Part shown: positions 1 through 64,000 of the stretch, piece after piece
Layout of the letters: the number at the start of each line of letters is the position of its first letter
Numbering within the stretch: position 1 is the first letter of the stretch
From: a virus
Virus record (IMG/VR): IMGVR_UViG_3300008117_004020
Location: 1 to 64,000 of that record
Length of the DNA: 64,000 nt
Reading direction: 5' to 3' (one strand)
Translations under genes and position numbers: made by a program
The notes under the pieces: generated by a model
Database searches by the model: none
Seen by the model: only the letters and a program-made list of their open reading frames with translations
What the model was told of the DNA's origin: nothing

Positions 1-89
1 AGACATGATAAATATTTTTAATATATTAAGAACCCTATTAACTAGAAGTTCCTAATTATAATATAAGAAATTTTGATGTATTTTCCAAG

Positions 90-121
90 AAAAAAGGGAG
101 GGACATTAGTCCACTCCCCTT
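90..121 (-). terminator. Intrinsic terminator after 142..1521
   Basis: Minus strand reads AGGGAGTGGAC-TAAT-GTCCCTCCCT followed by a T-run, 20 bp after the stop codon. Confidence 0.75.
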
Positions 122-141
122 TGTCTTTCATAGGAAATATC

Positions 142-1521
142 TTACAGGATAGGAGCTGCTGTAGTAGTTGTTGTAGTTTCTACAGAAACAGGATTTAAAC
201 ATCCATCGCCAGCATCAATTCCAAAGTCCATATCTGGACAAGGACGACCACCATCAAAGTTCTCAATTTCCAGACCATTACCAGCGCAATTCAGGATCTC
301 CTGGAGGCTATCCAAGAATGTGCTAGCTGATACTCCAGTTGGAACATAGATAGTCAGCAAATACTGATCATTATCAAATGTACCACTTGGATTGTTAAAG
401 CGAGGAACACTGTGAAGAATGTTGATAGTGTTGTAAAGACCTGTCCTAATAGCATATCCTTCTGCACCAATCAAAGCTGGGTTAGATTCAATCTCCCTCA
501 TCCTCAAATGGTTAACATTCATGCTATCTGGGAACGCCTCTTGACGATACCTACCAGACAAGATCAAGTCACGAATAACAGTCTCACCAACACCCTGTGC
601 TTGTGCAGGCTCTTGTACAGTAGTAACCAAGTCACTATCTACAGAACTTACATCACCAGTAGCAGAGTTACCAACAGGCTTAATAGCGCAAGGCTCACCT
701 GTCTCATCTACTACAGACACAAGAATCTTCAAAGGCTGCAATTCATAATGATCCCTAGGAGTGAAAGTACACTGACCAAACTTAGTGTCTTCGTATGCAG
801 CTTCCAATACCAAACCTGCAACTACATCACCTGCGCCTGCGCCAGTAACACATGTGTACTCACCTTCACCTTCATCCCTACCCATTTCTACGTCCAAAGC
901 AGAGAATACTTCTATAGCATCTGTACCATCTTGAACAAATACTTTAGGAAGAATGAATTGACTAAGAATAGGGTTAGTCATAATCCTGTCTTTCCAACCT
1001 AACAATACACAAGCTGCATCAACTGGATCGCCTGTACAAGCTGCAGAGCAGTCATCAGCGCAACATCCAGAGAATACATCTACAGTGTTGTAAATGTTGT
1101 GAGACAAGAAACGCAATGCAGGAGAACCTTTCAGGTCAATCCTCAAGCGATAGGTTTTACCACACTCAAACTGGAATCCAGATCCACCATCCAAATCCCA
1201 ACCTACAGCAACCACATGGTTAGCAGGTTCTACAGCACATGTAGTGAATACACGTGAGATGTACTTTGGATTGATCACCTTGGACTTTACAGATTCAGTG
1301 TAACCACCATGATAAGGTCCAATCTTATCATTAGTGTAGTAAGAACCTTGAGCCAGAATAAAAGGCTTACCTGTTGAGGTGACAGCCTGATAAGTGCTAG
1401 CATCAAACAATCCCAACTGACCAGCAGCTAGGTCTGCAGTGCTACCAGTAGTAGCCACTGACAAATCGCCTTCCACATCTTTACCAAGGAAGGACTTTCT
1501 AAAGGCATGATTAAAATACAT
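142..1521 (-). CDS. Conserved crAss-like virion structural protein (post-MCP, gene73-like position)
   Basis: 459 aa, Gly/Asp/Cys-rich, C-terminal poly-Thr. Lies in the block downstream of the MCP. Confidence 0.65.
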   Translation of the reverse strand: MYFNHAFRKSFLGKDVEGDLSVATTGSTADLAAGQLGLFDASTYQAVTSTGKPFILAQGSYYTNDKIGPYHGGYTESVKSKVINPKYISRVFTTCAVEPANHVVAVGWDLDGGSGFQFECGKTYRLRIDLKGSPALRFLSHNIYNTVDVFSGCCADDCSAACTGDPVDAACVLLGWKDRIMTNPILSQFILPKVFVQDGTDAIEVFSALDVEMGRDEGEGEYTCVTGAGAGDVVAGLVLEAAYEDTKFGQCTFTPRDHYELQPLKILVSVVDETGEPCAIKPVGNSATGDVSSVDSDLVTTVQEPAQAQGVGETVIRDLILSGRYRQEAFPDSMNVNHLRMREIESNPALIGAEGYAIRTGLYNTINILHSVPRFNNPSGTFDNDQYLLTIYVPTGVSASTFLDSLQEILNCAGNGLEIENFDGGRPCPDMDFGIDAGDGCLNPVSVETTTTTTAAPIL

Positions 1522-1560
1522 GATTTTAAAAATTTAGGGTTAAAAAATAAATAAAAAAGT

Positions 1561-2145
1561 TTATAAATAGTCTTTGATTTCATGATCCAACAGTCTCATT
1601 GCTATCTTATCTTCACCAAATGCATTAAGCTGATCCATCCAGTTTTGCATTTTACCATGCTCCTCATTCTGCTCTTTAAGATAGTGTAGAGCTAATTCAT
1701 ACAACATATGTGATCCATCTTTCATAGCATGTGTAGCTAAATCGCTACATTGATTAGTAATATCAATTTCATGCTGATAAGATTGTCTAATAATATCAGG
1801 AAGACCTGTGTATGTTTCAGATGGTTGTTCCAACATTGGTGTTGCAGGTTGAACTCCCATATTTAACAAATAAGTGCGTGCAATATTTGAATGCGCCATC
1901 TCTTCATCTGAATACTTTTTCCAAAGTTTAGCAGCATTTACATATCCATTATTATCAAGCCACATAGACATTGACAAATAAATACGAGATGAATACTCCT
2001 CCTGTTGAACCCTATAATTTAGAAAACTAATACATGAATCATCAATAAGAGGGTTTTTACCTGTTATTGGAGCTGTCTTAATATCAGTTTTCATAGGTTC
2101 TGCTGTAACCACTTTAAGTGATCTTTTTAAAACATTTCCTTCCAT
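1561..2145 (-). CDS. ftn: Ferritin
   Basis: Ferroxidase pattern QEEYSSRIYLSMS..W, DEEMAH, HEIDIT, YLKEQNEE in a four-helix ferritin layout. Confidence 0.9.
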   Translation of the reverse strand: MEGNVLKRSLKVVTAEPMKTDIKTAPITGKNPLIDDSCISFLNYRVQQEEYSSRIYLSMSMWLDNNGYVNAAKLWKKYSDEEMAHSNIARTYLLNMGVQPATPMLEQPSETYTGLPDIIRQSYQHEIDITNQCSDLATHAMKDGSHMLYELALHYLKEQNEEHGKMQNWMDQLNAFGEDKIAMRLLDHEIKDYL

Positions 2146-2843
2146 TAGTTAGATTTTTGCGCGTTTTGTGCTGCTCTAGTAAACTGGTTAAATGACTCAA
2201 TATCACCAGCTAAAATTGAAACAGCTTCATCTATAATAAGCTCCACCACATCATCTTTAAACTCACACTCTGTATTTAGAGTTAATTGTCCTGTAGAAGG
2301 ATTAACACAACCATCAAACGCTATATCTGCTGGTTTTCTATAGTACATCAAGTTTGCTTCTTTTATTACAAAATCATCTGTTTTATAGATCTTTATCTTA
2401 TTATTTGATATTGTAGCAAAAGTCTCTCCCCACTCAAAACTAGGTCCCTTATAATTATCTCCATAGATGATGTCTGCATTTGCTTCCTCACCCATATAAA
2501 CTGTCATAAATCTACCTTTGCATTTACTAGAATCAGCTATTGCTGTCACTCTTACAAAGTACATATAGTCAGTTGGAAAACTATCAGCCTCAAAGTATCT
2601 GGTTTCAGATTTACCCTTAACATCCTTGGATTTAATAAACTTCTGCAAATCATCAATTAAACTTAGTGTTTGTTCTGATCCTTGCTTCATCATATTAATC
2701 CCTTTCACCTGCCTTCTAAACCATTCTCTTTGTGCTTTGTTAAATGCCTCAGTAATTTGCCAACATTCAATGTTGTCATAGTCCATTGAAGAAAGTTTGT
2801 TAAGTCTTTCTTTAATCTTTATTTGAACTAGATTATTAGTCAT
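2145..2843 (-). CDS. Head-tail/ring-type structural protein (crAss gene74-like)
   Basis: 232 aa with AFNKAQ, YYRKP and CEF..DVVELIIDEAV motifs; synteny with the capsid block. Confidence 0.65.
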   Translation of the reverse strand: MTNNLVQIKIKERLNKLSSMDYDNIECWQITEAFNKAQREWFRRQVKGINMMKQGSEQTLSLIDDLQKFIKSKDVKGKSETRYFEADSFPTDYMYFVRVTAIADSSKCKGRFMTVYMGEEANADIIYGDNYKGPSFEWGETFATISNNKIKIYKTDDFVIKEANLMYYRKPADIAFDGCVNPSTGQLTLNTECEFKDDVVELIIDEAVSILAGDIESFNQFTRAAQNAQKSN

Positions 2844-3252
2844 AAGTTTTTATATAACTATTATATTCTTCAATATGCTCTTTTTTATCACTATTTGCAA
2901 GTAAATATATTCGAGCAAACTCTAGTAATTCAGGATCATCTTTAAATTTACCTAATCCTAAATTGCAAGATCCACATAACATTCCTCTAACTTTATTTGT
3001 ACTATGGCAATGATCAACAACTAATTCTGTAGAATCACCACAAATAACACATTCTTTAATAGAAGTTACAATATCTTTAAGATCTTCATCAGAAATCATA
3101 GTTCTGTATAATCCTCTTCGTGTTTCACTTCTATAAGAAGATCTACACTTTCTGCACCAACTATCAAAACCTGATTTAGTTTTATTATGCAAAGGAAAAT
3201 TTTCTGCATCTAAAGGTTTTTCAACCTTACATTTTGTACAGATTTTAACCAT
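2836..3252 (-). CDS. Endonuclease VII-family (His-Me) nuclease, probably a free-standing homing type
   Basis: N-terminal CxxC..CxxC, then C..C, VDHCH, VRGMLC..CN.GLG.F.D. ATG at 3252 overlaps the upstream TAA. Confidence 0.9.
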   Translation of the reverse strand: MVKICTKCKVEKPLDAENFPLHNKTKSGFDSWCRKCRSSYRSETRRGLYRTMISDEDLKDIVTSIKECVICGDSTELVVDHCHSTNKVRGMLCGSCNLGLGKFKDDPELLEFARIYLLANSDKKEHIEEYNSYIKTYD

Positions 3253-3494
3253 TAGCACTTCCATTTTTTTCTAGCAAGTCTTAATCTACTATTAGGATCT
3301 TTTGCTGCTTTAGGCCACATTTTCATTTGACCTGCAGACCTAGCACAAAATGACTTTTTTCTAGGACCTCCCTCAGGTTGAGGAGCTTTAAGATTACCAC
3401 CTGTAGCTTTATTGTAAGAAGCTCTACCTTTAGCATTAAGACCACCACTAGGTGATTTTCCCTCTTTTCTCTGCCAAGCTAGACTCTTTGCCAT
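3252..3494 (-). CDS. Small basic phage protein (DUF6321-like)
   Basis: MAKSLAWQRKEGKSPSGGLNAKGRASYN...RKKSFCAR...RKKWKC; start re-called at 3494. Confidence 0.75.
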   Translation of the reverse strand: MAKSLAWQRKEGKSPSGGLNAKGRASYNKATGGNLKAPQPEGGPRKKSFCARSAGQMKMWPKAAKDPNSRLRLARKKWKC

Positions 3495-3495
3495 A

Positions 3496-3735
3496 TTACT
3501 TCTTTTTAGGGTAGGGGTTTTGTTTGTGCCATTTCTTAGTAGCAGCCACTCCTTGAGCAACAGTCTTAGCTTTAGCTTCTTTAGTTAAATCTATGGTGTC
3601 CCATTTACCCTTATCTTTTGTAGGGTGATTCACCATAATATTTCCCTTTTTACCTTCCCCTCTTTCTGTAGTTTTTTTGTAAACTACATGTTTCTCTCCA
3701 CCAGCTACCACTGTCTTTTTCTTAGACTTAGCCAC
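3496..3735 (-). CDS. Small Lys-rich protein
   Basis: GTG start re-called; 79 aa; tiles with its neighbours. Confidence 0.65.
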   Translation of the reverse strand: MAKSKKKTVVAGGEKHVVYKKTTERGEGKKGNIMVNHPTKDKGKWDTIDLTKEAKAKTVAQGVAATKKWHKQNPYPKKK

Positions 3736-3739
3736 TTTA

Positions 3740-3889
3740 CTACTTCTTAGATTTAGCTTTAATCTTGCGCTCTTGTTTAAGCATTTCCTTAGTTGGCGCT
3801 TTTCCACTTCCTTTGTTGGCGCGAATATTATCCCAAAGTCCCCTCTGAGAATAAGATCCATCCTTACGCTTGATCATTTCTTTTGCCAT
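3740..3889 (-). CDS. Small Lys-rich protein
   Basis: MAKEMIKRKDGSYSQRGLWDNIRANKG..., 49 aa. Confidence 0.7.
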   Translation of the reverse strand: MAKEMIKRKDGSYSQRGLWDNIRANKGSGKAPTKEMLKQERKIKAKSKK

Positions 3890-3890
3890 A

Positions 3891-4055
3891 TTACTTGATG
3901 CTATCAGTTTTAACACTATCAACTACAACAGTGCTGTCCACCTTAACTGTATCTACAGTGGTAGAATCAGCTGTAACAACCTCAGATTCTGTAGAACCTG
4001 ATGTGCAACCATTGAATAATCCTACACCTAACAAGGTAATAAATAAATACTTCAT
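3891..4055 (-). CDS. Small lipoprotein
   Basis: MKYLFITLLGVGLFNGC signal with lipobox-like Cys, then a D-S/T-rich tail; start re-called. Confidence 0.7.
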   Translation of the reverse strand: MKYLFITLLGVGLFNGCTSGSTESEVVTADSTTVDTVKVDSTVVVDSVKTDSIK

Positions 4056-4059
4056 ACTA

Positions 4060-4227
4060 TTATTTTTTCTTTTTAGCTCCTGCAATTCTATCTGCAAAAG
4101 TGATTTTATTTTTAGGGGGTGCCAAAGAAGCAAACTTTTTTTGAGCTGGTGTCTTTGGTACTTTACCACCTTTTTCCATCTTTTTCATAATTTGTGTTGG
4201 AGTTTCCACTCCTTTAAATTGTCCCAT
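4060..4227 (-). CDS. Small Lys-rich protein (not in ORF track)
   Basis: MGQFKGVETPTQIMKKMEKGGKVPKTPAQKKFASLAPPKNKITFADRIAGAKKKK, 55 aa; tiles the gap. Confidence 0.65.
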   Translation of the reverse strand: MGQFKGVETPTQIMKKMEKGGKVPKTPAQKKFASLAPPKNKITFADRIAGAKKKK

Positions 4228-4229
4228 AA

Positions 4230-4382
4230 TTATTTACCTTTAGCCATTTTTCTAAATGTCTTAGCCAGATTGTAACGCTTACTACCTGGAGGACAGGTAG
4301 AGCTTCCAAATTTAGATCCTGTGCAGGGTTTGTCTTGACGCATTCCCTTGACAGCTTTTTGAATCCATTTTTTCTCTGCCAT
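4230..4382 (-). CDS. Small basic protein (not in ORF track)
   Basis: MAEKKWIQKAVKGMRQDKPCTGSKFGSSTCPPGSKRYNLAKTFRKMAKGK, 50 aa. Confidence 0.7.
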   Translation of the reverse strand: MAEKKWIQKAVKGMRQDKPCTGSKFGSSTCPPGSKRYNLAKTFRKMAKGK

Positions 4383-4393
4383 ATAAATAAGTT

Positions 4394-5413
4394 TTATTTA
4401 GTCCAATTCTTCTCCACCTTAGTCTGAAGATCAACTAAAAGTTGTTCATTCAGTGGATTTTTTAAATACTCTACAGCATCAGGAACAGTCTTACCTAAAA
4501 TTGTTGAGCTTTCCATGTGATAGATGAACCCATCAGATCTAGAAGCAATCAATTTCAAAGATGTCGCATCTTTAACAATTGCCCTAATCTTTAAGCTTTC
4601 CATATCCAAAGAACTAATTTCTAGGAATCTTTCAGCTGTCTTTTTCTTATTTGTATCTACTGTCTCCCCGTTGATATACTTATCCATGTTGTCATAGATG
4701 ATGTCATTAGGAGTTGACTTTTTATACTGCGTACCATTGATATCCACCAACTTAGCAACATAAAACAGTTTGTTCTGATTTTTGTCAAAGAGCTTTTGAA
4801 GTTCAGCCAAAGCTTTATTTCTAAGTTTCTTCACTTCAGTTTTAGTAGAAACAGTTTCTTCCATTTTGTCTAAGTAGAACTTAGGAGGAACTGGTAATTG
4901 TCTTGCTACATCATAAGATTTAGCTACAATAGAAAACCCACCTGATTCAATAGCAATAAGCTTAATAAGATCATAAGGGTCTTTATCAGGCTCTAAGAAA
5001 AGAGGTTCATTGCTACATGCTATTTTAATCCTACTCCAGAAATCATCATTATCAGGTTTAAGGAGTTTAATCTTATTCCAAAATTCTGGGTCATCAGGAT
5101 TAACTACGTTAGCAGCCAACTCTTTCTCTAATTGAGATACAATACTTCTAATTTGTTTAATCTTAGCAGCTTGCTCATCTGGGTCAGCAATATTCTTAAC
5201 TTCAGGAGCAAACTCATTAAGACCAGTCACATATCTTTTAATACCATTAACTTCCAGACATGCTAATTGTTCCTCATGGAATGTGTTATCAAAGAGCGAA
5301 AGTCCATACTTTTCAAGACCCATGTTTGAAGCACTAGATTCAAAAAATGGTCTTATTGAAATACTAGACTTTTTGTTTTGTGGATAGCGTTCCACCATTG
5401 TAATACTACTCAT
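4394..5413 (-). CDS. Conserved crAss-like protein downstream of the MCP (gene75-like)
   Basis: 339 aa; synteny; motifs DDFWS, PYDLIK, AVEYLKNPLN. Confidence 0.65.
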   Translation of the reverse strand: MSSITMVERYPQNKKSSISIRPFFESSASNMGLEKYGLSLFDNTFHEEQLACLEVNGIKRYVTGLNEFAPEVKNIADPDEQAAKIKQIRSIVSQLEKELAANVVNPDDPEFWNKIKLLKPDNDDFWSRIKIACSNEPLFLEPDKDPYDLIKLIAIESGGFSIVAKSYDVARQLPVPPKFYLDKMEETVSTKTEVKKLRNKALAELQKLFDKNQNKLFYVAKLVDINGTQYKKSTPNDIIYDNMDKYINGETVDTNKKKTAERFLEISSLDMESLKIRAIVKDATSLKLIASRSDGFIYHMESSTILGKTVPDAVEYLKNPLNEQLLVDLQTKVEKNWTK

Positions 5414-5442
5414 AGTTGGTTTGTTTTTATGAAGTGTTGTAG

Positions 5443-5500
5443 AACCTATTTAGAGTTGCAAACTCTACACCTGATCAGGGTGGTATGCGTACTATAGGTT
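5443..5500 (-). ncRNA. Compact cloverleaf (four-way junction) in the 5' leader of 4394..5413
   Basis: AACCTAT/ATAGGTT closing stem with arms GTA-CGCA-TAC, CACC-CTGATCA-GGTG and TAGAG-TTTGCAA-CTCTA. Confidence 0.5.
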
Positions 5501-5536
5501 GGACCTTAGAATACTATTCTAAGGGGGGAACTTTTA

Positions 5537-5683
5537 TTACTTTTTCTTGCCTTTAGTCATACCACCGCTTTTGTAAGCTGGCATTGCACTCTTAGGCGCA
5601 GAAGATTTAGTAACTGATTCTTTTTTGGTAGGAGATTTAACTACGATCCCCTTACCCATAGCTGCTTTGTTTTTACCTGCCAT
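5537..5683 (-). CDS. Small Lys-rich protein directly after the MCP (not in ORF track)
   Basis: MAGKNKAAMGKGIVVKSPTKKESVTKSSAPKSAMPAYKSGGMTKGKKK, 48 aa, double stop. Confidence 0.7.
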   Translation of the reverse strand: MAGKNKAAMGKGIVVKSPTKKESVTKSSAPKSAMPAYKSGGMTKGKKK

Positions 5684-5717
5684 TTTTTTAAATTTTATGT
5701 TGGTTTATTAATAAATG

Positions 5718-5748
5718 TGAGGGAGATCTTACGGGATCTCCCCCTCAT
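5718..5748 (-). terminator. Hairpin after the MCP
   Basis: GGGAGATC..GATCTCCC inverted repeat about 10 bp after the MCP stop. Confidence 0.6.
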
Positions 5749-5756
5749 AATATATA

Positions 5757-7382
5757 TTAGAATGAACCTCCAGTGATAGGATTGCGCATAACAATCTTCA
5801 ACACTTTGGTAGGATCTTTTACCCAGATAGCTGGCATAGTCTGAGTCATGAACACTCTATAACCATTGAATTGTCCACTAGACTGGAAGCCTTGTGTACG
5901 ACCCATATAGTCCATAGTACCATTTTGATAGAACCACTTCAGTTGGTTATCCCAACCCAACTTCAACAAGTAGATGTTGTCATTAGTGTTATCAGTGATA
6001 TCAAAGATGATAAAGTTATAAGATGACAGAGGGAAACCATCAATGATTGGATTCTCAATATCATTAGTGTGTACATTATCAAACGCAGGATTCAAAACAA
6101 ACTGAATGTTTGCCAAGAATGGGATGGTGTAGCTAGTGTAAGCATATCCAAAGTTCAAGTCCATGCCCTGACCAGTGATAGCACCAATCTCAGAAGCATT
6201 GATAATCAAACCACTGTTGATAGCCTCTTTCTTAATAGCTTCATTAACCATTCTCATACCACCCATACCAGTCTGAACAACCAGCTTGCGCTTAGGATCA
6301 GGTCCTTTGAACTCCACACGACCATTGAAGAAGTTGAAGATCTCAGACTTAAACAGATCCAAGTTAAAGCTAGATTTGTTGTAGATGCGCTTGTAAGAGT
6401 TATCCAACTGCTTCCAAAGACCTACAGACAAACGAATATCATCTGGACCATCTTGCTTAACACGACCACCATGTCCCCACATCAAGTAGGTCTCAATGTC
6501 AGTAGCAATCTTAGTGAGGTGAGCAGCTTCCAAGCTAGTCAAGAATGTACGTGAAAGTGTACCACCTTGGATAGCACGCTTAACATACTCTTTACCCATC
6601 TTAGCAGCCAGACCTTCCAAGTTTGTGATAGAAGGATCATTGCTCTTGTCAAAGTTACGCCAGATTTCAATAACTGGAACAGAACCATCATTTTGCATAC
6701 CACCCTTCATCATCAAGTCAGCACGACTAGAAATGCTATAGTGTACGTGAGCTTCAGCTCCTCCTACATAGTTGTAGAACTCCCTGAAACCAGCGCCATA
6801 TGCACCAATGTCAGAGAAACGCTCACCATATTCACCACGCGCAGAACCTTTGCGGAAGAACTTGGTACCAATTTTCAAATACTTGTCACCATCCAACCAC
6901 TTAGTGTTGTCGTTGTTAACAAGCTGTACAGTGTAAATTACACCATCAGTCAAAGGAACGATGTCTTCTGTAGGAACAACATACAATTCCACGCCATTGT
7001 ACTTATCATAAGTGATGATATCACCATGACCAAATACACGCCTGTTCATTTTAATTTTAAATGTTTGACCATCAATACCCAATTGAGCACCAGGAGTTTC
7101 AATGTTCTCAACGATGTAAGGAAGATCTTGAGAAACTGGAACTTGCCATTTGTACTCTCCGCGAGCATTGTCAACCATAATTACATTCTTGCCACCAAAG
7201 CTAGACATTTGGTACAAAGGCATTTCTACCTTTTGCGCCATTGCCCAAAGATCAACTGGACCCATATCTGTAGGTTCAGCAGACTTCAGCATGTTTACTA
7301 GGTGGTAAGAATCTACGTGTGAGCTAGCTTGGTAGCTGGTATCCCGTAGAAATATACCATTGTTTAAAACTGGAGTTGCCAT
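5757..7382 (-). CDS. Major capsid protein (crAss-like)
   Basis: 541 aa; follows portal and scaffold-like genes; GLWKQL and C-terminal AIWVKDPTK as seen in crAss-like MCPs; strong codon bias. Confidence 0.85.
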   Translation of the reverse strand: MATPVLNNGIFLRDTSYQASSHVDSYHLVNMLKSAEPTDMGPVDLWAMAQKVEMPLYQMSSFGGKNVIMVDNARGEYKWQVPVSQDLPYIVENIETPGAQLGIDGQTFKIKMNRRVFGHGDIITYDKYNGVELYVVPTEDIVPLTDGVIYTVQLVNNDNTKWLDGDKYLKIGTKFFRKGSARGEYGERFSDIGAYGAGFREFYNYVGGAEAHVHYSISSRADLMMKGGMQNDGSVPVIEIWRNFDKSNDPSITNLEGLAAKMGKEYVKRAIQGGTLSRTFLTSLEAAHLTKIATDIETYLMWGHGGRVKQDGPDDIRLSVGLWKQLDNSYKRIYNKSSFNLDLFKSEIFNFFNGRVEFKGPDPKRKLVVQTGMGGMRMVNEAIKKEAINSGLIINASEIGAITGQGMDLNFGYAYTSYTIPFLANIQFVLNPAFDNVHTNDIENPIIDGFPLSSYNFIIFDITDNTNDNIYLLKLGWDNQLKWFYQNGTMDYMGRTQGFQSSGQFNGYRVFMTQTMPAIWVKDPTKVLKIVMRNPITGGSF

Positions 7383-7414
7383 AGGAAATTTAGATTTTTA
7401 TTATTAAATTTTGT

Positions 7415-8647
7415 TTACCTTTTAAAAATATTTGTAGATCTACTAATCTTTCTTTGTTGTGCTGGTTCATATTCTTCTGAAGATGAACTAGCTATCTTAT
7501 TTGCTTGTTCTGTTTTGAGTTGCCTTACTGTTTGTTCTACAGCTTGATTTTTACCTTGCTTTACCAGATTCTGACGATATGCATCTGGATCTGACAATAA
7601 CCAAAGAGCTTCAGCTATAAGAGAGTAGTTGGGCTCAACAAACTGGTACTTCTCTAAAAGATGTCCCAACAAGTTTGTAGGCTTACCACTAATAGAAGGA
7701 TATTGTGGTTGCACTAACCCTGTATATAAATTAGCTTGTGTCTTTTTATCAAGCTTGATTCCATTAATCTCAGCTGTTTTAAGAGCTGTATATACATGGC
7801 TAACATACTCCTCTGCTGCTTCTTGCTGTTGTTGCTTAAGTTCTTCCTGCCTTGCAAGCTGTTGTTTAACAACTTGTTCTTGCATTGCATCCAATTTTGG
7901 TTTGAACTTTTTAGCTTGTTGTTCAAGTTTACCAAGGTCTTTCCATGTAGAGATTTCTTCATCAATCTCAGAATCATTACCAAAACCTGTAGCTCTCAAA
8001 TAACTTCTAATGATGTATTCTTGGTCCCCATCATCTGTAGGATCCATTTCCCTCACTTGTTCCACTTGGGCAAGTGCTGCAAACAAACCTTTCAAATCCT
8101 GACCACCATCAGCAACATACTTTGCAGCATATTGTAATTCTTCAGGCAAACTCTCAAAGAACTGGCGGGGAGTCTCTTGTCTTACAGCTTTCTCTCTTTC
8201 TTGGAAGTTAGCTTCTAATAGCTCCTTCCAATCTTTAATAGAGTACTCCTCCATGGGTTTCTCATCTTCAAAAGGAATAATAAGTCCTTCTTCAATGAGC
8301 TTAGACATTGTATCAACCAGTGCTGATTTATCAGTGCGTGGTCTTCCAGCTGTCTTAGTTTTATCTTCATCCTCAGGCAGATCCAAAATAGCATCTAAAT
8401 CTTCTTTTGTAACTGTCTTCTGAGCGTCTTCTTTATTTTCATCCTCCTCATCATTTTTAGCATTGGGATCTAGAAAAGATAGATCTACTGCGTTCTTACT
8501 AAAAATGCTGGGTTTTTTATCTTCTTCTTTTGCTGCTGGTGTAGATGTTATTACACTGTCAGCACTTGGGGCTCCCTCAAAAAGAGAGTCAACATCGAAG
8601 TCAATTTGTTGTACAACTGTCTGTGTACTACTGTTTTGTGTGTCCAT
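7415..8647 (-). CDS. Scaffold-like acidic protein (crAss gene77-like)
   Basis: Acidic/coiled-coil protein of 410 aa between portal and MCP. Confidence 0.7.
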   Translation of the reverse strand: MDTQNSSTQTVVQQIDFDVDSLFEGAPSADSVITSTPAAKEEDKKPSIFSKNAVDLSFLDPNAKNDEEDENKEDAQKTVTKEDLDAILDLPEDEDKTKTAGRPRTDKSALVDTMSKLIEEGLIIPFEDEKPMEEYSIKDWKELLEANFQEREKAVRQETPRQFFESLPEELQYAAKYVADGGQDLKGLFAALAQVEQVREMDPTDDGDQEYIIRSYLRATGFGNDSEIDEEISTWKDLGKLEQQAKKFKPKLDAMQEQVVKQQLARQEELKQQQQEAAEEYVSHVYTALKTAEINGIKLDKKTQANLYTGLVQPQYPSISGKPTNLLGHLLEKYQFVEPNYSLIAEALWLLSDPDAYRQNLVKQGKNQAVEQTVRQLKTEQANKIASSSSEEYEPAQQRKISRSTNIFKR

Positions 8648-8749
8648 AATGTTGGTTTTATTCTACACTATTAATATACGAAATATAAATTCATAAACAT
8701 TAAAAATGTACGCAAAAAATAGAAATTTTGCTAGTATAACGCTATAAAA

Positions 8750-11482
8750 TTACTTCTTCTTTTTACTATTGTCTGGTTTGTCGTATTTATTCTTGTTAGT
8801 TCTAGCAATCTGCAATTGTTTGTCAGCAATACGTTCTCTAGCAGATATCTCTCTTTCTTTTAGATTGTTAGTCTCACGCTGAGAAATTTGCTTGTTAACT
8901 TCCCTCTCTCTATCTAAATTCATTTGCTCTCTGTAGTTCTCTTGCTTTTGAATATTCTCCATTGCATCTTGATAGTCAGACATTTGATTTTGGTTAATAT
9001 CTGCCATTGAACCATATCCTGCAGATTTAATCTGAGAAACAAGAATATTATTTTGTCTGTCTTTCTCAGCCTCTTCAGCTTTAAACTGCATCTCCATTTG
9101 CTTTTGTTTCTCTTGAGAAGCCAGAAGCTCTTGTTGCATTTGCTGTTGATGCTGCTGTTCTTGTTGTTTTTGAGCAAGTACTTTTTCTTCAGATGATTTA
9201 AGTACACCTGTAAGTTCAGCAATAGATTCAGATTTAATAACATTGCCAAGGTCATAAATAGATGCGCCTGTAGTATTATTCTGAATAGCAAGTTGTTTAA
9301 GTTGCTCTAACACTGTTCTATGATTGCTCTTAGTACTAGCAAATATGTTAAACTCTCTAGCCAATAGATTAACTCCATTAATTTCAAAGTTGACCTTTTC
9401 CTCAGCTGATGTCATATACTGAAGTCTCACTGAAGGTTTCTTAGAATGATAATACTGAGCTAAGTCAGTTCTCATCTGATGCACCCTAGGCATTAGATAG
9501 TCAGTGTGCTGGACAAAATAATGTTCTGTCTGCGCGTGCGAGTTGACAACAGCTTGTTCAATACCCATAGCTGTTTGTTGCCCCACCACTTCTCCTAATC
9601 TCTGTGGAGAAATTCCTATCGTTTCAAAAGCTTGTTGTTTAAAATATGTAGCCAACTGTATCCTAGAAAGCAAACGCTGGGTTTGTTCAAGATTCAACAC
9701 TTGGTAGTGTTGGAAGTTTAGAGCATTCTCTGTATTGGTGATGCTTGTATCTAAAGCCAGCATCTGGAAGTTCTTCATTGCTACATATGCCTTAGAAAGA
9801 TTATGTTTTCCCCAATCTTCTCCCATAGAATGTCTAGGTAGAGCATTCTGGTCTAACATAATCACTGTACCCAACTCATCTACCAGGATGTCAGCTATCT
9901 GATTGTTTACAATGTTATAACCAATCTGGAATGGTTTCATTAAATCCACCAAGCTCACTGACCTAGTATTACGATCTGAGAATACAGATCCTTCCACTGG
10001 CAGTTTGCATCCATAAATAGTGCTGTCTCCTTTAAACTGGAATGGAAGCTTCTTTACATCAAGATAGATGGGAGCAAGTCCTCCTGGATTATTCATACCC
10101 CAGAATGATGGTCTGTTAGGACCAATCTTAACACCACCCCAAGTTTCATTAATCCATATCCAATCTATATGTTCACCAAAGACCAAGTTATCCTTGCTCT
10201 TTGTTTTAATTGTAGTTGTATTATAAAGAGGCTTTTCAGTGATTTTATATGTCTCGTCCACTATGTCTTGGACAATCTCTCCCTCATCAGTGATTCTAGT
10301 GAGATGCCCCACCTTACGCTGAGACTTCCAATAACATGTGGTAGCCCTTAGCATATGACTAGGACCATAGTCAAGAAAGTCTTCTCCCTCAGCCAATATC
10401 CATTGTACAATATCACCATTGTATGGCATATTCTCATATGCTGACAAAAACTGACGATATGCTAAAGATGGACCCTGAACATTGTATTCATGTGATCTTG
10501 TAGGATCATAGTAAGATCCATCATTTTGTAAACCTTGTATAGGAAGACCCACTGATCTTACAGGGTAGATTGCCTCTAGCGCCTCTAGTTGATCCTGAGT
10601 CATCTTATATCCATACTGGTCTATGATGTCAGAAACTGTAAGAATCTCAATCTTACCCACCCAGTTACCTTGAGAAATATATCTTGCACTTGGAGATTTA
10701 TGATAGAACGTCAACAGAGGATTCCACAATTCAATATCATAGTCATCCTCATTCATTTTGAAATGCCAGAACTCCCTGTCAGTGATTAACATATCTCTGA
10801 AAGCCATGTTCTCCAGCTCATACATGTGGAATCTTTCTTCATCCACTTTATGCTGGTGATTAGCCCATATCTCTACAATATTCCTATAATCTTTTTTAAA
10901 GAAACTCTCAATTTCAGGTAGTGACTTTAGACTAGAAGGATCCATCATCTTTTGACCATCCTCAGATTCTGGGTCTATTCCCTGTGCTATAAGATTCTCC
11001 ATCATCCTCTTCTCAGCTTTAGCAAGCAGAGTTTCCTCAATCATTGATCGTTTTTCCTCAAGCATCTCATTATATGAGATATCATCAACTGCTCTAAAAA
11101 TAATTTTAGAACTACGTTTTGCAAATTCTCCTGTGAGGACATTGATTACATTTGGAATGATTGGGTAAAATTTAAGTTCTAGCGCAGACTGATCTTCTTT
11201 AGTGAGGGTTTCAATAAGATCTGCATACTCATTGTCATCTTCTACTATATAGTCATTTCTATCAATAATACCTTTAGCAAGCTTGTAGTTTTTTAGAAGT
11301 TTTCTAGCATTTCTTCTAATCTGCTTAATACCCTGCCATTCCAGCCAGTCCATATTCCAAGCTCCCCACTCTCCATCTTTTTCTTTCCTAGGTAAAAATT
11401 GGATGGGCTGAGTGAGCGTACCCATCTTATTATATGACGTCTTTTTACCAGCTTTAAGGTCTAGGGCGTTATATACTTGCAT
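8750..11482 (-). CDS. Portal protein
   Basis: About 910 aa, between terminase and scaffold; FYPIIPNVINVLTGE, SLVDLMKPFQI.YNI, Q-rich tail. Start re-called at MQVYNALDL. Confidence 0.85.
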   Translation of the reverse strand: MQVYNALDLKAGKKTSYNKMGTLTQPIQFLPRKEKDGEWGAWNMDWLEWQGIKQIRRNARKLLKNYKLAKGIIDRNDYIVEDDNEYADLIETLTKEDQSALELKFYPIIPNVINVLTGEFAKRSSKIIFRAVDDISYNEMLEEKRSMIEETLLAKAEKRMMENLIAQGIDPESEDGQKMMDPSSLKSLPEIESFFKKDYRNIVEIWANHQHKVDEERFHMYELENMAFRDMLITDREFWHFKMNEDDYDIELWNPLLTFYHKSPSARYISQGNWVGKIEILTVSDIIDQYGYKMTQDQLEALEAIYPVRSVGLPIQGLQNDGSYYDPTRSHEYNVQGPSLAYRQFLSAYENMPYNGDIVQWILAEGEDFLDYGPSHMLRATTCYWKSQRKVGHLTRITDEGEIVQDIVDETYKITEKPLYNTTTIKTKSKDNLVFGEHIDWIWINETWGGVKIGPNRPSFWGMNNPGGLAPIYLDVKKLPFQFKGDSTIYGCKLPVEGSVFSDRNTRSVSLVDLMKPFQIGYNIVNNQIADILVDELGTVIMLDQNALPRHSMGEDWGKHNLSKAYVAMKNFQMLALDTSITNTENALNFQHYQVLNLEQTQRLLSRIQLATYFKQQAFETIGISPQRLGEVVGQQTAMGIEQAVVNSHAQTEHYFVQHTDYLMPRVHQMRTDLAQYYHSKKPSVRLQYMTSAEEKVNFEINGVNLLAREFNIFASTKSNHRTVLEQLKQLAIQNNTTGASIYDLGNVIKSESIAELTGVLKSSEEKVLAQKQQEQQHQQQMQQELLASQEKQKQMEMQFKAEEAEKDRQNNILVSQIKSAGYGSMADINQNQMSDYQDAMENIQKQENYREQMNLDREREVNKQISQRETNNLKEREISARERIADKQLQIARTNKNKYDKPDNSKKKK

Positions 11483-11487
11483 GATTA

Positions 11488-11673
11488 TTAAATAGTTAGG
11501 GTGTAATTTTGATCCCAGCTCATTGTTGTAACCCAACTAGGATCTGTAGGAATATCATCAAAGTCATCAATTTCAACAGCCTCTTGTTCATCACTTAAAA
11601 GAATAAGTGCTTCTTCTAGATTGATGTGTCCCAGCTTAATTAACTTTTCAATTAGTTCTTTTTTAATTGACAT
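11488..11673 (-). CDS. Hypothetical protein
   Basis: 61 aa; start overlaps the terminase stop. Confidence 0.6.
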   Translation of the reverse strand: MSIKKELIEKLIKLGHINLEEALILLSDEQEAVEIDDFDDIPTDPSWVTTMSWDQNYTLTI

Positions 11674-13880
11674 TATTTTATGTTTTTAAAGGCTGAACGA
11701 TGACTATTGTATTTGCTTCTTACAGTAGAAGAGTGACCCATATGTCTAAATGGGTTCAATTTTAATTTATGACTTTTTTCTGAATTTTCCAAATTATCCT
11801 TCTTAACTTCTACACGTTTAGCCAGTCCTCTGTTGGACTGCTGCACTTTAGCAAAAGCTATAAGAGCACAAAATGATACTATCCTATCCACGTTTAGTCC
11901 ATCCCTATATGCTTGCATTTCTTTAAGAAGCATTGGGTCAGGTATCCTCTCCACTCCATAAATAGTCTTCACTATTGTACCATCAGGTAGAGTTTCATGG
12001 TCTAATTCCTCTTTAAGAAATTCAATACCATATGATAGAATTGTGCCCTTGAATATTGTACCCACATTCTTCCATCCATACTCTTGGAATACATTCCTAT
12101 TAGCTCCTATGTCTTTGAGAAACAATATCATGTCTTTAGGAACCAGATACCTTTGTTTCTTCTTAGATATCATGTATTGGATGAACAGAGCTACGTTGTT
12201 CTCCACTATAGTCCAAGCATTATACCATTCTATAAGAAGCTCTAGTCTTTCATGTGTCTTGTTAATATCATCAAACCTACCGCACCAAGACGCCACTATC
12301 CTATCTCTCTCAATTGTGTTTTTAACCTTACCATCTCCTTCATCTTCAATCACTTCTACTGGATTCTTATATATGTAAATAGAACATAGAGAATCAGATG
12401 TAGTTGTCTTACCCTCACCTACAGGATCCACAGAGGCATAATACATCCCAAACGTAGGATCTTTATGTGGTCTTTCATATACACATATCACACCCTCTTT
12501 ATCTTCTGTCTTTTTAGAAATAGGGAAGTCCATGATGGGAAGCTTCCTGGATGAGGATGCTACAATCTTACCCTCTGCATTTCTAGACAGGTCCAAATAC
12601 TCAACTGAATAATCCTTATCTGAGATTCTTTGTAATTGTTTTGTAACTAAGTGGGAAGGGAACACACTCACTTTTCTAGAAGCAAATGCTTCTTCTATAT
12701 TGCGGGGGTGCTGAGATATTTCTAGTTGATATGCTTCTGGTGCTAAGTTCTTCTTTTGTTTAGTGAACTCCTCATCCAAAGCTTCTAATGCTTCTCCCAC
12801 TAGTGAATTACCATACCCATCTATGTATGGAGGCATAGACCACTGTTCTGGAATAAACAATCCTGTTTTTCCTAGGGTGCCTTCTGTATCTATAAGATTG
12901 GACTCCACCCCAAAAAATCCATTCTCTTCAGGATGTAAGATGTATTCTTTCAATGGTTCACACTGATCCAAGTCACCCACTGATCCTGCTGCAATAAACT
13001 GACCTGTGATGATGTGACCAGACTTAAGAGCTGGTTTCATGAATCCATAGGTGTCATTCATCTTAGGAGCAATACCAGCCTCCTCATGAAAGAAGTAGGT
13101 GACAGGACCACCCACACCATGTGTAGGATCTTTTTCAAAGGAGTAGAGATTTATAGTGGACTTTAGTCCCTTATATGTATCCCTACCATTTATCCTCACT
13201 TTAATCTGCTGTTGCCATGCTCCCACCTTGTCTGGTTCAGCTGGTCTATACCAAGCAGTGTGTTCATTAAGGAAGTTTTTATACTCATTCAAAAACTTCC
13301 ATGAACCTTTCTCATTTATATAGTCTTTTAGACTCGCTCCTATTTTTAACACTGCACCCTCTTCAAACCAATATTGGTTAATGAGTTTAGCCATGTGAAA
13401 ATAGGAGGAGGCTATCTGACGTTTTTTAAGGATAATGGCATGTTTATAATTAAGCTCAGCTAAATGTTCATATAGAGCCATGTGATACTGAGCATCTCTC
13501 ACTTTTGCAAAGTCAAATCTCTTTTCCTCCTTATCGTATATAGGCAGGAAATTAAGCCACATATAATAATCACGACTAATATACCAAGTGTTACCATTAG
13601 AGTGTACAATAATCCCCTTACGACATTTATTTTTCTGATCATCCCAGTAGGTAATGAAATCTTTTGTTTTAACTGGTGCAGAACAGTAATACTTTTGTCT
13701 TTGAAACTTTCTAGCTTCTGCATTAAATATGAGACTGCTTTCATCAAAATTGTATTGACCAGGTTCTTTAAATATAGAAGACACGAAGGCTTTAAACTCT
13801 TCTCTGGAAGAAAAGGTTGTTATACTCCATTCCCCATCTTTGTATGTAGGGATATCAGTATAATTATTTATTTCTTGCAT
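11673..13880 (-). CDS. terL: Terminase large subunit
   Basis: Walker A-like LKKRQIASS, Walker B FFHEEAG, nuclease motif YYASVDPV, C-terminal DRIVS. Confidence 0.92.
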   Translation of the reverse strand: MQEINNYTDIPTYKDGEWSITTFSSREEFKAFVSSIFKEPGQYNFDESSLIFNAEARKFQRQKYYCSAPVKTKDFITYWDDQKNKCRKGIIVHSNGNTWYISRDYYMWLNFLPIYDKEEKRFDFAKVRDAQYHMALYEHLAELNYKHAIILKKRQIASSYFHMAKLINQYWFEEGAVLKIGASLKDYINEKGSWKFLNEYKNFLNEHTAWYRPAEPDKVGAWQQQIKVRINGRDTYKGLKSTINLYSFEKDPTHGVGGPVTYFFHEEAGIAPKMNDTYGFMKPALKSGHIITGQFIAAGSVGDLDQCEPLKEYILHPEENGFFGVESNLIDTEGTLGKTGLFIPEQWSMPPYIDGYGNSLVGEALEALDEEFTKQKKNLAPEAYQLEISQHPRNIEEAFASRKVSVFPSHLVTKQLQRISDKDYSVEYLDLSRNAEGKIVASSSRKLPIMDFPISKKTEDKEGVICVYERPHKDPTFGMYYASVDPVGEGKTTTSDSLCSIYIYKNPVEVIEDEGDGKVKNTIERDRIVASWCGRFDDINKTHERLELLIEWYNAWTIVENNVALFIQYMISKKKQRYLVPKDMILFLKDIGANRNVFQEYGWKNVGTIFKGTILSYGIEFLKEELDHETLPDGTIVKTIYGVERIPDPMLLKEMQAYRDGLNVDRIVSFCALIAFAKVQQSNRGLAKRVEVKKDNLENSEKSHKLKLNPFRHMGHSSTVRSKYNSHRSAFKNIK

Positions 13881-14130
13881 TCACCAACTTTTCAAGTTTT
13901 TCAACATCTCCCTTTGTCTTATGCAAAAGCTCTATAAGTGTGTTAATAGATTTACTTCTGATTATTTGAGGATGGTGATAGTCTTCCCAGTATTCATATT
14001 TTAAATCCTTTGGGATGGCTGCCCATTGTTTTGTATATGGATTGAAATGAAACATCCAATCATACATAAATAAATCTGATGGGTCATACCCAGGTTCTAC
14101 ATCTTGATAAGTTTCTTGTTTCTTTGCCAT
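13864..14130 (-). CDS. Hypothetical protein
   Basis: 88 aa, operonic overlap. Confidence 0.65.
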   Translation of the reverse strand: MAKKQETYQDVEPGYDPSDLFMYDWMFHFNPYTKQWAAIPKDLKYEYWEDYHHPQIIRSKSINTLIELLHKTKGDVEKLEKLVNARNK

Positions 14131-14137
14131 ATTAATT

Positions 14138-14650
14138 TTATTGATCGTATGCTAATGACTGTCCTCCTCTGACAGATGATTGTTGTTCTTCCATTAAATC
14201 TTTATACACACCTTTATAACTTTGTCGTATTGCATCAAAATCTTTTGCTATTCTACCTATCTGTGCAATGTTACCATCGCGCCCATCTGTAATCTGTGTT
14301 GTGGACATATAGAATGCAATATTGTCCAGCGCTTTTTTAATACCGTAATATGCCCTAGAGGTTTCTGTTTGATACATCTTGTTGCACATATTAAGCGCTT
14401 TAACCACATCATCATCCTCTGGTAAGAATGTAGCCTCTATCTCTTTTAGTATCACTTCCTCTTTCTCCTCATCTGGAAAATGAAAGAATGGGTTTAAATC
14501 TGGATTGGGGCATGTCATATAAAACAGATAGGTGTACACTTGGACATGGTCATCAGGATGGTTGTCTAATATATCCTTTAAAAATTTTAACGTATAACAA
14601 TGCTCAGATGGAACCACCTTACCATTTTGTATATCAAATAATCTTATCAT
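14138..14650 (-). CDS. Conserved protein, candidate terminase small subunit
   Basis: 170 aa upstream of terL with C-terminal VRGG; function inferred from position. Confidence 0.5.
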   Translation of the reverse strand: MIRLFDIQNGKVVPSEHCYTLKFLKDILDNHPDDHVQVYTYLFYMTCPNPDLNPFFHFPDEEKEEVILKEIEATFLPEDDDVVKALNMCNKMYQTETSRAYYGIKKALDNIAFYMSTTQITDGRDGNIAQIGRIAKDFDAIRQSYKGVYKDLMEEQQSSVRGGQSLAYDQ

Positions 14651-15021
14651 ATTGTTCTGTATAACATTGCCAGCGCTTCAAATCTACCAGCAGTTTTTTG
14701 TAATGTGACAATAGTGTCCCTACTCTTACGCATTGCATAGTCTAGTTCTAAGCTAGAAGCTATGAACAATTGTGTTGATAGTTCATCCAGTTGTTTCTCA
14801 TCCATACTGTTCTTAAGAATAGACAGCAACTCTTTAGACAAAGACTCCATTGCTGAACATTTACCATGAGGGTAGATGTCATTCTGTAAATCTATCGCTG
14901 TATCTTCTAGTAATTTAGCTATGTCAAAGAATAGCTGAGAAAGCTTGGTGCGCTTTTTTTCATCAGATGACAGCTTCTTGCCTATAACTGTAATGATTGT
15001 ATCCACTATATCAAGCCACAT
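14647..15021 (-). CDS. Hypothetical protein
   Basis: 124 aa, helical, overlaps both neighbours. Confidence 0.6.
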   Translation of the reverse strand: MWLDIVDTIITVIGKKLSSDEKKRTKLSQLFFDIAKLLEDTAIDLQNDIYPHGKCSAMESLSKELLSILKNSMDEKQLDELSTQLFIASSLELDYAMRKSRDTIVTLQKTAGRFEALAMLYRTI

Positions 15022-15845
15022 TATTTCTTAGATTTTATTTTGTTATTAGCAGCATAATTAATCAAAGATATGATTTCTCTTTTTAAATAGTCTACACTGT
15101 AAGGCACTACATCCTTCACTATGGGATCGCCATTGTTATCCAATGCTGTTATAGGATTGTCATACTTATCACGTCCCACCTCCTCAAATATAATATGATG
15201 CAGTGTCATACTTCCTGGGGATAGTGTAGGATTGTGCTTTAATATCATATACATGTACAATGACAATTGAAGAGAATAGTGATTGAAGTTGCAATCATCC
15301 AGATGTGCAACAGGATGGGCCATCTTTTGTTTAAGCCCTTCCCAGTTTGTGAAACTTTCTGTCTTTATCTCTTTGTTTGTTTTATAGTCTGTTATATTCA
15401 CCCTACCATTTACCACTTCCACCAAATCAGACTGACCACACAGTCCTGCTGATTTAAGATAGACCAGATGTTCTGGATAGACACCATCTGTTAGTTTCTG
15501 AGAAGGAGCATGTTTGATTCCATCCTTCTCAATAGGTTTGAATACAGGAACCACCACTCCCTCACGCTCTATTGTCTCCAGTCCACACAAGTCAGCTTCC
15601 CTTTGATTATGATACCATGTCCCTAATGTCGTAGCTCTGTCAGCCTCAGCCTTCCAGAGATTTTTAATTTCCTCAGGATCAATACCACACCACTTAGACT
15701 TCTTGTTTTTAGAAGCCTTCTTAGATATGGTGTCAGCGTCAAATGGTTGCTTAAAATTTCCAATAAAACTTGTTACGCTTAGCCAATTTATATCATCGTC
15801 ACTTACATATTTATGGTCATGTGCTGTAAACTTTAATATACTCAT
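15021..15845 (-). CDS. PD-(D/E)XK (Cas4-like/exonuclease) nuclease
   Basis: GTWYH, PEHLVY, GQSDLV, ITDYKTNK, YSLQLSLY; start re-called at MSILKF. Confidence 0.85.
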   Translation of the reverse strand: MSILKFTAHDHKYVSDDDINWLSVTSFIGNFKQPFDADTISKKASKNKKSKWCGIDPEEIKNLWKAEADRATTLGTWYHNQREADLCGLETIEREGVVVPVFKPIEKDGIKHAPSQKLTDGVYPEHLVYLKSAGLCGQSDLVEVVNGRVNITDYKTNKEIKTESFTNWEGLKQKMAHPVAHLDDCNFNHYSLQLSLYMYMILKHNPTLSPGSMTLHHIIFEEVGRDKYDNPITALDNNGDPIVKDVVPYSVDYLKREIISLINYAANNKIKSKK

Positions 15846-15849
15846 AATA

Positions 15850-16059
15850 TTATTTTTTAAATAAAAACTTAAAAGCATCTATTATGTTTTTTGGCATATA
15901 CCAATCATATAAATAAATACTTTTTGGTGCTACTATCACTCCTACATTTTTAACCCATAGCATCCACTTTTTATTCCATTTAAAAAGAAGAATACCTTTT
16001 ACTGGAAACTCCTCTGGATTTTTAAAGTCTGCATTTCTAAAATCATAAAAAGTTTTCAT
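15850..16059 (-). CDS. Hypothetical protein
   Basis: 69 aa, tiles the operon. Confidence 0.55.
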   Translation of the reverse strand: MKTFYDFRNADFKNPEEFPVKGILLFKWNKKWMLWVKNVGVIVAPKSIYLYDWYMPKNIIDAFKFLFKK

Positions 16060-16382
16060 ATTCCTAATTTTTGGTTTAATTTATCTTCTTCCTCCTCTGT
16101 AAGAAGAGCCTCCCATTTGTTCAAGGGACATTCTGAAGACATGCTTCTGGTCTTTAACTTTAAAGAGCAACCACATCCTCCTTTAGTTTCATCGCAACAG
16201 GGTTGTGTACCTGGCAACATGCATCCTGTACCATGCACATCATAAAGGTGACAATCCATGCAAATCTGCATTCTCTGATGTGCAACTTCCTCCACATCCT
16301 CTTTCTTAAAGATGGAATTGGTGATGCCCTCTAGGATTTGTCCCTTACTTTTCCAAATCTGTAGTATGTTCTTGAATGTCAT
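16056..16382 (-). CDS. Cys-rich Zn-binding protein
   Basis: R..IC..C, CC, CGC.L..K.R, CP..KW. Confidence 0.7.
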   Translation of the reverse strand: MTFKNILQIWKSKGQILEGITNSIFKKEDVEEVAHQRMQICMDCHLYDVHGTGCMLPGTQPCCDETKGGCGCSLKLKTRSMSSECPLNKWEALLTEEEEDKLNQKLGI

Positions 16383-16743
16383 TGTTAAATCTTTTATTTA
16401 TAACTTCTGATCTTCTTTGTCTTTCCTCTAATAAAAACTCTTTCATTTTTTCTATTAGCTTGAGTTTTTCCTGGTATTCCTGTTTAATAGAATACTCCCT
16501 GATAGTATCATTTGACATTATGGAGATGAGCTTGTTACACTTCTCTTCATAGTTAATCAGGGCTTTTTCCTTAATGTAGAAATGTCCCAGATTCTCTAGA
16601 TGAACATTGACAGCCTCTAGATTGGACAGCTTCTGTCTTATTGTTTTATAATAAAAAGACATCACTGTCTGCACTTCATCTACAGACTTCTCCATTTCCA
16701 TAGCATAGCTAGGAATAAGATTTCTCACTTTAGTTGGATGCAA
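16345..16743 (-). CDS. IHF/HU-like DNA-binding protein (crAss capsid-block IHF)
   Basis: Two helices then VHLENLGHFYIK, resembling the HU/IHF G.F strand; position matches crAss IHF-like genes. Confidence 0.6.
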   Translation of the reverse strand: MHPTKVRNLIPSYAMEMEKSVDEVQTVMSFYYKTIRQKLSNLEAVNVHLENLGHFYIKEKALINYEEKCNKLISIMSNDTIREYSIKQEYQEKLKLIEKMKEFLLEERQRRSEVINKRFNNDIQEHTTDLEK

Positions 16744-17095
16744 CGCTTAGGAATTTATAGTCAAGCAATATATTACCCTCAGTTTGTATCTTAATCTCAG
16801 GATTGATGTAAATCTTCTTCTTACTCTTTCCCTCCTTAATTACAAGTTTGTTTTTCTCTGCTCTAGCTATAGCATTCCTAGCTGACTGCGAAGATTTAAA
16901 CACACCCTTCTCATGCACCTTGGTGCAGAATGCATTCAAGTCTTGCACTCCATCAATGGCTAACATAATCAGACAAATTATTTCTGAGCTGCTAAGTACA
17001 ATTCCAGACAAAAAACAATGGGTTATTATCTGAAATTGCACCGCAGCTTGCTTGTCTAACTTAGCCTTTTTTTCTACTAGGTTAACAACGGCCAT
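16730..17095 (-). CDS. Winged-HTH protein
   Basis: SSQSARNAIARAEKNKLVIK followed by a wing hairpin. Confidence 0.55.
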   Translation of the reverse strand: MAVVNLVEKKAKLDKQAAVQFQIITHCFLSGIVLSSSEIICLIMLAIDGVQDLNAFCTKVHEKGVFKSSQSARNAIARAEKNKLVIKEGKSKKKIYINPEIKIQTEGNILLDYKFLSVASN

Positions 17096-17097
17096 AA

Positions 17098-17418
17098 CTA
17101 TTGAGCAGTTTCTGTTTTAAGTTTTCTTTTCAGAGTCTTTGGTACAGGTATCTCATCACCTACATTAATACCAGCATCCTTAAGATCAGGATTGTTTGCC
17201 ATATCCTCTTCTGTGATGATATGATTCTCCATCTCCTCTTGAGGCTGTGGGTTGGTGATTTGACCAATCATCACCAATGCTCTAAGCTCATCAGCCCTAC
17301 CCATGGCAATCTTGGTGTTTAACTCTTGCAACTCAGCTCTTAGTTTAGCCAGCTCAATTGACTCATTTAGAAAATCAATAAGCTCTTCTCTGGTTGGTTG
17401 TTTTTGTTCTTCTGACAT
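17098..17418 (-). CDS. Hypothetical coiled-coil protein
   Basis: 106 aa; first gene after an intergenic promoter-like segment. Confidence 0.65.
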   Translation of the reverse strand: MSEEQKQPTREELIDFLNESIELAKLRAELQELNTKIAMGRADELRALVMIGQITNPQPQEEMENHIITEEDMANNPDLKDAGINVGDEIPVPKTLKRKLKTETAQ

Positions 17419-17514
17419 AATAAATTTGGTTTTATACTATAAATATACATAATATGTTTAAACTTTCCAAATTTATTTTTTAAACATAAAATAAAAAAGG
17501 GAGATTATCTCTCC

Positions 17515-18174
17515 CTATTTACCATATTCAAAGTCTAGTATTTTCCCCACCAGGTCTGAGCGGTGGTTATGTTTGAGCTTCACCCATTGTATCTCTTTAA
17601 TCTTCTTTGATAATTCTATAACGTAGGATAGACCGTTCATCTCCCCATTTCTGGTGGTGATGTCAGTCTGTTCATTATCCCCATTAATGATTATCTTACC
17701 TGTCTTACCCAGTCTTGTAAGGATGGCTAGCATCTCAGCCTTTGTCAGGTTCTGTGCTTCTTCCACCACCAAGACATCATCTATTGTCTTACCCCTTATA
17801 TATTGTACTGGCAGTGCCACCACTTGTTGCTGGTTGACCAGCGCCTCAATCTTTTCTTTGGAATAGCACTTAGTGAGGTTTTCCAAGAAGGCTTCTAGGT
17901 AGGGGTTAAACTTATCATTCAATGATCCTGGTAGAAATCCCAGGGAATGTCCCACTTCTACAGCTGCCCTGGTCACTAGGATTTGCTCACATTCCTTTTT
18001 AAATAGAAAGTCCAAAGCTGTCTGTGCTGACACTAGAGACTTACCACAGCCTGCCCTCCCTGTAATCACCACTATTTGGTTCTCCCTTATTATCCTCTTA
18101 GCTTCCTTTTGTTCTTCATTGAGGGTGACACTATACTTAATCTCATTCTTACGTTCTCTATTTGGTTCTTTCAT
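17515..18174 (-). CDS. phoH: PhoH-like ATPase
   Basis: GRAGCGKS, TRAAVE, LGFLPG, YIRGKT, EEAQN, LTRLG, GDNEQTD, HRS.LV. Confidence 0.95.
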   Translation of the reverse strand: MKEPNRERKNEIKYSVTLNEEQKEAKRIIRENQIVVITGRAGCGKSLVSAQTALDFLFKKECEQILVTRAAVEVGHSLGFLPGSLNDKFNPYLEAFLENLTKCYSKEKIEALVNQQQVVALPVQYIRGKTIDDVLVVEEAQNLTKAEMLAILTRLGKTGKIIINGDNEQTDITTRNGEMNGLSYVIELSKKIKEIQWVKLKHNHRSDLVGKILDFEYGK

Positions 18175-18476
18175 ATATTAGCGTTTTATACAAGACAGAC
18201 CTCTAGTTCCCCTGTGTCCTTTTAATTGCACACTTCAACTAGAGCTGTACGTCAGACTTTGCGTCTTTACACCCCCTTGGAAACTCATCTCCCTGTCAAT
18301 TCAGGACACTCTACCTATGTGTATTGTTCCAACCTCTATGTCTATAATGCAACCAGTTTTGTACCTATTGGAGAAAACCCTGGGATCTATTTGACCCCTC
18401 CAACCCAACTTCTGGTCCACTACTCACTATATAGCCCCTCGTGGACGTCCTCTGTGGTATAACAGATGGTACAATA

Positions 18477-18484
18477 CAAATATA
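18477..18484 (-). promoter_or_regulatory. Bacteroidota -7 box (TATATTTG) facing phoH
   Basis: Matches TAnnTTTG on the minus strand, about 300 bp upstream of phoH. Confidence 0.55.
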
Positions 18485-18512
18485 CTACATACCCTGGACA
18501 TACCCAAATTTA

Positions 18513-18528
18513 TGTTCCACGTGAAACA
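18513..18528. promoter_or_regulatory. parS-consensus site
   Basis: TGTTCCACGTGAAACA matches TGTTNCACGTGAAACA at every position; intergenic. Confidence 0.75.
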
Positions 18529-18531
18529 TAT

Positions 18532-18728
18532 CCCCCCTAAGTCACCCCTCAAGTACACCCCCCTAGTTACCCCCTAGGTCCCTATGATAATTTGGTGTAT
18601 GTTAGATGTTGTGAGTACCTTATAATAACAAGACCCCCCAGTCAGAGACAGCGAGGGCTACCCCCCTAGGTCTTGGGGACAAGAGACTGAATCTATACAA
18701 TCTAAGGGGGAGGGGGTGACACAAGGGG
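18532..18728. repeat. C-/G-tract cluster with CCCCCTAG-type repeats
   Basis: Several C4-C7 runs followed by G-runs in an otherwise AT-rich genome. Confidence 0.7.
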
Positions 18729-18739
18729 AAGACAAGGAC

Positions 18740-18798
18740 TTCTACTCATCCATCAGTCTGCATGCTTCGCATGCATCCTGCTGTCTGGACACCTATAT
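18740..18798 (+). promoter_or_regulatory. Motif-hairpin-motif repeat, copy 1
   Basis: TTCTACTC ... TGCATGC-TTC-GCATGCA ... GGACACCTATAT. Confidence 0.55.
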
Positions 18799-19130
18799 GG
18801 TATTAGTGAAGGAGAGTAGATAGATTATGGTGGACACACGTGTCATCTTCTATCTATTGTATTGTATATTAGTCCTTTTGTATATTGAGGATATGCGCAA
18901 CCTTGGGTTCATTGGGAGTTAAAGTGTAGTTTCGCCCATGAATCACATAACAGAATAATCTACACACATCCTAGGTCTCTGTATTATATGCAGGGACCTA
19001 GTTTCATTTAATCACAAATGGTTGAGTCTTAATGCTTTGACTCGTAATACCACAACAGCCTTAGCAGGCACACAGGGAACATGTAATAGTGTTCCCTTCA
19101 TTTTGTATTCTTTAACCTAAATATATTCAA

Positions 19131-19421
19131 ATGAAGAAGATTGTCTACTATCTTATGGGTGTTGTCAGCACTACATCATCCATAATGTTCATCTATTACA
19201 TCTTTAATCTGTCAGAAGAACCTAGACCCAAAGACAATGATATTCAGAGAAGATATGATAAGAATATCAAGAGTCAGGGGTATAGTCTGCTTATGCTTAT
19301 ATCAGCAGCAGTCATTATTATTCTATTCATGTCTAGTTGTAGCGCCTCTAAAACACGCTGGGGCTGCACAGGTAGTAAATACCAGACAGGATATAAGAGT
19401 AAACTGGGGTATGGCTATTAA
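19131..19421 (+). CDS. Hypothetical membrane protein
   Basis: 96 aa with two hydrophobic segments. Confidence 0.55.
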   Translation: MKKIVYYLMGVVSTTSSIMFIYYIFNLSEEPRPKDNDIQRRYDKNIKSQGYSLLMLISAAVIIILFMSSCSASKTRWGCTGSKYQTGYKSKLGYGY

Positions 19422-19438
19422 TCCTTTATCATCTTAGT

Positions 19439-19576
19439 ATGAAACGTCTATTCATGTCCATCATGGAGTTCATGAACTTCAAGGACATAGCCAATTTCAA
19501 CTATGACTTCACCATATCTAATGGTGAGGTGATAGTAGATGCGCAGGCAGAAATGCTTGCTGCAATAGGCTATTAA
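19439..19576 (+). CDS. Small hypothetical protein (not in ORF track)
   Basis: MKRLFMSIMEFMNFKDIANFNYDFTISNGEVIVDAQAEMLAAIGY, followed by a terminator. Confidence 0.55.
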   Translation: MKRLFMSIMEFMNFKDIANFNYDFTISNGEVIVDAQAEMLAAIGY

Positions 19577-19590
19577 AATCAGCACAGGTT

Positions 19591-19628
19591 AAGAACCCTA
19601 ATGGAGCAATCCAAAGGGGTTCTTTTTT
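19591..19628 (+). terminator. Intrinsic terminator
   Basis: AAGAACCC...GGGTTCTT followed by a T-run. Confidence 0.7.
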
Positions 19629-19637
19629 AAGACAGTA

Positions 19638-19666
19638 TTCTACTCTGCTACGCAGGACACCTTTAT
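19638..19666 (+). promoter_or_regulatory. Motif-hairpin-motif repeat, copy 2
   Basis: TTCTACT-CTGC-TAC-GCAG-GACACCTTTAT, between a terminator and the next start codon. Confidence 0.65.
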
Positions 19667-19706
19667 CATATTGGTATATTATTCTTTTTAACCTAAATCT
19701 TTTATT

Positions 19707-20090
19707 ATGGCACAGCACATCAAAGGCAAGTTTGGTTTTACCACAGTTGTTATTGACCAAACCTACTATCTCTTCACTTGTAAGATTATTACTAGCGCAG
19801 ACACAGCACTACCTATTATTCAGGGTGTAAGCGCTAGAAATATCACAGACAAGAAGGGTAATGTCAGATCTCTCATCACTTATTGCACCATGGACTACAC
19901 AGAGCATCGTAGAATGCAGATTGCTATTGCAAAGCATTTAGAGGACCATGCTATGTATAAGTTGAAGCGTAAGTATGCGTGGGCGCATGAAGATGATAAA
20001 TTACCAAGGATTGTTGGTAAAATAGAACTGCCTGAACTATCTCTTGAAGATAGAGACATTCCTTCGTGGGGAGATGATTTGCCTTATTAA
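19707..20090 (+). CDS. Hypothetical early protein
   Basis: 127 aa, acidic C-terminus DDLPY. Confidence 0.7.
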   Translation: MAQHIKGKFGFTTVVIDQTYYLFTCKIITSADTALPIIQGVSARNITDKKGNVRSLITYCTMDYTEHRRMQIAIAKHLEDHAMYKLKRKYAWAHEDDKLPRIVGKIELPELSLEDRDIPSWGDDLPY

Positions 20091-20096
20091 TCTCAC

Positions 20097-20125
20097 AGAC
20101 CTCTGTAGCAATACAGGGGTCTTTT
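20097..20125 (+). terminator. Intrinsic terminator
   Basis: AGACCTCTGTA-GCAA-TACAGGGGTCT followed by TTT. Confidence 0.75.
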
Positions 20126-20139
20126 ATTTGTTAGAAAAC

Positions 20140-20173
20140 TTCCACTCTGTACTATCGTACAGGACACCTTTAT
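20140..20173 (+). promoter_or_regulatory. Motif-hairpin-motif repeat, copy 3
   Basis: TTCCACT-CTGTAC-TATC-GTACAG-GACACCTTTAT. Confidence 0.65.
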
Positions 20174-20237
20174 GTTTTTGCTATATTGTCCTTTTATAGT
20201 TAGTTATTTTATTATTTAATCTTTAAATGTTTATTTT

Positions 20238-20768
20238 ATGCAATTGACCTTAACAGCATTAAACAATGTATGTCAATTTTTTGGTAGCAGCGCCTATGTA
20301 ATGTTCAGTGCTACCACTCCTAATGGAGACACTATTGAAATCGGAATCACAGAGAATTCCCTCAATAGAGTAGGTGCAGACATCTTATCTCCTGATAGTC
20401 TGATTGGTTGCAAGATTACCACCAAGGAGTATGTTGACAATCGCACAGGTGAGATTGTCAATGTAGATGATAGGATAGAGAGTAATGTTCTTGCAGGTAA
20501 GGGTGTCACCTTGCTTAATTCGCTGAACCATGTTCTCACCTTCTCTGAACTATTTAAAGCACAGCGCTTTGAAGCAAATGCTGCTATCAACGGTAGAGTA
20601 AAAGCAGAGCGCGAAAGAGAAAAGCGCATGATTCAAATGCAAAAGCAAATGGAAAGGTTAGCACTCAAAACACAAACCCTTGCAGTTGCAGACGCACCTA
20701 TTGATGAAGCACCTTTGGTAGAAGAAACTCCTACACAAGAGTTGTCTATTGAAGAAGAAGCATTCTAA
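20238..20768 (+). CDS. Hypothetical early protein
   Basis: 176 aa; beta-rich N-terminus, coiled coil, acidic tail ending in Phe. Confidence 0.7.
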   Translation: MQLTLTALNNVCQFFGSSAYVMFSATTPNGDTIEIGITENSLNRVGADILSPDSLIGCKITTKEYVDNRTGEIVNVDDRIESNVLAGKGVTLLNSLNHVLTFSELFKAQRFEANAAINGRVKAEREREKRMIQMQKQMERLALKTQTLAVADAPIDEAPLVEETPTQELSIEEEAF

Positions 20769-20955
20769 TTTGAGATGATATACAGGGGTCCCTCTAATAT
20801 ATAGGGGGACTCTTGTATAATCATACAACCTGCAACCCCTGCCCTCCACACAATGCTGCGCTACATACGAACACATAAGGACAACATATGGACAATATAG
20901 CAGTCCTCGTGTGCAGTGTAAAGCGTATGACACAAAAGGGTGAATAAAATCTCTA

Positions 20956-20980
20956 TAACTAATTGATAATCAAGAGGTTG
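20956..20980. promoter_or_regulatory. Inverted pair of IHF-consensus sites
   Basis: TATCAA-TTAG-TTA (minus) and AATCAA-GAGG-TTG (plus) both fit WATCAANNNNTTR. Confidence 0.5.
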
Positions 20981-21237
20981 TTAGTGACAGGAAAACAAGG
21001 GGTGTTTTTATAATCATCTGACAATCAGTGTGATTGTAGAAAAAATTCGAGCGTGAGTATATGGCTATATGAGACAATGTGTGTATGTGTGTGGTGTATT
21101 ATGTCTCTATATATACATATGTCATGCTATGAGAATATTGGTTTTGGAGTATCAGTTTACATCGCCCTATATATGTCTATATATTAGGGGCCTTTTATTA
21201 ACACAGACCAAAATGGCTGTATACAGCTGTGATTCTT

Positions 21238-21477
21238 ATGGACTATACTAAACCACACAATTTAAAACTAGCCAGGAAAGCATTTTTAAAGGATTTACAT
21301 AAAGATAATGACTTCATTGAGTTTAGGAAGAACAATAGTTTTGTAATTGGTTACTTTGGTTATGATATAGAGCGTCTTCCTAACACATCAGCTCAATATC
21401 TTGTTACGCGATATGTTAAGACCACCAAAAATGTACGTAAAATTAAGGTGGTATTAGTAGATGAAGAACAAATCTGA
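21238..21477 (+). CDS. Hypothetical protein
   Basis: ORF from MDYTKPH. Confidence 0.55.
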   Translation: MDYTKPHNLKLARKAFLKDLHKDNDFIEFRKNNSFVIGYFGYDIERLPNTSAQYLVTRYVKTTKNVRKIKVVLVDEEQI

Positions 21478-21501
21478 TTTAAAACTTAAAAACCCACACA
21501 C

Positions 21502-21663
21502 GTGAACAAAAAGATTCAGAGCCTATTAGATGGAGGCTTTATAACCATCGAAGACATACTAGAATATGCTCAGCAGTATATGGATGCTGTAGACAAATAT
21601 GATGATGAGCAACTGGATAAGTATACACACAATTTAGAGGACCAAAAAACAGATGTACAATGA
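21502..21663 (+). CDS. Small acidic protein (not in ORF track)
   Basis: GTG start, 53 aa, ATGA overlap with the next gene. Confidence 0.5.
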   Translation: MNKKIQSLLDGGFITIEDILEYAQQYMDAVDKYDDEQLDKYTHNLEDQKTDVQ

Positions 21664-22001
21664 AAAAGTTGTTAATTATTGCCGTTGTATTAGCCTCATG
21701 TACTAAAGAAGACATATATCAGGCTAGACCTATTAAGAGAGACACCACAGCCCCAAAAGCGTCCATACAGTATAATAGTAGTTTCACCACTATTAACGCT
21801 ACAGACAATATGGGACTGAAAACTATGTACTACTATGAGAATAATGTCCTATCTAGGACATTCACCACCTCCAACACCCCTGGATCCACTGCCACCAATT
21901 GGACATATACATTCCCTTCTACCACTATATCACCATGCACCCTCAAAGTCATGGCTGTGGACCTGGCAGGTAATTATGTCGAAGTGTTTAAATCCATATA
22001 G
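21660..22001 (+). CDS. Lipoprotein with Ig-like (Big) domain
   Basis: LASC lipobox; DTTAP, ATDN.G, A.D.AGN motifs. Confidence 0.75.
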   Translation: MKKLLIIAVVLASCTKEDIYQARPIKRDTTAPKASIQYNSSFTTINATDNMGLKTMYYYENNVLSRTFTTSNTPGSTATNWTYTFPSTTISPCTLKVMAVDLAGNYVEVFKSI

Positions 22002-22004
22002 TGT

Positions 22005-22229
22005 ATGGAAGACCTGAACATACAAAATGCTGTTAAAATACTTATTGTGAAAGCCATGGTTAAATACAATGGCAATCATAGAAAAGCAGCCAAAGCATTA
22101 GAAATCAGCGAGCGCACCCTATATAGAATGATTCATGATTATGACATAAAATCAGCCATATGGGACATCAAAACATCAAAGTATTTAACCAAAAAACAGA
22201 GAAATGAAGACAATAATGTTATGGTATAG
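22005..22229 (+). CDS. Fis-family HTH protein
   Basis: AM.KYNGNHRKAAKALEISERTLYR. Confidence 0.85.
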   Translation: MEDLNIQNAVKILIVKAMVKYNGNHRKAAKALEISERTLYRMIHDYDIKSAIWDIKTSKYLTKKQRNEDNNVMV

Positions 22230-22470
22230 CATTGCAGTAATATTTACAGGTGGTATTATAGGGTATATGATAGGTGTTGTTTCAGCAAAGCGTTATGTCA
22301 AACAGGAGAATTGTAACAGATTACATGTGCTGCCATATGAATATCGTGTCATATGTGATGGTACAGACAGTGTTGCAGTGTATACACTCATATCTCCTGA
22401 AAATGACACATTAGGGTCCTTTAGTAACCCAATGGAATTAGAAACTCTCATCCTAAATGACAATTTATGA
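22204..22470 (+). CDS. Hypothetical membrane protein
   Basis: N-terminal transmembrane helix. Confidence 0.55.
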   Translation: MKTIMLWYSIAVIFTGGIIGYMIGVVSAKRYVKQENCNRLHVLPYEYRVICDGTDSVAVYTLISPENDTLGSFSNPMELETLILNDNL

Positions 22471-22670
22471 GCGAACACACACCAAGATTCCCTGATGATA
22501 CAGACTGGGAATACAAAAAGCATGAACTAGAGCCTGTGCCAATTGAAATTGATATAATCACAGGCAAAAAAACATGGGAAGTGAATGGTTGTAGACTAAC
22601 TGCTGATACATATGTAGAAGCCCTTAGACTACTACCACTTATTGAAGATGTTAACAAGGACTTAGATTAG
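22467..22670 (+). CDS. Hypothetical protein
   Basis: 67 aa, ATGA overlap. Confidence 0.6.
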   Translation: MSEHTPRFPDDTDWEYKKHELEPVPIEIDIITGKKTWEVNGCRLTADTYVEALRLLPLIEDVNKDLD

Positions 22671-22748
22671 TTGGACTTCACGCAACTAACAGTTATGGCA
22701 GGTAAACTACAAACCTGCCCCAGCACACCTGGTAAAAAACCAAATGTC

Positions 22749-23306
22749 ATGAAAACAGATTATACAACATCCCACAACAAAAAGATTGTACAAAAGATCA
22801 TCTATAAAAGATTTAAGAAAAAGGGGATAAAAAATCTAATTGGACTGGCTGGACCTAACATAAGCAACTATCTATCATTTGTAAAATCAATGGGCATAAA
22901 GATGGCAAACATCTATGAGAAAAACCCAACGCAATTATTATTGCAAATACTTGATTATAAGTTTCTTATGAGGACTAGCGTCAAATTTGAAGACATATTC
23001 CAAGCAAACCCACACCTGAAAGACACTGTTTATGATTTGGATTTTGATTGCAGCATTCTGCATGTCAAAAGACACATCAAAAGATTTGTAAATAATGCCA
23101 TCATCACATTAGCAATCAGACCAGTAGGTTTAGAACTTACACTTAAAATGTTTAGCAAACTTGTGTCAAAACATAAGGCTACAATATTATATAATGTGAA
23201 AACAACAGACAATTACAAATTGCATGAAATCCAATTCCCAGAGAAAACCTATCTATGTTATCAATACAAAGATAAATCAAACATGTTATCATTAACCATT
23301 AAATAA
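22749..23306 (+). CDS. Putative Rossmann-fold methyltransferase-like protein
   Basis: LIGLAGP, NIYEKN, FEDI, YDLDFD resemble class I MTase motifs; start re-called. Confidence 0.4.
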   Translation: MKTDYTTSHNKKIVQKIIYKRFKKKGIKNLIGLAGPNISNYLSFVKSMGIKMANIYEKNPTQLLLQILDYKFLMRTSVKFEDIFQANPHLKDTVYDLDFDCSILHVKRHIKRFVNNAIITLAIRPVGLELTLKMFSKLVSKHKATILYNVKTTDNYKLHEIQFPEKTYLCYQYKDKSNMLSLTIK

Positions 23307-23313
23307 AAACAAC

Positions 23314-23616
23314 GTGGCAAAAACAATCAAATTTTACAGTAGAAAAGAATTGGCAGCATTAAAACCATTCATTACAAAAAAAGCAAAATTGACTAAAGAA
23401 TCATTAGATGCATTCTGTAGTGAGTTTGGCAGGAAACCATCAGCAGTGAGAGCAATTGTTTCTTACAAGCGCAAAACATCAGGTTTGTCTGTTAAACGTG
23501 TGTCTAAACCCACCACTGCAAAAGTCACTAAGAACGAGTTTGTTATTCCTATATCAAAATGGGAAATTAGGAATGACAATGGTACAAATAGCCTTGTATT
23601 GCATTTTTCAAAATAA
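23314..23616 (+). CDS. Basic HTH-like protein
   Basis: FGRKPSAVR, Lys-rich. Confidence 0.5.
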   Translation: MAKTIKFYSRKELAALKPFITKKAKLTKESLDAFCSEFGRKPSAVRAIVSYKRKTSGLSVKRVSKPTTAKVTKNEFVIPISKWEIRNDNGTNSLVLHFSK

Positions 23617-23644
23617 ACCAACCATTTAAACAAAAATCAAGAAG

Positions 23645-24664
23645 ATGAGTAACACTTCACCAACAAATTCAGGTTTTCAAGTGCTAATTCCTGAAACAGC
23701 CATCCAAGAAAGGGTGGACAAATTAGTCATGTATAAATTGAGACATGACAAATTACATGGTATTTTAAGCGATGTGATCGCGAAAGAAAGGTCTAAAGTA
23801 GTGGATGACCTAAAAGACAAATGTCTAGAACAAGTTAAAGATGATTTCTTAGGCGTAAAAGAAAGAATCATCAATGCTTATTTGGAGAGCAAAAAGTCTG
23901 AGATTATTCTTAAGGGTGAGGTGTTAGCCACTGTAGAAGATGGCACATCTCATAAAGAACTCCCTAAACTCATCAGTTTTTTGTCTTTATTCAAGCAAGC
24001 AATGATCGTAGGTCCCACAGGTTCAGGTAAATCAACATTGGCAAAACAGGCTGCTAAGAGTCTCAATCTGAGATATGGCAGTTTCTCATGTAATATGGAA
24101 GCAAGCAAATCAGAATTGGTGGGCTTTGCTAACATAAATGGGTATGTTACCAGTCAATTTCTTGATTTTTATGAGAATGGTGGTGTGTTTCTTGTTGACG
24201 AGTATGATGCTATGTCTCCATCTATTGCTGTAGTGTTAAACGCAGCATTTGACAGGACCAATCAACTCAGTGTGTCTAACAGGACAGAGAATCCAATTGC
24301 TAAAAAGCATAAGGATTTCTATTGCATCCTGGCAGGTAACACCTGGGGCTCTGGTTCTGTGGAATATCAGGGTAGAGAGATGCAAGACATGGCGTTCCTT
24401 GATAGATTTAAACTTTGTAGACTGTTCATTGATTATGATGCAAACATTGAGAAAATGATTGCAGGTGATAATTATGCATGGTTTATGAAGATTAGAGAGT
24501 TTGTGGAAAAGAATGTGGATAGTGAGAAGTTCTCTACAAGATCTATTCATGATGCTGCTACACTGTTGTTCAATGGCTTCACAAAGCAAGATGTCATTGA
24601 CATGATAGCGCATCATTGGGACAAGGAATTGAGGAAGAAGATTATTGGTGCCGTGGGTGTTTAA
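23645..24664 (+). CDS. MoxR/CbbQ/CobS-like AAA+ ATPase
   Basis: GPTGSGKS, FLVDEYD, AGNT.G.G, D.AFLDRF. Confidence 0.9.
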   Translation: MSNTSPTNSGFQVLIPETAIQERVDKLVMYKLRHDKLHGILSDVIAKERSKVVDDLKDKCLEQVKDDFLGVKERIINAYLESKKSEIILKGEVLATVEDGTSHKELPKLISFLSLFKQAMIVGPTGSGKSTLAKQAAKSLNLRYGSFSCNMEASKSELVGFANINGYVTSQFLDFYENGGVFLVDEYDAMSPSIAVVLNAAFDRTNQLSVSNRTENPIAKKHKDFYCILAGNTWGSGSVEYQGREMQDMAFLDRFKLCRLFIDYDANIEKMIAGDNYAWFMKIREFVEKNVDSEKFSTRSIHDAATLLFNGFTKQDVIDMIAHHWDKELRKKIIGAVGV

Positions 24665-24724
24665 TAAAAAAGGGGGAGATGTAACAGTCTCCTCCCTATT
24701 TTCTAAATCTTTAAATTATATAAC

Positions 24725-25576
24725 GTGAAAGTTATTGAACAAAAAGAACACAAAGGAGACGTAATTCATTTCATATATGATAGCGTAGGAGATTTCTTTG
24801 AGAACACTGACCCAACTAAAACCTATAACTGTCACTCAGGTAATAAAAGCGATCAAAAAGAAATACTTAATGGAGATAGAGACTGGCGCTTTGGTGAAGA
24901 TAGATCAAGATCTGTGTTTTATGAGAACAGATTTGACCCTATGAATGGTAAAAAGATGTGTGAGAGTGAAGTGAAAAAGGTTCTTTCTAGCAAAGAGTAT
25001 AAAAAACTCATACAACAAGCTCTGACATATAAGAAAAAAATCACATTTGAAGATTTGGGATTTAGACTTAATGTTGCCAGAGCAATTAGTGGGGATGATA
25101 AATACTTTGTTAAGTATAAGAATGCTAAAAGACCTACAGTGAAGATTGCCATCAACATATGTGGCTCTGCTTGTGTAGATGAAGATGCCTTTAGAAAAGT
25201 GGCTATGACTGCTGTACCAACTATTTATGCGTTGGAGTTAGCAGGTATTGCCACTGAGGTGTATTATACAGCATTTGCCACTGGTACACATTCAGATGAC
25301 TTTGAGCACTCATGTACACATGTAAAAATCAAATCAGCGCAACAAAGATTTAATTGGACCACATTTGCTCCAATATTCTGTCTAGGTTCATATCGCGAAA
25401 GTGTTTTTATGTCATGGGTGAGCAGTCAGTATGAAGTGAGCAATGGATTAGGCAGACCTATGAATGAGCGTGATATATCAAATTATGACAATTTTGGTTA
25501 TTCTGCTGTAATAGGACTCAATGCAGTGGGTGCAGTGGATCAAGTACAAGAATTATTCATTAAAATTAAAAACTAA
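24725..25576 (+). CDS. vWA/CobT-like partner of the AAA+ ATPase
   Basis: Adjacent to the AAA gene; G.RLNVARAISG, IAINICGSA (degenerate MIDAS), LELAGI.TEV, GLGRP. Confidence 0.65.
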   Translation: MKVIEQKEHKGDVIHFIYDSVGDFFENTDPTKTYNCHSGNKSDQKEILNGDRDWRFGEDRSRSVFYENRFDPMNGKKMCESEVKKVLSSKEYKKLIQQALTYKKKITFEDLGFRLNVARAISGDDKYFVKYKNAKRPTVKIAINICGSACVDEDAFRKVAMTAVPTIYALELAGIATEVYYTAFATGTHSDDFEHSCTHVKIKSAQQRFNWTTFAPIFCLGSYRESVFMSWVSSQYEVSNGLGRPMNERDISNYDNFGYSAVIGLNAVGAVDQVQELFIKIKN

Positions 25577-25581
25577 AAATC

Positions 25582-25980
25582 ATGGAAATAAAATTTAACC
25601 ATGCTAAATCAACAGTTAGCGATGCTATTGGTGTTGAAAAATTTACAGCAAATCAGATTACAGGCAAAATCATGTTTGAAATCATTAATCAGCAGTTTAT
25701 GGTGCAAGAACTGTATGACAATCCTTATGACGCACCAGATGAATTGCGTAAAAAAAGTGTGGTATTGGAAAATGTTATAAAAGACTGCGCTAATCAAGCA
25801 GAAGTTATGCTTGCAGCATGGGAGTATTCAAGAATTGATTCAATGATGACATTAGACAATGGCCAAGCAGATAATATTCTTAAAATGATCACCATGTTTT
25901 ATGCTATGAGTGACAAAAAGCGTGATGCCTTTGTTAAGTTGTTTGTTGAGCGTGCTTGTGCAGATAGAGATGATGACTAA
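25582..25980 (+). CDS. Hypothetical protein
   Basis: 132 aa, followed by a terminator. Confidence 0.65.
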   Translation: MEIKFNHAKSTVSDAIGVEKFTANQITGKIMFEIINQQFMVQELYDNPYDAPDELRKKSVVLENVIKDCANQAEVMLAAWEYSRIDSMMTLDNGQADNILKMITMFYAMSDKKRDAFVKLFVERACADRDDD

Positions 25981-26038
25981 TTATTAAAAATAAACCCCTG
26001 TAGTTTAAATGCTGCAGGGGTTTTAAATATCTCAGCCA

Positions 26039-26764
26039 ATGAACGATAATACGCTTATAATTGATGGTGTTACATATAGAACTGGTGATAAAGTGTCTTG
26101 CACTCTTATGAATTCTGATGGTATTCAAGAGAAAGGTGTGATAAAAGACGCTAAAATTTACATTCCTAGTGATGGAGAAGTTAACTATGGTGAAGATGAA
26201 GATAAAGAAGTTAAAAAATGTTTTATATGCCAAAATATATACAGTGGATCAACCTCTCCTGATAAACTTGGATATAAATACAGCTGGGTTTTTCATGTTC
26301 ACGATGGAAAAATAATCAAATGCATCAAAGACTTAAAACTTGTAGAGTCAAGAAAAGTGGAAGAAAAAACAATAGTGATAAATGGTATAAGATTTACACA
26401 TGGAGAAACAGTACTCACTATGTTTAACAATAATCCTCATGATATTGAAGAGGATGAAGATGACTATTCAGGAAAAGAAGTTGAAGCAATCCTTTATGTG
26501 GAGAGTGAAAATAGAGCATATTTATGCCAGGATTATTTTTCAGGAGCAGGTTCTCCACATAGGTTTGGTAAAGATTGCAGTTGGGTGTTTGATTTAGAAG
26601 AAGATGGACAAATAAGTAGTGATTATTCTGAAATAGAATACATTAAAAAGTGTAAAGAAGAGCCACCATCTAAAATCATTACAACAACATCTGAAGACTA
26701 TGATGACGACCCAATGCCTGAGGATTGGGTGTGTGATGAAAAATTTCCTATTTCATTAGATTGA
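26039..26764 (+). CDS. Two-repeat hypothetical protein
   Basis: Internal duplication: ICQNIYSGSTSPDKLGYKYSWVF / LCQDYFSGAGSPHRFGKDCSWVF. Confidence 0.7.
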   Translation: MNDNTLIIDGVTYRTGDKVSCTLMNSDGIQEKGVIKDAKIYIPSDGEVNYGEDEDKEVKKCFICQNIYSGSTSPDKLGYKYSWVFHVHDGKIIKCIKDLKLVESRKVEEKTIVINGIRFTHGETVLTMFNNNPHDIEEDEDDYSGKEVEAILYVESENRAYLCQDYFSGAGSPHRFGKDCSWVFDLEEDGQISSDYSEIEYIKKCKEEPPSKIITTTSEDYDDDPMPEDWVCDEKFPISLD

Positions 26765-26769
26765 TTTCG

Positions 26770-26777
26770 TATATTTG
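26770..26777 (+). promoter_or_regulatory. Bacteroidota -7 box for the tmRNA
   Basis: TATATTTG ending 10 bp before the tmRNA 5' end. Confidence 0.7.
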
Positions 26778-26787
26778 CACTATACAA

Positions 26788-27256
26788 GGGGGTGACAGGT
26801 ATAGACCTGCATCTAAGAGGTATCATCACATGCAAGAGGTAGCCAATACTCAAAGCAATTGGTTAAAATTAAAGGACAACACTACTGTTGAACTTTCTGA
26901 GTATACCATTGACTCTCTGCTTGCAGAGTTGTCTGGTGCTGAGCTTGAATTAGCTTAGGTCAGAGGAGGAGCTATCCTTTGCAACAGAAAATAGCAAATG
27001 TAAAGACATAGGACCATTCCTGTGACACTGACCATCCAAGACTATATGATGTAAAAAGATAGCAAGTAATAGTTTCCTGGAGTTATACTAATAAACCAGG
27101 TGGTGGAGCTGGTGGCTTCTAAACCACTGGTTAGTTCCCTTACGGTGCAAAAATGTCTAGTTTTTGACACAGAAAACTTGACAAATTAGTACTAAGCATG
27201 TAAGAATGGTGGTATTGCTTGATGTAGACACAGGGGTTCGAATCCCCTCACCTCCT
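26788..27256 (+). ncRNA. ssrA: tmRNA
   Basis: 5' GGGGGTG pairs with 3' CACCTCC (G3:U70); T-arm AGGGG-TTCGAAT-CCCCT; CATG/CATG helix partners; tag frame 26875-26958 DNTTVELSEYTIDSLLAELSGAELELA* after an A-rich resume context. Confidence 0.88.
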
Positions 27257-27297
27257 CAGACTTGTGTAGTTTTAAAGCAAAGGTCTCAGAGGTACAC

Positions 27298-27325
27298 GGT
27301 CCCTATGTCTATGGGGACCTTTTTA
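27298..27325 (+). terminator. Terminator after the tmRNA
   Basis: GGTCCC-TATGTCTATG-GGGACC followed by TTTTT. Confidence 0.75.
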
Positions 27326-27344
27326 TTATTTAAAAAACAAGATT

Positions 27345-27548
27345 ATGTTGCAAAAGATTAAAAACTTATTTAAGAGCACCTGTGAAGATGAATTGAAGCA
27401 ACTTGAGATGAATGTTAAAGAACTAGTAGATGAAGTTGTGAGTTTGAGAGTGAAACTTGAAGAAAAACAAGAGCAGATCAACAAAACAAATTCATACTAT
27501 AAGAAGAAACTCTATAACATGAAACTTAAGCTGAAAGGGGAGAAATAG
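27345..27548 (+). CDS. Coiled-coil hypothetical protein
   Basis: 67 aa. Confidence 0.6.
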   Translation: MLQKIKNLFKSTCEDELKQLEMNVKELVDEVVSLRVKLEEKQEQINKTNSYYKKKLYNMKLKLKGEK

Positions 27549-27636
27549 TATTTATAGCGTTATACTGCAGTATTTTTAACATAACTCATTGATATTTAAT
27601 GAGATATGCTTAAGTTTGAAGTATAACCTATTAATT

Positions 27637-27882
27637 ATGCTATTTAGCTTACCTAATGGCAAAGTTATAGAAATATCAGTGGAACAGTTTTTTGAGATGA
27701 CAGATGAAGATCTGGAGTATTTAATTGGACTAAATTATGGAGAAGCAATTCAAAATCCATTCTTTGGTTCTATAATAGAAACTCCAGATATTTTTGAAAC
27801 ACCTGAAGTCTTTTTGGAACTTGAGATTCCACCCTCTGATGAAATTGATATATCTATAGACTATACGCCAGATGAAGAATAA
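27637..27882 (+). CDS. Acidic hypothetical protein
   Basis: MLFSLPNGKVIEISVE...; start re-called. Confidence 0.65.
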   Translation: MLFSLPNGKVIEISVEQFFEMTDEDLEYLIGLNYGEAIQNPFFGSIIETPDIFETPEVFLELEIPPSDEIDISIDYTPDEE

Positions 27883-27990
27883 TTGACGAGTTGATTACAT
27901 AGTATTTAATCCTTTAGAAATATGGGATGGGGAACTTTTATCCTCATCCCTTTTTTTATATATATTTAATAACGCTTAAATTTTCAGTAA

Positions 27991-28518
27991 ATGAAAAAAG
28001 AAAACAAATCAATAACTGTGGGAAAAGATTTTCTTACAGTTAATTACCATGACACTAAAAAGCATTTTGTCTATCCTATTCAGAAGGACCATGATGCTTT
28101 GAAAGAAGTTAAGTTGTTTGGTAAATCACTCAAAGGAGTAAAAGCGACAGATGTTAAAAAAGATTTTCTAACACCCAAACAAAGAGAGGTATTAGATGAT
28201 TTATTGTATGCAAAACATCGCATGACACCAAAAGAAATTAATGATCTCCCTGTTAGTAGAAAATATAGGGTGAAGGTTATTTCTAAAGAAGTGGAGAGAA
28301 CATTGACAGAATGGAAAAAAGAGATTATCTTTGGCAAGATAGATAGTTTGCTTTTAAAGATGTTCCCTAATTCTAGTGTTGTTAAACAATTTATAGATGC
28401 GGGTGTAAACTATGAAAACGCAGACTATCTTAATAACATTAGTATTCACAGTTTAGTCTCTGAAGAACAGATAGTATCCTATCTTACATCAAAGGGACTA
28501 TTCGCAAAATTTAGTTAA
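27991..28518 (+). CDS. Hypothetical protein
   Basis: 175 aa. Confidence 0.65.
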   Translation: MKKENKSITVGKDFLTVNYHDTKKHFVYPIQKDHDALKEVKLFGKSLKGVKATDVKKDFLTPKQREVLDDLLYAKHRMTPKEINDLPVSRKYRVKVISKEVERTLTEWKKEIIFGKIDSLLLKMFPNSSVVKQFIDAGVNYENADYLNNISIHSLVSEEQIVSYLTSKGLFAKFS

Positions 28519-28838
28519 TGGGATATCACAACTTATCAAACGAAGAGATTGTATTTCTTTACAATGTAGCCAAATCTGTTGTAAAGCAATATGAAGAGAC
28601 ATTCATCAGTAATAGTTTAAAACAATCACTATCCACAGATGTGGGAATCATTGAAGTGAGAACTAGCATATCTGATGATATCATTGAAACATTGTCTAAA
28701 AGCAAACATTACACCATCATGAAGGATGTAATGGGTAAACTTGAAAAGATATATGATCTCATCGTTGATACAGATCCAGAATTAGTAGAAGAAATAAACA
28801 AAATTTTTGACCTTAAAATAGAAGACACAGAAGAATGA
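28518..28838 (+). CDS. Hypothetical protein
   Basis: 106 aa, overlapping start and stop. Confidence 0.65.
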   Translation: MGYHNLSNEEIVFLYNVAKSVVKQYEETFISNSLKQSLSTDVGIIEVRTSISDDIIETLSKSKHYTIMKDVMGKLEKIYDLIVDTDPELVEEINKIFDLKIEDTEE

Positions 28839-29107
28839 ACCATATATTCTTACAAAACGGAATTACACAATTAGTGTTAAAAGCAGATACAGAAGTAGAA
28901 AGAATGCTCTTAGATGCTTTATTGAGTCAAGGACCACTTGAAATCACTTATATAAGACAACCAGTTGGTGTTCTTGGTGTATCAGTTAAGGATGGAATAG
29001 TTATTAGAAAATTAAAGACAGATGATACAAGCAAAACAGAAAATGTGTGCAGGGTGCAACCAGATGAAACACATTTGGAAGAGTCAGGGGAAGGAGAAGT
29101 TCTGTAA
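28835..29107 (+). CDS. Hypothetical protein
   Basis: 90 aa. Confidence 0.55.
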   Translation: MNHIFLQNGITQLVLKADTEVERMLLDALLSQGPLEITYIRQPVGVLGVSVKDGIVIRKLKTDDTSKTENVCRVQPDETHLEESGEGEVL

Positions 29108-29408
29108 AGAATGTTGGTATAAGCAAGAACCTCCTAAAAAAATAAAACCAGTTTCACAAAAGATGCGTGGTGTTATGGATGAATACACTAAAAAGCGTAC
29201 AGCATATTTAGCATTACATCCTAATTGTCAAGCAAAACTTGTTGGTTGTACTGGTAAAGCAACAGATGTGCATCATAAGAAAGGAAGAGGGGAAAATCAT
29301 AATAATATGTCTTCATGGATAGCAGTATGCAGAGAATGTCACACATATATAGAACTTAATCCATTGAATGCCAAAGAGTTAGGATTTTCTGAAAATAGAC
29401 TTGATTAA
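29022..29408 (+). CDS. HNH-type nuclease with N-terminal Zn ribbon
   Basis: CAGC..CKEC; C....GC....DVHH..GR...VCRECH. Confidence 0.8.
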   Translation: MIQAKQKMCAGCNQMKHIWKSQGKEKFCKECWYKQEPPKKIKPVSQKMRGVMDEYTKKRTAYLALHPNCQAKLVGCTGKATDVHHKKGRGENHNNMSSWIAVCRECHTYIELNPLNAKELGFSENRLD

Positions 29409-29450
29409 TTGTGTAAAATTTGTATCTTTATATCTTAAAATCAATTTACT

Positions 29451-29681
29451 ATGAAAAGATCTACAATTTACACGATTGGTCTTGTTGTTTCCTTGCTTGT
29501 TGCCTTTTTAGGAACATTTGGAAGTGAACCAACTACACACTTATGGCATTGGTTTGGGTATGACTTTGGTATCTCTACTAAAGGTGTATTTACAAACATT
29601 GTACCAAAGATTAGCGCAGCAGTATTTATTTTGTTAATGCTTATTGATCCTTTTAAAAAGAAGGAAGAGGTGAGTAATTAA
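29451..29681 (+). CDS. Two-TM membrane protein
   Basis: Two hydrophobic segments; followed by a terminator. Confidence 0.6.
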   Translation: MKRSTIYTIGLVVSLLVAFLGTFGSEPTTHLWHWFGYDFGISTKGVFTNIVPKISAAVFILLMLIDPFKKKEEVSN

Positions 29682-29752
29682 TTTAAACTTTGTTTTATTT
29701 TTGAGTAATTTTCCCCTGATGTGTCTACATTGGGGGTTTTAATTTAAAAGAC

Positions 29753-29944
29753 ATGGAAGCAAGAAAAATAACATGCCCTTATTGTCAAAAAGAATTTGTT
29801 ACAACAAACAAACAAAGAGTTTATTGTAGTAATAAATGTGCTATGGCTAAGGGATATAGAGAACATTTAAAAAGAAAAGAAGCTAAGAAAGTTTCATCAG
29901 AATTCTTCAACTTCGATGATTATAAAGATGGAATCATCGTATAA
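29753..29944 (+). CDS. Zn-finger protein
   Basis: CPYC..F....YCS.KC. Confidence 0.7.
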   Translation: MEARKITCPYCQKEFVTTNKQRVYCSNKCAMAKGYREHLKRKEAKKVSSEFFNFDDYKDGIIV

Positions 29945-29954
29945 AATCAAAAAC

Positions 29955-30332
29955 ATGAAAAAATTCGTATTGCTATGTATTGTGTTTCTATCATTGGGAG
30001 CATCAGCACAAACTTATAAAATTAGGAAAACCTATTCAGCCACTTATAATAGGGTGACTGATGCGTATAGTTATGAATCATCATCATTACCAGAGGGTAT
30101 GTATATCACCTTTATAACTAAAAATCATTTTAAAATAAATGACAAAGCTAAAAGTGAATATCATACACAACAGATGTTGTCAGAAGATAAAGATGTAAGT
30201 TGTACAAATTTTCTTGCAGTGGATGAAAAAGATGAAACTATGGGTGTAAAGGTGTGTAATGTAGATGGAGTGAAGAGCATCACTGTATTGTATCCTGATA
30301 AATATTACATCATCTATTATTTAGAAGATTAA
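29955..30332 (+). CDS. Secreted hypothetical protein
   Basis: MKKFVLLCIVFLSLGASAQ signal peptide. Confidence 0.65.
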   Translation: MKKFVLLCIVFLSLGASAQTYKIRKTYSATYNRVTDAYSYESSSLPEGMYITFITKNHFKINDKAKSEYHTQQMLSEDKDVSCTNFLAVDEKDETMGVKVCNVDGVKSITVLYPDKYYIIYYLED

Positions 30333-30338
30333 TGATAT

Positions 30339-30410
30339 TCCCAAGTAGCTCCAACATTTAGAGCCCCATATTGGTATGGGAGTGTATGGGTGAAAATCCC
30401 ATCTTGGGAA
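30339..30410 (+). tRNA. Aberrant tRNA-like gene (anticodon unassignable)
   Basis: TCCCAAG/CTTGGGA acceptor, GCTC/GAGC D-stem, ATGGG-TGAAAAT-CCCAT T-arm; anticodon arm CCCAT-ATTGGT-ATGGG has a 6-nt loop. Confidence 0.7.
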
Positions 30411-30442
30411 ACTTTATTTAAACTTATTAAAACCAAACAAAC

Positions 30443-30754
30443 ATGAGAGAAATGACAGAACCAGCAATTGCTAGAGAAGAACTAACTCCAGTTAGACAAC
30501 CACAACAATTTGATGATTTAGTAGGACATAAGCCTCTAACTTACGAGCAACAAGTGGCAGGGTTAACAGACCAACAGATTCTTAAAGAGTATGAAATTAG
30601 AATTCAGTTCTTGGACCTTGGATGTATTGTAAATGTTGGATGCAAGTCTATAGCTTTTGATGACCCTTATAAGGCAATAGAGGAAGTAAAAGCCTATATA
30701 CTAAACCCTAAACAAGTAGCTCCTAAATGGAGGGGTTATTTTAATATGGGATAA
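30443..30754 (+). CDS. Hypothetical protein
   Basis: 103 aa; IQFLDLGCIVNVGCKSIAF. Confidence 0.7.
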   Translation: MREMTEPAIAREELTPVRQPQQFDDLVGHKPLTYEQQVAGLTDQQILKEYEIRIQFLDLGCIVNVGCKSIAFDDPYKAIEEVKAYILNPKQVAPKWRGYFNMG

Positions 30755-30759
30755 AATCC

Positions 30760-30847
30760 TTGTGCTGTCCCTTGAGAAAGGACCGAACATACTTTAGTAG
30801 TAAGGTGATAGTGGGTCTACCAGCACAGAGGAGTATCTCACTCCTCA
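30760..30847 (+). ncRNA. Candidate structured RNA
   Basis: TGTGCTG...CAGCACA closing stem, GTCC..GGAC inner hairpin, GAGGAGT..ACTCCTC hairpin. Confidence 0.4.
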
Positions 30848-30852
30848 TTTAT

Positions 30853-30953
30853 AGTCAGGTGGCGTTATATCCGCAGCAAGTAACACAATGGTGTCTTGAA
30901 TTATGTGAAATTCATAGACTTAGGAACTGGTGATTCGAATTCACCCCTGACTA
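30853..30953 (+). tRNA. tRNA-like element with non-canonical middle
   Basis: AGTCAGG/CCTGACT-A acceptor, TGGCG after it, perfect T-arm GGTGA-TTCGAAT-TCACC; no recognisable D or anticodon arm; 101 nt. Confidence 0.6.
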
Positions 30954-30955
30954 CA

Positions 30956-31200
30956 CGTTCTGTAGTCGCTAACAGATAGTCCCATCCTGGATGATGAGAA
31001 ATAGGGTAGCTCCTATATGGTTAAGTGTTAGTTACTTGGTAACTATAGGTTGATTTACCTAATGGTGTATTCCTGAACAATCTATTCCTAACCCTTCTAG
31101 TGTAACTAGAACAGTAAGAATCTATATTGGACTTTGTCCTAACAAGTGAATTACTATGGGGACAGCCATGACACCTGTAAGCTGGATAAATTAGGGTGTA
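30956..31200 (+). ncRNA. Candidate multi-hairpin ncRNA
   Basis: Hairpins ATAGG/CCTAT, TAGTTAC/GTAACTA, TAGGT/ACCTA, TTCTAGT/ACTAGAA, GGAC/GTCC, ACACC/GGTGT; possible long-range GTCCC/GGGAC pairing; no ORF. Confidence 0.45.
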
Positions 31201-31224
31201 TTTTTTTATTTAGAGAACTTTTCG

Positions 31225-31232
31225 TATATTTG
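31225..31232 (+). promoter_or_regulatory. Bacteroidota -7 box
   Basis: CG-TATATTTG, same context as the tmRNA promoter. Confidence 0.65.
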
Positions 31233-31255
31233 TATATAACTAAAATTCAAATATT

Positions 31256-31729
31256 ATGAAAAAACTGGTTTTATTTAGTGTTCTTACACTAGTCGCACTG
31301 ATTACATTTGGTCAAAATTATGCAGTTAAAGTTGGAACAATGATTCCCCTTCCTGTAACTTTGCAACAAAACTATCGTGCTGATGTAGGATCTTCACTAG
31401 CTACATTGTCTCATGCTGCATGCAAAAAGATGGATGTGACATTCACAAGTGGTTTTATGAGGTTCCAAGGCTTTAATGGTCAAGCAGACTTCACTAATGT
31501 TCCTTTATTAGCTGGTATGCGTTATAATGTAAGCAAAAAGGTTTATTTTGGTGCAGATGCTGGTATTGCATTATTTAACAAAGAAGCTGATGTGGACAAC
31601 AGGTTGCTTTACACTCCTTATTTAGGATGCCACCTGGGTCAATTCACTGTTGATATGCGTTATTTTAATTGGTATGATTATGATAACAAGTATAATAACA
31701 TTGGATTGTGCATATCATATAAACTCTAA
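31256..31729 (+). CDS. Outer-membrane beta-barrel protein (8-stranded type)
   Basis: Signal peptide, VPLLAG.RY, YFG..AG, alternating strands, C-terminal GLCISYKL beta-signal. Confidence 0.75.
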   Translation: MKKLVLFSVLTLVALITFGQNYAVKVGTMIPLPVTLQQNYRADVGSSLATLSHAACKKMDVTFTSGFMRFQGFNGQADFTNVPLLAGMRYNVSKKVYFGADAGIALFNKEADVDNRLLYTPYLGCHLGQFTVDMRYFNWYDYDNKYNNIGLCISYKL

Positions 31730-31967
31730 TGTTTTGGGTATATTTATAGTTCTAGTATAACCCGCTGTTTCTACAGTGGGTTTTTTGTTTTCAAACAGCA
31801 ATCTGCATGAATTTTGCCAAAAAACTCATGCAAAATCACATTATAGTATGATAAGTCATTTAAAAATGCCCCTTTTAGGGTATAATGTGTCATAAATCAC
31901 ACTAAAATGTACCTTTTAGGGTATTTTATCGGACATTATCCGTTATAATCAACAAAATTTAACAACT

Positions 31968-33421
31968 ATGATACAGTTTAAAGACCTACAGGTAGGAGAT
32001 AGGGTTAAGACTCATTATAGTGGATGGGCAACAGTAGTTAGTGTGGGATGTTATAATGGAACTATGGTTAGACTTAAATGTGACAACCCCAAGTGGGCTT
32101 GTCCATACTTCTATGAGAGTGAGATAGACCTTAAGCAAACCATTTCGTTGACATCACCAATATGATAAATTTATAATATGATAGAAGCATCAGATATGAT
32201 TACAGCAGAGGATAAAGCCAAAGAGCTAGTAAAATACTTTACAGATAACATCATGTCATTCTTAAACGACAGGATGAAGGATATGAATGCTAAGATGTGT
32301 GCTACTAAAGTGGTAGATGAACTACTACATTATTCTAAACAACATGGATTCATAGGGCTGACTGAGTTCTATGAGGAAGTTAAAACTGAAATAAAAAAAC
32401 TTTAAACAACCTAAACAATGACAGCAGTAGAATGGTTAATTGACGAGTTGAGTAAACCACAATACCCACATGATTTGCGTAAAATTTGCAACCAAGCCCT
32501 TGAAATGGAGAAGCAGCAGATGGAAATATCAGATGAAGAAATAGAGAAAGCAGCAAAAGAATATATTATAAAATTCAATCTTGATGTTCAATTTTATACA
32601 TTTATAGATGGAGCAAAATGGTATCGTGAACAATTAAAACAAAGGAAATGACAGCATTTATAAAGTTTATGATTGGGTTTGCAGCTGTAATAGTTGTAAT
32701 AGGATCTATAGACATGATAGTACAATTATTTATAAAAAATAAAAAGGATGAAAACAAAGAAACACAACTATGATCTAACTATCTACAATGGTAGAGTCAA
32801 AGTTTACATTGATGGTTATGTAGCATTTACATTCAATCAAATAGATTTTAAGGGGTATTATGCCTATAAGGATGACACAGACTTATATGGGCTAGATATA
32901 TACCTTATGAATGAGAAAGGGGGTGCTACAACCATGGAAGTATATTTTAAAACAAAAGAGAACTGGTTAAACGTTCTTAAAATATTAGATCAAAAACTAT
33001 GACAATAATTGACCCACCATCAGGATGGAAATATGGGTTTCCTAAACCCATTCCTGAAGACAGAAAGAAAGATAGTACTGTGTGGCTAGTAGAACAAGGC
33101 TATCCACAAAGTCTTATAGATGAACTGGGTGAATACTTTCACTGCAGATACTGGGAACAATCAGAAGATAACACTGAAAATCAATAAGTTATGACAGAAC
33201 AAGATCTTATAAACATTGGGTTTGAACAAGAACCCACAGATGATGGTGATTACTATTATTCCTTTAGTATAGGAGATTTAAGATTGATCACTAATCAATG
33301 TAAATCAGAAACACCTAATGATGAATGGTCTGTAGATATATTTGATAATGATACATTCAAATTTACTAATATATTGGATGTAATGGAACTAATAAGTATA
33401 TTAGAAAGAAACAAAAAATAG
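31968..33421 (+). other. Run of small hypothetical genes (31968, 32178, 32418, 32748, 32999, 33191)
   Basis: Closely tiled 60-85 aa ORFs with typical phage small-protein starts (TAVEWL, IIDPPSGWKYGFPK, MTEQDL). Confidence 0.6.
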
Positions 33422-33424
33422 ATT

Positions 33425-33841
33425 ATGAGCCATCCTTACCACCACAGTATTTCATCTGCTAGAAAATATGGAGGCAGATGGGAAGATTATATAAAAATTC
33501 ATGATTTTTTTGATGAAACAAAGGCACACTTTCCAGACATGCGACATAGAGCCCTCAGACACCATGCTGAGGGTATTTTTTGGTGTGAACAGCAGTTTGG
33601 AACAGTAATTACCAATTCAGATGGTAAAGAGGTACCTGTAAGATTTATAGGAGAACAGCATTTAATGGAGGATATAGGATTTATCCCCACTATTGCTGAT
33701 TATCTCAAAGAGATGAACCAGGCAGGCTGGATGTATAAACCTGGAGAAGGTAGAAAATTATTAAAAGAAATTAAAGAACAAAAATTAGACTATGTCAGAG
33801 AAAAATCAACAACAGACTGGGTCGAACCTCACATTGGTTGA
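33425..33841 (+). CDS. DUF6915-like His-rich protein
   Basis: HPYHH..SS.RK.GG..EDY..IH.F.D.TK, RHRALRHH, GEQH..ED.G.IPT. Confidence 0.7.
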   Translation: MSHPYHHSISSARKYGGRWEDYIKIHDFFDETKAHFPDMRHRALRHHAEGIFWCEQQFGTVITNSDGKEVPVRFIGEQHLMEDIGFIPTIADYLKEMNQAGWMYKPGEGRKLLKEIKEQKLDYVREKSTTDWVEPHIG

Positions 33842-34490
33842 GTGGTGTGACCAACAAGTAAAAGATGGTAAAGAACTTATGATTAGATGGGATGGTGGAG
33901 GAGATTCAGGTTGGGTTTATTTTGAAATAGATGGAGACACTGTAGAAAATGAGTATACAGAAATGCTTATAGATCATATGTATTCCACTTTAGACTATGG
34001 ATCATGGGCAGGAGAGTTTCATGCTAGTGGTTCAGCTATATATAGTATGGAAGAAAAAGCTTTTGTAGGCACAGACTTTTACAATGAAGACAGCACTATA
34101 AGCTGGAAGGTAAATGCAGAAATCAGAATACCTAAACGCATATGGTTTGATGACTTCCGTTTCTTTATAGATGGCTATGAAGAACCTACAGCTGACTTTG
34201 ACTTCTTTATAAAAAATGGCTTTAGAACTCCAGAACATGATGAGATTCTTAAAGACTTAAATAGCAAAATGAATGTAGTTATAGATGATGCTATTGATGA
34301 CTTTAAAAAATATAATGAGTTTAGAAGCCTTTATGAAAGTGTAAGTATATCCAGATCAGAGTTTGTAGAAGATGGAGATGATATAGTGTATAAAGTGGAA
34401 CATCTTGAAATGGGTACTACACATGGGAATGATAATGACATCTATTTAAATGTAGAAGATATTGATAATCATAGAATAAAAGAATCATGA
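33792..34490 (+). CDS. DUF6878-like acidic protein
   Basis: WDGGGDSG motif; adjacent to the DUF6915-like gene. Confidence 0.5.
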   Translation: MSEKNQQQTGSNLTLVEWCDQQVKDGKELMIRWDGGGDSGWVYFEIDGDTVENEYTEMLIDHMYSTLDYGSWAGEFHASGSAIYSMEEKAFVGTDFYNEDSTISWKVNAEIRIPKRIWFDDFRFFIDGYEEPTADFDFFIKNGFRTPEHDEILKDLNSKMNVVIDDAIDDFKKYNEFRSLYESVSISRSEFVEDGDDIVYKVEHLEMGTTHGNDNDIYLNVEDIDNHRIKES

Positions 34491-35052
34491 ATTACGCAGA
34501 TTATACATATTTAGTGAATGGTGTGTCAGGCTTTGACCTGACCACCGCTCTTAGACTATGGAAGACTAAGTATGCTGAAGACTATAGAGATTTTCAAAAG
34601 GATGTTATCACCAATGTTAGCTTGAATGACTTTGATCAGTTTGTACAAGAATGTTGGAATAAGATAAAACATGTCACTGTACAAGAAGCTCTTCAAGTGG
34701 AAAATACAGAAGAAAGAAGAGCATACTTTGATGCTATAGGTATAGAAAAATTGTTTAAGTCATTGGATCCCAAGCTGTTAGATAAACAAGTGATTAATAA
34801 AAAGCGCACTAAATGGGATGATGCTAATGATCCTATAGAATATGATGGTCTAGTGATGAAAAAGAAAGGACTAAACCAGATGCTATCAGAGCTATAGCTT
34901 GGACTATTAGACTAGATGTAGAAGACCCTGAAAGAATCTACAGACAAGGTGATATTATTGTAGCTAAAATTGGTAGAAAAACCACTGAATATAGCTTCTT
35001 TAGACATCTTGACAAGGATAAATATCTTAAATTAATGTATTCAGAAACCTAA
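34487..35052 (+). pseudogene. Frame-disrupted DUF6745-like gene
   Basis: N-part has NTEERR..IG.EK; a -1 frame at 34846-35052 reads WSSDEKERTKPDAIRAIAWT...YRQGDIIV...MYSET* with no start codon of its own. Confidence 0.65.
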
Positions 35053-35055
35053 ATT

Positions 35056-35223
35056 ATGGAAAATTTAAGAGAACTACTTATTGATAAAATTATAGAATAC
35101 TCAGGTGAAGAATTTGAAGATAAAGCATCTCTAATTGATTTAGCTAAAGAATCAGATAATTCATTGATTACTAGAGTAATAACTCTTTTAGATTGGTATC
35201 ATGAACAATATAATCAAAGTTAA
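35056..35223 (+). CDS. Small hypothetical protein (not in ORF track)
   Basis: 55 aa, tiles the gap. Confidence 0.6.
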   Translation: MENLRELLIDKIIEYSGEEFEDKASLIDLAKESDNSLITRVITLLDWYHEQYNQS

Positions 35224-35226
35224 AGT

Positions 35227-35691
35227 ATGAATACAGAAGTTATAGGTTACGTAGGAGTTGATTCAGGTCAACTCCTACTATGTGACCCATGTTATATAGA
35301 CAGTGAATGGGAGAAAGAAGAGTTCCGAGATATCAGAGTATATGAACACAAGACTACTAAGGATAAACTAACCTTTGGTAAAGACTTTGCTAACTATGAA
35401 CAAGTCATAGATAGGTATAACAAAACTATGAATGAATTAAACGCTACAGGAGATTGGGAAGAAGCACCTAGACCATATGCTGAACATGGGTTTAGTTATA
35501 ATGCTTGTGCTCAAGCTACTCTATCTGATAGAGGACATGGTGGACTAAGATTTAAGATGGGACATCTAGGTGTAGGTGTAGCATTTACAACAGCATTTGG
35601 AGATGGTATGTATCCAGTAGTAGCCCATTATTTAGATGATGGTACATTAAAAAGTGTTGAGGTAATATTTCAAGATGACGAAGAAATTTAA
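35227..35691 (+). CDS. DUF4241-like protein
   Basis: GVDSGQLLLCDPCYI ... T.FGDG.YPV. Confidence 0.65.
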   Translation: MNTEVIGYVGVDSGQLLLCDPCYIDSEWEKEEFRDIRVYEHKTTKDKLTFGKDFANYEQVIDRYNKTMNELNATGDWEEAPRPYAEHGFSYNACAQATLSDRGHGGLRFKMGHLGVGVAFTTAFGDGMYPVVAHYLDDGTLKSVEVIFQDDEEI

Positions 35692-35710
35692 TAACTTTAA
35701 ACAAAAAAAA

Positions 35711-36025
35711 ATGGCAAAAAGAGGTAGACCTAAAAAGATACAGTCTGATAATCAAGCTAAGACTGAATTACAAATGCTTCATACTGTTAGAACTACAGAA
35801 CGACACATTCTTTATAAAGATTTAGCTAATTTAAGAACTGGTATACTTAGTGCTCTTCAGCATGTAAGTGACATGGATAATTCTAGAGAATTAGCTGATG
35901 CAGCATTTAAAGCTGGTAGAGCATATGAACATTTAAATAAAGCTTCTGATCAATTAGAAGAAATGTTAGAGAGCATGTATGAAGCTAATGACTTTGATCA
36001 CTATGATGATTTAGGAGATAATTAA
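35711..36025 (+). CDS. Hypothetical protein with AT-hook-like N-terminus
   Basis: MAKRGRPKK; start re-called. Confidence 0.6.
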   Translation: MAKRGRPKKIQSDNQAKTELQMLHTVRTTERHILYKDLANLRTGILSALQHVSDMDNSRELADAAFKAGRAYEHLNKASDQLEEMLESMYEANDFDHYDDLGDN

Positions 36026-36026
36026 T

Positions 36027-36248
36027 ATGAAAAAACTATTGTTAATCATCCTTATTTTTAGTATATTTGGATGCAGTAAAGAAGCTCCCAGATGTGGAGT
36101 GATAGTGGCAATTCCTCCTCCATATGTGTTTACAGATACTGCATGGTATTCTGTAGCAATAATAAATGATGAGGGTTATACAGATTGGTTAAGAGTTGAT
36201 AGTGCTTATTATTTAACTTTAACAGAAGGAATGTACATTTGTAAATAA
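36027..36248 (+). CDS. Small lipoprotein
   Basis: IFGC lipobox. Confidence 0.6.
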   Translation: MKKLLLIILIFSIFGCSKEAPRCGVIVAIPPPYVFTDTAWYSVAIINDEGYTDWLRVDSAYYLTLTEGMYICK

Positions 36249-36254
36249 AATAAT

Positions 36255-36500
36255 ATGAAAAAAGCTAAACGCATTGTGCTTGGTGAAGGAGAAATCATTG
36301 GGCACAAACACATTCTAGAGTCTAATAAAGACATAGAATATTCTGAAGATCAGAATGGTATTACATTCATGCTGAAGTCCATGGGTATTCTTACACATGA
36401 TGAACATGCTAAGATGGTGTTTCCTAAAGGGAAATATAGATCTTACAATCAAGTGGAGTTTAATCCTTTTGATAATACAGTAAATAGAGTGTTTGACTAA
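36255..36500 (+). CDS. Conserved phage protein (GEGE..GH.H / H.EH family)
   Basis: LGEGEIIGHKH, THDEH, P.G.Y...Q.E...RVFD. Confidence 0.75.
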   Translation: MKKAKRIVLGEGEIIGHKHILESNKDIEYSEDQNGITFMLKSMGILTHDEHAKMVFPKGKYRSYNQVEFNPFDNTVNRVFD

Positions 36501-37612
36501 TGAGTAAAAGAGATCAAGTCCAGAATGAAGCTTTAGAAAAAGCATTGAAACATAGCAGATGTGGACTAGGCATCAGTATGGGCGTTGGTAAAACTCTCAT
36601 AGGATTAAAGTATATTGATCATTTACAAGGACACAATATGGGTATGCTTAGGGTGCTAGTAGTAGCCCCTAAGCTGTCCATATTTGATTCTTGGAAAGAT
36701 GACGCTGCTAAGTTTGGTATAAATATAGACAGGATAACCTTCACTACATATCTATCCCTAAATAAACTCAGTCCTAAAGATTATGAGATAATAGTTCTTG
36801 ACGAGTGTCATAGCCTATTATACTCACATAAAGAGTTTTTGGATGAGTTTGAGGGAAGAATACTTGGTTTGACAGGTACACCACCCAGGTTCAATAACTC
36901 TGAGAAAGGGGAGATGGTGCAAAGATTTTGTCCCATCATATATAAGTATATCACTGATGAGGCTGTAGAGGCTAATATTCTTAATGACTACCATATAGTG
37001 GTTCATTTATTGAATCTGAGCCCACACAAGACTATACCAATGGAATTCAAAGGAAAGCGTTGGAAAACATCAGAAATAGAGTCTTATTATTATTGGACAA
37101 ATAGAGTGAATGAGTCTTCTACAGCTAAACAAAAGCAGATTAATAGCATTATGAGGATGAAAACTCTAATGAATTTTGTCACCAAAGAAACTTATACGCT
37201 AAAACTCCTTTCTAATATTGAGGAAAAATGTATAGTGTTTGCTAATACACAGGACCAAGCTGATAAGCTATGCAACTATTCATATCATTCAGGTAATCCT
37301 GACTCAGAAGAAAACTTAGAAATGTTTAAGAAAGGTAATATCACTCAGCTCAGCTGTGTACTACAGCTTAATGAGGGTGTAAACATACCCAATCTTAAAG
37401 AAGGGATTATCATGCATGCTTATGGTAATGAGCGTAAAAGTAGTCAGCGTATAGGTAGGCTATTAAGACTTAATCCTGATGATAAGGCTACTGTCCATGT
37501 ATTATGTTATGCTGGCACTATAGATGAATCTTGGACAAAGTCTGCCTTAAAAGATTTTGACCAGTCTAAGATTACATACATTAAAGAGAATGAACAAATC
37601 TTAAAATTATGA
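36500..37612 (+). CDS. SF2 DExH helicase
   Basis: GVGKT, DECH, LTGT, LNEGVNIP, QRIGRLLR. Confidence 0.92.
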   Translation: MSKRDQVQNEALEKALKHSRCGLGISMGVGKTLIGLKYIDHLQGHNMGMLRVLVVAPKLSIFDSWKDDAAKFGINIDRITFTTYLSLNKLSPKDYEIIVLDECHSLLYSHKEFLDEFEGRILGLTGTPPRFNNSEKGEMVQRFCPIIYKYITDEAVEANILNDYHIVVHLLNLSPHKTIPMEFKGKRWKTSEIESYYYWTNRVNESSTAKQKQINSIMRMKTLMNFVTKETYTLKLLSNIEEKCIVFANTQDQADKLCNYSYHSGNPDSEENLEMFKKGNITQLSCVLQLNEGVNIPNLKEGIIMHAYGNERKSSQRIGRLLRLNPDDKATVHVLCYAGTIDESWTKSALKDFDQSKITYIKENEQILKL

Positions 37613-38001
37613 AAGCATACACAGGAATGCTCAGAAAATCAGGAGATCTGTTAGAATATGCGTCTAAAAAAGATGAAACAGGGTATAATATGTTTAGAGA
37701 CCATCTCTCTGAGGGAACCCTTGTGGAGATTTATATGGACATACAAACAGATGATGGGTCACTAGCACAATTAGCTAAAATTCATGCTATGATTAGACAG
37801 CTGTCCTCACATACAGGTGATAGCTTTGAAGATATGAAGCTGATTATTAAAAAGAGAGCTGGACTATGTATAGAGAAAGAACTAGATGGGAGCAGATTCC
37901 TTTATTGTAAAAGTCTAGGAAAGTGTAATAAAGAAGAACTGTCGCATGTTATTCAGGCGATTCAGGAGATATCTCTTGTTCTGGAATATCCTCTTCAATA
38001 G
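37609..38001 (+). CDS. NinB/YbcN-like protein
   Basis: S.AQ..KIHAMI..L...TG, KSL..CNKEEL..I. Confidence 0.5.
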   Translation: MKAYTGMLRKSGDLLEYASKKDETGYNMFRDHLSEGTLVEIYMDIQTDDGSLAQLAKIHAMIRQLSSHTGDSFEDMKLIIKKRAGLCIEKELDGSRFLYCKSLGKCNKEELSHVIQAIQEISLVLEYPLQ

Positions 38002-38251
38002 TAAATCCTTGTTCTTTAGCGTTTTTCTCAATATTTGTAACTAGTACTAACATAGTGTACATAGCTCTTTCCCAGTCATTTAAATCATCCATATTAAACT
38101 CTGGGGACTCTATCTTCTTTAAGATGTCTGCTGTACTCTCAGGAGGCTGCATCATCCCTAAAAATACTGTTACATATTGTAGATCCATTAAGAATTGATT
38201 ACCAATCTTAATGTCTATAATAGCGCCTCCTTTAATAGTTTCAATTTTCAT
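37949..38251 (-). CDS. Hypothetical protein, lone minus-strand gene
   Basis: 100 aa; ATG is back-to-back with ung across an 11-12 bp AT gap. Confidence 0.6.
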   Translation of the reverse strand: MKIETIKGGAIIDIKIGNQFLMDLQYVTVFLGMMQPPESTADILKKIESPEFNMDDLNDWERAMYTMLVLVTNIEKNAKEQGFTIEEDIPEQEISPESPE

Positions 38252-38263
38252 ATATAATAATTT

Positions 38264-38974
38264 ATGACAGATACAAATATAAGCATTATTACAGACACAA
38301 AAGAAAAAATCATTGCGAAGTTGACACCATCAGGATGGGCTGACAAGCTTAGAATGTTTCTTAAGGGAGAAGAAATGAATATACTATTAGAGAAGCTTTT
38401 AACAGAGTCTCAGGAAGGTAGACATTTTACTCCTACATTAAAAGATGTATTTGCAGCATTTGAAAAGTGTCCATTTGACAAAACTAAGGTGGTACTAATG
38501 GGACAAGATCCCTATCCTTATTTAGGAGTGGCTGATGGACTAGCATTCTCATGCAGTAAGACAGGCAAAATACAGCCTAGTTTGCGCTATATATTCAAAG
38601 CGCTTGAGAATCAGACTGGTGTAGAGCAAACCAACCCAGACTTGACTAGATGGGCAGAACAAGGCGTATTAATGCTTAATACAGCTCTTACATGTCAAAT
38701 AGATAAAGTGGGGTCTCATTATGATATATGGAAAGATTTTCTATTTATGGTGATTGATGCCTTAAATTATCATAGTGAGGGAACAATATATGTTCTAATG
38801 GGTAAGCAAGCTCATTCTTTTGGGTCTTATATTACACCAACAAGTCCTATTATAAAAATATCCCATCCAGCTTCAGCAGCATATGCTAAAGCTAATGAAT
38901 GGGATTGTGATGATTGTTTTAATAAGGTGAATCAAACATTGATGATTCAAAGAAGACAGCCTATAAACTGGTAG
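38264..38974 (+). CDS. ung: Uracil-DNA glycosylase (family 1)
   Basis: GQDPY, ADGLAFS, PSL, W..QGVL.LN..LT, SHPAS. Confidence 0.95.
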   Translation: MTDTNISIITDTKEKIIAKLTPSGWADKLRMFLKGEEMNILLEKLLTESQEGRHFTPTLKDVFAAFEKCPFDKTKVVLMGQDPYPYLGVADGLAFSCSKTGKIQPSLRYIFKALENQTGVEQTNPDLTRWAEQGVLMLNTALTCQIDKVGSHYDIWKDFLFMVIDALNYHSEGTIYVLMGKQAHSFGSYITPTSPIIKISHPASAAYAKANEWDCDDCFNKVNQTLMIQRRQPINW

Positions 38975-38979
38975 TAAAA

Positions 38980-39008
38980 AGGCCCCTTAAGTGGGGCCTA
39001 TATTTTTT
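38980..39008. terminator. Bidirectional terminator
   Basis: AAAA-GGCCCC-TTAAGT-GGGGCC...TTTTTT between convergent blocks. Confidence 0.75.
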
Positions 39009-39130
39009 CTAGTTAAAGATATTTCAACTTCTGTACTACTTAACTGGCTTAACTGAGTTAACTAGGATTATTCTTAGTTAAGCTAGTTAACCTAGTTAAG
39101 CAGTTTAGGTATGGATTATACGTTAACTAG
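39009..39130. repeat. Symmetric TTAACT iteron-like array
   Basis: TTAACT at 39040, 39049, 39058; TAGTTAA at 39075, 39084, 39093; outer pair CTAGTTAA 39009 / TTAACTAG 39123 with the same centre. Confidence 0.8.
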
Positions 39131-39132
39131 AC

Positions 39133-39255
39133 TTATCTTCCTTGTCCTCTATATTTAGAGACTTTCTTACATTTTGGTCCACTAGATTTAGAAGCTTTAC
39201 CTCCTTTGCGCTTACCAAATGTAACCTTATTAGCTCCAGAAATTGATTTTGCCAT
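39133..39255 (-). CDS. Small basic protein ending KYRGQGR (not in ORF track)
   Basis: MAKSISGANKVTFGKRKGGKASKSSGPKCKKVSKYRGQGR, 40 aa. Confidence 0.7.
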   Translation of the reverse strand: MAKSISGANKVTFGKRKGGKASKSSGPKCKKVSKYRGQGR

Positions 39256-39267
39256 TGGTTATATAAT

Positions 39268-39873
39268 TTAATTTGTACAATCGTTACAATCTATCTTTTG
39301 AATAGCTGGGTATGTGGGATCTCCTTGAGGATAAGGAAAAAATGAAAATAACTGCCAACAACCATTAAATCCTGGTGTTGGGTAGTCAGGTATTAAAAAG
39401 ACATTATTTGATGATATACCTGTAAGAGATACAGTGGATGATATTGAAAATGTTGTACTTACAAAAGGGTCTATTGTTTGACCATTACAACCTAAAAATA
39501 TAGCATCAGCTCCATAATAATATATAGAAGGAGGTGCTTCTGTAGTGGTTGTAGTTGTTGTCTCACAATATTTTTGTTGACAGCAGATATCCACTGGTAT
39601 TTCTTTCCAACATCCTATTTCAGGAGGACAATAAGGGGTGATAAGCATACTTCCTGGAACTACATGACCATCATTAGCAAACCTAATATAAGCATGTTTG
39701 TCCCCATTAGCTACACAATCGCAGTCAGGTTCACAACATATGCTCTCTGTTACTTCCACCCATACACCACCATCTTTAGGGTGATTTCTAGCTATAATAA
39801 GACTACCAGAGACTAGTTTACCTTGCTTTGTGTATTTAACAAAGGCGTGTTGATATTTACGTTCTTTCTCCAT
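39268..39873 (-). CDS. Putative virion decoration protein, two AFVxY..VPGS..W.EV..D.CC repeats
   Basis: Repeats visible in the translation; poly-Thr linker. Confidence 0.65.
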   Translation of the reverse strand: MEKERKYQHAFVKYTKQGKLVSGSLIIARNHPKDGGVWVEVTESICCEPDCDCVANGDKHAYIRFANDGHVVPGSMLITPYCPPEIGCWKEIPVDICCQQKYCETTTTTTTEAPPSIYYYGADAIFLGCNGQTIDPFVSTTFSISSTVSLTGISSNNVFLIPDYPTPGFNGCWQLFSFFPYPQGDPTYPAIQKIDCNDCTN

Positions 39874-39879
39874 TAACTA

Positions 39880-40509
39880 TTACGGGGTAGTAGTTGTAGT
39901 TGTTGTAGTTACATTAACATCATAACTCCAACCTTTTCCAAAAAGAACTGTAAGAGCAGTTAAACCAGCTGGACCAGGAACTGCATTAGTTCCTCCTGTA
40001 AGATCTACATATCCATTACTAATTGCATTATCAGCTAATGCTACAAGAATATTGTCCACTGCAGTTTGTGTCAAACCACAATCATATAAAATTATTGAAT
40101 CGCCATCACCTAAAGGTTGTGAACTTGATATAATCACTTCTGTTAATCCTGCATTACCATTAAGATCAAAACCTTTAAGCGCAGGTAGTCCTGATAAATC
40201 TACAGATCCTGATATATTAGATTGATCAACATCAAGCCAAATCAAATTATCAAGTCCTGAAAGATTAGGAAATCCTCCTGAAAAATCACTATCATCAAGA
40301 CGAAGTTGTTGAAGAGCTGTGCATCCTGATAAATTAACAGAAGTTAAGCTGTTAGTATTAGTGCCTGGAATATCACAGTCACTAATATCAACATTTATTA
40401 AATTAGGAAGATTTGATAAATTAACAGATTGAAAACCATTATAATCTATATTTATTGTTTGCAGATTTACAAGATTTTGCAAACCTGTTATTGATACTAT
40501 TTGTGCCAT
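39880..40509 (-). CDS. Leucine-rich repeat protein
   Basis: LxxLxxLxxLxL repeats, LTQTAVDNILVAL cap, poly-Thr tail. Confidence 0.8.
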   Translation of the reverse strand: MAQIVSITGLQNLVNLQTINIDYNGFQSVNLSNLPNLINVDISDCDIPGTNTNSLTSVNLSGCTALQQLRLDDSDFSGGFPNLSGLDNLIWLDVDQSNISGSVDLSGLPALKGFDLNGNAGLTEVIISSSQPLGDGDSIILYDCGLTQTAVDNILVALADNAISNGYVDLTGGTNAVPGPAGLTALTVLFGKGWSYDVNVTTTTTTTTP

Positions 40510-40521
40510 ATTTTTTTAAAT

Positions 40522-41049
40522 TTAGTCAGGTGAAGAAGTAAAATTAATTACACTTTCAATGTTATCAAAACATACTTGTACAGTGTATTGAGTGTTAGAT
40601 TCTGGATATGTGTGGGTCTCTTCATAGAATCCACCAAGTCCTGCATCAACATGTGTAGTACCATCACCCCAATTAACAGTAAAGTTGATAGGTGTTGTGG
40701 TAACAAAGCTGAATACAAAGAATGTACCTTCAGTTGTATCTACAACAAACTCAATACAATTACTTTGACAACATAAATCTACACTCACTTGACGCCATAT
40801 ACCACCATCTTTTGGATAGGAACTTCCTATAATAAGAGATCCTGGTACTATTTTACCAGCTTTAGTGTAGCGAATAAATCCTTTAAGTCTTAAATTACTA
40901 GGATAAGAGGTGTCTTCACAGCACAAGTCTGTGTTCACTTCTTTCCATACAGCAGGACCACTTGGATATGTTCCCTGTGTTACTATCATACTACCAGGAA
41001 CTATTTTTCCTGATTTAGTATATTTTACAAATGCTCTTTGTTTTGACAT
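40522..41049 (-). CDS. Putative decoration protein, two repeats plus PKD-like domain
   Basis: Same repeat twice; V.WGDG and HTY motifs. Confidence 0.7.
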   Translation of the reverse strand: MSKQRAFVKYTKSGKIVPGSMIVTQGTYPSGPAVWKEVNTDLCCEDTSYPSNLRLKGFIRYTKAGKIVPGSLIIGSSYPKDGGIWRQVSVDLCCQSNCIEFVVDTTEGTFFVFSFVTTTPINFTVNWGDGTTHVDAGLGGFYEETHTYPESNTQYTVQVCFDNIESVINFTSSPD

Positions 41050-41067
41050 ATTATTAAGTTTTAAAGA

Positions 41068-41496
41068 TTAACCACCAAATCCAAATGGACCAATACTACC
41101 TCCTAATCCTGAACACTCAGGATTGTTTAATAGTGTATTGGCAATATCGTTAGACACAGCTAAAACAATATTACCATCACCATCTACACTAAATACACCC
41201 ATATAATCAAGCTGTTCATTTAAACCAGCAGCTAATTCTTCAGGTGTATTAAATTCTCCAAGTACAGCTCCAGCCACAAGTGTTGGTCCCATACCACAGA
41301 AAAACTGTACATATGGGGTGTTAATAGGATAGGTGATTTCTTCAAATGTAATTGTCACACCGCTATTACAACATAAGTCTGCTGGAACTTCCTTCCATGT
41401 AGATGGTCCTTGTGGGTATGAACCCCCAGTGAGGATCAAGCTACCAGGTACAATCTTGCCATTTTTACTGTACCTTACAAATGCTCTTTTTTTCAT
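41068..41496 (-). CDS. Putative decoration protein, one repeat
   Basis: KRAFVRYSKNGKIVPGSLIL..YP.G...WKEV..DLCC. Confidence 0.65.
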   Translation of the reverse strand: MKKRAFVRYSKNGKIVPGSLILTGGSYPQGPSTWKEVPADLCCNSGVTITFEEITYPINTPYVQFFCGMGPTLVAGAVLGEFNTPEELAAGLNEQLDYMGVFSVDGDGNIVLAVSNDIANTLLNNPECSGLGGSIGPFGFGG

Positions 41497-41501
41497 TATT
41501 G

Positions 41502-41576
41502 TTATCTTTTAGGTTTAGATGATGTAGACTTAGGTTTACCACAGCCACAACCATAAATGTTAGTGTTCTTTATCAT
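41502..41576 (-). CDS. Tiny GCGCGK peptide (not in ORF track)
   Basis: MIKNTNIYGCGCGKPKSTSSKPKR fills the gap exactly. Confidence 0.5.
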   Translation of the reverse strand: MIKNTNIYGCGCGKPKSTSSKPKR

Positions 41577-41577
41577 A

Positions 41578-42102
41578 TTAAGCTTCATTTTGAGAAGGTG
41601 ATCCTTCTATGTTAAGAAATATTTTTCTAATGTTTAATGGAGGAGTATGATAGGCAGGTCTTCTTGCATCTAAAAGTCTAGACTTAGCTATCTTAGCTAC
41701 ATTTACAGCATTACCCTGATTACCACCAAGAACAAAATAATTTTTATTGTCTTCTCCTACATAGAATCCTACATGTCCACCACCACCTGGTCTCGTAAAC
41801 ACAAGAATATCCCCAAGCATAGGACTAGGAGACTTAACACCAAAATTTACCCAATTGCGAGCACCTAATAACCATTCAACAGGTTGTCTATCTGCTCTTT
41901 TAATACACACACCTACAAAAAGTCCACACCATGGAGTTTCATCGTTTCTGTATGTAATACCAAGTTCTCTAGCCCATCCCATAATAATAGGATTGTGCTT
42001 AGGACCCACTGTTTCTTCTACACCATAAAGCTCTAAAGCTTTAACAAGATGCCTGGGAGCCCCTTCAAGAGCTAGCCATGCATATTTTTTAGGAAGTTTC
42101 AT
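41578..42102 (-). CDS. Endolysin, TIGR02594-like NlpC/P60-CHAP peptidase
   Basis: DETPWCGLFV, AR.W, GDI.VF.R..GGHVGFY, LGGNQ. Confidence 0.9.
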   Translation of the reverse strand: MKLPKKYAWLALEGAPRHLVKALELYGVEETVGPKHNPIIMGWARELGITYRNDETPWCGLFVGVCIKRADRQPVEWLLGARNWVNFGVKSPSPMLGDILVFTRPGGGGHVGFYVGEDNKNYFVLGGNQGNAVNVAKIAKSRLLDARRPAYHTPPLNIRKIFLNIEGSPSQNEA

Positions 42103-42108
42103 TGGTTA

Positions 42109-42702
42109 TTATTTAAGTTTCCAATAGGTCTGTAATTGAGCGCCTAATTTATTCTCATTATCCACTGTTCCTGATAGAATGTAGATGCGTTGTTTCTTGT
42201 CTTTGTATAACAAGCCTGTGTTAAAGGTTCTGATTACACCACCTTGAAATCCTTGAATACCACCACCAAAATAGAATTCTCTTTGTGGAGCAGCATATTT
42301 AACCACGCTGTCATGGATGATGGGATATGTAAGATTGTAGTTATAAGTTCTACCTGTTAAGGCATTACTCATCACCTCATCTTTCACATAAACATATCCT
42401 ACACTATCTATTTTAAGACTGTCCTCATAAACATTCTTAGTCAAGTAGTTAGTTACTAAAGAGTTATACTGAGCTAGTAACTTATTATAATTTGTGTCAG
42501 GAAGATATTCCTTTAGAATCACACTGTCAACAGAACCTTCTCTTATAATCAACTTTGGATTAGAATAGATGGTGCTGTCTTTTTTCACCCATATAGTATC
42601 AGAATACACTATTGTGGTGGTAGTGTCTAGTGGTTTCTTACACATTTGTAAAAGTATGACCACCAGCAGTGCCACAATAATCATATCCAAATACTTTTTC
42701 AT
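42109..42702 (-). CDS. Membrane-anchored lysis-module protein (spanin-like)
   Basis: N-terminal TM, DT/DS-rich stalk, C-terminal beta strands; lies between holin and endolysin. Confidence 0.5.
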   Translation of the reverse strand: MKKYLDMIIVALLVVILLQMCKKPLDTTTTIVYSDTIWVKKDSTIYSNPKLIIREGSVDSVILKEYLPDTNYNKLLAQYNSLVTNYLTKNVYEDSLKIDSVGYVYVKDEVMSNALTGRTYNYNLTYPIIHDSVVKYAAPQREFYFGGGIQGFQGGVIRTFNTGLLYKDKKQRIYILSGTVDNENKLGAQLQTYWKLK

Positions 42703-42781
42703 ATCTCAGGATTTAACAGGTAAAATAGAATGTTCCAGGTGAGTTTTTATAATTTTTCTCACCTGGACTTCTATTATTTCA

Positions 42782-43042
42782 TTAAGCTGTAACTGTTGTA
42801 TCAGCTTTAAAGCGACCAATGATAGATACAATTGTACCCAAAGCAGCCAACAATTGACCAACAATAACAGGCATAGAACCTTGAGAAGCTTTAATAGCTT
42901 CAGCATAAGCCTTCAATTGCTCAAAATCTGCATTAGCAGGAAGAGTGGGTTCTTCCACTCCAATCATTGACATTACAAATCCTAGAGCTGCAATTGCAAT
43001 ACCCCAGATTGTCTTAGATTGATACCACTTTTTTGTTTCCAT
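42782..43042 (-). CDS. Holin-like protein
   Basis: KKWYQSKTIW, two TM segments, IIGRFKA. Confidence 0.7.
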   Translation of the reverse strand: METKKWYQSKTIWGIAIAALGFVMSMIGVEEPTLPANADFEQLKAYAEAIKASQGSMPVIVGQLLAALGTIVSIIGRFKADTTVTA

Positions 43043-43062
43043 TTTTATTTATATTTGGTGAA

Positions 43063-43593
43063 TTATATTATTTTATAGATATATGAAAAAGAGTAAAACC
43101 CACTTGTTGCAGTAGGATTATTATTTTCTACAGTTACTTTCCCAGATGAACCGCCTATTGCATAAATTTTACAAGAGGTATCATAAACAGCTACACCAGA
43201 TGCATCTGATTGTTCAACAAAATTACTAGCTATAGGTGTTTCCATATCAAATGCCCAAGCACCTGGGTCAATAATAACACTAACATCTAATACACCCCAT
43301 ACATACACCGTGTTTCCAATACGTATATAATTGACAAGTGATGGAAATAGTATTGAACAGTTGGATTGTGTCTGAAGAACTGGAGTAAAAGTACTTTGTA
43401 CAAAAGTTGGTGCTGGGTTAGCAACAGCTAGAGGACTACCCACTGTACCATTTCCTGTCAATGTAGCATCATGAGCCACTGCAGTGAGAGCAGTTCCACC
43501 AGATTCTAGAGCTGTCACTCTACCAGAGAGTCTTTTAATGAATTTAGTAAGCCAATCTAGCCTACCAAATATATCTGTAGATTTAGGATTCAT
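43063..43593 (-). CDS. Virion fibre-like protein
   Basis: TLTGNGT..SPL motif; YIRIGNTVYV receptor-binding-type tip. Confidence 0.55.
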   Translation of the reverse strand: MNPKSTDIFGRLDWLTKFIKRLSGRVTALESGGTALTAVAHDATLTGNGTVGSPLAVANPAPTFVQSTFTPVLQTQSNCSILFPSLVNYIRIGNTVYVWGVLDVSVIIDPGAWAFDMETPIASNFVEQSDASGVAVYDTSCKIYAIGGSSGKVTVENNNPTATSGFYSFSYIYKII

Positions 43594-43906
43594 AAGATTC
43601 TGATATTATGTTTTTATTCACATCATAGTATTCCTCAGGCTTAAAATAAAGCCTCATAAACCATGGGTAGTGAGTGTTAGCTATTGGTTTTTTACCAAAG
43701 ACTTCCTGCTCTAATGATCTTGTAGTTCTCTCAAGATTCTCAATTTTGGTCTTATCAATGTTGCTTTGAGCCAATAATTGCTTAACATCTGAGCGCATTT
43801 CTGTAATATCACGCCAAATCATTAAAGCTAAGAACGACACTAAAGATGGGAATACATACACCTTTAGTTTGTTGATGAAAGAATTTTCTTTAATTTCTGC
43901 AGCCAT
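43583..43906 (-). CDS. TM plus coiled-coil protein (holin-like)
   Basis: One TM segment followed by a coiled coil. Confidence 0.55.
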   Translation of the reverse strand: MAAEIKENSFINKLKVYVFPSLVSFLALMIWRDITEMRSDVKQLLAQSNIDKTKIENLERTTRSLEQEVFGKKPIANTHYPWFMRLYFKPEEYYDVNKNIISESYES

Positions 43907-43953
43907 CTTTCAAAACAAATTTATATATTTACAAATAAAAATAATCACATTAT

Positions 43954-44077
43954 CAGACCATCCTACTGGGGTAAAACCCTGATTTACAATGAGTTATAGT
44001 TGTAGCACTGAGGATGTGCAAGTTAATCAGAACTGTTAACTTAGGGTTTTTTGTAGTCCCCAGCAGAAAATGGTCTG
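43954..44077. ncRNA. Nested multi-branch structure in divergent intergenic region
   Basis: CAGACCAT/ATGGTCTG, CTGGGG/CCCCAG and AAAACCCT/AGGGTTTT enclosing three small hairpins. Confidence 0.6.
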
Positions 44078-44155
44078 TTAAGAACATTATTCTCTAATCA
44101 CTACTCCATATAATATAATATACTAAAATTTTACCTAATCTCCAATTTTAAAATT

Positions 44156-44623
44156 ATGATCAAAAAAGAAAACCTGCCTAGTGAAGACATTATAAAAATA
44201 CTTTCTAAGGAGTTTATTGAGCGAATTAAGAAGGAAACAGGCAAAGATTACAATATTCAAATCATCAATCACACTCTGATTGCCTCTAGAGTTGAGCAGA
44301 TTATTCCAAGAAAAATAGTGTCTCTTGATGATTTAGAGAAGATTATTCTACGCAATATGCCAGTTGAAATACCTAGTGGTAAGTTTAAGTCTAAGAGTAG
44401 AATTCGCGAGCTTGTGGATGCTAGGACCATATTCTGCTACATGGCCTGTAGGATATTTGGGTTCACTGTTACAAACGTAGGCAGATATCTAAAGAAGCAC
44501 CATACTAGCGTTATGTATCTAGTTAGAAAGTGCGAGATTCTTATGGAAGTTGATCCTGAATACTTGGGATTGTTTCAGTCAGTAAAAGACAAACTTAAAG
44601 AAGCATATGAAGAAGTTCTTTAA
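44156..44623 (+). CDS. Stand-alone DnaA domain IV (HTH) protein
   Basis: SKSRIRELVDARTIFCY.....TVTNVGRYL.KHHTSVMY. Confidence 0.8.
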   Translation: MIKKENLPSEDIIKILSKEFIERIKKETGKDYNIQIINHTLIASRVEQIIPRKIVSLDDLEKIILRNMPVEIPSGKFKSKSRIRELVDARTIFCYMACRIFGFTVTNVGRYLKKHHTSVMYLVRKCEILMEVDPEYLGLFQSVKDKLKEAYEEVL

Positions 44624-45176
44624 TATGATTGTTAAGCTAGGTCTGTCTCCTAATGAAGCTTATGTGCTATTATGTTTGCACAATAAAGAGAAACCTCAGC
44701 AGGTTAATATAGACGAGTGTCTAAAATTCCTTTATAAAAAAGGGTTAATCACTACAGATTGTCATATAACTAGTAAGGGACTAAGTGTAGGTGACAAGCT
44801 AGAAAAGATAAAAAGATCATCTAAAAAACAATTAACAGACGAGGATAAAGTAAAAATCAAAGAGTATAGAGAACTGTTTCCAAAAGGTAAACTACCCTCT
44901 GGTTATCCCGCCAGAGTTACAGTGAAGGAACTAGAGAAGAAGTTTGAACATTTCTTCTCTAACTATGATTATGATTGGGACATAATCATAAAAGCCACCA
45001 AAAAGTATATACAAGAACATGAGCCTACATATGACTATATGAAGACCTCAAGTTATTTTATATTCAAGACTGGTGTAGACAAGACATCTGTTTCAGCACT
45101 GTCATCATATTGTGATATGATATTGGAATCAGATGAGGATGATAATCAAAATGTTACATTTTCAAGAGCAGTTTAA
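44607..45176 (+). CDS. wHTH replication-associated protein
   Basis: N-terminal wHTH (L..KGLI...IT.KG); YRELFP, YMKTSSYFI; upstream of dnaB. Confidence 0.5.
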   Translation: MKKFFNMIVKLGLSPNEAYVLLCLHNKEKPQQVNIDECLKFLYKKGLITTDCHITSKGLSVGDKLEKIKRSSKKQLTDEDKVKIKEYRELFPKGKLPSGYPARVTVKELEKKFEHFFSNYDYDWDIIIKATKKYIQEHEPTYDYMKTSSYFIFKTGVDKTSVSALSSYCDMILESDEDDNQNVTFSRAV

Positions 45177-45177
45177 T

Positions 45178-45477
45178 ATGAGTGTATTAAAAGTTTATCC
45201 AGCTAAATACTGGCATGATAGTCCAGTGATTATAGGAAGCAAAGAAGCGTTGATAAGACTTAGAGATTTAATAGATCGTAGTCTTATTAATCCTGCAGAT
45301 TGCTGCCATGATCATTTTATAGAAGCAGATGGTAAAGAATTCATAGTTAAAGTGAGAGTTTACGATAGTGAAGAACTCCAGCTAGAAGACTTGCCAGCAC
45401 ATTATGAAGATGAAGAGCTTACAGAATCAGAGAAGAAATTCCTTTATAATTTTGTAAATGAAAGTCATGGATCATAG
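45178..45477 (+). CDS. Hypothetical protein
   Basis: ORF from MSVLKVYP. Confidence 0.6.
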   Translation: MSVLKVYPAKYWHDSPVIIGSKEALIRLRDLIDRSLINPADCCHDHFIEADGKEFIVKVRVYDSEELQLEDLPAHYEDEELTESEKKFLYNFVNESHGS

Positions 45478-45679
45478 AGTGATAAACAGAGTGTTGCTCT
45501 CAGGAGCATTCTCTGTTATGTTGTGGATGATTGTGGATATATTTCTGATAAATATTCCTTTCTGGAAGTGTTTTATTTTTGAAATTATTACTATTATCTT
45601 AACAAAATTATATATCTTTGTATGCACTAAACTAGGTTTAGTAAACTACACATATGGCCAACCTAATACACATCAGTGA
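45458..45679 (+). CDS. Two-TM membrane protein
   Basis: Hydrophobic, 73 aa. Confidence 0.5.
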   Translation: MKVMDHRVINRVLLSGAFSVMLWMIVDIFLINIPFWKCFIFEIITIILTKLYIFVCTKLGLVNYTYGQPNTHQ

Positions 45680-46589
45680 TGTCTACCAAGCAGGTCTCAC
45701 TTATATAGATCAACGCAAGAAAGGTGTTATCAAAAGCATCAAAACTCCATGGTCAAAGCTTAATGACATGACTATGAATGGTTTTGAGTGGAATAATATT
45801 ATTGTTATTGGAGGAAGACCTGGTTCAGGTAAAACCATGTTTACTAATATTATTACGCGTGATGCATTTAAAAACAATCCAGACCAAGAGTTTGGTGTAT
45901 TAGATTTTCAGTTTGAAATGATCTCTCGCAGTATTGCATTAAGAGAAATAGCAGCTCAGTTAGGTAAGGACATGAGAGTTTTATCTAGCTGCTACAATCC
46001 CATATCAGATGAAGATTTTACTGCTGCATACAAATATGCTCAGGAAAATAGACATAGGAACATATGGACTGTAGATAAGCCTTTGACAGTCAAAGAGATT
46101 CAACTTAAGATTGAAGAAGCGCTTAAGCTATATAACATGCCTTTTATTGTCACTTTAGACCACTCTGTGCTTGTAGCAAAAGGATCCACTGAAAAAGATC
46201 AGTTTGATACTCTGCACAATCTGTCTAAGATGATGACTCAGATGAAAAAACTTCCTGTAATGTTTATCGTTCTAACCCAACTAAATAGGGAAGTTGAGTC
46301 TGTAGAAAGACAAAGACCTGGTGTTTATGGTAATTACCTATTTGATTCAGACATATATGGAGGAGACGCTCTGCTGCAACACGCAGATCTTGTGTTAGGA
46401 CTTAACAAACCTTCCAAGTATAATCTTAACGTATATGGTCCAGAAAGACATCAGGTGAAACCTAATCATATAGTGCTACACTATCTTAAGAATAGAAATG
46501 GAGAGGCTGGTAAGTTTAGTTTCTTTGAGGAAGACTTTGCTCATGGTAGACTATACCAGGTAGAAGCTCCTGCCACAGTAAGATCATAA
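45654..46589 (+). CDS. dnaB: DnaB-like replicative helicase (ATPase domain only)
   Basis: GGRPGSGKT, FEM, LDH, LTQLNR, Q.AD.V, KNRNG. Confidence 0.92.
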   Translation: MANLIHISDVYQAGLTYIDQRKKGVIKSIKTPWSKLNDMTMNGFEWNNIIVIGGRPGSGKTMFTNIITRDAFKNNPDQEFGVLDFQFEMISRSIALREIAAQLGKDMRVLSSCYNPISDEDFTAAYKYAQENRHRNIWTVDKPLTVKEIQLKIEEALKLYNMPFIVTLDHSVLVAKGSTEKDQFDTLHNLSKMMTQMKKLPVMFIVLTQLNREVESVERQRPGVYGNYLFDSDIYGGDALLQHADLVLGLNKPSKYNLNVYGPERHQVKPNHIVLHYLKNRNGEAGKFSFFEEDFAHGRLYQVEAPATVRS

Positions 46590-46599
46590 ATTATATAAT

Positions 46600-47172
46600 A
46601 TGAAAGAAAAAGTAAAATTAGACAGAGACGTAGTATTAACAGCGTTAAAACAAAGAAATGAAGAAAACTTTAAAAACTTAGGGTTGCTAGACCCCTATTT
46701 TGTAGCAAAACTAGCATACAAACCTACAGGTAAAAATGAAATGCTGGTGAGCATGTTCATCTCTGAACTAGAAAGAAAAGATGGTGTGTACATTGAGTTC
46801 ATAGACTTTGACAATCATCCAGTTCATGACAAGCCTGTATTATATAAGTATAGACACAATCCTTATTACAAGACTGAGTATGTGTATGACCCTCCAAGAG
46901 AGAAGAAGAACTTTGAGACATACCTTGTGCCAGTATCAGAGCTTGAGATTGTAGGAGGTAAGCTTCCTATGGACATATCAGAGCCTAAAGTGGAGGTAAA
47001 ACCCAAGATATCTATTCCAGCTGAAATGAGGCAAGAGAATGAATCTCCTTTATCAGAGAAGGAAGATGTGCATTACTCTGAACTTACAGTGAGAGATATT
47101 GCAGCAATGATATTAAAAAAGCCTGTTAGTAATAAAAAATGGTTAAATCAATTAATAGCACAATCAATTTAA
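46600..47172 (+). CDS. Conserved replication-block protein
   Basis: YLVPVSEL, TVRD.AAM..KKPVS.K.WLN. Confidence 0.6.
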   Translation: MKEKVKLDRDVVLTALKQRNEENFKNLGLLDPYFVAKLAYKPTGKNEMLVSMFISELERKDGVYIEFIDFDNHPVHDKPVLYKYRHNPYYKTEYVYDPPREKKNFETYLVPVSELEIVGGKLPMDISEPKVEVKPKISIPAEMRQENESPLSEKEDVHYSELTVRDIAAMILKKPVSNKKWLNQLIAQSI

Positions 47173-47176
47173 AATT

Positions 47177-47860
47177 ATGGCACAATCAGTATTAGTTATC
47201 GCAGAGTCTGGATGTGGGAAGTCTACATCCATAGAATCCCTAGATCCCAAAGAAACATTCATTATTAACGTAGCAAATAAACCTCTACCATTTAAAGGTT
47301 GGAAGACTAAATATCCTATATTTGACTTAATTTCTAAGAAAGGAAATTGTGCAAATGTTAGTGCTCCTAAGGATATAGAAGCAGTCTTGAAGATCATTAA
47401 CAATGAGCGCAAGGAGATTAAAAATGTGGTTATTGATGATTTCCAGTATATGAGTTCATTTGAGTTCTTTAACAGGGCAGCAGAGAAAGGCTATGAGAAG
47501 TTTACACAAATGGGTGCTGCATTGGCACACATCGCTAAACTTCCTATATTAATGAGGGATGATTTGATGGTGTTCTACCTAACTCATGCAGAAGATGCCA
47601 CTGATTTAGATGGAAAAAGAAAAGTTAAAGCAAAAACTATTGGGAAATTAGTAGATGATAAGCTAACTTTGGAAGGTCTTTACTCTATTGTCCTTTTTGG
47701 TAAGGTTAAAAAAGATAAAGATGGTAACTTGAGATATGTATTTGAGACCCAAAACAATGGTGAGAATACATGTAAGAGTCCTAGAGGAATGTTTAGTACA
47801 TTTGAGATCCCAAATGATTTAAACTTTGTTAAAAACGCAATTATAGAATACGAAAAATAA
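47177..47860 (+). CDS. AAA_24-type P-loop ATPase
   Basis: AESGCGKST, KPLPFKG, VIDDFQY, KTIGK, CKSP.G.F. Confidence 0.85.
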   Translation: MAQSVLVIAESGCGKSTSIESLDPKETFIINVANKPLPFKGWKTKYPIFDLISKKGNCANVSAPKDIEAVLKIINNERKEIKNVVIDDFQYMSSFEFFNRAAEKGYEKFTQMGAALAHIAKLPILMRDDLMVFYLTHAEDATDLDGKRKVKAKTIGKLVDDKLTLEGLYSIVLFGKVKKDKDGNLRYVFETQNNGENTCKSPRGMFSTFEIPNDLNFVKNAIIEYEK

Positions 47861-47871
47861 AATTTAAAACT

Positions 47872-48561
47872 ATGTTAAGTACAAAAGACATCCCAGTAAG
47901 TTCTGGCAAAACTCCTAAAACATTAAGACCTGGTAATGTAAATGCTAAAATCATTGACATCTCCTTGCAGCCATTGAAAAGTGATCCCCAAGCGTATTAT
48001 TTGATGCTTCATCTTGAGGGTGAAGACCAAGGTCCTGATTTTGAAGGATTCTTATATGACAAAGACAATCCTAATAAGGGTAGAGCAAAAGGTCAAGTGG
48101 GTAAGGTGAGATATTCCATCTATCCATATAGAGATGGTTTCACTAAAGCAGGTAAACCTAAGAACAGAGATATGGACATTCTGCGTTCTCTTGTAGAAAT
48201 CGCCACTCTCACTAATACAAGAGATCAAGTGAATAGTATTGAGGCTCAAACTATTGAGGAATTTGTCAAAATTGCAGCTAAAGCTGTATGCAGTGATAAG
48301 TTTTATTATTTCTGTATTGGTGGCAGTGCATATGTAAAAGATGATGGAAACAAAGACTTTACATTGAATCTTCCTAAGTATGATAAGAATTACAAGTATT
48401 TTGAGCCTATGGGTAACACCCCATCTCAAGTTGCTGTATTTGATTATGCCACACATGTGGAAGATAAAACAGAGTCCACTCCTAAGTCTGAACCTACATC
48501 AGGATGGGGAGCTGGAGAAACTAAATCAGATGGCTGGAAACCTACAGGCTTTAATATTTAA
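47872..48561 (+). CDS. Putative single-stranded DNA-binding protein
   Basis: Between ATPase and primase; beta-rich with a flexible tail. Confidence 0.45.
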   Translation: MLSTKDIPVSSGKTPKTLRPGNVNAKIIDISLQPLKSDPQAYYLMLHLEGEDQGPDFEGFLYDKDNPNKGRAKGQVGKVRYSIYPYRDGFTKAGKPKNRDMDILRSLVEIATLTNTRDQVNSIEAQTIEEFVKIAAKAVCSDKFYYFCIGGSAYVKDDGNKDFTLNLPKYDKNYKYFEPMGNTPSQVAVFDYATHVEDKTESTPKSEPTSGWGAGETKSDGWKPTGFNI

Positions 48562-48608
48562 TAAATTAAAGGGTGGGGGAACAGTCTCTCACCCTTATTT
48601 TTTATTTT

Positions 48609-49589
48609 ATGTTGTCTACAAAACATCTTGTACAAAATTATAGAGATGTTCCTACAAATTGGATTTTTGAGTATTATTGTAAACTACCTGAGAAACTGGT
48701 TGGTCAAGATGTAAAAATACATTCTTTATTCAATCCTAAAGATAAGACGCCAAGTATGTGCGTCTTTTTTCATCAGCAAGATTCTAAGTATTATTTTAAA
48801 GATTTCTCAACTGGTAAGGGTGGTACAGCTTTAAAGCTGGTACAAGAACTATTCAAAGAGAACATTAAAGAAGCATCTGGCAGAGTTATAAGTGATTATA
48901 ACCAGTATGTGTTATTACATAATGGCACTGAGCATTCTATTGCAGAATTTAAAGCTCACAGTCGTTACAAAGTGGTCGTTGCTACACCTAGAATGTGGAT
49001 GACTCATGACAAGAACTATTGGACTGAGTATGGTATATCCTCTAAATTATTAGAGAAATACAACATCCGCCCATTACAGTCCTATAAAATGGAAAAGACT
49101 GAAGATGGTGAACTTAAAAGTCTTGAGATAACAGGATCTTATATTTATGGATTTTACAAAAACAATGGGGAGATATACAAAATATATCAACCTAAAGTGA
49201 AAGAGTATAAGTTCATAAAGATTGCTCCTTACATTCAGGGCTATGAACAATTAGAAAAACACCAATTTTTATTAATTTGTTCAAGTTTAAAAGATGCTTT
49301 AACTATTAAATCAGCTGGTCTTGCTATTGATGTTATTGCTCCTGATTCAGAAAATACTCTCATCAAAGAAGAAATCCTACAAGAATTATCAGATAGATAT
49401 AAAAAAATCATAACTTTATTTGATAATGATGATGCGGGTGTTGCTGCTATGAAGAAGTATAAAGAGTTATATAATTTTGACTATGTATATTTTGACATGG
49501 AAAAGGATGTTGCTGACGCTGTAAAAAAGTATGGAGTATCAGCTGCGTTTGTCAAGTTGATACCTGCTATTAACAAAAAGCTTAATTGA
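48609..49589 (+). CDS. dnaG: DnaG-type primase
   Basis: DKTPS, FKDFSTG, SSLKD, FDNDDAG (TOPRIM), KDVAD; start re-called. Confidence 0.85.
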   Translation: MLSTKHLVQNYRDVPTNWIFEYYCKLPEKLVGQDVKIHSLFNPKDKTPSMCVFFHQQDSKYYFKDFSTGKGGTALKLVQELFKENIKEASGRVISDYNQYVLLHNGTEHSIAEFKAHSRYKVVVATPRMWMTHDKNYWTEYGISSKLLEKYNIRPLQSYKMEKTEDGELKSLEITGSYIYGFYKNNGEIYKIYQPKVKEYKFIKIAPYIQGYEQLEKHQFLLICSSLKDALTIKSAGLAIDVIAPDSENTLIKEEILQELSDRYKKIITLFDNDDAGVAAMKKYKELYNFDYVYFDMEKDVADAVKKYGVSAAFVKLIPAINKKLN

Positions 49590-49975
49590 TGGCAAAGAAA
49601 AAATCCAGAGTGGTAAAGACTAGAAATGCTGGCACTATGAGTGAATCAGCATTCTGGTCCTTTATTAGATCAGCCCTAAGGCAAAAGAGTAGATGGTGGA
49701 AGCCTATAGCATTGCGTAAACAAATGTCTAAAAGGAAATATGTTGGACCCAAACAGGGTAAAAATAGACAGCAATGGGAATATCAATGTGCTAGTTGTTT
49801 AGACTGGTTCCCTGATAAAAACATTAATGTTGACCATATTGTTCCAGCTGGTACACTCAGATGTGCTAATGATCTACCTGGATTTGTAGAAAGACTTTTT
49901 TGCGAAATTGATAATCTTCAAGTGCTTTGTTCAACTTGCCATGATAAAAAAACTAAGTCAGAAAAAAAGCGATAA
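49589..49975 (+). CDS. HNH endonuclease
   Basis: YQCASC, VDHIVP, NLQVLC..CH..KT. Confidence 0.85.
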   Translation: MAKKKSRVVKTRNAGTMSESAFWSFIRSALRQKSRWWKPIALRKQMSKRKYVGPKQGKNRQQWEYQCASCLDWFPDKNINVDHIVPAGTLRCANDLPGFVERLFCEIDNLQVLCSTCHDKKTKSEKKR

Positions 49976-50501
49976 CGAGTTGATTCAAGCATATCTCAAT
50001 GGAGATGCTAAAGCTTTTGATACACTTTATAAGAGATATCTAGGATTTCTCATCACTATAGCTAAAGCATACGCATGGGACAAATGTCTCGTAAAAGACT
50101 ATGTACAAGATACATGGTTAAAAGCTGTTAGTAGCTTTGATAAATTTGATGGTAAAAACTTCAAATCTTGGATAAGCAGAATAGCAATTAACATATGTAT
50201 TGATAGATATAGACAAAAAATGCGTAGACCTACAGATTATGAGAACACCTTTCCTACTATCTCATATACAAATAACATGTCATATATCAAGGATAAGGAA
50301 GAAAAGCTTGCTCTTGTATTAGAGAAGATTAAACTTCTAAATCCTACACAAAGAGATGTTATATTGTTAAGAATGAAAGATGTTGATTATAAAGTGATTA
50401 TGCAGAAATTAGATAAGCCCTTAGGTACATGCTTGTCAGCCTTTAGGGTGGGGGTTAACAGAATTAAAAAACTAATAGAACAAGATGAAAACGAAGAATG
50501 A
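49941..50501 (+). CDS. ECF-type sigma-70 factor
   Basis: GD..AF..LY.RY, D.VQDT..K, FKSW..IA.N..ID..R, L...QR.VI.L; start re-called. Confidence 0.85.
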   Translation: MIKKLSQKKSDNELIQAYLNGDAKAFDTLYKRYLGFLITIAKAYAWDKCLVKDYVQDTWLKAVSSFDKFDGKNFKSWISRIAINICIDRYRQKMRRPTDYENTFPTISYTNNMSYIKDKEEKLALVLEKIKLLNPTQRDVILLRMKDVDYKVIMQKLDKPLGTCLSAFRVGVNRIKKLIEQDENEE

Positions 50502-50694
50502 TCTTATAGAAATGGTTGTAGAGCAAATACAGCTCGATGTCCATTGTGGAGATGTTACAGCTATAGAAGAGCTGGTTAAAACATGTCCTATAGAAAATTT
50601 AGTTGCTTATCTACCAGATGATGAATGGAAAAAGTATTCACATCTAATAACAGAAGAATATTTAAAAAGAGAAGAAGATGACAGAACTTCATAA
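50485..50694 (+). CDS. Hypothetical protein
   Basis: 69 aa. Confidence 0.6.
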   Translation: MKTKNDLIEMVVEQIQLDVHCGDVTAIEELVKTCPIENLVAYLPDDEWKKYSHLITEEYLKREEDDRTS

Positions 50695-50866
50695 CACAAT
50701 AATGGGTAGGAAGCTTATAGAACATGATATACCAGAAATAGCTAAACAACTTAAGAGAATAGCTGATATATTAGAAAAGCAAAAGATAAAAGAGTTGATG
50801 GAGCTATATCCTAATGATCAGGATTTAGGTAAAAAGATCAGAGAACATTACACTATTATGAAATGA
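50678..50866 (+). CDS. Hypothetical protein
   Basis: 62 aa; YPNDQDLG motif. Confidence 0.6.
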   Translation: MTELHNTIMGRKLIEHDIPEIAKQLKRIADILEKQKIKELMELYPNDQDLGKKIREHYTIMK

Positions 50867-51714
50867 AGATAATCAATCAAAAGACCAAAACTCTTACAAC
50901 TAGAGATAATGGGAGAAGCTCAGATGCAGTTTCTCCCAATTTTATCTATGGTTGTTTAGGGGGTTGTATGAAGTCCTATTGCTATGTAGGAAGATATAAC
51001 CATGACAAAGTGTATATAAACCAGAATATAGAAAACATTCTAAATTCTATTTCAAAGTGGGCAGCTGATAGACCATGGCCTAAAGTTGCTAATCAAACAG
51101 ATGACACTTATTATACAATAGATATAGGATGTAGCACAGATGTACCCTTATTAGGTAAGCACTATGACTGGCAAAAAGTGTTTGATTTCTTTAATGATTC
51201 TCCAAAACTAAAGAGCACTTTTGCCACTAAGTATCCTACCAGATTTAAAGCAGATGAGTATAAGTTGTCACCAGGTAAGCATAGGATTAGAGTGAGTCTG
51301 ATGCCTCAGAAGTATTCTGATATACTAGAACCTGGTACAGATCTTATATCTGATCGCATACAATCTATACCAAATCTTCAAAAGTATATGGAAGTACATA
51401 TAAACTTCAGTCCTATTATATACACAGAGGGTTGGTTAGAAGAGTATGAAAGTTTATTTCAGGAACTAAAAACTGCTGGTGTTGATGTAAAATGTGAGTG
51501 TATTTTCTTAACTTACAATGTTATTCAGCATGAGCGTAATGAGTCTGAAATAGACAATATGCTATGGCAGCCAGATATACAAGAGGCTAAAGATTCTCAA
51601 TATGCTCCAGATAACATAAGGTATAAATATCAACTAAAAGCGAAGATGGTTAAAGATTTTACAGAGCTTTATAGTCATTACTTTAATCCTTTAAATATTA
51701 GGTATATATTTTAA
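50863..51714 (+). CDS. Spore photoproduct lyase-like radical SAM protein
   Basis: R.NGRSSD...P....GC...C....CYV.R, DIGC.TD, FATK, RIRVSLMP, VH.NFSP.I, RYK. Confidence 0.8.
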   Translation: MKIINQKTKTLTTRDNGRSSDAVSPNFIYGCLGGCMKSYCYVGRYNHDKVYINQNIENILNSISKWAADRPWPKVANQTDDTYYTIDIGCSTDVPLLGKHYDWQKVFDFFNDSPKLKSTFATKYPTRFKADEYKLSPGKHRIRVSLMPQKYSDILEPGTDLISDRIQSIPNLQKYMEVHINFSPIIYTEGWLEEYESLFQELKTAGVDVKCECIFLTYNVIQHERNESEIDNMLWQPDIQEAKDSQYAPDNIRYKYQLKAKMVKDFTELYSHYFNPLNIRYIF

Positions 51715-51725
51715 ACTAAAAGCAT

Positions 51726-51929
51726 ATGGCAATTTACAAAGATGAGAGAGACCCTAATGATGAGATGTGGGAGCGTCAAGCCACTACAAATGATCAGAGA
51801 GTCATAATTGATCCTATCAATGTTCAAGCTCTAATCAACTTTCTTGAATATGAGGAAGCATTGACACAGGATCCACAAACAGCTAATAGAATCAGATTAT
51901 TATTACAAAAAATAAAAATATGGGACTAG
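51726..51929 (+). CDS. Hypothetical protein
   Basis: 67 aa. Confidence 0.55.
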   Translation: MAIYKDERDPNDEMWERQATTNDQRVIIDPINVQALINFLEYEEALTQDPQTANRIRLLLQKIKIWD

Positions 51930-52240
51930 AAGAAGAAGAAGTGAGAAGCTCTGACTCAGAGTTTATAAAAAACGTATATAAAAATGTTATACAAAAAGAT
52001 TATGATAAAGATATCAGGAAACTGAGCAAGTCTTTATTAAAGAAAATGGCAGAAGATGTTAAAAAATGGCGCACAGAAGGAAAAGGATATAGCTGGAGAT
52101 ACATTGCTATGCTGTTTGCAGACAAGTATCCAGAGTTTTCAGAGAAACACAATATAGTGGCTGAAAATCAACTATGTGGCATCTACTTATGTGAGGCAGC
52201 CATAATTAAATTAAATGAAACTGAACAAAATTGGAATTAA
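51920..52240 (+). CDS. Hypothetical protein
   Basis: 106 aa; SWR.IA and NQL.G..LC motifs. Confidence 0.6.
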   Translation: MGLEEEEVRSSDSEFIKNVYKNVIQKDYDKDIRKLSKSLLKKMAEDVKKWRTEGKGYSWRYIAMLFADKYPEFSEKHNIVAENQLCGIYLCEAAIIKLNETEQNWN

Positions 52241-53289
52241 TGAAAGTAACAACTATCACCCCTCAGCAGTTTGTTGAGGGTTTTAAGTCAGAAGAAGTGT
52301 TCTTTTATGACAAGAAGTTTTATTTTTCCTACAGTAGTATAAACAAGCTGTTGTATTGTCCAGAAATATTTTACAAAGAATATATACTGGGTGAAAAGGA
52401 TGTCAAAGATGAAACCTATCTCACTGAAGGAAGACTTATTCATTGTTTATTGCTTGAACCAGATAAGTTTGAGCAACAATTTATTGTAATGACAGGCAAG
52501 CTACCATCTGAGAATACAAAGATTGTAGTGGACAGGGTGTATTCCCATCATATAGAATTAAAGGCATCTGGGGTACACAAAGGTGACACTCTTGTTGATT
52601 ATCAAAACGCAGTGATTGATGTGCTTTTAGACATGAATCTCCATCAGAGTCTAAAGACTGATGACCAGAGATTTGCTAAGATATACACTTCAGATTCAGC
52701 CATCTATTGGGAGTTCTTAACTAAAAGCGAAGGTAAAACTATAGTGGATGCTCAGATGTATGAGAAAGTGAAAGCTATAGTGGAAAAGATTAGACAAGAC
52801 TCAAAGGTGAGTAAGCTTCTAAAACTTGATCATTCTTCTGAGTGGTGGTCTACAGTGGAGGTGTTCAACGAGCAGCCCTTAGAAATGGAACTTAAAAAGT
52901 ATCCTTTTGGACTAAAGGGTATTATAGACAATTTTGTAGTGGATCCTATAGAGTCAAAGATTTATGTCAATGACTTTAAAACCACTAGCAAAACCCTGGA
53001 GGATTTCCCTGAAACAATAAAGTTCTATAGATATGATATCCAAGCTGCAATATATAACTTATTGGTTGTCAATAAGTACGCAGATTTAATTAAACAAGGA
53101 TATAAAGTAGAATTTAGATTTGTTGTTATAGATAAGAACCAACAGATCTATCCATTCTCAGTTTCAGAGGCTACAATGAAGGAGTGGACAAAAGGGTTGC
53201 AAGAGATATTAAAAGTCTGCGACTATCATTATTCAAATAAAGATTACACACTTCCTTTTAAATTCAAGATGGAAGATGTAATTTTATAA
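52240..53289 (+). CDS. PD-(D/E)XK exonuclease (RecE/DUF3799-like)
   Basis: SYSS, G.LIH.LLLEP, KGIID, DFKTT, Y.IQAAIY. Confidence 0.85.
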   Translation: MKVTTITPQQFVEGFKSEEVFFYDKKFYFSYSSINKLLYCPEIFYKEYILGEKDVKDETYLTEGRLIHCLLLEPDKFEQQFIVMTGKLPSENTKIVVDRVYSHHIELKASGVHKGDTLVDYQNAVIDVLLDMNLHQSLKTDDQRFAKIYTSDSAIYWEFLTKSEGKTIVDAQMYEKVKAIVEKIRQDSKVSKLLKLDHSSEWWSTVEVFNEQPLEMELKKYPFGLKGIIDNFVVDPIESKIYVNDFKTTSKTLEDFPETIKFYRYDIQAAIYNLLVVNKYADLIKQGYKVEFRFVVIDKNQQIYPFSVSEATMKEWTKGLQEILKVCDYHYSNKDYTLPFKFKMEDVIL

Positions 53290-53300
53290 CAAATTTGACT

Positions 53301-53864
53301 ATGACTGACAAAGAATTCAAGATTAGATTTCTAAACAAGAAATACTTTCAGAAGTCTACATTCTTTTTGTATCCGCTATTAAATATTCCAAAGACTATTC
53401 TTCCCAAGAATACATACATCACTTGGGAAGATACTTATGGAATAGATGATCTTGTTTTTATTTGTAAATTTGATAAGTTTAATTCTGAGACTCAGATTAA
53501 AACTGAAAAAGTACATTTGAAAGGACACCCTCTTCTTAAGGAAACAATGACATTAGAAGATGGTGGAACTATTTATTTTTTCAAGTTTGAGAAATATTCC
53601 AAATTATGGCATAATTTTGTCAATGGTAAATATTCTAAGATCTCAAAGAATCACAAGCTTGAAATAATCAAGTTTTACAAAAAGGGATCATTTACTGGGA
53701 CCTTAATAAAAAGCTATCTGTTTCCTGAAGATTATTATGCAGACTATGCTGAGTTGTTAAATGTTCCTTTAGAAGTTTTGATGGAATCAGGTGAACTAGC
53801 GGATGCACCTGATTTAAAACAAGAGAATCTAAATTTAAAATCTTTAATTAAAAAACAAAAGTAA
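53301..53864 (+). CDS. Conserved hypothetical protein
   Basis: YFQKS..FLYPLL, GKYSK. Confidence 0.65.
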   Translation: MTDKEFKIRFLNKKYFQKSTFFLYPLLNIPKTILPKNTYITWEDTYGIDDLVFICKFDKFNSETQIKTEKVHLKGHPLLKETMTLEDGGTIYFFKFEKYSKLWHNFVNGKYSKISKNHKLEIIKFYKKGSFTGTLIKSYLFPEDYYADYAELLNVPLEVLMESGELADAPDLKQENLNLKSLIKKQK

Positions 53865-53867
53865 CAA

Positions 53868-54266
53868 ATGGAAAAATCAATGATGCTGTACACAACAGCA
53901 ACTAATGGTGCTAAGACATTTGGACTAATCCCTTTAAACGGGGATTGTCCTTTCAATGAAGCAATTTACATGCCTAATTTAGAAGCACTGGCTGTTTTGG
54001 GTAATAAAAACAGAGACACATTCACTATGTTAGAAAGACTGGATGAGAATGGTAATCCTTCAGGACAATCAGGTAAAGGTGGAGATCCTGCTAAACCTAA
54101 GATGCACAGAGTACAGATCTCATCACCATGGGAGTATTTTATTCATGAGCGTGAAGAAATCAAAGACTTTGTAAAAAGAATGGCAGTAAACGCAGATAGC
54201 TTTGATTATCAGCAGTTTATAAAGACAGAATCTGGTATTGAAATTGTAAGAGATATTGTACAATAA
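53868..54266 (+). CDS. Conserved hypothetical protein
   Basis: 132 aa; stop overlaps the polB start. Confidence 0.65.
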   Translation: MEKSMMLYTTATNGAKTFGLIPLNGDCPFNEAIYMPNLEALAVLGNKNRDTFTMLERLDENGNPSGQSGKGGDPAKPKMHRVQISSPWEYFIHEREEIKDFVKRMAVNADSFDYQQFIKTESGIEIVRDIVQ

Positions 54267-56197
54267 TGAATCATTGGGTAATGGACTATGAGACAATGTC
54301 AAGTTGTTTCATAGCAGTATTTGAACATTATAAAGATAAGACTAGGAAGGTCTTTGCTGTAAATCATCTTACAGCACGCTCTCAATTTGATGACTATGTA
54401 GTATTTCTACAAAGTAACATTGAGAAAGACGAGTGGCACATCTCCTTTAATGGTCTTGCATTTGATGCTCAAATAACCCAGTATATCTTAAAGAATTATG
54501 AGTCTTGGAAATATTCCACTAATGATGAAATAGCCAGACTCATATATGCTTATGCTCAATACATCATCTCAGGTCAAGAAGAAAGAAGACTGGACTATAA
54601 TGAACGAGATCTTTACATTAGACAGATTGATTTATTCAAACTAAATCACTGGGACAATGCTGCTAAAAGATCTGGTTTGAAATGGATACAGTATTCCATG
54701 GACTGGGATAATGTTGAGGATATGCCTATACATCACTCATATGAGATTAAGACAGTGGCTGAGCTAGAAACTGTAATTAAATATTGTATTAATGATGTGC
54801 AGTCTACCAAAAAGATATATGAAGCTAGCACTGAACAAATAGCTCTTAGGAAATCTCTATCTGAAGAATATGACATCAACTTATATTCAGCATCAGAGAC
54901 TAAGATTGCTAGAGAACTATTTGCACATTTTCTAGCCAAGGATTTGAAAATACCTAAATATGAACTTAAAAAGCTTAGAACAGAACGTGCATACATCAAT
55001 CTTAAGGATTGTATCCTGGACTATATAAGTTTTGAAAGTAAGGAGTTTAAAGATTTGCTGGAGTTCTTTAAAGGCAAGGTGGTCAAAGAAACCAAGGGAG
55101 CGCTAAACCACAAAATCACATATAAAGGATTAGACCTTTATTATGGCTTGGGTGGTATACATGGTGCTGTAGATTCTGGTATCTATAAGGCAGAAGAAGG
55201 ATATACTATCATGACATCAGATGTCGCTAGCTACTATCCTAATTTAGCTATTAGAAACAAGTTTTCCCCAGGTCACTTAAACAAAGAAGCATTTTGCAAT
55301 TTGTATGAGTGGTTCTTCAATGAAAGAAAGAAGATTCCAAAGACTGATCCTAAAAACTATGTTTATAAGATCATTTTGAATTCCACTTATGGTCTTTCTA
55401 ATGATGAGAACAGCTTCCTTTATGATCCTCAGCTTACTATGAGCATCACCATCAATGGTCAGCTATTGTTATCAAAGCTGCTAGAAATGGTGACACTAGG
55501 TATACCTGGAGCTCTTCCCATCATGATCAATACAGATGGTTTAGAGGTGATGATTCCTAATTGTTACAAGAATGAATATCTTAAGATATGTGAACAATGG
55601 GAAAAGATGACCAAGCTGTCTCTAGAGCATGATGAATATAGCAACGTGATTGTTGGCGATGTAAACAATTATATTGCCATATATCAAAATCCAGCTAAAA
55701 CTCCTAAATGTAAAGGTAGATTTGAATGGGAAGACTTACAAAAGAAGAAGGTTAGTATTCTTCACAAGAATAAAAGCTTCCTCATCATCCCTAAAGCCAT
55801 CTATCATTATTTTATTAATGGGACAAAACCAGAAAACTTCCTCAAGACAAACAGAGACATCTTTGACTATTGTGGAGGCATTAAGGTGAAGTCTGATTGG
55901 CAACTGTTAAACATCTACATTAAAGAGGGTGAAATTATAGAAGAACCCATGCAAAAGATATGTAGATATTATATCAGCAAATCAGGCACAAAACTTGTCA
56001 AGCGTAATAAAAAGGATGGTAGGGAGATTCAAATAGAATCTGGCAAGTGGTTACAGAGCATATATAATAAAAATTCAAATATGTCCTTTGAAGATATGGA
56101 TATAGATGAAGAATATTATATTGAAAGAATTTATAAGGAGATTCATAACATTGATAAGATAATTAAACGTAAATTTGAGCAACTAACATTATTTTAA
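54266..56197 (+). CDS. polB: Family B DNA polymerase
   Basis: Exo motifs DYE, FN...FD, YC.NDV; polymerase motifs SDVASYYPN, KIILNSTYG, NTDG; no intein. Confidence 0.95.
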   Translation: MNHWVMDYETMSSCFIAVFEHYKDKTRKVFAVNHLTARSQFDDYVVFLQSNIEKDEWHISFNGLAFDAQITQYILKNYESWKYSTNDEIARLIYAYAQYIISGQEERRLDYNERDLYIRQIDLFKLNHWDNAAKRSGLKWIQYSMDWDNVEDMPIHHSYEIKTVAELETVIKYCINDVQSTKKIYEASTEQIALRKSLSEEYDINLYSASETKIARELFAHFLAKDLKIPKYELKKLRTERAYINLKDCILDYISFESKEFKDLLEFFKGKVVKETKGALNHKITYKGLDLYYGLGGIHGAVDSGIYKAEEGYTIMTSDVASYYPNLAIRNKFSPGHLNKEAFCNLYEWFFNERKKIPKTDPKNYVYKIILNSTYGLSNDENSFLYDPQLTMSITINGQLLLSKLLEMVTLGIPGALPIMINTDGLEVMIPNCYKNEYLKICEQWEKMTKLSLEHDEYSNVIVGDVNNYIAIYQNPAKTPKCKGRFEWEDLQKKKVSILHKNKSFLIIPKAIYHYFINGTKPENFLKTNRDIFDYCGGIKVKSDWQLLNIYIKEGEIIEEPMQKICRYYISKSGTKLVKRNKKDGREIQIESGKWLQSIYNKNSNMSFEDMDIDEEYYIERIYKEIHNIDKIIKRKFEQLTLF

Positions 56198-56198
56198 A

Positions 56199-57074
56199 AT
56201 GACAGGTTTAAACGCAATGGAGAGGATGTTTTCAGCACCTCTCCCAGAAAAAACAGACAGCTATACACCAATAGCTCATGAAACTATAGACAAGATAACA
56301 AGAACAGCCCTCCAAGAGCAGGGCTTTGTGTTATCTAAAACATTTTATAGAAGTTCTACAGATGGTAGATTAGGACAAGCTGAGTATCACATTAACTATG
56401 GAGATGATCCAGAAATGGGACTGATGATTGCTTGGCAGAATAGTTACAACAAGCTTATATCATTTAAATACGCTATTGGAGCACACGTAATGGTGTGTTC
56501 TAATGGTGCTGTTTCAGGTGATATTGGAGCATATAAAAGAAAGCATACAGGTACAGCTGATGAAGAGGCTGCATCACAAATCAAGTATTATTTACAGAAT
56601 GCTAAGCAAATCTTTTTGAATTTAGTTAGAGACAGGGAGCATCTAAAGAAGATTGACTTATCTCCTGAAAGAATGGCTGAGATTATAGGTAGAATGTTTA
56701 TTCATAAAGAGATTATTACATCTACGCAAATCAATATCATGAAGCGTGAAATGGAAACTCCATCATTTGATTATGGTGTACCAGTACATAACGCATGGTC
56801 ATTGTATAATTTTGCAACACATGCTTTTAAAGAAGATAGTCCTAGAAACTGGATTTCTAGACATATAGATTTACATAGCTTCTTTGGAGAAGAGTTTGGA
56901 TTGGAAAGGTCTGAGGAATCACCTGAGCCTGTACAACCCACTTTGTTTCCTGAAGAAGCAACCCCTGAAGAAACCTCTCAACCACTTGAAGAAGTAATGG
57001 AAGAAGTCCCAGCTTTTTCATCCAATGAGGAGAGAGACTCTGACGAATTAATTGATTTGTTAGAAGATTTTTAA
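56199..57074 (+). CDS. DUF932-like protein
   Basis: NSY.K, VCSNG, RKHTG, AWSLYN..TH..K; acidic tail. Confidence 0.75.
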   Translation: MTGLNAMERMFSAPLPEKTDSYTPIAHETIDKITRTALQEQGFVLSKTFYRSSTDGRLGQAEYHINYGDDPEMGLMIAWQNSYNKLISFKYAIGAHVMVCSNGAVSGDIGAYKRKHTGTADEEAASQIKYYLQNAKQIFLNLVRDREHLKKIDLSPERMAEIIGRMFIHKEIITSTQINIMKREMETPSFDYGVPVHNAWSLYNFATHAFKEDSPRNWISRHIDLHSFFGEEFGLERSEESPEPVQPTLFPEEATPEETSQPLEEVMEEVPAFSSNEERDSDELIDLLEDF

Positions 57075-57146
57075 AACCAACAGAAGAGGGGGGGAGACTA
57101 CTAACCCCTCCCCCCTTCCTTCTCTATTAAAACCCCACACCACAAT

Positions 57147-57770
57147 ATGATATTAGGAATTAATGGTTACTCTGGATCAGGAAAAGACACTATAGGAAAA
57201 CTATTGCAGGATTTATATCCTGAAGAGAATTGGAAGATTAAAAAGTTTGCTGGTAAACTTAAAACTGTAGCAAGTTTGCTATCAGGAATACCACAGTCTA
57301 ATTTTGAAGATCAAGACTTTAAAAAAACACTACTAGGAACAGAATGGTGGACTGCTTGTGATGAGGGATTACAACCTATGACTGTAAGAGATTTCTTGCA
57401 GAAACTAGGTACTGAAGGACTGAGAGTGGGACTGCATGAAAACACCTGGGTGAATGCTCTAATGGCTGATTATAAGCCAGAAACAATGTATGTAGTCAAT
57501 CCTATAACAGGATCACTGGATGCAAAAGTGGACACTAAAATGCCTAATTGGGTGATTACAGATGTAAGATTCCCTAATGAAGCACAGGCTATCAAAGAGA
57601 AAGGTGGATATGTGATTAGAATAGACAGACCAGGCGTCAAGCCCATCAATGATCATCCATCTGAAACCAGTCTTGACACATGGAAATTTGACTATAAAAT
57701 TGCTAATGTATCAGATATAGTTTCATTAGCATTCACTTTAACGAATATTATATCTAAAATTAAAGAATAA
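57147..57770 (+). CDS. Deoxynucleoside monophosphate kinase
   Basis: G.SGSGKDT, FA..LK, R..LQ.LGTE, ITDVRFPNE, H.SE. Confidence 0.9.
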   Translation: MILGINGYSGSGKDTIGKLLQDLYPEENWKIKKFAGKLKTVASLLSGIPQSNFEDQDFKKTLLGTEWWTACDEGLQPMTVRDFLQKLGTEGLRVGLHENTWVNALMADYKPETMYVVNPITGSLDAKVDTKMPNWVITDVRFPNEAQAIKEKGGYVIRIDRPGVKPINDHPSETSLDTWKFDYKIANVSDIVSLAFTLTNIISKIKE

Positions 57771-58039
57771 TGGAAGGACAATTAGTAAGAGTAACAGAGT
57801 TGTCACCTATTATTGTAAAAGTGTATAATCCTTTAAAACAAGAGCTGATAGGTGTTTTTGAGAACTATTCTAAGGCTGCTAGAGCACTAGGGCTTACGCC
57901 TAAGATTGTATATAACAAAGCCACCTCAAAGAAAAGAGTGATGTCACCCTATCTAGAAATTGAAGTGGCTATACGTATTACTAGAAAAAAACCAGAAGAT
58001 AAGTTCTTTATGAGCGAGATCTTCAAAAGAATATTATAA
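57770..58039 (+). CDS. NUMOD1-like small DNA-binding protein
   Basis: KVY....LIGVF....AAR.LG. Confidence 0.55.
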   Translation: MEGQLVRVTELSPIIVKVYNPLKQELIGVFENYSKAARALGLTPKIVYNKATSKKRVMSPYLEIEVAIRITRKKPEDKFFMSEIFKRIL

Positions 58040-58067
58040 TTACGCTGTGTTTTGTTAGTTAAGGTCA

Positions 58068-58103
58068 AAGGGGAGGATGTTTCTACATCTTCCCCTTATT
58101 TTT
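58068..58103. terminator. Terminator between convergent blocks
   Basis: AAGGGGAGGATGT-TTCT-ACATCTTCCCCTT followed by a T-run. Confidence 0.75.
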
Positions 58104-61100
58104 TTACTTAGCACGCTGCTGGTATTCAAATGACTGTATAGCATCAACAGGATGGAATGTCTTTCCTGTATATCCTATAAATGTCTGAACAAGCATAGCT
58201 AATAGTTTTGAATCACCTCTTTCTTTAAACTCTGACTCACCTGAATCGCGTTTGTAATATAAGCTTTCAGTGTCTCCTCCAAATAGCCCTAATAGATGAT
58301 CTATCATCAGTCCAGCCATTGACAAGAAGTTTGTATTGATGTTCAAAAGAATAGATGGGTTGGAGTAAATACGCTGAATCTCACCAAGACCTGCTTGTGG
58401 TAAAGGTATAAACTGTTCAGTCTCAGACCTCACCTTAAGCATAGTGTACACCATATATTGAGTGAACCAGCTCTTGCGTCTCAATTCTTTAAGTCTACCC
58501 TTCTCATCATCATCATATCCAAACATAACACCATAAATAATATAAGTTAGCAACATAGCACCAAGGTCAGCAAATGTGCGCTTTATAGCTGCTCTCTCCA
58601 TATCTGAATAATTCTCCCAATTCTTAACTACATTCAGACGCATCTTTATAAGATCTTTTCCTGCTGTTTGTAAGAATGTAAGATAGAACCCTTGTTCTAC
58701 ACTCATGCCTTCATAATCAGCTCTTCTTATACCCCATCTGTTCATACCAAGCTGCATAAAGTATTTTCTAAAGAAGAACATAGCTCTTCCAATAGATGAC
58801 TTAGCCTGATATGCAGCATCAAACTTAGCATAAGAACCATTTATACGCTTTTGCATAGCATGCAGCTTGCTGACAACATCAGAAAACTGTTTACTATTTA
58901 AGTCAAAAGCATTCTTATATTGGTCTTTAACTTGTACCTTCTTGTCTTTCATCTCAAATATATCAATGAGATTGACATCCAACTTATCAAATTCTCTCAA
59001 AGCCTCTAGCTTCTTTTCTCTGATTTGTTTAAGAGTCATACCACTAAAATCAGTACCCACTTTCATAGTGACAAATGTCTCTCTATCATACATCTTGCCA
59101 TTATAGAGTCTCACTGATTTCAAATATGCCAAGAAACTACTCATTTGAATCTCCCACTCACCCCACACTTTACCAGAATAAATACCCAGCTTTAAGATGT
59201 TCTTATAAGAGTTCCATGCTGTTTTATTACCAAACTCATTTTCAAATTCACCCTGTATAGGATCAAATATTTCCATCATTTGTCCCCAGAAAGACAGCTC
59301 ACCCACTTTATTAAAGTCAGCCATCATATCTTTCATAATGTGACCATTCTTTGAGTCTAGATATAAGTCTTTCTTTGCTTGCATGAAATCCTTATAATTG
59401 ATCACTCTACCTCCTGCAGCCTCCACCATATTCTGTACATTACCAGATATCCAGTTCACTGACCAGTTTAAAGGTGACAAACCTAACAAAGTAAAACTTG
59501 TCAATCCCATCATCTGATTAAGCATTTTTTGAGTGTTAAATCCTAATACATCATATCCCTCAAAGTGCTCTTCATTATATAATACAGAGTTGATAAAACT
59601 CTTAAACACCTCTAAACGAATATTACTACCAAGATTTATCCTTTGCTCTACCTCTGGAAGATATTTCTTCATGACATTATTGAGCATCAGGTTTTTACTC
59701 TCACTCTTAGGTTGATTCTCTTGGTCTGACAAAATTTGTTCTAACCCATTAATCAATGAAAGTTCTTTATCAAGTTCCTTCTTTCTAATAGTAGACCCTA
59801 CATAGTTAAGAACAGATCCCCATACATCATATGATGCATCTGAAGCTTGTCCTTTTGAGGTGTATTTCACAGGAACATATTTCACCTCATCATTATCAAT
59901 AGTGGCTAATTTAGCCATATCTCTAGAAACACCAGGATCACTTGCAAACCCTGTATCAACATCAGACTCAGTTCTACTAAGACTTCTCTTAATACCCTGC
60001 CAAACACTCTTAACACTTTCTTTAGTTTCAGATACCTTAACACCTAAAGCTCTTTCTGTCTTGCTCTTCTCCATAAATGGAACAGCTAAACCAAGTCTAT
60101 ATCTAGGTTCAATATCTTGCTGAGCATCTAACATTTCTTTATGTATGAATAGCAGATTCTCATAATCCACCTTCTCATACTCATTAGCTGTATTATTGTT
60201 ATACTTGTCCCTAAGTGATACAAAGTCTTTATTTAAATAAGGATGGTCAGTGCCATATTCTTTCCTATATTCTTCATTACTCTTAGGTTTATACCTATTT
60301 TGAATATCTCTATTATCTTTGTTAATAAGTTTAACCTCCTCACCCTTCTCATTAATATATGACTCTTTGAGTTTGCGAGAATAAAAATGCCTAGCTGGTT
60401 TCTCCTCAATATACTCCTCTAATGGGGCATTCCTAGTCCATATTGCTATAGGTGTAAAAGAAGCAGATGTAAGAGACTCTCCGTGTTCAGTGTCAAACAA
60501 AGACCTCACCTCTTTATTATGATTCTCTAAAAACCATGCTGATTCTCTAAATTGATCATATAAAGTGTCATCACGCCTTAGTTCTTCATGTGATACATCT
60601 AGCTCTTTAGCAAATGCTATTTCCTGCCTATCAAGCTCTTCATAGTAATACTTAGTGTATTCCATGTTACCCATAGCTTTAAGCTGTGCTTTGATTTCAC
60701 CCGCTCTTTCCACTTTAGCTCTTAAATCTGGGTCACTGCTCAATCTTTCATCTCTAGCTGCATAAATACTATTCACTGTATATTTATCATAGTTCTCAGG
60801 CTCATTAGTCCTAAAGTAAAACTGTTGCTTGAGAGTTTGTTTTTCAGCATAAGTAAATCCATCAGGTGTATATTCTTCCACTTCATCCCTTAAAGATTCA
60901 ATCTCTTGTTGTAAGTCTTTGATTCTCTGGATCTTATCTGAAGGCACCTTACTACCAACTACAGCACCATCATTATCTCTGTATGGTTTAGTCAATGCAT
61001 TTAGCTCCTTATAAAGTTCTGTTATCCTATCAGCATTAGGATTTTTTGATATCTCAGATAGTTCAGTGAACAAAGCAGCTCTTTCATCATAGTACCTTTG

Positions 61101-63998
61101 AGAAATCACCTGGCGGGTATTATTAGCCAGCCATCTTTTGTACATCTCACTGTCCTCACCATATGTTAGTTTCATCTTTGTCTTAGCTCTCTCAAACGCT
61201 GCTCTAAGTTCTACATCTTCATAGATGAGATTCTTGTTTTTCTGATACTCTCTCAAAGCCTGAGCTATCTTTAAGTCATCTCCTGTCTTATCTGTACCAT
61301 CTAGATTTTTTATTTCCATAAGAGAATAGTATTTCTCCCATAGCTCTTGTCTGGTTTTAAGATGATCTTCGCTAAGTTTACCCTCAGCAATAGCCTCATT
61401 ATCATACATCATCTCTATACCTCTGATTTCCTCAAATATCTTGCTGGTAATTTCTCTTATACTAGTCTTTTTATTACCATACATCACTTCTGTATCCAAC
61501 ATTTTAGTAAGATCAAAGTAAGCTTTTGTATAGTCTGACTCAAAATATTTACGCTCAAAGTCTTTAATTTCTTTTTTTACTCTTTTAACTTCATCTTCAG
61601 ACACCTCATCAGCCTCAAATTTCTTGTTTGTTAAATATAATTTACGCTTGAGTTTATCATACTCATAGTATAAACTTTCATCAAACTCAGATTTAAACAC
61701 CAGACCAAAACTCTCATCACCTGATGCTATATCCAGTCTTTTAGCCTCATAGACCAATGACTGATTGATTTCCTTAATATTAAGACCTCTACCATAAACT
61801 TTAGCACGTTTATTAAATTCAGGTGACAGTTTATCTCTAAAGTCTTTCATCTTTAATCTCACACCATCTAATACACGTTTTAATCTCTTAGCAACAGATG
61901 CTATAACAACATCTGGATTAGATATTGTAGGCAACCATTTGCTCAGAAACGCACCTGCATCACCCATGCCACCTGTCATAGTAGCTTTAATAACATCATA
62001 ACTTGCTAGCTGATCTCTCTCCTTTGTAAGTTCTGCCACTCTTTTTTTATCTTTTCTTTGCTCAGCAGCCTTAATAAGCTCATTGTATTCTCTCTTCATA
62101 TTATCTAATAAGTCTTTTGTAAACTCTTCAGATAATGTAGAAGCAACGTGTGGGGTGATAGCTTTAATATAACTAGTTCTTATGTTCTCAATAGCACCCA
62201 TCATTTGTGTAAGCCTGTCAACAAGAATATTATCTTCAGCTACAGTGGTACCTAAAGCATCCAACATTTCTTTAAATACATTCTCATAGCCTATTACAAA
62301 GTCCTTGATCTTTTCTAGCTCCTTAATCTTTTGAATAGCAGCCTGTTGTGTTGCAGGGGTTAACGCTTTGAGTCTATCAAACTCTTTAGATATAATATTA
62401 ATAATAGGCCCAGCAGAATCAACCAGCTCAATAAAAGCTTTTTGTATAGCCACCATATTACGCAAATCCCCATCTTCACCATAGTTTTCTAAGAATGTCT
62501 TAACAAGGCGTTCCATTTGTTCCACCTTGTTGACTTTATCCTCATCAGTTAATAAATCATATACATTCCTAACATCCTTGTTTTTCTTAAAATAAGCATA
62601 GATTTGATCCAACCTACCCTTCATTTTAGCAAACGCCTCTTTCATCCTAGGTTTACTAATATTCTCTAAAAGTTTAACCCTAGCATCTTCTTCTTTGGAT
62701 GTCTCCTCTTTTCTGTTAGCATCCATACTCATATCAAGATCTGGGAAATATCCATTTGCCAGCCTATCATTAAATGGTGTTGGAGCTGTCTGAAAAACAC
62801 CAATCTTATTAATCTTATTGGTTGCAGGGTCAATCTTATATCCTACACCAATAATAGTAGTGTCGCCCACCTTTACACCTTGAGACATCAATATCTTCTT
62901 ATAAATTGACATCTGCTGACTATATTTTTCCCTAAGTCTTCTTCTATTACCCACTAACTCAGGAAGAACACCTTCAGATTTTCTTACACCACCTGTTGAT
63001 AACAAATCAATTACATAGTTAAATTCATCCTCTAGATTAGTAAACTTTTTAAACTCAGGTCTATCTTTTAAAAATTTAGTTTTAAAGTCTAATATGTGTG
63101 CTACACCATTCTTGTCAATAGCAATAACGTCAGCCACACCACCCACTTCTAAATTACCTATCTCAGTCTCAGTCATTAAAATATGACCCTCATCAATAAG
63201 TTTCCTAATAATCCCTCTAATTCCAGGTTCTCTTAATGTACCATTGATAACTTTGTCTAGCGTAGACTTATCCATGAAAGTATAAATAATAGGGTCAAGA
63301 TTGTCTAAATCAATCTCTCTATCCATTATAATATTCTCCACTATACTATGTATAGCTGTACCAAAAAGAGTCTTCTTTTGATTTTCAGATGCAGAATATA
63401 ACAACTCTGTTATCCTATCTCCTAATACTGTCTGAATATCTTCTTTCTCATATTCACCCTTAATGATTTTATCAATCAAATGCGCTGCAATCTTTTTAGC
63501 AATCACTTCATCTGAGTCTCCAATATCATACACATCAGAAAACTCAATATCATAATTGCTCACCAATTGCAGTACAACATCTGGACTTTCAAGTTCACTA
63601 TAAAAGTCAGAGCCAAGCAGTCTACTAGGAGATTTAAGTCTTATTGGTTCACCTGTGATAGGATCTAATACAGTGAGACTATTGTTATCTTCACGCTTGA
63701 TTAAAGCTGATATAGCAATAATCTTATTTAACGTATCTTTTTGTGAATCATTCATAGACTGAGCCTCATAGAATGACTTAGCCTCATCTGTAAGTTGGTT
63801 ATAAACCTCACTAGATGTAAGGTTCATGTTAAGATTACTGATGTCCTCTGCCATAAACATCTCTTCTAAAATATCAATAGGGTCTCTTTTTAACTTAAGA
63901 GCTTTCACCCATGTCATGATTCTTTGTAAAAGAGCTCCCAGCCAAGATTCTTTTGCTTTGATGTTACTAGCCAGCTTTTTAGCCAATGCTTCACGCTG
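58104..63998 (-). CDS. Giant virion (ejected cargo-type) protein, 5'-truncated by the window edge, with a PD-(D/E)XK domain
   Basis: Frame open to the window end (>1960 aa); GTAIH...TETEI....GGVADVI.....ILDFKT...Y.QQM.IY; helical C-terminus with hydrophobic segments. Confidence 0.75.
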   Translation of the reverse strand, partial: QREALAKKLASNIKAKESWLGALLQRIMTWVKALKLKRDPIDILEEMFMAEDISNLNMNLTSSEVYNQLTDEAKSFYEAQSMNDSQKDTLNKIIAISALIKREDNNSLTVLDPITGEPIRLKSPSRLLGSDFYSELESPDVVLQLVSNYDIEFSDVYDIGDSDEVIAKKIAAHLIDKIIKGEYEKEDIQTVLGDRITELLYSASENQKKTLFGTAIHSIVENIIMDREIDLDNLDPIIYTFMDKSTLDKVINGTLREPGIRGIIRKLIDEGHILMTETEIGNLEVGGVADVIAIDKNGVAHILDFKTKFLKDRPEFKKFTNLEDEFNYVIDLLSTGGVRKSEGVLPELVGNRRRLREKYSQQMSIYKKILMSQGVKVGDTTIIGVGYKIDPATNKINKIGVFQTAPTPFNDRLANGYFPDLDMSMDANRKEETSKEEDARVKLLENISKPRMKEAFAKMKGRLDQIYAYFKKNKDVRNVYDLLTDEDKVNKVEQMERLVKTFLENYGEDGDLRNMVAIQKAFIELVDSAGPIINIISKEFDRLKALTPATQQAAIQKIKELEKIKDFVIGYENVFKEMLDALGTTVAEDNILVDRLTQMMGAIENIRTSYIKAITPHVASTLSEEFTKDLLDNMKREYNELIKAAEQRKDKKRVAELTKERDQLASYDVIKATMTGGMGDAGAFLSKWLPTISNPDVVIASVAKRLKRVLDGVRLKMKDFRDKLSPEFNKRAKVYGRGLNIKEINQSLVYEAKRLDIASGDESFGLVFKSEFDESLYYEYDKLKRKLYLTNKKFEADEVSEDEVKRVKKEIKDFERKYFESDYTKAYFDLTKMLDTEVMYGNKKTSIREITSKIFEEIRGIEMMYDNEAIAEGKLSEDHLKTRQELWEKYYSLMEIKNLDGTDKTGDDLKIAQALREYQKNKNLIYEDVELRAAFERAKTKMKLTYGEDSEMYKRWLANNTRQVISQRYYDERAALFTELSEISKNPNADRITELYKELNALTKPYRDNDGAVVGSKVPSDKIQRIKDLQQEIESLRDEVEEYTPDGFTYAEKQTLKQQFYFRTNEPENYDKYTVNSIYAARDERLSSDPDLRAKVERAGEIKAQLKAMGNMEYTKYYYEELDRQEIAFAKELDVSHEELRRDDTLYDQFRESAWFLENHNKEVRSLFDTEHGESLTSASFTPIAIWTRNAPLEEYIEEKPARHFYSRKLKESYINEKGEEVKLINKDNRDIQNRYKPKSNEEYRKEYGTDHPYLNKDFVSLRDKYNNNTANEYEKVDYENLLFIHKEMLDAQQDIEPRYRLGLAVPFMEKSKTERALGVKVSETKESVKSVWQGIKRSLSRTESDVDTGFASDPGVSRDMAKLATIDNDEVKYVPVKYTSKGQASDASYDVWGSVLNYVGSTIRKKELDKELSLINGLEQILSDQENQPKSESKNLMLNNVMKKYLPEVEQRINLGSNIRLEVFKSFINSVLYNEEHFEGYDVLGFNTQKMLNQMMGLTSFTLLGLSPLNWSVNWISGNVQNMVEAAGGRVINYKDFMQAKKDLYLDSKNGHIMKDMMADFNKVGELSFWGQMMEIFDPIQGEFENEFGNKTAWNSYKNILKLGIYSGKVWGEWEIQMSSFLAYLKSVRLYNGKMYDRETFVTMKVGTDFSGMTLKQIREKKLEALREFDKLDVNLIDIFEMKDKKVQVKDQYKNAFDLNSKQFSDVVSKLHAMQKRINGSYAKFDAAYQAKSSIGRAMFFFRKYFMQLGMNRWGIRRADYEGMSVEQGFYLTFLQTAGKDLIKMRLNVVKNWENYSDMERAAIKRTFADLGAMLLTYIIYGVMFGYDDDEKGRLKELRRKSWFTQYMVYTMLKVRSETEQFIPLPQAGLGEIQRIYSNPSILLNINTNFLSMAGLMIDHLLGLFGGDTESLYYKRDSGESEFKERGDSKLLAMLVQTFIGYTGKTFHPVDAIQSFEYQQRAK

Positions 63999-64000
63999 TA

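Follow-up and report, generated by a model that had tools for sequence, protein, structure and literature searches.

Results

Gene blocks and strand-switch region of a freshwater crAss-like phage

A non-coding, ORF-poor strand-switch region of 956 bp (18175..19130) separates a late gene block on the minus strand from an early block on the plus strand and contains a 16-bp inverted repeat, TGTTCCACGTGAAACA, at 18513-18528. All positions refer to the window, the whole stretch of 64,000 nucleotides that was analysed, which represents the first 64 kb of an IMG/VR virus record of 118,147 bp (98% complete, GC 0.349) from an uncultured freshwater phage. The first gene of the minus-strand block, directly left of the gap, encodes a PhoH-like ATPase (17515..18174; phrog_170, 2e-60; PF02562, 5.9e-52). 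It is followed by several small ORFs, a PD-(D/E)XK exonuclease, the large terminase TerL (11673..13880, minus strand; phrog_6681), which served as positional anchor and tree marker, the portal, and a Crass-type major capsid protein. To the right, the first plus-strand ORF (19131..19421, 96 aa, no family) has a homologue in the relative L227 that is 40% identical. Further small early ORFs are followed by helicase, DnaB, primase, PolB, and a sigma-factor-like protein, and most early proteins are without known family.

Since Crass_capsid, CrAss_Ring_1, and CrAss_Ring_2 domains are encoded and the terminase is about 25% similar to those of Flavobacterium, Cellulophaga, and gut crAss-like phages, the phage was placed as a distant crAss-like phage. 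Megablast and blastn searches against 50,697 GenBank phage records yielded no DNA match. The absence of parA and parB, noted previously for the window, was borne out by six-frame searches of the whole genome, which detected neither ParB_N nor a ParA-type AAA_31 domain; a parB is accordingly not found by this search in the rest of the genome either. A Pfam scan of 123 ORFs (93 + 30) out of 133, the remaining ten or so being mostly very small, plus three across locus boundaries, revealed no partition, integrase, or RepL family, and no toxin-antitoxin or other plasmid-type maintenance gene was present among the scanned ORFs.

Just ahead of DnaB and primase, a protein of 155 aa with a DnaA C-terminal HTH domain is encoded at 44156-44623 (PF08299, 5.8e-10). 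Homologues were detected in all five complete relatives, including two without any parS site, and the protein may bind the phage origin or counteract host DnaA. For a small HTH_8 protein, homologues were found in none of the five. Accessory genes unusual for a phage were also observed, a ferritin-like protein (PF00210, 2.1e-17) at 1561-2145 in the structural block and, at 23645-24664 in the early block, an AAA_5/CobS-like ATPase followed by a DUF7192 protein.

A single 16-mer with exact fit to the parS consensus

The inverted repeat at 18513-18528 fits exactly to the chromosomal parS consensus TGTTNCACGTGAAACA given in PMC7022226. It is present in a single copy in the window and in the whole genome, and its 14-bp core, GTTNCACGTGNAAC (18514-18527), is unique genome-wide even if one mismatch is allowed. 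Flanking TA/TA residues enlarge the palindrome to 18511-18530 (local context aaattTA TGTTCCACGTGAAACA TAtcccccc), the sole asymmetry being C at position 5 versus A at position 12. Both features, a consensus parS in the main non-coding strand-switch region and its prolongation by TA/TA, had been part of the original prediction and were confirmed here. The core is the conserved part, and positions 1 and 16 of the 16-mer as well as the outer flanks are not kept in relatives. The 16-mer is unchanged in a contig of sequencing run X2; a contig of run X4 stops at 18537, and the contigs of runs X11 and X14 do not span the site.

A hand calculation from the base composition (GC 0.349) gave about 1.5e-4 expected exact matches to the 16-mer per 64-kb window, so that a lone exact match could be obtained by chance in a very large scan. 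A shuffle test of the window with up to three mismatches was uninformative in this respect. It is the comparison with relatives described below that excludes a chance origin.

Directly 3' of the site, C-rich direct repeats of the CCCCCCTAAGTCACCCC type are located on the plus strand at 18532..18580, with an extra copy at 18661-18672. A G-rich inverted copy, GGGGGAGGGGGTGACACAAGGGG, is found at 18702..18730 (plus strand), where 18713-18728 corresponds to 18533-18548. The sequence CCCCCCTA of these repeats occurs in three copies genome-wide, all of them in the strand-switch region, and the full unit reads CCCCCCTA[A/G]GT[C/T]ACCCC. The C-rich repeats following parS are also kept in L227 and L228, the G-rich inverted copy in L227. 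They may be iterons or early promoters. The length of poly-C is variable in run X2, and contigs of run X4 break at the C-rich repeats. About a dozen relatives, most of them without parS at the strand switch, contain TAGGGGG-type motifs 4.4-6.6 kb upstream of TerL, which is the location of the strand switch in the window's genome. The possibility of DnaA boxes or parS half-sites in this genome was also considered and dropped: GTTYCAC half-sites (16 on the plus strand, 9 on the minus strand) are scattered and DnaA-box-like words are unclustered.

Two other parts of the gap are conserved. The segment 18226-18480 consists of near-identical nucleotides in L227 and shows strong conserved blocks in L228 and L039, a conservation exceeding that of the flanking protein genes. 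It overlaps an ORF of 78 aa (18226-18462, plus strand, no family) and may represent a small gene or else a non-coding element at the RNA or DNA level. Before the first plus-strand ORF, about 65 nt (19007-19073) share 79-82% identity with the distant relatives L018 and L013, in which no homologues of the neighbouring ORFs are detectable; this block may function as a promoter or leader. An Rfam search of 17000-21000 gave no match at E values up to 1, and a tRNA search of the window gave none. A scan for sigma-70 promoters and terminators yielded 7 promoter-like sites versus 4.2 expected, based on a sigma-70 model that may not suit Bacteroidota. Promoters of Bacteroidota differ from the sigma-70 type, and the scan was therefore set aside.

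Conservation at the same junction in relatives

More than 654 IMG/VR stretches with a related terminase were available, and 72 loci were kept for comparison. At the same junction, GTTCCACGTG[A/G]AAC is present in L231, which represents the same strain, in L227 (PhoH 89% identical), and in L228 (PhoH 86%). The latter is from the contig of L003, the closest of the 72 loci with TerL and PhoH both 86% identical. L003 aligns over the left part of the gap, and its GTTCCACGTGGAAC is placed exactly opposite GTTCCACGTGAAAC of the window. In L227, the syntenic site reads AGTTCCACGTGGAACA. The three-way alignment revealed the 14-bp core as an island: position 12 is A or G, positions 1 and 16 vary, and the flank upstream of the core has diverged with an indel, the C-rich repeats downstream being kept.

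Searching for the core followed by a run of C residues retrieved 13 stretches, among them L231, L227, L228, L223, and L234. L223 and L234 are two copies from a distant phage, in which GGTTCCACGTGAAACA is likewise found beside C-runs. This genome of 113.7 kb harbors exactly one site, located a few kb upstream of a TerL gene whose product is 32% identical. The other eight stretches are six GC-rich contigs and two phage-like contigs, none of which showed protein similarity to the window's phage. At the syntenic position in relatives, where absence of the site was to count against the original prediction, the core is thus present in L231, L227, L228, and L223/L234.

Recurrence of the palindrome at other positions

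The pattern TGTTNCACGTGNAACA is contained in 8 of the 73 loci, including the window's own. Three of five complete relatives harbor exactly one core palindrome. The other two, G003 and G004, have no site even at three mismatches. In 50 partial records, 13 sites were detected in 12 records, one of which (G006) is the only partial relative with two sites, and a reversed control pattern had no match in any of the 50. Altogether, the same palindrome is found at at least six other places in relatives, in some cases inside coding sequence by way of amino acid changes. Site A falls within a gene of 88 aa immediately upstream of TerL, sites B and B2 within an acidic linker of the gene following the portal gene, and site C is the strand-switch position also occupied in the window. 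Relative to the TerL start, additional sites are located at +2.4 kb, +10.2 kb, and +13.9 kb, and G006:52742 is about 45 kb away from TerL in a gene of more than 720 aa. Among genomes at least 90% complete, G000 carries site C, G001 and G002 site B, G005 the site at +13.9 kb, and G149 a site upstream of TerL. The sites are placed in non-coding DNA or in all three reading frames, where they specify V-P/S-R-E/G-T (VPRET/VSRET), STWN, or FHVE. In all 22 phage sites tallied, the two free positions are Y and R; eight sites are CC..GG, ten are mixed like that of the window, and four are TT..AA.

A census of all 4096 palindromes of the form xxxNxxx|xxxNxxx was performed over the 73 sequences (957,514 nt). 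With 15 matches, the parS core was joint first of all 4096. The 1280 palindromes of the same composition had 0.04 matches on average, the runner-up of this class four. The parS core was also the only palindrome present at five distinct positions relative to TerL, which are -4.6 kb, -136, +2.4 kb, +5.3 to 5.6 kb, and +10.2 kb; the next best reached four overall and two within the composition class. Other frequent palindromes are each confined to one or two homologous positions. In eight reference genomes of crAss-like or Flavobacterium phages, the gut or cultured crAss-like phages crAss001, crAss002, cr1_1, cr55_1, cr130_1, and cr273_1 as well as phi14:2 and Fpv20, the core is absent even at one mismatch.

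Sites in coding sequences and turnover on the TerL tree

At site A, L005, L006, L024, and L036 have the codons GCT GTT CCA CGT GAA ACA. The equivalent in the window (14002..14019, minus strand, in the 88-aa gene upstream of TerL) specifies A-I-P-K-D-L and is not a parS site. The motif W-x-A-[IV]-P-R-[DE]-x-Y is common to 58 site A homologues, and its arginine is encoded by AGA or AGG in 36 rows and by CGT in 14. CGT GAA ACA occurs in only eight of the 58 rows, and in four of these eight, valine (GTT) completes the 16-mer. Since Glu-Thr is exclusive to the eight rows, the other 50 having different residues, site A was made by amino acid replacements in an otherwise conserved motif.

Site B specifies V-S-R-E-T in L004, L010, L015, and L041, encoded as GTT TCA CGT GAA AC. 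In the window, the equivalent is V-T-K-E-D (8399..8413, minus strand, in the 410-aa gene after the portal gene), again not a parS site, and other relatives have V-S/T-K-E-E; the surrounding linker is otherwise highly variable. A basal lineage retains V-S-R-G/E-T but uses the codon TCT or TCC, a change of one base that disrupts the core. Because the peptide is kept where a synonymous change disrupts the core, conservation at site B may act partly on the protein; the basal lineage points to a degree of constraint on the peptide or to a site in slow decay.

For a TerL tree calculated with IQ-TREE, a nearly complete TerL free of internal stops was required; 59 rows were used, and 14 of the 73 pooled sequences were excluded. 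Sites A, B, C, E+F, and G are all contained in one well-supported clade of 18 rows, and sites B2 and D in a neighbouring clade. Sister taxa within the 18-row clade differ in their site, for example L004 with site B beside L005 with site A. Absence labels on this tree are weak, since most records are partial. As read from these sequences, the pattern is that of turnover of a position-independent cis element, usually present once per genome. The site is dispensable, as G003, G004, and the relative inside a Chitinophagaceae MAG have none. The comparisons further indicate that the 14-bp core is under purifying selection at the DNA level and that the site was created repeatedly and independently within the clade. 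Selection beyond common descent is apparent from the conserved island in diverged flanks, the five positions of the census, and the residue changes at site A.

parS sites of the candidate host family

Relatives of the phage were present in five MAG bins labelled Campylobacteraceae, Clostridium, unclassified, Chitinophagaceae, and Fluviibacter. Only the Chitinophagaceae bin contains a full-length relative (117.8 kb), which is itself without a parS site. With five labels for five bins, the link to Chitinophagaceae rests on one bin and on the crAss-like affiliation. The chromosome of this MAG has four GTTCCACGTGGAAC cores in a non-coding gap of 1.5 kb between ybeY and gidA/mnmG, three of them within the full 16-mer TGTTCCACGTGGAACA and one preceded by C, and a ParB of 308 aa is encoded. 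Each of these sites is part of a repeated unit of about 240 bp (L247 6180-7700, G056:C181), and a fifth, degenerate copy is located at 6347. The ybeY-gidA gap may be the oriC-proximal centromere region of Chitinophagaceae.

The core was detected in 33 of 41 sampled Chitinophagaceae genomes, mostly in tight clusters; a control pattern matched three genomes. The clusters extend over about 1.5 kb, with up to nine sites in one genome and in one case next to gidA. Among the matches listed, 73 of 75 sites are of the same three variants as in the phages, and GTTCCACGTGAAAC, the variant of the window, is the commonest with 36 of the 75. Beyond these 75 sites there are 12 more match rows, corresponding to about six sites. 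As to the proposed comparison with the host parS, the phage variants are identical with those of the candidate host family.

Discussion

In the reading we prefer, the 16-mer functions as a copy of the host parS, its likely use being placement or inheritance of the phage genome, and a probability of about 0.6 appears appropriate for this reading. Binding of the phage site by host ParB is likely from the sequence evidence. That the benefit consists in inheritance or positioning, rather than in some other effect of ParB loading, is proposed more tentatively. Mechanistically, a host ParB dimer would bind the 16-mer via its helix-turn-helix, close as a CTP-dependent clamp, and slide onto adjacent phage DNA. 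The phage would give the cis site alone and the cell ParB, ParA, and SMC. The phage genome would thereby be placed and handed down in cells not lysed at once, in a carrier, pseudolysogenic, or plasmid-like state, in parallel to phi29, which moves its genome into the forespore via host Spo0J. Such a non-lytic state is an assumption, given that the scanned ORFs include no integrase, RepL, toxin-antitoxin, or other gene for plasmid-type maintenance. The original prediction that the phage borrows host ParB gains support from selection on the DNA sequence and from identity to parS of the candidate host, while the roles considered at that time, segregation, SMC recruitment, shielding, and titration, are not separated by these data.

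Host ParB could also load without any benefit for inheritance. Many replicated phage copies could constitute a sink for ParB and disturb ParA, SMC, chromosome segregation, or replication control, or sliding clamps could act as a borrowed repressor silencing or shielding the neighbouring late gene block. We consider such functions unlikely, but they draw on the same sequence evidence as placement or inheritance, and the lack of plasmid-type maintenance genes fits better to a purely lytic phage. ParB redistributes over about 15 kb (10.1101/2021.11.02.466941), and in genomes at least 90% complete the sites are within about 14 kb of TerL, inside this distance. A single site per genome, however, would be a weak sink early in infection, and G006:52742 is about 45 kb away from TerL. 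Moreover, the sampling favours sites near TerL, as most loci were retrieved around this gene, and accounts in part for the observed proximity.

A reader encoded by the phage would make the palindrome a parS look-alike, functioning as an operator, as an origin element by virtue of the C-rich iterons, or as a pac site recognised by a dimeric phage protein. The site of the window does adjoin repeats unique in the genome, candidates for such a protein could be hidden among the early proteins of no known family, and a DnaA-C-type HTH protein is encoded. A pac function would suit site A, whose position within the small gene immediately preceding TerL is the classical one for pac sites, and a position near TerL holds for sites A, B, C, and E but fails for G006:52742. 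Against this stand the exact parS match including the Y/R preference and the equality with chromosomal variants of the candidate host. An operator or origin would also not be expected to shift from a promoter region into at least three structural genes and different frames. Half-sites are neither enriched nor clustered, no ParB_N fold was found in the genome, and the distribution of the HTH proteins does not follow the site, the DnaA-C-like protein being present in two siteless relatives and the HTH_8 protein in none of the five. A phage-encoded reader is therefore judged quite improbable. Least probable by far is a chance or neutral 16-mer without function. It is in keeping with a single copy, with the few matches that are expected over very many windows at about 1.5e-4 each, and with the two complete relatives lacking the site. 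Yet the syntenic site is kept while its flanks diverge, 15 matches at five distinct positions contrast with a class mean of 0.04, none of the eight reference crAss-like or Flavobacterium genomes has the core, and site A was created through amino acid changes.

Use of a host centromere site by a phage has precedents. phi29, a podovirus with a protein-primed genome of 19 kb that infects a spore former, is like the window's phage classed as lytic, lacks parA and parB of its own, and has the ParB-binding sequence of the host chromosome on board. The differences are five sites versus one, and phi29 itself versus a 118-kb crAss-like phage probably of Bacteroidota. To our knowledge, Bacteroidota do not sporulate (no endospores). 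The use of the site must then differ, and Spo0J-dependent spore entrapment probably does not apply to the window's phage. For phi29, the five parS sites for host Spo0J and exploitation of the host segregation machinery for spore entrapment are described in PMC2731898, which also summarises the Spo0J-dependent segregation of phi29 and Nf genomes into the prespore (Meijer et al. 2005). A change of site position among relatives is not known to have been described for phi29. The principle is thus known from phi29 and Nf; the window's phage differs in the presence of one site, the turnover of its position, and a host group regarded as non-sporulating.

Compared with chromosomal parS of Chitinophagaceae (consensus as above), the phages have the same 16-mer and the same three variants, but the chromosomes harbor clusters and the ParB-less virus genome one isolated site; with one site per genome, there is no counterpart to the origin-proximal cluster. 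A chromosomal par operon with a single parS is able to stabilise otherwise unstable plasmids (PMC7022226, in the main text of which the word phage does not occur). Phage-plasmids such as P1, N15, and cluster A actinophages carry ParABS cassettes with their own ParA, ParB, and parS sequences (PMC11652158). What they have in common with the window's phage is a phage-borne site resembling a centromere, by which an episome would be inherited; a partition cassette of the P1/N15 type is not present in the window's phage, since ParA and ParB were both not found. Carjivirus communis is also crAss-like, has opposed replication and structural blocks, and persists without integration. Its proposal as a phage-plasmid relies on RepL, a toxin-antitoxin pair, and two origins, and in the preprint parS, ParB, centromere, and segregat- do not occur, partition being mentioned only for P1; the journal version may say more (PMC10983915). 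Unlike Carjivirus communis, the window's phage has no detectable RepL. A further likeness exists to dif-mimicking sites by which CTX-phi and other elements exploit host XerCD. There, too, a phage copies a cis site of host chromosome maintenance and uses host proteins, for recombination and integration instead of ParB loading. In our literature search, no paper on a chromosomal-type parS on a crAss-like phage was found.

These considerations touch the persistence of crAss-like phages without integration, for which the prototypic phage-plasmid proposal names no partition system in its preprint version (PMC10983915). A host-type parS that is kept, lost, and rebuilt elsewhere in the genome in a lake-water lineage offers a concrete and cheap hypothesis, the cost for the phage being 16 bp. 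The phi29 principle would then reach beyond spore formers to hosts of the Bacteroidota type, and protein-coding sequence would prove able to accommodate a centromere. On the other side, the principle is known, no member of the clade is in culture, and the site is absent from the cultured crAss-like phages tested. A more far-reaching version, which we regard as speculative and rather unlikely, is that the freshwater crAss-like lineage exists part-time as a parAB-less episome on the ParABS/SMC system of its host, with host ParB, loaded at a single movable parS, both partitioning the genome and silencing the adjacent packaging and late genes as it slides over them. One host protein would then be borrowed for two tasks, centromere binding and repression. 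An episome lifestyle of this kind would have left its mark on the evolution of the site, which is repeatedly gained, decays, and arises anew, in some cases through recoding of structural genes. It would also offer a mechanism by which crAss-like phages persist without lysogeny, a long-standing puzzle. Orphan parS sites could also mark the host lineage and flag non-lytic lifestyles in metagenomic phage genomes.

Host-type parS sites without a partner gene may be widespread in viral contigs. At least 126 IMG/VR stretches carry TGTTNCACGTGNAACA, and none of 80 loci examined among these belongs to the clade described here. Among the matches listed, a ParB_N protein is encoded in only two of 50 unrelated viral contigs with TGTTNCACGTGNAACA, and in one of 12 that are at least 90% complete. 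Arrays of sites are also found in unrelated contigs, four in a contig of 12 kb (L104/L105) and five in L139, and L136, an unrelated record of 77 kb that is 97% complete, has three parS sites.

Follow-up and report, generated by a model that had tools for sequence, protein, structure and literature searches.

Three hairpins with fixed flanks were found ahead of the first rightward genes in the genome of an uncultured lake crAss-like phage (a record of 118,147 bp), and because related phages keep these hairpins through compensating mutations, the elements are a testable candidate for the start signal of the injected RNA polymerase (RNAP). Our results suggest that they may be phage-specific immediate-early promoters for this polymerase, with the hairpin aiding the opening of the DNA, a reading to which we give a probability of about 0.45. 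Positions refer to the window, that is, the whole stretch of 64,000 nt that was analysed, and beyond it to the full record.

Three hairpin elements ahead of the first rightward genes

The three motif-hairpin-motif elements of the original prediction were all seen in the sequence as it had described them (Table 1). On the template strand, the tip of the element 1 hairpin reads GCGAAGC and element 2 reads GCGTAGC, and the loop of element 3 is GATA with a C:G closing pair. The DNA fold was clear for element 1 (-10.2 kcal/mol on the plus strand and -11.6 kcal/mol on the minus strand, z about -3.4 to -3.5) and by itself weak for elements 2 (z -1.5) and 3 (z -2.1), 4-bp stems such as that of element 2 being marginal with standard DNA parameters. 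The folding parameters gave no separation of the plus strand from the template strand, and the set has no triloop bonus for either. The covariance model R2 (see below) scored element 2 at 55.1 bits (E 5.5e-07) and element 3 at 43 bits (E 1.3e-04), and it missed element 1 because of its long insert.

Both elements 2 and 3 were unchanged in two DNA sequencing runs that cover them, and the studied stretch was present in lake and freshwater metagenomes. A 21-mer adjoining the elements had 0 matches among 185,579 prokaryote genomes, 17000-23000 had no megablast match in the phage collection, and an Rfam search of 18000-21000, accepting E values up to 1, gave 0 matches. We found no description of such an element in the literature searched.

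Table 1. Features of the early region and the virion RNA polymerase gene
Feature	Position	Strand	Basis or remark
Element 1	18740..18798	+	sequence read; DNA fold
Element 1, 5' box TTCTACTC	18740-18747	+	
Element 1, stem core of 7 bp, TGCATGC/GCATGCA	18759-18765 and 18769-18775	+	loop TTC; stem long, interrupted
Element 1, 3' box GGACACCTATAT	18787-18798	+	
31-aa hydrophobic ORF	18827..18922	+	downstream of element 1; no PHROG family; putative coding
Weaker hairpin-less box CCTTTTGTATATTGAG	18874..18889	+	downstream of element 1; by eye; doubtful member
Hairpin-less box CCTTTATCATCTTAG	19423..19437	+	just ahead of the 45-aa ORF
45-aa ORF	start 19439	+	
Terminator-like hairpin (GAACCC...GGGTTC) and T-run	about 19592-19628	+	by eye; ends 9 nt before element 2
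Element 2	19638..19674	+	sequence read; model R2; DNA fold
Element 2, 5' box TTCTACTC	19638-19645	+	
Element 2, hairpin CTGC-TAC-GCAG	19645-19655	+	
Element 2, 3' box GGACACCTTTAT	19655-19666	+	continues as CCTTTATCATATTGG, 19660-19674
127-aa ORFan gene after element 2	19707..20090	+	no PHROG family; ATG 41 nt past the box
Terminator-like hairpin	20097-20122	+	terminator scan; T-rich tail to 20132; ends a few bases before element 3
Element 3	20140..20173	+	sequence read; model R2; DNA fold
Element 3, 5' box TTCCACTC	20140-20147	+	
Element 3, hairpin CTGTAC-TATC-GTACAG	20147-20162	+	
Element 3, 3' box GGACACCTTTAT	20162-20173	+	
Hairpin-less box CCTTTTATAGTTAG	20190..20203	+	17 nt past element 3; the ATG at 20238 follows after about 35 nt
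176-aa gene after element 3	20238..20768	+	ORF list; homology
2391-aa ORF, crAss-type virion RNAP homologue	64762-71937	-	DFDYD at residue 1393

Specificity of the elements

The 12-base 3' box GGACACCTWTAT had three exact matches in the window; in the full record it matched three times in forward and 0 times in reverse orientation, and a control pattern read backwards gave 0 matches in both. Neither half was enriched alone, since the 5' half TTCYACTC was matched 7 times against 4.7 expected and the 3' box, when as many as 2 mismatches were allowed, 9 times against 10.3 expected. With a combined pattern (TTCYA, 0-3 nt, a perfect stem of 4-7 bp, a loop of 3-4 nt, 2-5 nt and CCTWTAW), elements 2 and 3 were matched on the plus strand and nothing was matched on the minus strand, against a mean of 0.065 matches in 200 first-order Markov genomes, 13 of which had any match.

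When model R2 was run over 1.16 Mb from 99 sources, all 17 matches at E up to 0.22 were such elements (15 distinct ones, two rows in locus L190 being duplicates of L205), and its two weakest matches were not: one lay within a gene (E 0.3) and the other was a hairpin-less box (E 0.92). A loose gapped pattern searched in viral contigs was uninformative, yielding at least 119 single, chance-like matches.

Conservation and covariation in related phages

Because MAFFT failed to bring the variable stems into register, a covariance model was built; it was seeded from three gap-free copies and then iterated to give R2. This search in relatives, which had been put forward with the original prediction as a check, found 23 elements across 10 related phage records, each heading the early block, so that the motif is not absent there. 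They share a design of TTCCA, a stem of 4-7 bp, a loop of 3-4 nt and rACw, followed by CCTTTAT-N5-TTrG. Every copy was oriented in the same way as the genes behind it, and in the complete genomes G000, G001 and G003 hairpin-bearing matches were localised in the early head only.

The stems of the relatives differed by double substitutions, with the flanks kept. In an alignment of 22 copies, which the model itself had fitted to the structure, Watson-Crick pairs filled 84 of 84 stem cells, a level reached by none of 500 shuffles, which paired at 66.6%; slid controls of the alignment were 15-37% paired. Compensatory stem cells numbered 25, against 6.6 in the shuffles (0/500 reached 25). All four stem pairs varied on both sides and no stem cell was altered on one side only, and therefore no G-U pair occurred among the 84 cells. 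Selection on structure had been claimed earlier from the three copies; judged from the aligned relatives, such selection on the stem is real.

The exact 3' box was absent from 80 loci fetched via terminase, save for one unrelated match in L170, an absence that says little because many of these loci stop before the strand switch; DNA similarity to them ended at the PhoH gene. De novo counts of 9-mer repeats in 17 relatives showed nothing clear. Among four genomes compared, relatives bearing the element had identities of 78-79% for TerL and 47-49% for the RNAP, and those without it 31-32% and 24-26%; presence of the element thus tracks overall relatedness, and its co-variation with the polymerase is confounded and provides no polymerase-specific link.

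Loop composition and the template strand

T..C on the plus strand, and hence G..A on the template, was found for 12 of 16 loops (composition null p = 0.061; binomial P about 4e-12, a value that overstates independence because several copies are homologous). With the copies found later, G(N)NA loops on the template strand amounted to 17 of 23 (element 1 included, counted by eye), 15 of these 17 having a C:G closing pair, and G..A on the plus strand was found in 0 of 23. The remaining six loops were not of the short G..A type (TAAA three times, CAAG, TAT and one loop of 9 nt). As the TATC loop of element 3 is TAGC in a close relative, the G..A ends on the template were kept in this change.

DNA of the sequences GCGNAGC and GCGNNAGC is called an 'extraordinarily stable' mini-hairpin in the available part of one source (PMC13037366), and the available account of N4 promoters states that they require 5' G and 3' A in the template-strand loop, with a C:G closing pair (PMC4496689). 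A fit of the loops to a template-strand DNA mini-hairpin, as in N4 promoters, is supported by these base preferences.

Genomic context

The strand switch is a gap of 956 nt (18175-19130), and the three elements therefore lie within the first 2 kb of the plus-strand block that follows it, at its very start as had been predicted, with element 1 ahead of every plus-strand gene. Copies 2 and 3 had also been placed directly behind terminators, and a terminator-like hairpin was found in front of each; the first of these was not listed by the terminator scan because its loop exceeds 8 nt. Using a strict script, a terminator-like site was located upstream of 8 of 16 elements in the set, and the next ORF started 93-112 nt past the box in 10 of 16.

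None of nine early proteins matched a PHROG family, and tblastn against 80 related loci gave any match for 5 of 16 early proteins, most of those to a single locus. The 176-aa gene has a homologue (29% identity) behind the second element of the relative G001. A single run of an RNA library contributed two low-depth contigs, one over 19821-20005, inside the 127-aa gene, and one over 20213-20388, at the start of the 176-aa gene, which are uninformative on transcription starts. Next to the elements, the non-coding region has runs of C and, at 18513-18528, a palindrome resembling parS.

A small hairpin set between two fixed boxes, in a chain of cassettes and between terminators, is a nut-like layout, and the element might work as RNA, either as a leader or as boxA/boxB on read-through transcripts, where it would load an antiterminator, mark a processing site or stabilise the 5'-end of the mRNA. 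We consider this improbable, given the lack of G-U pairs in the stem cells and the loops UUC, UAUC and UAC, which fall outside the stable RNA loop types known to us (GNRA and UNCG) and whose bias suits the opposite DNA strand. Moreover, the elements begin 9-20 nt past T-runs and so leave no room for a promoter upstream, element 1 precedes all the plus-strand genes, and Rfam recognised nothing in this region.

The genes behind the elements are ORFans that differ among relatives, single genes are bracketed by repeated flanks and a population variant lacks 18887-19016, observations that would also suit a main role in recombination, the promoter-terminator modules serving as short homology for the swapping of single-gene cassettes, a role suggested for the PeSL motifs of T4-type phages. 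Homology-driven swapping, however, needs neither a covarying stem nor a strand-biased loop and could be a side effect of a promoter role, no recombination junction was noticed at an element, and as the main function swapping seems very unlikely. The 5' RNA element and the recombination site, named as alternatives in the original prediction, are both less likely than a promoter.

The origins of single-stranded DNA phages are where such mini-hairpins were originally observed; this, together with the C-runs and the palindrome of the adjoining non-coding region, could mean that a DNA-binding protein of the phage or the host binds the elements, or that they serve a nearby replication origin as single-strand initiation signals. 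The elements are instead spread between genes, co-directional with transcription and at a regular distance to start codons, and one repeat per gene would be unusual for origins, which makes this explanation slightly more doubtful still than recombination.

Hairpin-less boxes and other promoter-like classes

The CCTTTAT-N5-TTrG box was also present without a hairpin in the same early regions, with a constant spacing of about 40-45 nt to the start codons, and several boxes continued into a TGnTAT-like sequence; CCTTTTGTATATTGAG fell outside the strict box pattern. In distant relatives, a TTCCAyCyC-AAAA-CCCTTT box occurred without a hairpin. The existence of hairpin-less boxes suggests that the box, rather than the hairpin, may be the core signal. 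As to the N4-like hairpin promoter proposed at the outset, the template-strand loops fit the N4 mini-hairpin and the hairpins are confined to the early head, but the hairpin is not universal.

The elements are unlike the other promoter-like classes of the genome, namely TAnnTTTG sites and four TTTyGTAwATTAT sites before late genes. TAnnTTTG, which we take to be the Bacteroidota -7 element (host sigma-A consensus -33 TTTG / -7 TAnnTTTG), was found at 14 sites up to 80 nt upstream of gene starts, 0 of them in 18740-20240, and the octamer does not occur in the sequence of elements 1-3. Using TTGACA, 16-18 nt and TATAAT as the sigma-70 test consensus, 20 matches were obtained in the region against 11.4 expected; one 9/12 match overlapped element 2 (AGGACA, 17 nt, TATTAT; 19654-19682), and elements 1 and 3 had no overlapping match.

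Many phages transcribe their first genes with host RNAP, and this enzyme, alone or with a phage factor, might read the elements as immediate-early promoters, the box then being an unusual strong promoter and the hairpin an insulator or the leftover of an upstream terminator, with no role in recognition. The constant spacing of the hairpin-less boxes, their TGnTAT-like extensions and the sigma-70-like match over element 2 are consistent with such a reading. We nevertheless judge it unlikely, because the box lacks the TAnnTTTG found before other genes of the genome, an insulator needs no fixed flanks, no fixed 4-nt gap to the box and no G..A loop bias on the template, and early transcription in phi14:2, a crAss-like phage, is described as resistant to rifampicin in the available part of its study (10.1101/2020.03.07.982082).

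The virion RNA polymerase and a proposed mechanism

A virion RNAP had been presumed for this phage, and a 2391-aa homologue of phi14:2 g066 was indeed located: its residues 1012-1648 aligned with g066, the 'Catalytic RNA polymerase subunit', at 24.5% identity (E 1e-9). No Pfam RNA-polymerase family and no T7-like domain was detected in 7 giant ORFs. The Crassvirales rank among the most abundant of known phages and, to our knowledge, each carries a giant RNA polymerase that is injected; phi14:2 is the only crAss-like phage that we know of whose early 5' ends have been mapped. Model R2 gave nothing better than E 0.37 over the first 12 kb of phi14:2 and thus no element. In the available part of the phi14:2 study, gp66 transcribes the early genes and is active only on single-stranded or denatured templates, and no common motif is reported upstream of the early transcripts (10.1101/2020.03.07.982082). 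In the literature searched, we found no promoter motif published for a crAss-type virion RNAP since then.

We infer that the elements have a promoter role, that the polymerase reads them and that the hairpins form in DNA. The promoter core would be the CCTTTAT-N5-TTrG box, preceded in this clade by rACw, the small hairpin and the half-site TTCCA. The inverted repeat would extrude if the entering DNA is underwound or has become locally single-stranded, and the template strand could form a c-G(N)NA-g mini-hairpin of very high stability, which would open the duplex beside the box and bring TTCCA next to it; the injected crAss-type virion RNAP would then start rightward transcription of the small early cassettes. 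More tentatively, this two-barrel enzyme might itself recognise the template-strand c-G(N)NA-g mini-hairpin between the TTCCA and rACw-CCTTTAT half-boxes, in convergence with the unrelated T7-like enzyme of N4.

If true, the promoter reading would make this the second case, independent of the first, in which an injected polymerase uses a DNA-hairpin promoter, and would provide a sequence signature for the immediate-early genes of uncultured crAss-like genomes. Structure-specific recognition, if true, would give the first defined promoter of this polymerase family and explain the missing specificity of the enzyme on plain denatured DNA. Since the element is short and can be synthesised, the promoter question is open to in vitro tests that need no cultured host; what is predicted concerns the pairing of the stem, the G and A of the template-strand loop and the two half-boxes.

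Comparison with known systems

The boxB of lambda-type nut sites is an RNA hairpin with a purine-rich, GNRA-like loop, located downstream of a promoter; unlike these, our elements have the plus-strand loops UUC, UAUC, UAC and UAAA and stand directly behind terminators. In the PeSL cassettes of T4-type phages the stem-loop is a terminator, whereas here the terminator is a separate upstream hairpin and the small hairpin is part of the promoter-like element. The order of terminator, element, ORFan gene and terminator found here, with genes that differ between relatives, is nonetheless of the PeSL type, in which composite stem-loop and promoter motifs flank variable early single genes, although PeSLs use host-type early promoters according to the available parts of the reports (PMC2839356, PMC4122927).

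Phage phi14:2 has a polymerase of the same family and the same genome plan, small genes and non-coding stretches making up an early block read rightward, and it differs in showing neither a common early upstream motif, as far as the available part of its study goes, nor the R2 element in its first 12 kb (10.1101/2020.03.07.982082). Thermus phage P23-45 also has a two-barrel virion RNAP, with a short motif of its own that serves pre-early genes only and is common to relatives carrying the enzyme; there the enzyme is fused to the tape measure, the promoters are AT-rich with a motif unrelated to ours, the starts were mapped by experiment and no hairpin is described in the available part of the account (10.1101/2022.12.01.518664).

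The available account of coliphage N4 (PMC4496689) attributes to its injected virion RNAP, which is a T7-like single-subunit enzyme (gp50 type) and not a crAss-type two-barrel one, the promoters P1-P3, with flank sequences unrelated to ours; the box of our elements, unlike the N4 flanks, occurs also without a hairpin. In N4, the distance between the centre of the loop and the transcription start is fixed at about 11 nt, and the promoters lie at the genome end that enters first, where extrusion depends on supercoiling and SSB. Both systems have two or three copies heading the early region and a polymerase that needs a single-stranded template, and the hairpins are of similar size (stem of 5-7 bp and loop of 3 nt in N4; 4-7 bp and 3-4 nt here). 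In both, the stem bases vary and yet remain paired between fixed flanking bases, and the template-strand loop has a 5' G and a 3' A (17 of our 23 copies) with C:G closure (15 of those 17).

Genome organisation and virion polymerase homologue

The virus record, 118,147 bp long with an estimated completeness of 98% and having the window as its first 64 kb, encoded a major capsid protein matching Pfam Crass_capsid, and its portal and terminase matched PHROG families carrying the respective annotations portal and large terminase. DNA of this phage was present in lake and freshwater metagenomes. The 2391-aa ORF matched g066, the 'Catalytic RNA polymerase subunit' of the Cellulophaga crAss-like phage phi14:2, over residues 1012-1648 with 24.5% identity (E 1e-9), and no Pfam RNA-polymerase family was found in any of the 7 giant ORFs. 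The phi14:2 polymerase transcribes early genes and uses single-stranded templates only (10.1101/2020.03.07.982082).

Coordinates of features in the phage record and in loci (L) of distant crAss-like phages
Feature	Position	Strand or direction	Remark
Late and structural genes, giant ORFs among them	58104-118034 and 142-18174	leftward	
Early block, mostly small genes	19131-58039	rightward	
Stretch interrupting the rightward block	39268-43906	leftward	
Strand switch	18175-19130		gap of 956 nt
2391-aa ORF	64762-71937	-	DFDYD at residue 1393
Hairpin elements, copies 1, 2 and 3	18740, 19638, 20140	+	
Palindrome TGTTCCACGTGAAACA	18513-18528		16 bases, in strand-switch region
C-runs, then G-runs	18532-18730		non-coding, in strand-switch region
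Segment skipped by one contig	18887-19016		130 bases
Conserved ~65-nt element	19018-19075		adjoins promoter-like boxes; invariant 21 bases at 19044-19064
TTAACCTAAA-like words	19113-19122, 19683-19693		
Plain boxes	19423-19437, 20190-20203		
TTTyGTAwATTAT	83514, 102186, 108791, 118141	-	outside the window
TTCCAyCyC-AAAA-CCCTTT	L222 (genome G005) 1400-1450; L232 561, 1114; L242 ~400		

Hairpin elements and their conservation

Reading of the sequence agreed with the original prediction of three motif-hairpin-motif copies. The 12-base 3' box that follows the hairpin had three matches genome-wide, all on the + strand, and no control matches, and neither the 5' nor the 3' box was enriched by itself. 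The combined structured pattern gave 2 matches versus 0.065 in Markov genomes, with copy 1 escaping it solely owing to its long, interrupted stem; single-sequence folding was convincing for copy 1 only. Terminators had also been proposed before copies 2 and 3, and a terminator-like site preceded each, that of copy 2 seen by eye and that of copy 3 located by a scan.

The exact 3' box was absent from 80 loci of related phages obtained via the terminase (74-86% identity), two of which, inspected by eye, kept the design with changed letters. A 21-base stretch adjoining the elements, identical across these phages, was used as a probe and recovered 11 viral and 21 metagenome stretches, and one gapped pattern added three further records. 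When a covariance model that started from three copies and was refitted on eleven was searched against 1.16 Mb in 99 sources, the best 17 matches were all such elements, and the two weakest were a hairpin-less box (E 0.92) and an intragenic site (E 0.3). The total came to 23 elements in 10 records, with 3 in this genome and 2-3 in every other record. In a whole-genome pattern scan of the complete genomes G001 and G003, hairpin-bearing matches were confined to the early-block head.

The design ran from TTCCA, replaced by TTCTA in copies 1 and 2, through a spacer of 0-2 nt, a 4-7 bp stem with a 3-4 nt loop and a gap that was mostly 4 nt (rACw) to CCTTTAT-N5-TTrG. Covariation of the stem was corroborated by a model-fitted alignment of 22 copies, in which 84/84 stem cells were Watson-Crick versus 66.6% after shuffling (0/500), both sides varied in all 4 pairs, compensatory cells numbered 25 versus 6.6 in shuffles and no one-sided change occurred among the 84 cells, these pairing figures being inflated by the model fitting and by the common ancestry of some copies. 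Slid-partner controls paired at 15-37%. The stems were plainly diverse (CTGC, CTGTAC, CGCT, CAGCC, TCGG, CATC, GAGC, CGGAC, CCGAC, TACC, TCACC, TCCCC and others).

Boxes without a hairpin

CCTTTAW-N5-TRG was also found without a hairpin, likewise confined to the early head (19423, 19660 and one stray site in this genome, and three matches each in G001 and G003). In most relatives such a plain box lay 45-57 nt after the element, and the next ORF started 93-112 nt past the element in 10/16; in copy 2 the position of the plain box is taken by the element's own box, and the ATG follows 41 nt later. This plain box, with the fuller form (T)CCTTTAT-N5-TTrG(TAT), which was also seen in the G001, G002, G003, G006 and L226 loci, often directly after a terminator and ~40-45 nt ahead of start codons, stayed within the initial 1.5-2.5 kb of the early block and may be the core early promoter.

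Hairpin-less TTCCAyCyC-AAAA-CCCTTT occupied the same place in distant phages (terminase 31-32% identical), after terminators at the early-block head and sometimes in tandem. The two half-boxes thus seem to act jointly, and the hairpin has the look of an insert specific to this clade; when extruded, it would bring the half-boxes side by side.

Neighbouring features

The ~65-nt element comprised, in order, a hairpin whose 4-5 bp covary around a fixed 10-nt loop, the 21 bases and an invariant GCC/GGC hairpin. The 21 bases were identical in 21 distinct sequences, including phages with terminases only 31-32% identical. The element had no Rfam match, was absent from 185,579 prokaryote genomes and probably represents either a DNA site or a small early RNA. 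A contig of one DNA run skipped the segment listed in the table and another run diverged at 18887, 19010 and 19103, indicating that the stretch from element 1 to this element is variable in natural populations.

The palindrome, whose letters were confirmed, is a candidate parS-like site. The C- and G-runs are possible markers of an origin, terminus or packaging signal, and relatives (L190, L202, L212 and L217) had similar C-runs at the corresponding position. TTAACCTAAA-like words, possible leader or translation signals, recurred 10-20 nt ahead of early-gene start codons, also in G006 and G002 loci. TTTyGTAwATTAT, a candidate late promoter class, preceded four leftward late genes by 25-107 nt, and a similar sequence lay at ~8700 of the window.

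Possible function of the elements

The elements differed from the other promoter-like classes of this genome, started within 9-20 nt of terminator T-runs and headed ORFan cassettes, and the phages bearing them carry a crAss-type virion polymerase, in phi14:2 an early enzyme acting on single strands only. On these grounds we propose, with a probability of about 0.45, that they are immediate-early promoters for the injected polymerase, in which a template-strand mini-hairpin would open the DNA and let this enzyme start immediate-early transcription. Against this count the absence of such a motif from phi14:2, in our own sequence search of its first 12 kb and likewise in its paper (10.1101/2020.03.07.982082), the boxes lacking a hairpin, and an element-polymerase association inseparable from general relatedness. 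Our literature search revealed no account of a promoter that this polymerase family uses. It is unlikely that the elements are promoters read by the host RNA polymerase. A module shuffling the cassettes is improbable, and a signal for an origin or a site for a protein slightly more so.

The + strand loops were TTC (9), TAC (4), TATC (4), TAGC, TAAA (3), CAAG, TAT and one 9-nt loop, so that G(N)NA loops occurred in 17/23 copies on the template strand and in 0/23 on the + strand (P ~4e-12 for the first 16 copies under a composition null). This bias, together with the absence of G-U pairs, favours a DNA rather than an RNA hairpin, and an RNA element has a rather small chance of being the correct reading. 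GCGNAGC and GCGNNAGC are described as 'extraordinarily stable' mini-hairpin DNA (PMC13037366), and the template strand reads GCGAAGC in copy 1 and GCGTAGC in copy 2. In coliphage N4, according to the accessible part of the report, promoters require a loop with 5'G and 3'A and a C:G closing pair on the template strand (PMC4496689); the promoters proposed here share the template-strand 5'G and 3'A of the loop in those 17/23 copies.

Follow-up and report, generated by a model that had tools for sequence, protein, structure and literature searches.

The window analyzed here, a stretch of 64,000 nucleotides of virus DNA, contains a real one-piece phage tmRNA gene on its plus strand (26788-27256; 469 nt to the discriminator base, CCA unencoded; RF00023 match, with homologues at 42-88 bits). 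Its internal frame specifies a 27-residue acidic tag with an unusual C-terminus, and a U occupies the discriminator position. Phage tmRNAs are already known, and the distinctive features of this gene are the ending of its tag and the U discriminator (U73). The reading that we favor, and in which we have moderate confidence, is that the gene is functional and that its RNA relies on host factors to carry out trans-translation with a phage-specific tag.

Identification of a phage tmRNA gene

The Rfam covariance model RF00023 matched the plus strand of the window at 26788-27259 with 48.2 bits and an E-value of 5.5e-16. The match exceeds the gathering score of 47 by a small margin; it spans model positions 1-374, which is the full model, and it was repeated on the 118,147-base record from which the window was taken. 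A phage tmRNA of about 469 nt at 26788-27256, as first proposed from the letters of the DNA, is thus borne out. Of the two programs that had been suggested for its confirmation, Rfam recognized the gene and ARAGORN did not: ARAGORN reported no tmRNA, whether given the window or all 118,147 bases of the record, and with relaxed thresholds (-ps80) it returned only spurious permuted calls elsewhere. Relatives that carry the usual A at the discriminator position (A73), among them L037, L092 and L130, were likewise overlooked by ARAGORN, indicating that U73 is not the cause of the miss in the window. A blastn comparison of the tmRNA locus with deposited phage genomes gave zero matches.

Relatives were collected through the neighboring AAA ATPase (23645-24664), which led to 23 viral records, and the whole records were searched with RF00023. 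Scores of 61-88 bits were obtained for seven of them, each of which ranks among the closest in ATPase identity, and the closest relative (88% identity in the ATPase) gave 42.3 bits for a tmRNA of 516 nt. All 8 of the closest related phage records have tmRNA homologues (42-88 bits).

We also considered whether the locus is the remnant of a host ssrA gene left at a prophage attachment site. This candidate was rejected because the gene is full-length and has its own tag; it is also opposed by the likeness to 34 bacterial tmRNAs, which is confined to the last 26-73 nt.

Structure of the RNA

The predicted RNA has the tRNA-Ala-like acceptor with G3:U70 and the T-arm that are expected of a tmRNA. 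From the sequence and RF00023, the 5' strand of the acceptor stem is GGGGGUG (26788-26794), which includes G3 of the G3:U70 pair, and the 3' strand is CACCUCC (27249-27255), with U70 at 27253. Across 11 homologues the acceptor stem pairs are conserved or compensated. The T-arm (27232-27248), recovered by RF00023 and RNAalifold, has a 5-bp stem and a UUCGAAU loop, and each of its two outer stem pairs is changed on both sides in 4 of 11 sequences. The anticodon arm is replaced by a long helix P2, as in other tmRNAs. Its 5' strand (26806-26833), predicted by RNAalifold on the homologue alignment, pairs with 27196-27228, and this 3' strand, which includes the conserved ACUAAGCAUGUA region, is supported by both RF00023 and RNAalifold; 19 of the 20 pairs predicted from the homologue alignment are standard in the window sequence. 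Pseudoknot PK1 (26836-26863) lies upstream of the tag, again as expected of a tmRNA, and has 3 of 4 pairs in P3 and 6 of 6 in P4. Pair counts over 8 clade members revealed compensatory changes in both parts of PK1 (GC, CG or UA in P3; CG to UA and AU to GC in P4). As in other tmRNAs, an internal frame is preceded by a resume context and closes within helix 5, a hairpin at 26939-26958 that is intact (7/7 pairs), covaries and has the stop codon TAG (26956-26958) in its 3' strand.

When 11 unique family members were analyzed with RNAalifold, P1, P2 and the T-arm were folded, with changes on both sides in 17 of 39 pairs. The compensatory changes across these 11 homologues place the predicted helices beyond chance. 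Along 340 ungapped columns the window RNA has 4 private substitutions (at positions 8 and 17, in the third base of the stop codon and at the discriminator), compared with 0-22 in the other clade members, and the window tmRNA therefore bears no sign of decay.

An invariant block of 36 nt (27024-27059) lies in the region of pseudoknot 2 (PK2). Exact copies were found in 11 viral contigs, and all 11 lie within tmRNAs of differing tags; a comparison of the block with Rfam motifs gave no match. As a separate observation, the block overlaps a sigma-70-like site, GTGACA-17-TATGAT.

Features in common with one-piece bacterial SsrA are the G3:U70 acceptor and T-arm, a long P2, a PK1 located ahead of the resume codon, a stop codon embedded in helix 5 and additional pseudoknots after it. 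The unencoded CCA is also found in 19 of the 30 Bacteroidota genes that were read (the best 30 of 97). However, at 469 nt the window tmRNA is longer than those of the Bacteroidota sample (349-405 nt), and its 27-residue tag, ELELA ending and U73 contrast with their 8-10 residues, AA ending and A73. It further differs from bacterial SsrA in having the invariant 36-nt PK2 block and in residing in a phage genome without smpB (no SmpB in six frames at E<=1).

The tag peptide

The tag frame consists of 27 codons on the plus strand (26875-26955), starting with the resume codon GAC, and together with its stop codon reads GAC...GCT TAG (26875-26958). The product, DNTTVELSEYTIDSLLAELSGAELELA, is 27 residues long with 7 acidic and 0 basic residues, and it agrees with the acidic 27-residue tag ending in ELA of the original prediction. 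The C-terminus is Glu-Leu-Ala, so that the last residue is Ala and the customary Ala-Ala, whether as AA or as LAA, is absent.

Several lines of evidence bear on the assignment of this frame, including the frames of relatives and their pN/pS. In relatives, the frame read by ARAGORN is identical to the one originally proposed (L030, DNTNVELSNYTVESLLAELECSELELA; partly so for L035), and U(-5)A(-4) precedes the assigned resume codon in 14/14 family sequences (11 unique). The pooled pN/pS of five 27-codon members was 0.43 in the tag frame, versus 0.92 and 8.8 in the other frames. Synonymous changes occur among the relatives, and one serine of the tag is retained through a switch between TCT and AGT. 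Collectively, these comparisons argue that the 27-codon frame is correct and show the predicted tag to be under selection as a peptide. Conservation of the peptide in six unique relatives likewise supports a long tag that is translated or selected.

The ending of the tag is shared by a clade. ELELA is found in the window, L092, L035 (identical to L120), L130 and L030, and ELEVA in L037 (identical to L098), making six unique tmRNAs; two further tmRNAs end in ELALA (L111) and EAVLA (L148). Tags of equal length that end in ...FIGSDEAIAA (L199) or ...ADEAIAA (L196 and L197) bridge the ELELA clade to AA-ended relatives. The presence of ELELA or ELEVA in six unique tmRNAs, together with these intermediates, indicates that the ELA ending is a derived and stable character of the clade, and we infer that the ELELA clade replaced the ...AIAA or ...ALAA ending of its nearest phage relatives. 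A reading of the tag as an amphipathic helix was tried and rejected: the hydrophobic moment (0.84) is not above that of shuffled sequences (0.57 +/- 0.29; 17% reach 0.84), and an amphipathic helix is therefore not claimed.

Long tags in viral and bacterial tmRNAs

Two motif scans of viral contigs were carried out for tmRNAs, and the second gave at least 119 stretches. Among the matches listed, which comprise at least 91 unique complete tmRNAs, 39 of the 58 tags read by ARAGORN have 21-31 residues, and most of the 32 viral tmRNAs that ARAGORN missed show long frames by eye. The viral minority with short tags (for example ANDDNYALAA) may be host ssrA genes at prophage ends. Bacterial tmRNAs served as controls. 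All 34 that share the T-arm and acceptor of the window gene have tags of 8-18 residues. For Bacteroidota, 101 genomes were sampled, of which 97 had a match over the cut-off, and the best-scoring 30 tmRNAs were read; all 30 of these best 30 of 97 have tags of 8-10 residues ending in AA and an A discriminator. Thus all 64 controls fall within 8-18 residues, and long tags are characteristic of a large group of tmRNAs on viral contigs. The long tag is accordingly not special to the window gene but the usual state of this viral group. It had been conceded at the outset that the proposal would fail if the host tmRNA had the same features; in the presumed host phylum this was true of 0 of the 30 Bacteroidota tmRNAs read (the best 30 of 97).

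Other long tags on viral contigs are attached to the same RNA core, have 21-31 residues (for example ...FDDLMSFVGADYALAA and ...AEGEAILASIFGEVAIAA) and in several cases come with the same 36-nt block. They are mostly AA-ended, whereas ELELA or ELEVA defines a sub-clade of six unique sequences. Long conserved phage tags and non-AA endings were not found described in the portions available of the literature on phage tmRNA tags, crAss-like tmRNA and discriminator variants.

A bacterial source of the tag was sought with a pattern for the 10 N-terminal residues of the AA-ended subgroup. Across 185,579 species-representative genomes the pattern gave 55 stretches and 0 confirmed relatives, a negative result that is weak because the pattern spans only those 10 residues; a tag-peptide alignment of 11 tags was too variable to serve as a search query. 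Bacterial tmRNAs that match the gene in T-arm and acceptor are scattered over many phyla, and their likeness to the phage RNA is confined to the last 26-73 nt; a bacterial donor therefore cannot be named.

The discriminator base

Position 27256 is a T that directly follows CACCTCC, as originally predicted, and is itself followed by CAG; hence CCA is unencoded, and the gene departs from the usual tmRNA arrangement of A73 before CCA. A sequencing error, which had been named as a possible source of the T, is ruled out. Zero-mismatch contigs that span 27188-27500 carry the T in DNA runs X2 and X4, which belong to different studies (2019 and 2024), and a zero-mismatch contig of RNA library X15 (27188-27335) carries it as well.

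Within the clade U73 is private to the window gene. A stands at this position in the 7 other aligned sequences, one of which, L092, has a tag that differs from that of the window gene in a single residue. Among the matches listed, 117 of 119 viral tmRNA 3' ends have A and 2 of 119 have T (L025 and L143), and A is the discriminator in 64/64 bacterial controls. L025 and L143 are only 72% identical to each other; each has acceptor and T stems that are compensated, an intact long tag and, after the U, an encoded CCA. That these two genes are intact indicates that U73 is compatible with a maintained gene. U73 was not found to be enriched in phages relative to bacteria (3 of about 92 unique viral tmRNAs, among the matches listed, vs 0 of 64 bacterial ones), numbers too small to separate the two groups. 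On these comparisons U73 is a rare variant that has recurred and that otherwise maintained genes can carry, and in the window gene it is best viewed as a recent substitution that is tolerated.

According to the available portion of PMC9976931, the major alanine determinant is G3:U70, and mutation of A73 severely affects recognition of minihelices by alanyl-tRNA synthetase (AlaRS). The same source gives U73 as the discriminator of bacterial tRNA-Gly and tRNA-Cys and as an antideterminant for the bacterial D-aminoacyl-tRNA deacylase. Charging of the U73 RNA may thus be poor, and alanylation is probably lowered but not abolished. The variant amounts to a natural experiment on the extent to which a tmRNA can do without A73 as an alanine determinant.

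These considerations raise the question of whether the RNA is a decoy. A U73 RNA that is poorly charged, or not charged at all, could bind host SmpB, and perhaps EF-Tu and ribosomes, and thereby dampen host trans-translation. Such a role would be consistent with the U in place of a near-universal A73 and with the impaired minihelix recognition reported in PMC9976931, and it has a precedent in mycobacteriophage DS6A, which has an element consisting of the tRNA-like domain only; molecules of this kind inhibit tmRNA (PMC4131195, in the part available). By contrast, the window tmRNA keeps its G3:U70 pair and, unlike the DS6A type, a full mRNA-like domain with its pseudoknots, including PK1, the resume context and the tag, and its private changes are not in excess. 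Moreover, sister tmRNAs with 96% identical tags have A73, so that a decoy role would be at most very recent and limited to one lineage. We consider a decoy unlikely. Nothing favors the original suggestion that the RNA acts as an SmpB sponge or a nuclease-resistant substitute, given that the mRNA-like domain and the tag are constrained, the U is private and sisters with near-identical tags have A.

The change from A to U could instead lack adaptive value: the allele would be neutral or mildly deleterious, and the gene a dispensable accessory that is perhaps heading for loss in this lineage. The tmRNA does appear to be dispensable in this phage family: it is present in 2 of the 4 near-complete records of the ATPase set and in 2 of the 8 near-complete records of a second sample, many near-complete genomes of the family are without it, and relative G010 retains only a 96-nt piece resembling a tmRNA 3' end. 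That U73 is private within the clade would also fit. However, the same allele recurs with zero mismatches in runs of the 2019 and 2024 studies, the 4 private substitutions in 340 columns are accompanied by no other sign of decay, and the sequence is present in RNA libraries, and we regard a non-adaptive allele of this kind as quite improbable. Finally, we give hardly any credence to a changed or relaxed amino-acid identity or proofreading, in which part-charging with another residue, or escape of Gly-mischarged molecules, would alter the first residue of the tag: the identity tables and the deacylase statement in the available portion of PMC9976931, that of PMC6097841 and the presence of U73 in at least three distinct phage tmRNAs count in its support, but G3:U70 is retained, there is no anticodon to offer GlyRS or CysRS other determinants, and the frequency of U73 among the viral matches listed is indistinguishable from that in bacteria.

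Transcription signals and RNA libraries

The gene had been predicted to have a host-type promoter and a terminator of its own, and of these the terminator was recovered. A terminator scan identified an intrinsic terminator on the plus strand (27298-27329), 41 nt past the mature 3' end, in which a 9-bp hairpin (27298-27319) is followed by a T run. In relatives L037, L030, L032 and L035 a hairpin with a similar GTTTCTAC loop lies 3' of the tmRNA. A scan for sigma-70-type promoters upstream of 26788 found none. The octamer TATATTTG (26770-26777, plus strand), 10 nt before the mature 5' end, is a weak candidate for a -7 element and fits TAnnTTTG, which we take to be the Bacteroidota -7 consensus. 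Octamers of this kind are not enriched in the window (98 matches versus 81.6 +/- 8.7 expected; 4 of 100 shuffles reach 98). The upstream ORF stops 23 nt 5' of the tmRNA, making co-transcription possible.

Sequences from the gene are present in RNA libraries as assembled contigs, which give neither ends nor levels and may include DNA carry-over. Over a 1-kb stretch around the locus, RNA run X10 has contigs only inside the tmRNA (26823-27014 with 0 differences and 26983-27211 with 3); as these are assembled contigs, the missing cover of the flanks is not evidence. A contig of RNA library X15 extends from inside the tmRNA through the terminator to 27335.

Proposed function

In the functional reading that we favor, the tmRNA would be transcribed in the infected cell, its 5' end trimmed by RNase P and its 3' trailer of roughly 40-70 nt, up to the terminator, removed. 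The host CCA-adding enzyme would supply CCA, and host AlaRS would charge the RNA by way of G3:U70. Since the phage has no smpB, host SmpB is presumed to act with EF-Tu in delivering the tmRNA to ribosomes stalled on broken mRNAs. Translation would then resume at GAC and add the strongly acidic tag of 27 residues. Because this tag has three-fold extra length and has lost the AA terminus, rescued polypeptides may meet a fate other than that specified by the short AA-ended tags of Bacteroidota. In E. coli, recognition by ClpX depends critically on LAA, the three residues that close the tag (PMC9382460, in the part available).

A broader proposal, which we put forward tentatively, is that phage tmRNAs with conserved tags of 21-31 residues form a phage-evolved lineage that re-programs host trans-translation. 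The acidic segment could be recognized by a partner other than ClpXP, which might be a protease, an adaptor or a factor that confers protection. The ELELA clade would have gone furthest by dropping AA, and U73 could add a second layer that alters charging or escape from the deacylase.

A precedent is offered by the tags of Mollicutes. The Mesoplasma florum tag (mf-SsrA) is longer, has another ending and is recognized by Lon instead of ClpXP (PMC9382460, available portion), indicating that length and ending of a tag can track a switch of protease. The window tag resembles the Mollicutes tags in being much longer than that of E. coli and in its non-LAA ending; however, the Mollicutes tags end in NYAFA according to the same portion of PMC9382460, whereas the window tag is acidic and ends in AELELA, and it is not of the Mollicutes type. 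Phage tags may likewise become a source of orthogonal degradation tags, a use to which the Mollicutes tag has been put in synthetic biology (PMC9382460, in part).

The phage tmRNAs in print, going by the available part of PMC4131195, are those of eight mycobacteriophages (the Bxz1 group), that of Bacillus phage G and the form of DS6A that has the tRNA-like domain only. In the portion available of PMC9004378, 402 of 18,146 phage genomes have a tmRNA, with 133 unique structures that include marine two-piece forms, and huge phages carry tmRNA as well (PMC7162821, in part). The window gene is like these in being a complete ssrA gene on a phage of lytic type, and differs in being the one-piece form in a distantly crAss-like freshwater phage; the available portions of these papers give no account of long conserved tags, of endings other than AA or of variant discriminators. 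The roles proposed for phage tmRNAs, such as sustaining the ribosomes that a phage has hijacked or marking host proteins for recycling, are guesses (PMC9004378, available part). That phages of many lineages retain as a peptide a tag of three times the host length, and that AA has been lost in one clade, suggests that the phage "cares" what gets appended. Beyond the release of ribosomes, the appended peptide itself would thus matter to the phage.

The phage genome and its neighborhood

The record is a virus contig of 118,147 bases that is 98% complete, has 35% G+C and includes a run of ORFs of 1,000-2,800 codons. ARAGORN found no tRNA genes in the whole record. The portal, terminase and major head protein match PHROG families. 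The terminase matched only phages of Flavobacterium, Bacteroides and Cellulophaga and uncultured crAss-like phages (131 records), at 24-26% identity, and on this basis we call the phage distantly crAss-like. Its host probably belongs to the Bacteroidota, judging from such comparisons.

Among the ten neighboring ORFs there were no members of protease or adaptor families, and a pattern search of viral contigs gave no relatives of the upstream 241-aa protein. A small acidic protein (27589-27882) was considered as a partner of the tmRNA. It adjoins the tmRNA in 33/33 loci of a sample that was derived from tmRNAs and is absent from 14/14 relatives that have no tmRNA. Records were then drawn through the protein itself, and 50 of the 62 new ones were searched: 13 of the 50 had a tmRNA match at E<=1e-6, 8 were over the cut-off, and the proportion among near-complete records was 2/8. 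The apparent partnership was rejected as a sampling artefact. The public runs in which the locus occurs carry lake or freshwater labels, and for some the label is 'fungus metagenome'.

Mosaic structure of the phage tmRNA

We compared the tmRNA gene of the window (26788-27256, plus strand) with two relatives: L092, a viral contig carrying a sister tmRNA whose tag differs by one residue, and L098, which carries a member of the same clade with a tag ending in ELEVA. Nucleotides 51-171, comprising PK1 and the tag, share 94-97% identity with L092. The tRNA-like ends are 82% (nucleotides 1-50) and 91% (nucleotides 401-469) identical to L098, and nucleotides 237-330 are 99% identical to it. By these alignments, the window tmRNA is a mosaic. 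The pattern suggests recombination among co-occurring phage tmRNAs. Other tag variants were present on loose contig ends in the same sequencing runs as those whose assembled contigs hold the window tmRNA locus.

Within the pseudoknot-2 region of the tmRNA lies a 36-nt block (27024-27059). Eleven viral contigs carry it without a mismatch, in every case inside a tmRNA; for the copy on contig L200, this placement was made by Rfam. The tags encoded by the tmRNAs that carry the block are diverse, encompassing ELELA, EAVLA and DEAIAA types. The block itself had no match among Rfam families, and a sigma-70-like site, GTGACA-17-TATGAT, overlaps it. The block may serve as a protein-binding site, as a target for recombination or homing, or as an internal promoter. 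We also observed that the block is invariant at the nucleotide level and its surroundings have diverged.

Downstream of the tmRNA, the terminator hairpin at 27298-27319 and those following the tmRNAs of four related contigs (L037, L030, L032 and L035) have a loop motif in common (GTTTCTAC; in the window, GTCTA), despite having unlike stems.

In G010, a 99%-complete record of a related phage, the sole tmRNA-like sequence is a 96-nt piece (L038:1501-1596, minus strand; 17 bits) resembling the T-arm and 3' acceptor strand. The piece may be the leftover of a lost tmRNA gene; alternatively, an insertion may have split a tmRNA, of which this would be the end.

Genes flanking the tmRNA

An HNH endonuclease gene (29022-29408, plus strand; phrog_740, E = 1.3e-08) lies ~1.8 kb 3' of the window tmRNA, and many relatives have a homologue of it close to their tmRNA. 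The gene at 27589-27882 (plus strand) encodes a small, very acidic protein that probably starts downstream of the annotated TTG. Its conserved core of ~84 aa reads MLYxLPNGKVIE ... NPFFGS ... IDFxPEEE. Neither Pfam nor PHROG has a family for this protein; a search of viral contigs recovered 144 relatives, and it is common across the phage family whether the tmRNA is present or absent. On the 5' side of the tmRNA region, an AAA_5/MoxR-like ATPase (23645-24664, plus strand) and a DUF7192 protein (24725-25576, plus strand) form a conserved pair that provides handy markers for this phage family.

Follow-up and report, generated by a model that had tools for sequence, protein, structure and literature searches.

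The window analyzed here, that is, the whole 64,000-nucleotide stretch of DNA, corresponds to the initial 64 kb of a virus record consisting of a single 118,147-bp contig, for which phage-family matches were obtained for the portal, the large terminase, and the major head protein. None of the terminase relatives in the phage collection reaches 60% identity; by name, they comprise Flavobacterium, Bacteroides, and Cellulophaga phages, as well as uncultured and crAss-type genera; judging from these sequences, the TerL relatives point only to phages of Bacteroidota. The locus considered below is a convergent junction of two gene blocks. The plus-strand block ends with genes for an SNF2-type helicase, a 130-aa protein, and a uracil-DNA-glycosylase (UDG)-like protein, and the minus-strand block, which spans positions 39133 to 43906, ends with a gene for a very basic 40-aa protein with no family match. 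An array of TTAACT hexamers is located within the 3′ untranslated stretch of the latter gene, ahead of a terminator-like hairpin. The replication module starts at 44156, 5 kb from the array, and encodes a DnaA-domain-IV-like protein, a 189-aa protein, a DnaB-like helicase, Sak4, a primase, and a polymerase. Proteins with a sigma-70 region 2 (49908-50501), of the spore-photoproduct-lyase-like type (50863-51714), and of the DUF932 family (56199-57074) are also encoded in the replication block, and the DUF932 protein weakly resembles a DUF3871 protein of a bacterial island (in genome G002) considered below. The features of the junction are as follows:

38264..38974, plus strand: uracil-DNA-glycosylase-like gene, the last of the plus-strand block (PF03167, E 1.4e-9; phrog_12143, E 3.2e-47)
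38980..38999, no strand assigned: bidirectional terminator-like hairpin, kept in the closest relative found (L001)
39000..39131, no strand assigned: cassette of ~132 bp present here and missing in relatives
39008..39016, minus strand: outer left iteron (9-mer; the 8-mer CTAGTTAA is at 39009-39016); the minus strand reads TTAACTAGA, inverted with respect to the neighboring triple
39017..39039, no strand assigned: left spacer, 23 bp, 70% A+T, forming no palindrome with the right spacer
39040..39066, plus strand: three direct iterons in 9-bp phase, TTAACTGGC / TTAACTGAG / TTAACTAGG
39067..39072, no strand assigned: central spacer ATTATT, 6 bp, on the axis 39069.5
39073..39099, minus strand: three inverted iterons in 9-bp phase, reading CTTAGTTAA / GCTAGTTAA / CCTAGTTAA on the plus strand
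39100..39122, no strand assigned: right spacer, 23 bp, 61% A+T, with weak likeness to the right spacer of the island array L262
39123..39131, plus strand: outer right iteron TTAACTAGA (the 8-mer TTAACTAG is at 39123-39130)
39133..39255, minus strand: gene for the very basic 40-aa protein (MAKSISGANKVTFGKRKGGK...GPKCKKVSKYRGQGR), the last of the minus-strand block

The array consists of eight perfect TTAACT hexamers, namely, three direct and three inverted copies in 9-bp phase and an inverted outer pair, with the inner and outer sets sharing a common axis at 39069.5. The unit consensus is TTAACTRRN, both outer units read TTAACTAGA when taken as 9-mers, and the spacers (70% and 61% A+T) compare with 64.6% A+T for the window as a whole. 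The mirrored 3+3 layout in 9-bp phase, the outer pair centered on the same axis with non-palindromic DNA in between, and the position between a terminator and the end of the opposing operon (the hairpin at 38980-38999 and the stop codon of the gene at 39133-39255, respectively) had all been recorded in a first-pass annotation of the window and are borne out by the sequence. A further TTAACTAG listed there at positions 38-45 also exists, yet it is at chance level: TTAACTRG has eight matches in the window versus 7.25 expected, and six of the eight are inside the array. The clustering itself is of a different order. Nine of the 58 TTAACT/AGTTAA hexamers of the window fall within the 122 bp of the array, with a Poisson probability of at least nine hexamers of 1.4e-15 per 122-bp span and ~7e-13 across the window, and the largest hexamer cluster among 200 mononucleotide shuffles of the window contained five; these statistics exclude chance as the source of the array. 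When the 118-kb genome was scanned for clusters of at least six hexamers in 130 bp, two clusters located in long reading frames were recovered besides this array, which is the sole non-coding one. The other two, eight copies of GTTGTA, all direct, at 113118-113246 of the genome and CTAGTA/GTACTA in mixed orientation at 115035-115144, are each contained in a long minus-strand reading frame and are therefore probably coding repeats.

An inverted repeat in the 3′ untranslated region that closes the minus-strand operon could also act as an RNA or DNA hairpin, that is, as a stabilizer, a processing site, or a terminator helper. Indeed, the minus-strand RNA is predicted to form one long hairpin before the terminator (-52.6 kcal/mol, z -5.8; 0 of 200 shuffles as good), and the single-stranded DNA fold has a z of -4.3, although good folding is expected of any inverted repeat. 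In the mirrored unit pairs, the hexamers agree in three of three cases, whereas the variable positions agree in three of nine, which is near chance; the two 23-bp stretches between outer and inner units lack mutual complementarity and remain unpaired; and the island homologs described below retain the hexamers and their phase but not the pairing. Because the symmetry is limited to the hexamers, protein sites fit better than a selected hairpin, and we regard the latter as very improbable. An Rfam gathering scan of the window returned nothing at the array. Elsewhere in the window, an Rfam tmRNA match was obtained at 26788-27259 on the plus strand (48.2 bits versus a gathering threshold of 47, E 5.5e-16, full model length); ARAGORN reported no tmRNA and no tRNA in the window.

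Comparison with related phages identified the array as an indel. L001, the closest relative found (its UDG is 76% identical), shows DNA-level conservation of both the terminator and the end of the 40-aa gene; positions 39000-39131 are missing, and the end of the 40-aa gene directly follows the terminator. A low-depth contig of a more distant relative (run X3) has position 38999 joined to 39133 with four other letters in between. No target duplication is evident at the indel borders in the comparison with L001. At least 353 relatives were retrieved in a metagenome scan with the 40-aa protein, and the best 80 of the 353 were kept; these are 64-88% identical, with varied downstream contexts, and in all 80 junctions, the 250-bp stretch that follows the gene contains at most two hexamers. 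Similarly, the TTAACT array is absent from G687, a 117-kb relative rated 100% complete, the whole genome of which contains no cluster of at least six hexamers in 130 bp and a single TTAACTN3TTAACT doublet, within coding sequence. Neither the surrounding 5 kb nor a shorter 311-bp stretch around the array had a DNA match in the phage collection, and both the exact 3+3 pattern and a spacer-based pattern had 0 matches in IMG/VR. Non-conservation, one of the observations listed in the first-pass annotation as refuting its reading, thus holds for the array as a core phage function, given its absence from L001, from the 80 junctions, and from the complete relative. Near-identical array-bearing contigs were found in four runs from four studies, with the array unchanged; as these are near-identical strains, the invariance says little about selection. 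The runs found to contain the phage (X1-X8) include no RNA run. A single insertion in this lineage is the simplest history.

These comparisons bear on the possibility that the array is the phage's own origin or regulatory platform, bound, for example, by the DnaA-domain-IV-like protein (44156-44623) or the 189-aa protein (44607-45176), the two binders proposed in the first-pass annotation. The former matches the DnaA C-terminal helix-turn-helix (PF08299, E 5.8e-10), DnaA boxes are 9-mers too, the replication module begins close by, and no other non-coding hexamer array exists in the genome. However, both proteins are kept in G687 (30% and 41% identity, respectively), where they directly follow the UDG gene, even though that genome has neither the array nor any comparable cluster, and hhalign comparison of either candidate with the DNA-binding tail of the island protein described below gave a probability below 1%. 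Nor are the TTAACTRRN units close to the DnaA-box consensus. Together with the indel status of the array in the closest relative, these observations make an origin of the phage's own quite unlikely, and the two candidate binders are not supported. Upstream of 44156, an AGTTAA-N9-TTAACT pair is present at 44021-44041. It was set aside as an operator of the replication genes and provides weak evidence in this respect, being contained in a larger structure, a long-range inverted repeat at 43947-44075 in the divergent region ahead of these genes.

A search for the 2+2 mirrored pattern in one genome per species yielded 30 genome loci, in addition to seven viral loci, and most of these proved to be perfect palindromic hairpins. 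Only two of the 37 loci, L236 and L247, both from Chitinophagaceae, have an AAA_25 gene within 2.5 kb; in these, the spacers are non-palindromic and the arrays are situated directly 3′ of the AAA_25 genes, which are 39% identical to each other. A search of 301 Chitinophagaceae genomes with the AAA_25 protein (hereafter, Rep) matched six genomes, and TTAACT arrays begin at the AAA_25 stop codon in L262 (genome G300; AAA_25 gene at 1417-2496) and L263 (G042). In this small sample of rep-linked arrays, a TTAACT array right after the AAA_25 stop codon is found in four genomes (L236, L247/L259, L262, and L263), the AAA_25 proteins of which are 37-40% identical to one another.

The island arrays share with the window array the 9-bp phase and the two facing sets. 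The layout is 3+3 in the window and in L262, 3+3 with one degenerate unit in L263, 3+3 with degenerate innermost units in L259, and 2-3+3 in L236; whereas all eight hexamers are perfect in the phage, degenerate units occur in the rep-linked island copies. L262 displays the complete arrangement, with an outer CTAGTTAA, a 23-bp spacer, three direct units, three inverted units, a 24-bp spacer, and an outer TTAACT. Measured start to start, the outer inverted site is 29 bp from the first inner hexamer on both sides in the window, and 29 and 30 bp from it in L262; L263 has such a site at 30 bp on the left side only, and none was seen in the L259 or L236 arrays. Start to start, the innermost hexamers are 18 bp apart in the window, L259, and L238, and 27-28 bp apart in L262 and L263. 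The idea that central-spacer length is tied to orphan status was dropped, because the degenerate units place all arrays in one 9-bp register.

The similarity extends beyond the hexamers. The left spacer is identical to the L262 spacer at 17 of 23 positions, a value reached by 0 of 100,000 shuffles. In a blastn comparison of 19 kb of the G300 island with the whole phage genome, the array was recovered at 77% identity over 106 bp (E 2e-12), and for all five island loci compared with the phage, the array was the top match and the sole one with an E-value below 0.1. At the level of sequence, these results indicate that the relationship of the phage array to the island arrays is one of homology rather than convergence, and the phage array is, in our view with high confidence, an orphan copy of an island-type origin cassette. 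A true half-site pattern was found only in G300 and G042 among the 401 genomes sampled, and a spacer-based pattern, applied to 401 genomes of the order, recovered G300 only, plus two one-mismatch chance matches; the extra half-site matches in G121 and G250 were likewise attributed to chance. Four Bacteroidota genomes checked contain two to six TTAACTN3TTAACT doublets each. In G001-G003, these are found in the array only, with the exception of one stray doublet in G003, and G004 has four scattered doublets outside the array.

The bacterial arrays are parts of small islands. The G300 island contains, in order, genes for an integrase, an HTH_17 (AlpA-like) protein, a KilAC-domain protein, and AAA_25, followed by the array, AAA_24, and RadC, whereas the gene sets of G042 and G003 are still smaller and include NUMOD4-HNH genes. 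Given that the islands encode tyrosine integrases with arm-binding domains, and that the phage array is an indel bounded by inverted 8-mers, one might suspect an integrase attachment site, a MITE/REP-like element, or a plasmid-type centromere. Yet, the array is present in a single copy in the phage, the few doublets per bacterial genome are, in G001-G003, confined to the array but for at most one, and no target duplication accompanies the indel, all at odds with a MITE. No partition gene was identified among the 69 window proteins scanned against PHROGs and/or Pfam, and the G300 array is intact and internal, ~3 kb from the integrase gene, unlike attachment-site arms, which are split by integration. 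Explanations of this kind appear to us barely credible. An additional case is that of L300 (G002:C46; the same locus as L238), where a 4+3 TTAACT array with the 18-bp inner distance of the window array is located at ~12411-12472. No recognizable AAA_25 gene was found on the rest of the contig examined, and this island shares with the G300 island an AAA_24 protein (58% identity) and a 116-aa protein (45%); the L300 array may thus be a second orphan array.

The predicted structure of the island AAA_25 protein (mean pLDDT 83.8) has a RecA-type core, which is most similar in fold to RepA, the hexameric helicase of RSF1010 (1nlf and 1g8y; E 1.2e-10 and 4.7e-10; TM-score by target 0.68-0.73). In the model, the C-terminal region consists of three helices and a β-hairpin in a winged-helix pattern, so that the protein is predicted to join a C-terminal winged helix to a helicase core of the RepA/DnaB type. 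RSF1010 RepA is not known to carry a tail for DNA recognition and depends on a separate initiator for iteron binding, unlike the island proteins, which, according to the model, possess their own winged-helix tail. More distant homologs are directly followed by different repeats: GTAACA in L264 (G198), as a 3+3 mirror without a spacer; TTAGACT in L260 and L261; 11 copies of TGGACA in L268; TGTCAA in L267; 10 copies of GTGCGA in L271; CGGACG in L274; and nine copies of ACGCAC in L276. Several other AAA_25 homologs have no repeat array behind the gene, and the gene of one homolog from IMG/VR (L269:3947-4972) contains an in-frame stop at ~4220 and is followed by a GIY-YIG-like gene, with no array. 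As the homologs carry differing repeats, the repeat changes with the protein, which points to the C-terminal tail of AAA_25 itself as the probable repeat binder. The gene-adjacent arrays of the distant homologs further suggest a broad, undescribed class of origins; a limited literature search found no report linking AAA_25 proteins with iterons. With respect to the first-pass annotation, the proposal of a cooperative protein-binding platform, and specifically the option of a replication origin, gains support from the same type of array behind an island gene for a helicase-initiator, whereas the other options put forward there, a terminus, a centromere-like site, and a recombination site, found none.

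The partner is missing from the phage. Neither Rep nor a homolog of its tail was detected in six frames of the 118-kb phage genome by tblastn and profile search (hmmsearch), and no island Rep homolog was found in 100 related phage loci. In the window, the array is preceded not by a rep gene but by the UDG-like gene and the terminator. Any function of the array hence depends on a host-resident island that supplies the cognate gene. The island genes also have no significant relative in the phage (the sole tblastn match has an E-value of 0.001), which lends no support to the islands being satellites of this type of phage.

The arrangement of Rep and its array corresponds to that of SaPI/PICI-type origins. 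According to a study of these elements (PMC9371898), SaPI Reps are self-loading helicases in which a C-terminal winged helix recognizes iterons, and the origins, situated right behind rep, comprise 6-12 iterons divided equally between the two sides of an A+T-rich center, with at least two per side and in opposite orientation. For SaPI5, a recent cryo-EM report (bioRxiv 10.64898/2026.10.17.759575) describes three 7-mers separated by AA, that is, in 9-bp phase, bound by three neighboring domains, and a fourth domain which swings to an inverted iteron across 15 A+T-rich bp, with 17 bp on the other side; the DNA between the inverted iterons is proposed as the early melting point. The island arrays resemble those of SaPI and other PICI in being placed immediately downstream of rep, and the island protein resembles their Reps in having a C-terminal winged helix on a ring helicase. 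The window array likewise comprises two facing sets with three phased iterons per side, and shares with SaPI5 the 9-bp phase and the single inverted iteron across an A+T-rich stretch on each side. Differences exist as well. SaPI Reps are SF3 or MCM-like, in contrast to the RecA-type, RepA/DnaB-like core predicted for the island protein; SaPI origins are ~300 bp with a long A+T-rich center, compared with 122 bp and a 6-bp center in the window; and SaPI/PICI origins have the cognate Rep upstream, whereas the window array stands alone in the phage. The helicase families differ, and the likeness to SaPI would be one of mechanism and not of descent.

Based on this analogy, one half of the array, that is, an inverted outer iteron, ~23 bp of A+T-rich DNA, and three direct iterons 9 bp apart, could be a landing pad for one Rep hexamer. 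The phased sites would be occupied by three neighboring winged helices, with a fourth extending to the inverted site, and the facing halves would permit two hexamers to be loaded head to head. The phage lineage appears to have gained the bare 122-132-bp cassette without the gene, and hence the cassette would be active only in cells with a resident island from which the matching Rep is available. Given this protein, it could serve as an extra phage origin or as a sink titrating the island initiator. We infer both the binding of Rep to the phage array and a role for the phage, and consider it probable, if only modestly so, that the array responds to Rep and can act as a platform in cells where a resident island provides the protein.

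Several known systems are comparable in part. In satellite P4, both ori and crr are bound by the alpha primase-helicase. As in P4, the phage would contain a repeat array away from the initiator gene, with direct and inverted units, which needs an initiator supplied elsewhere; in P4, however, the second array, ori, and the initiator gene belong to one replicon, whereas here they are distributed between different kinds of elements, and the repeat and the protein family differ. The iteron clusters P1 incA and F incC lie outside the firing origin and can sequester the initiator. By analogy, they offer a model for the array as a decoy, although they control the copy number of the very replicon from which the initiator is produced, whereas here two competing elements would be involved. 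Conflict between a phage and a satellite around an iteron origin is exemplified by PLE RepA/ori and ICP1 in Vibrio cholerae, as reported in PMC7145576; the situation envisaged here is similar in this respect but differs from that system in protein family and host.

Whether the cassette does anything for the phage is a separate issue. It could be a neutral relic, gained by illegitimate recombination with a replicating island, with no phage role. Its absence from all relatives examined implies that it is dispensable for the phage group, the phage encodes no cognate protein, and the gene-free spot beside the terminator is one where an insertion would be harmless; the 6-bp center and the restriction to one near-clonal carrier lineage likewise count against function. 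On the other hand, the insert has been pared down to precisely the functional unit bounded by the two outer sites, with no traces of rep or other island DNA, and all eight hexamers are intact, as opposed to the degenerate units of the rep-linked island copies, both of which count for function. The recurrence of the same form in contigs of four runs from four studies also speaks against a relic, albeit these are near-identical strains. On the whole, we find a neutral relic unlikely. Going further than the Rep-responsive platform, one may ask whether the phage retains the origin of a parasite or competitor so as to block replication of the island or to gain additional rounds of its own replication, in Chitinophagaceae cells that carry an island with a TTAACT-type Rep. 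Hundreds of phage copies of the eight-site platform would then titrate, or recruit, a self-loading helicase. This is a possibility that we put forward tentatively and consider doubtful.

The findings are of interest at several levels. A RepA/DnaB-like ring helicase with a predicted winged-helix tail and a compact array constitute a candidate initiator-origin pair. The geometry of three phased and one inverted iteron per half matches that in the SaPI cryo-EM work on unrelated helicases, and would represent convergent evolution of self-loading. An origin cassette that apparently left its gene behind on passing from bacterial islands to a lytic-type phage would be raw material for origin piracy or decoys. 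The sole DNA that this uncultured freshwater, putatively crAss-like phage has in common with any genome searched belongs to a Chitinophagaceae island element, which provides a clue to the host. If the phage does retain the origin for use against, or with the aid of, an island, this would be the first virus found to carry the replication origin of a subviral element, as well as the first hint of an interaction of crAss-like phages with satellite-like islands. To our knowledge, no phage has been reported to carry a copy of a satellite's origin. A limited literature search retrieved no such report either, and only passing mentions of crAss-like phages in connection with satellites.

TTAACT repeats were also encountered in other settings. 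A 2+2 mirrored array is located at ~2501-2552 of L248, in the interval that separates a thioesterase gene from the start of a thiolase gene in a Bacteroidota genome. As this is the promoter region of the thiolase operon, a hexamer array is not exclusive to rep genes, which, like the L300 array, counts against a Rep-dependent role, and the L248 array may be an operator of an unrelated regulator. The triple TTAACTN3 pattern was found in at least 121 loci, and nearly all of the matches listed are coding tandem repeats; three loci flagged as mirrored among these matches were rejected as an unrelated sequence family. Finally, in seven IMG/VR loci (L038, L048, L064, L071, L086, L095, and L025), which form a separate family of viral contigs, three TTAACTT units in 9-bp phase adjoin a GGGAGGGCAGTC hairpin and a fourth unit.
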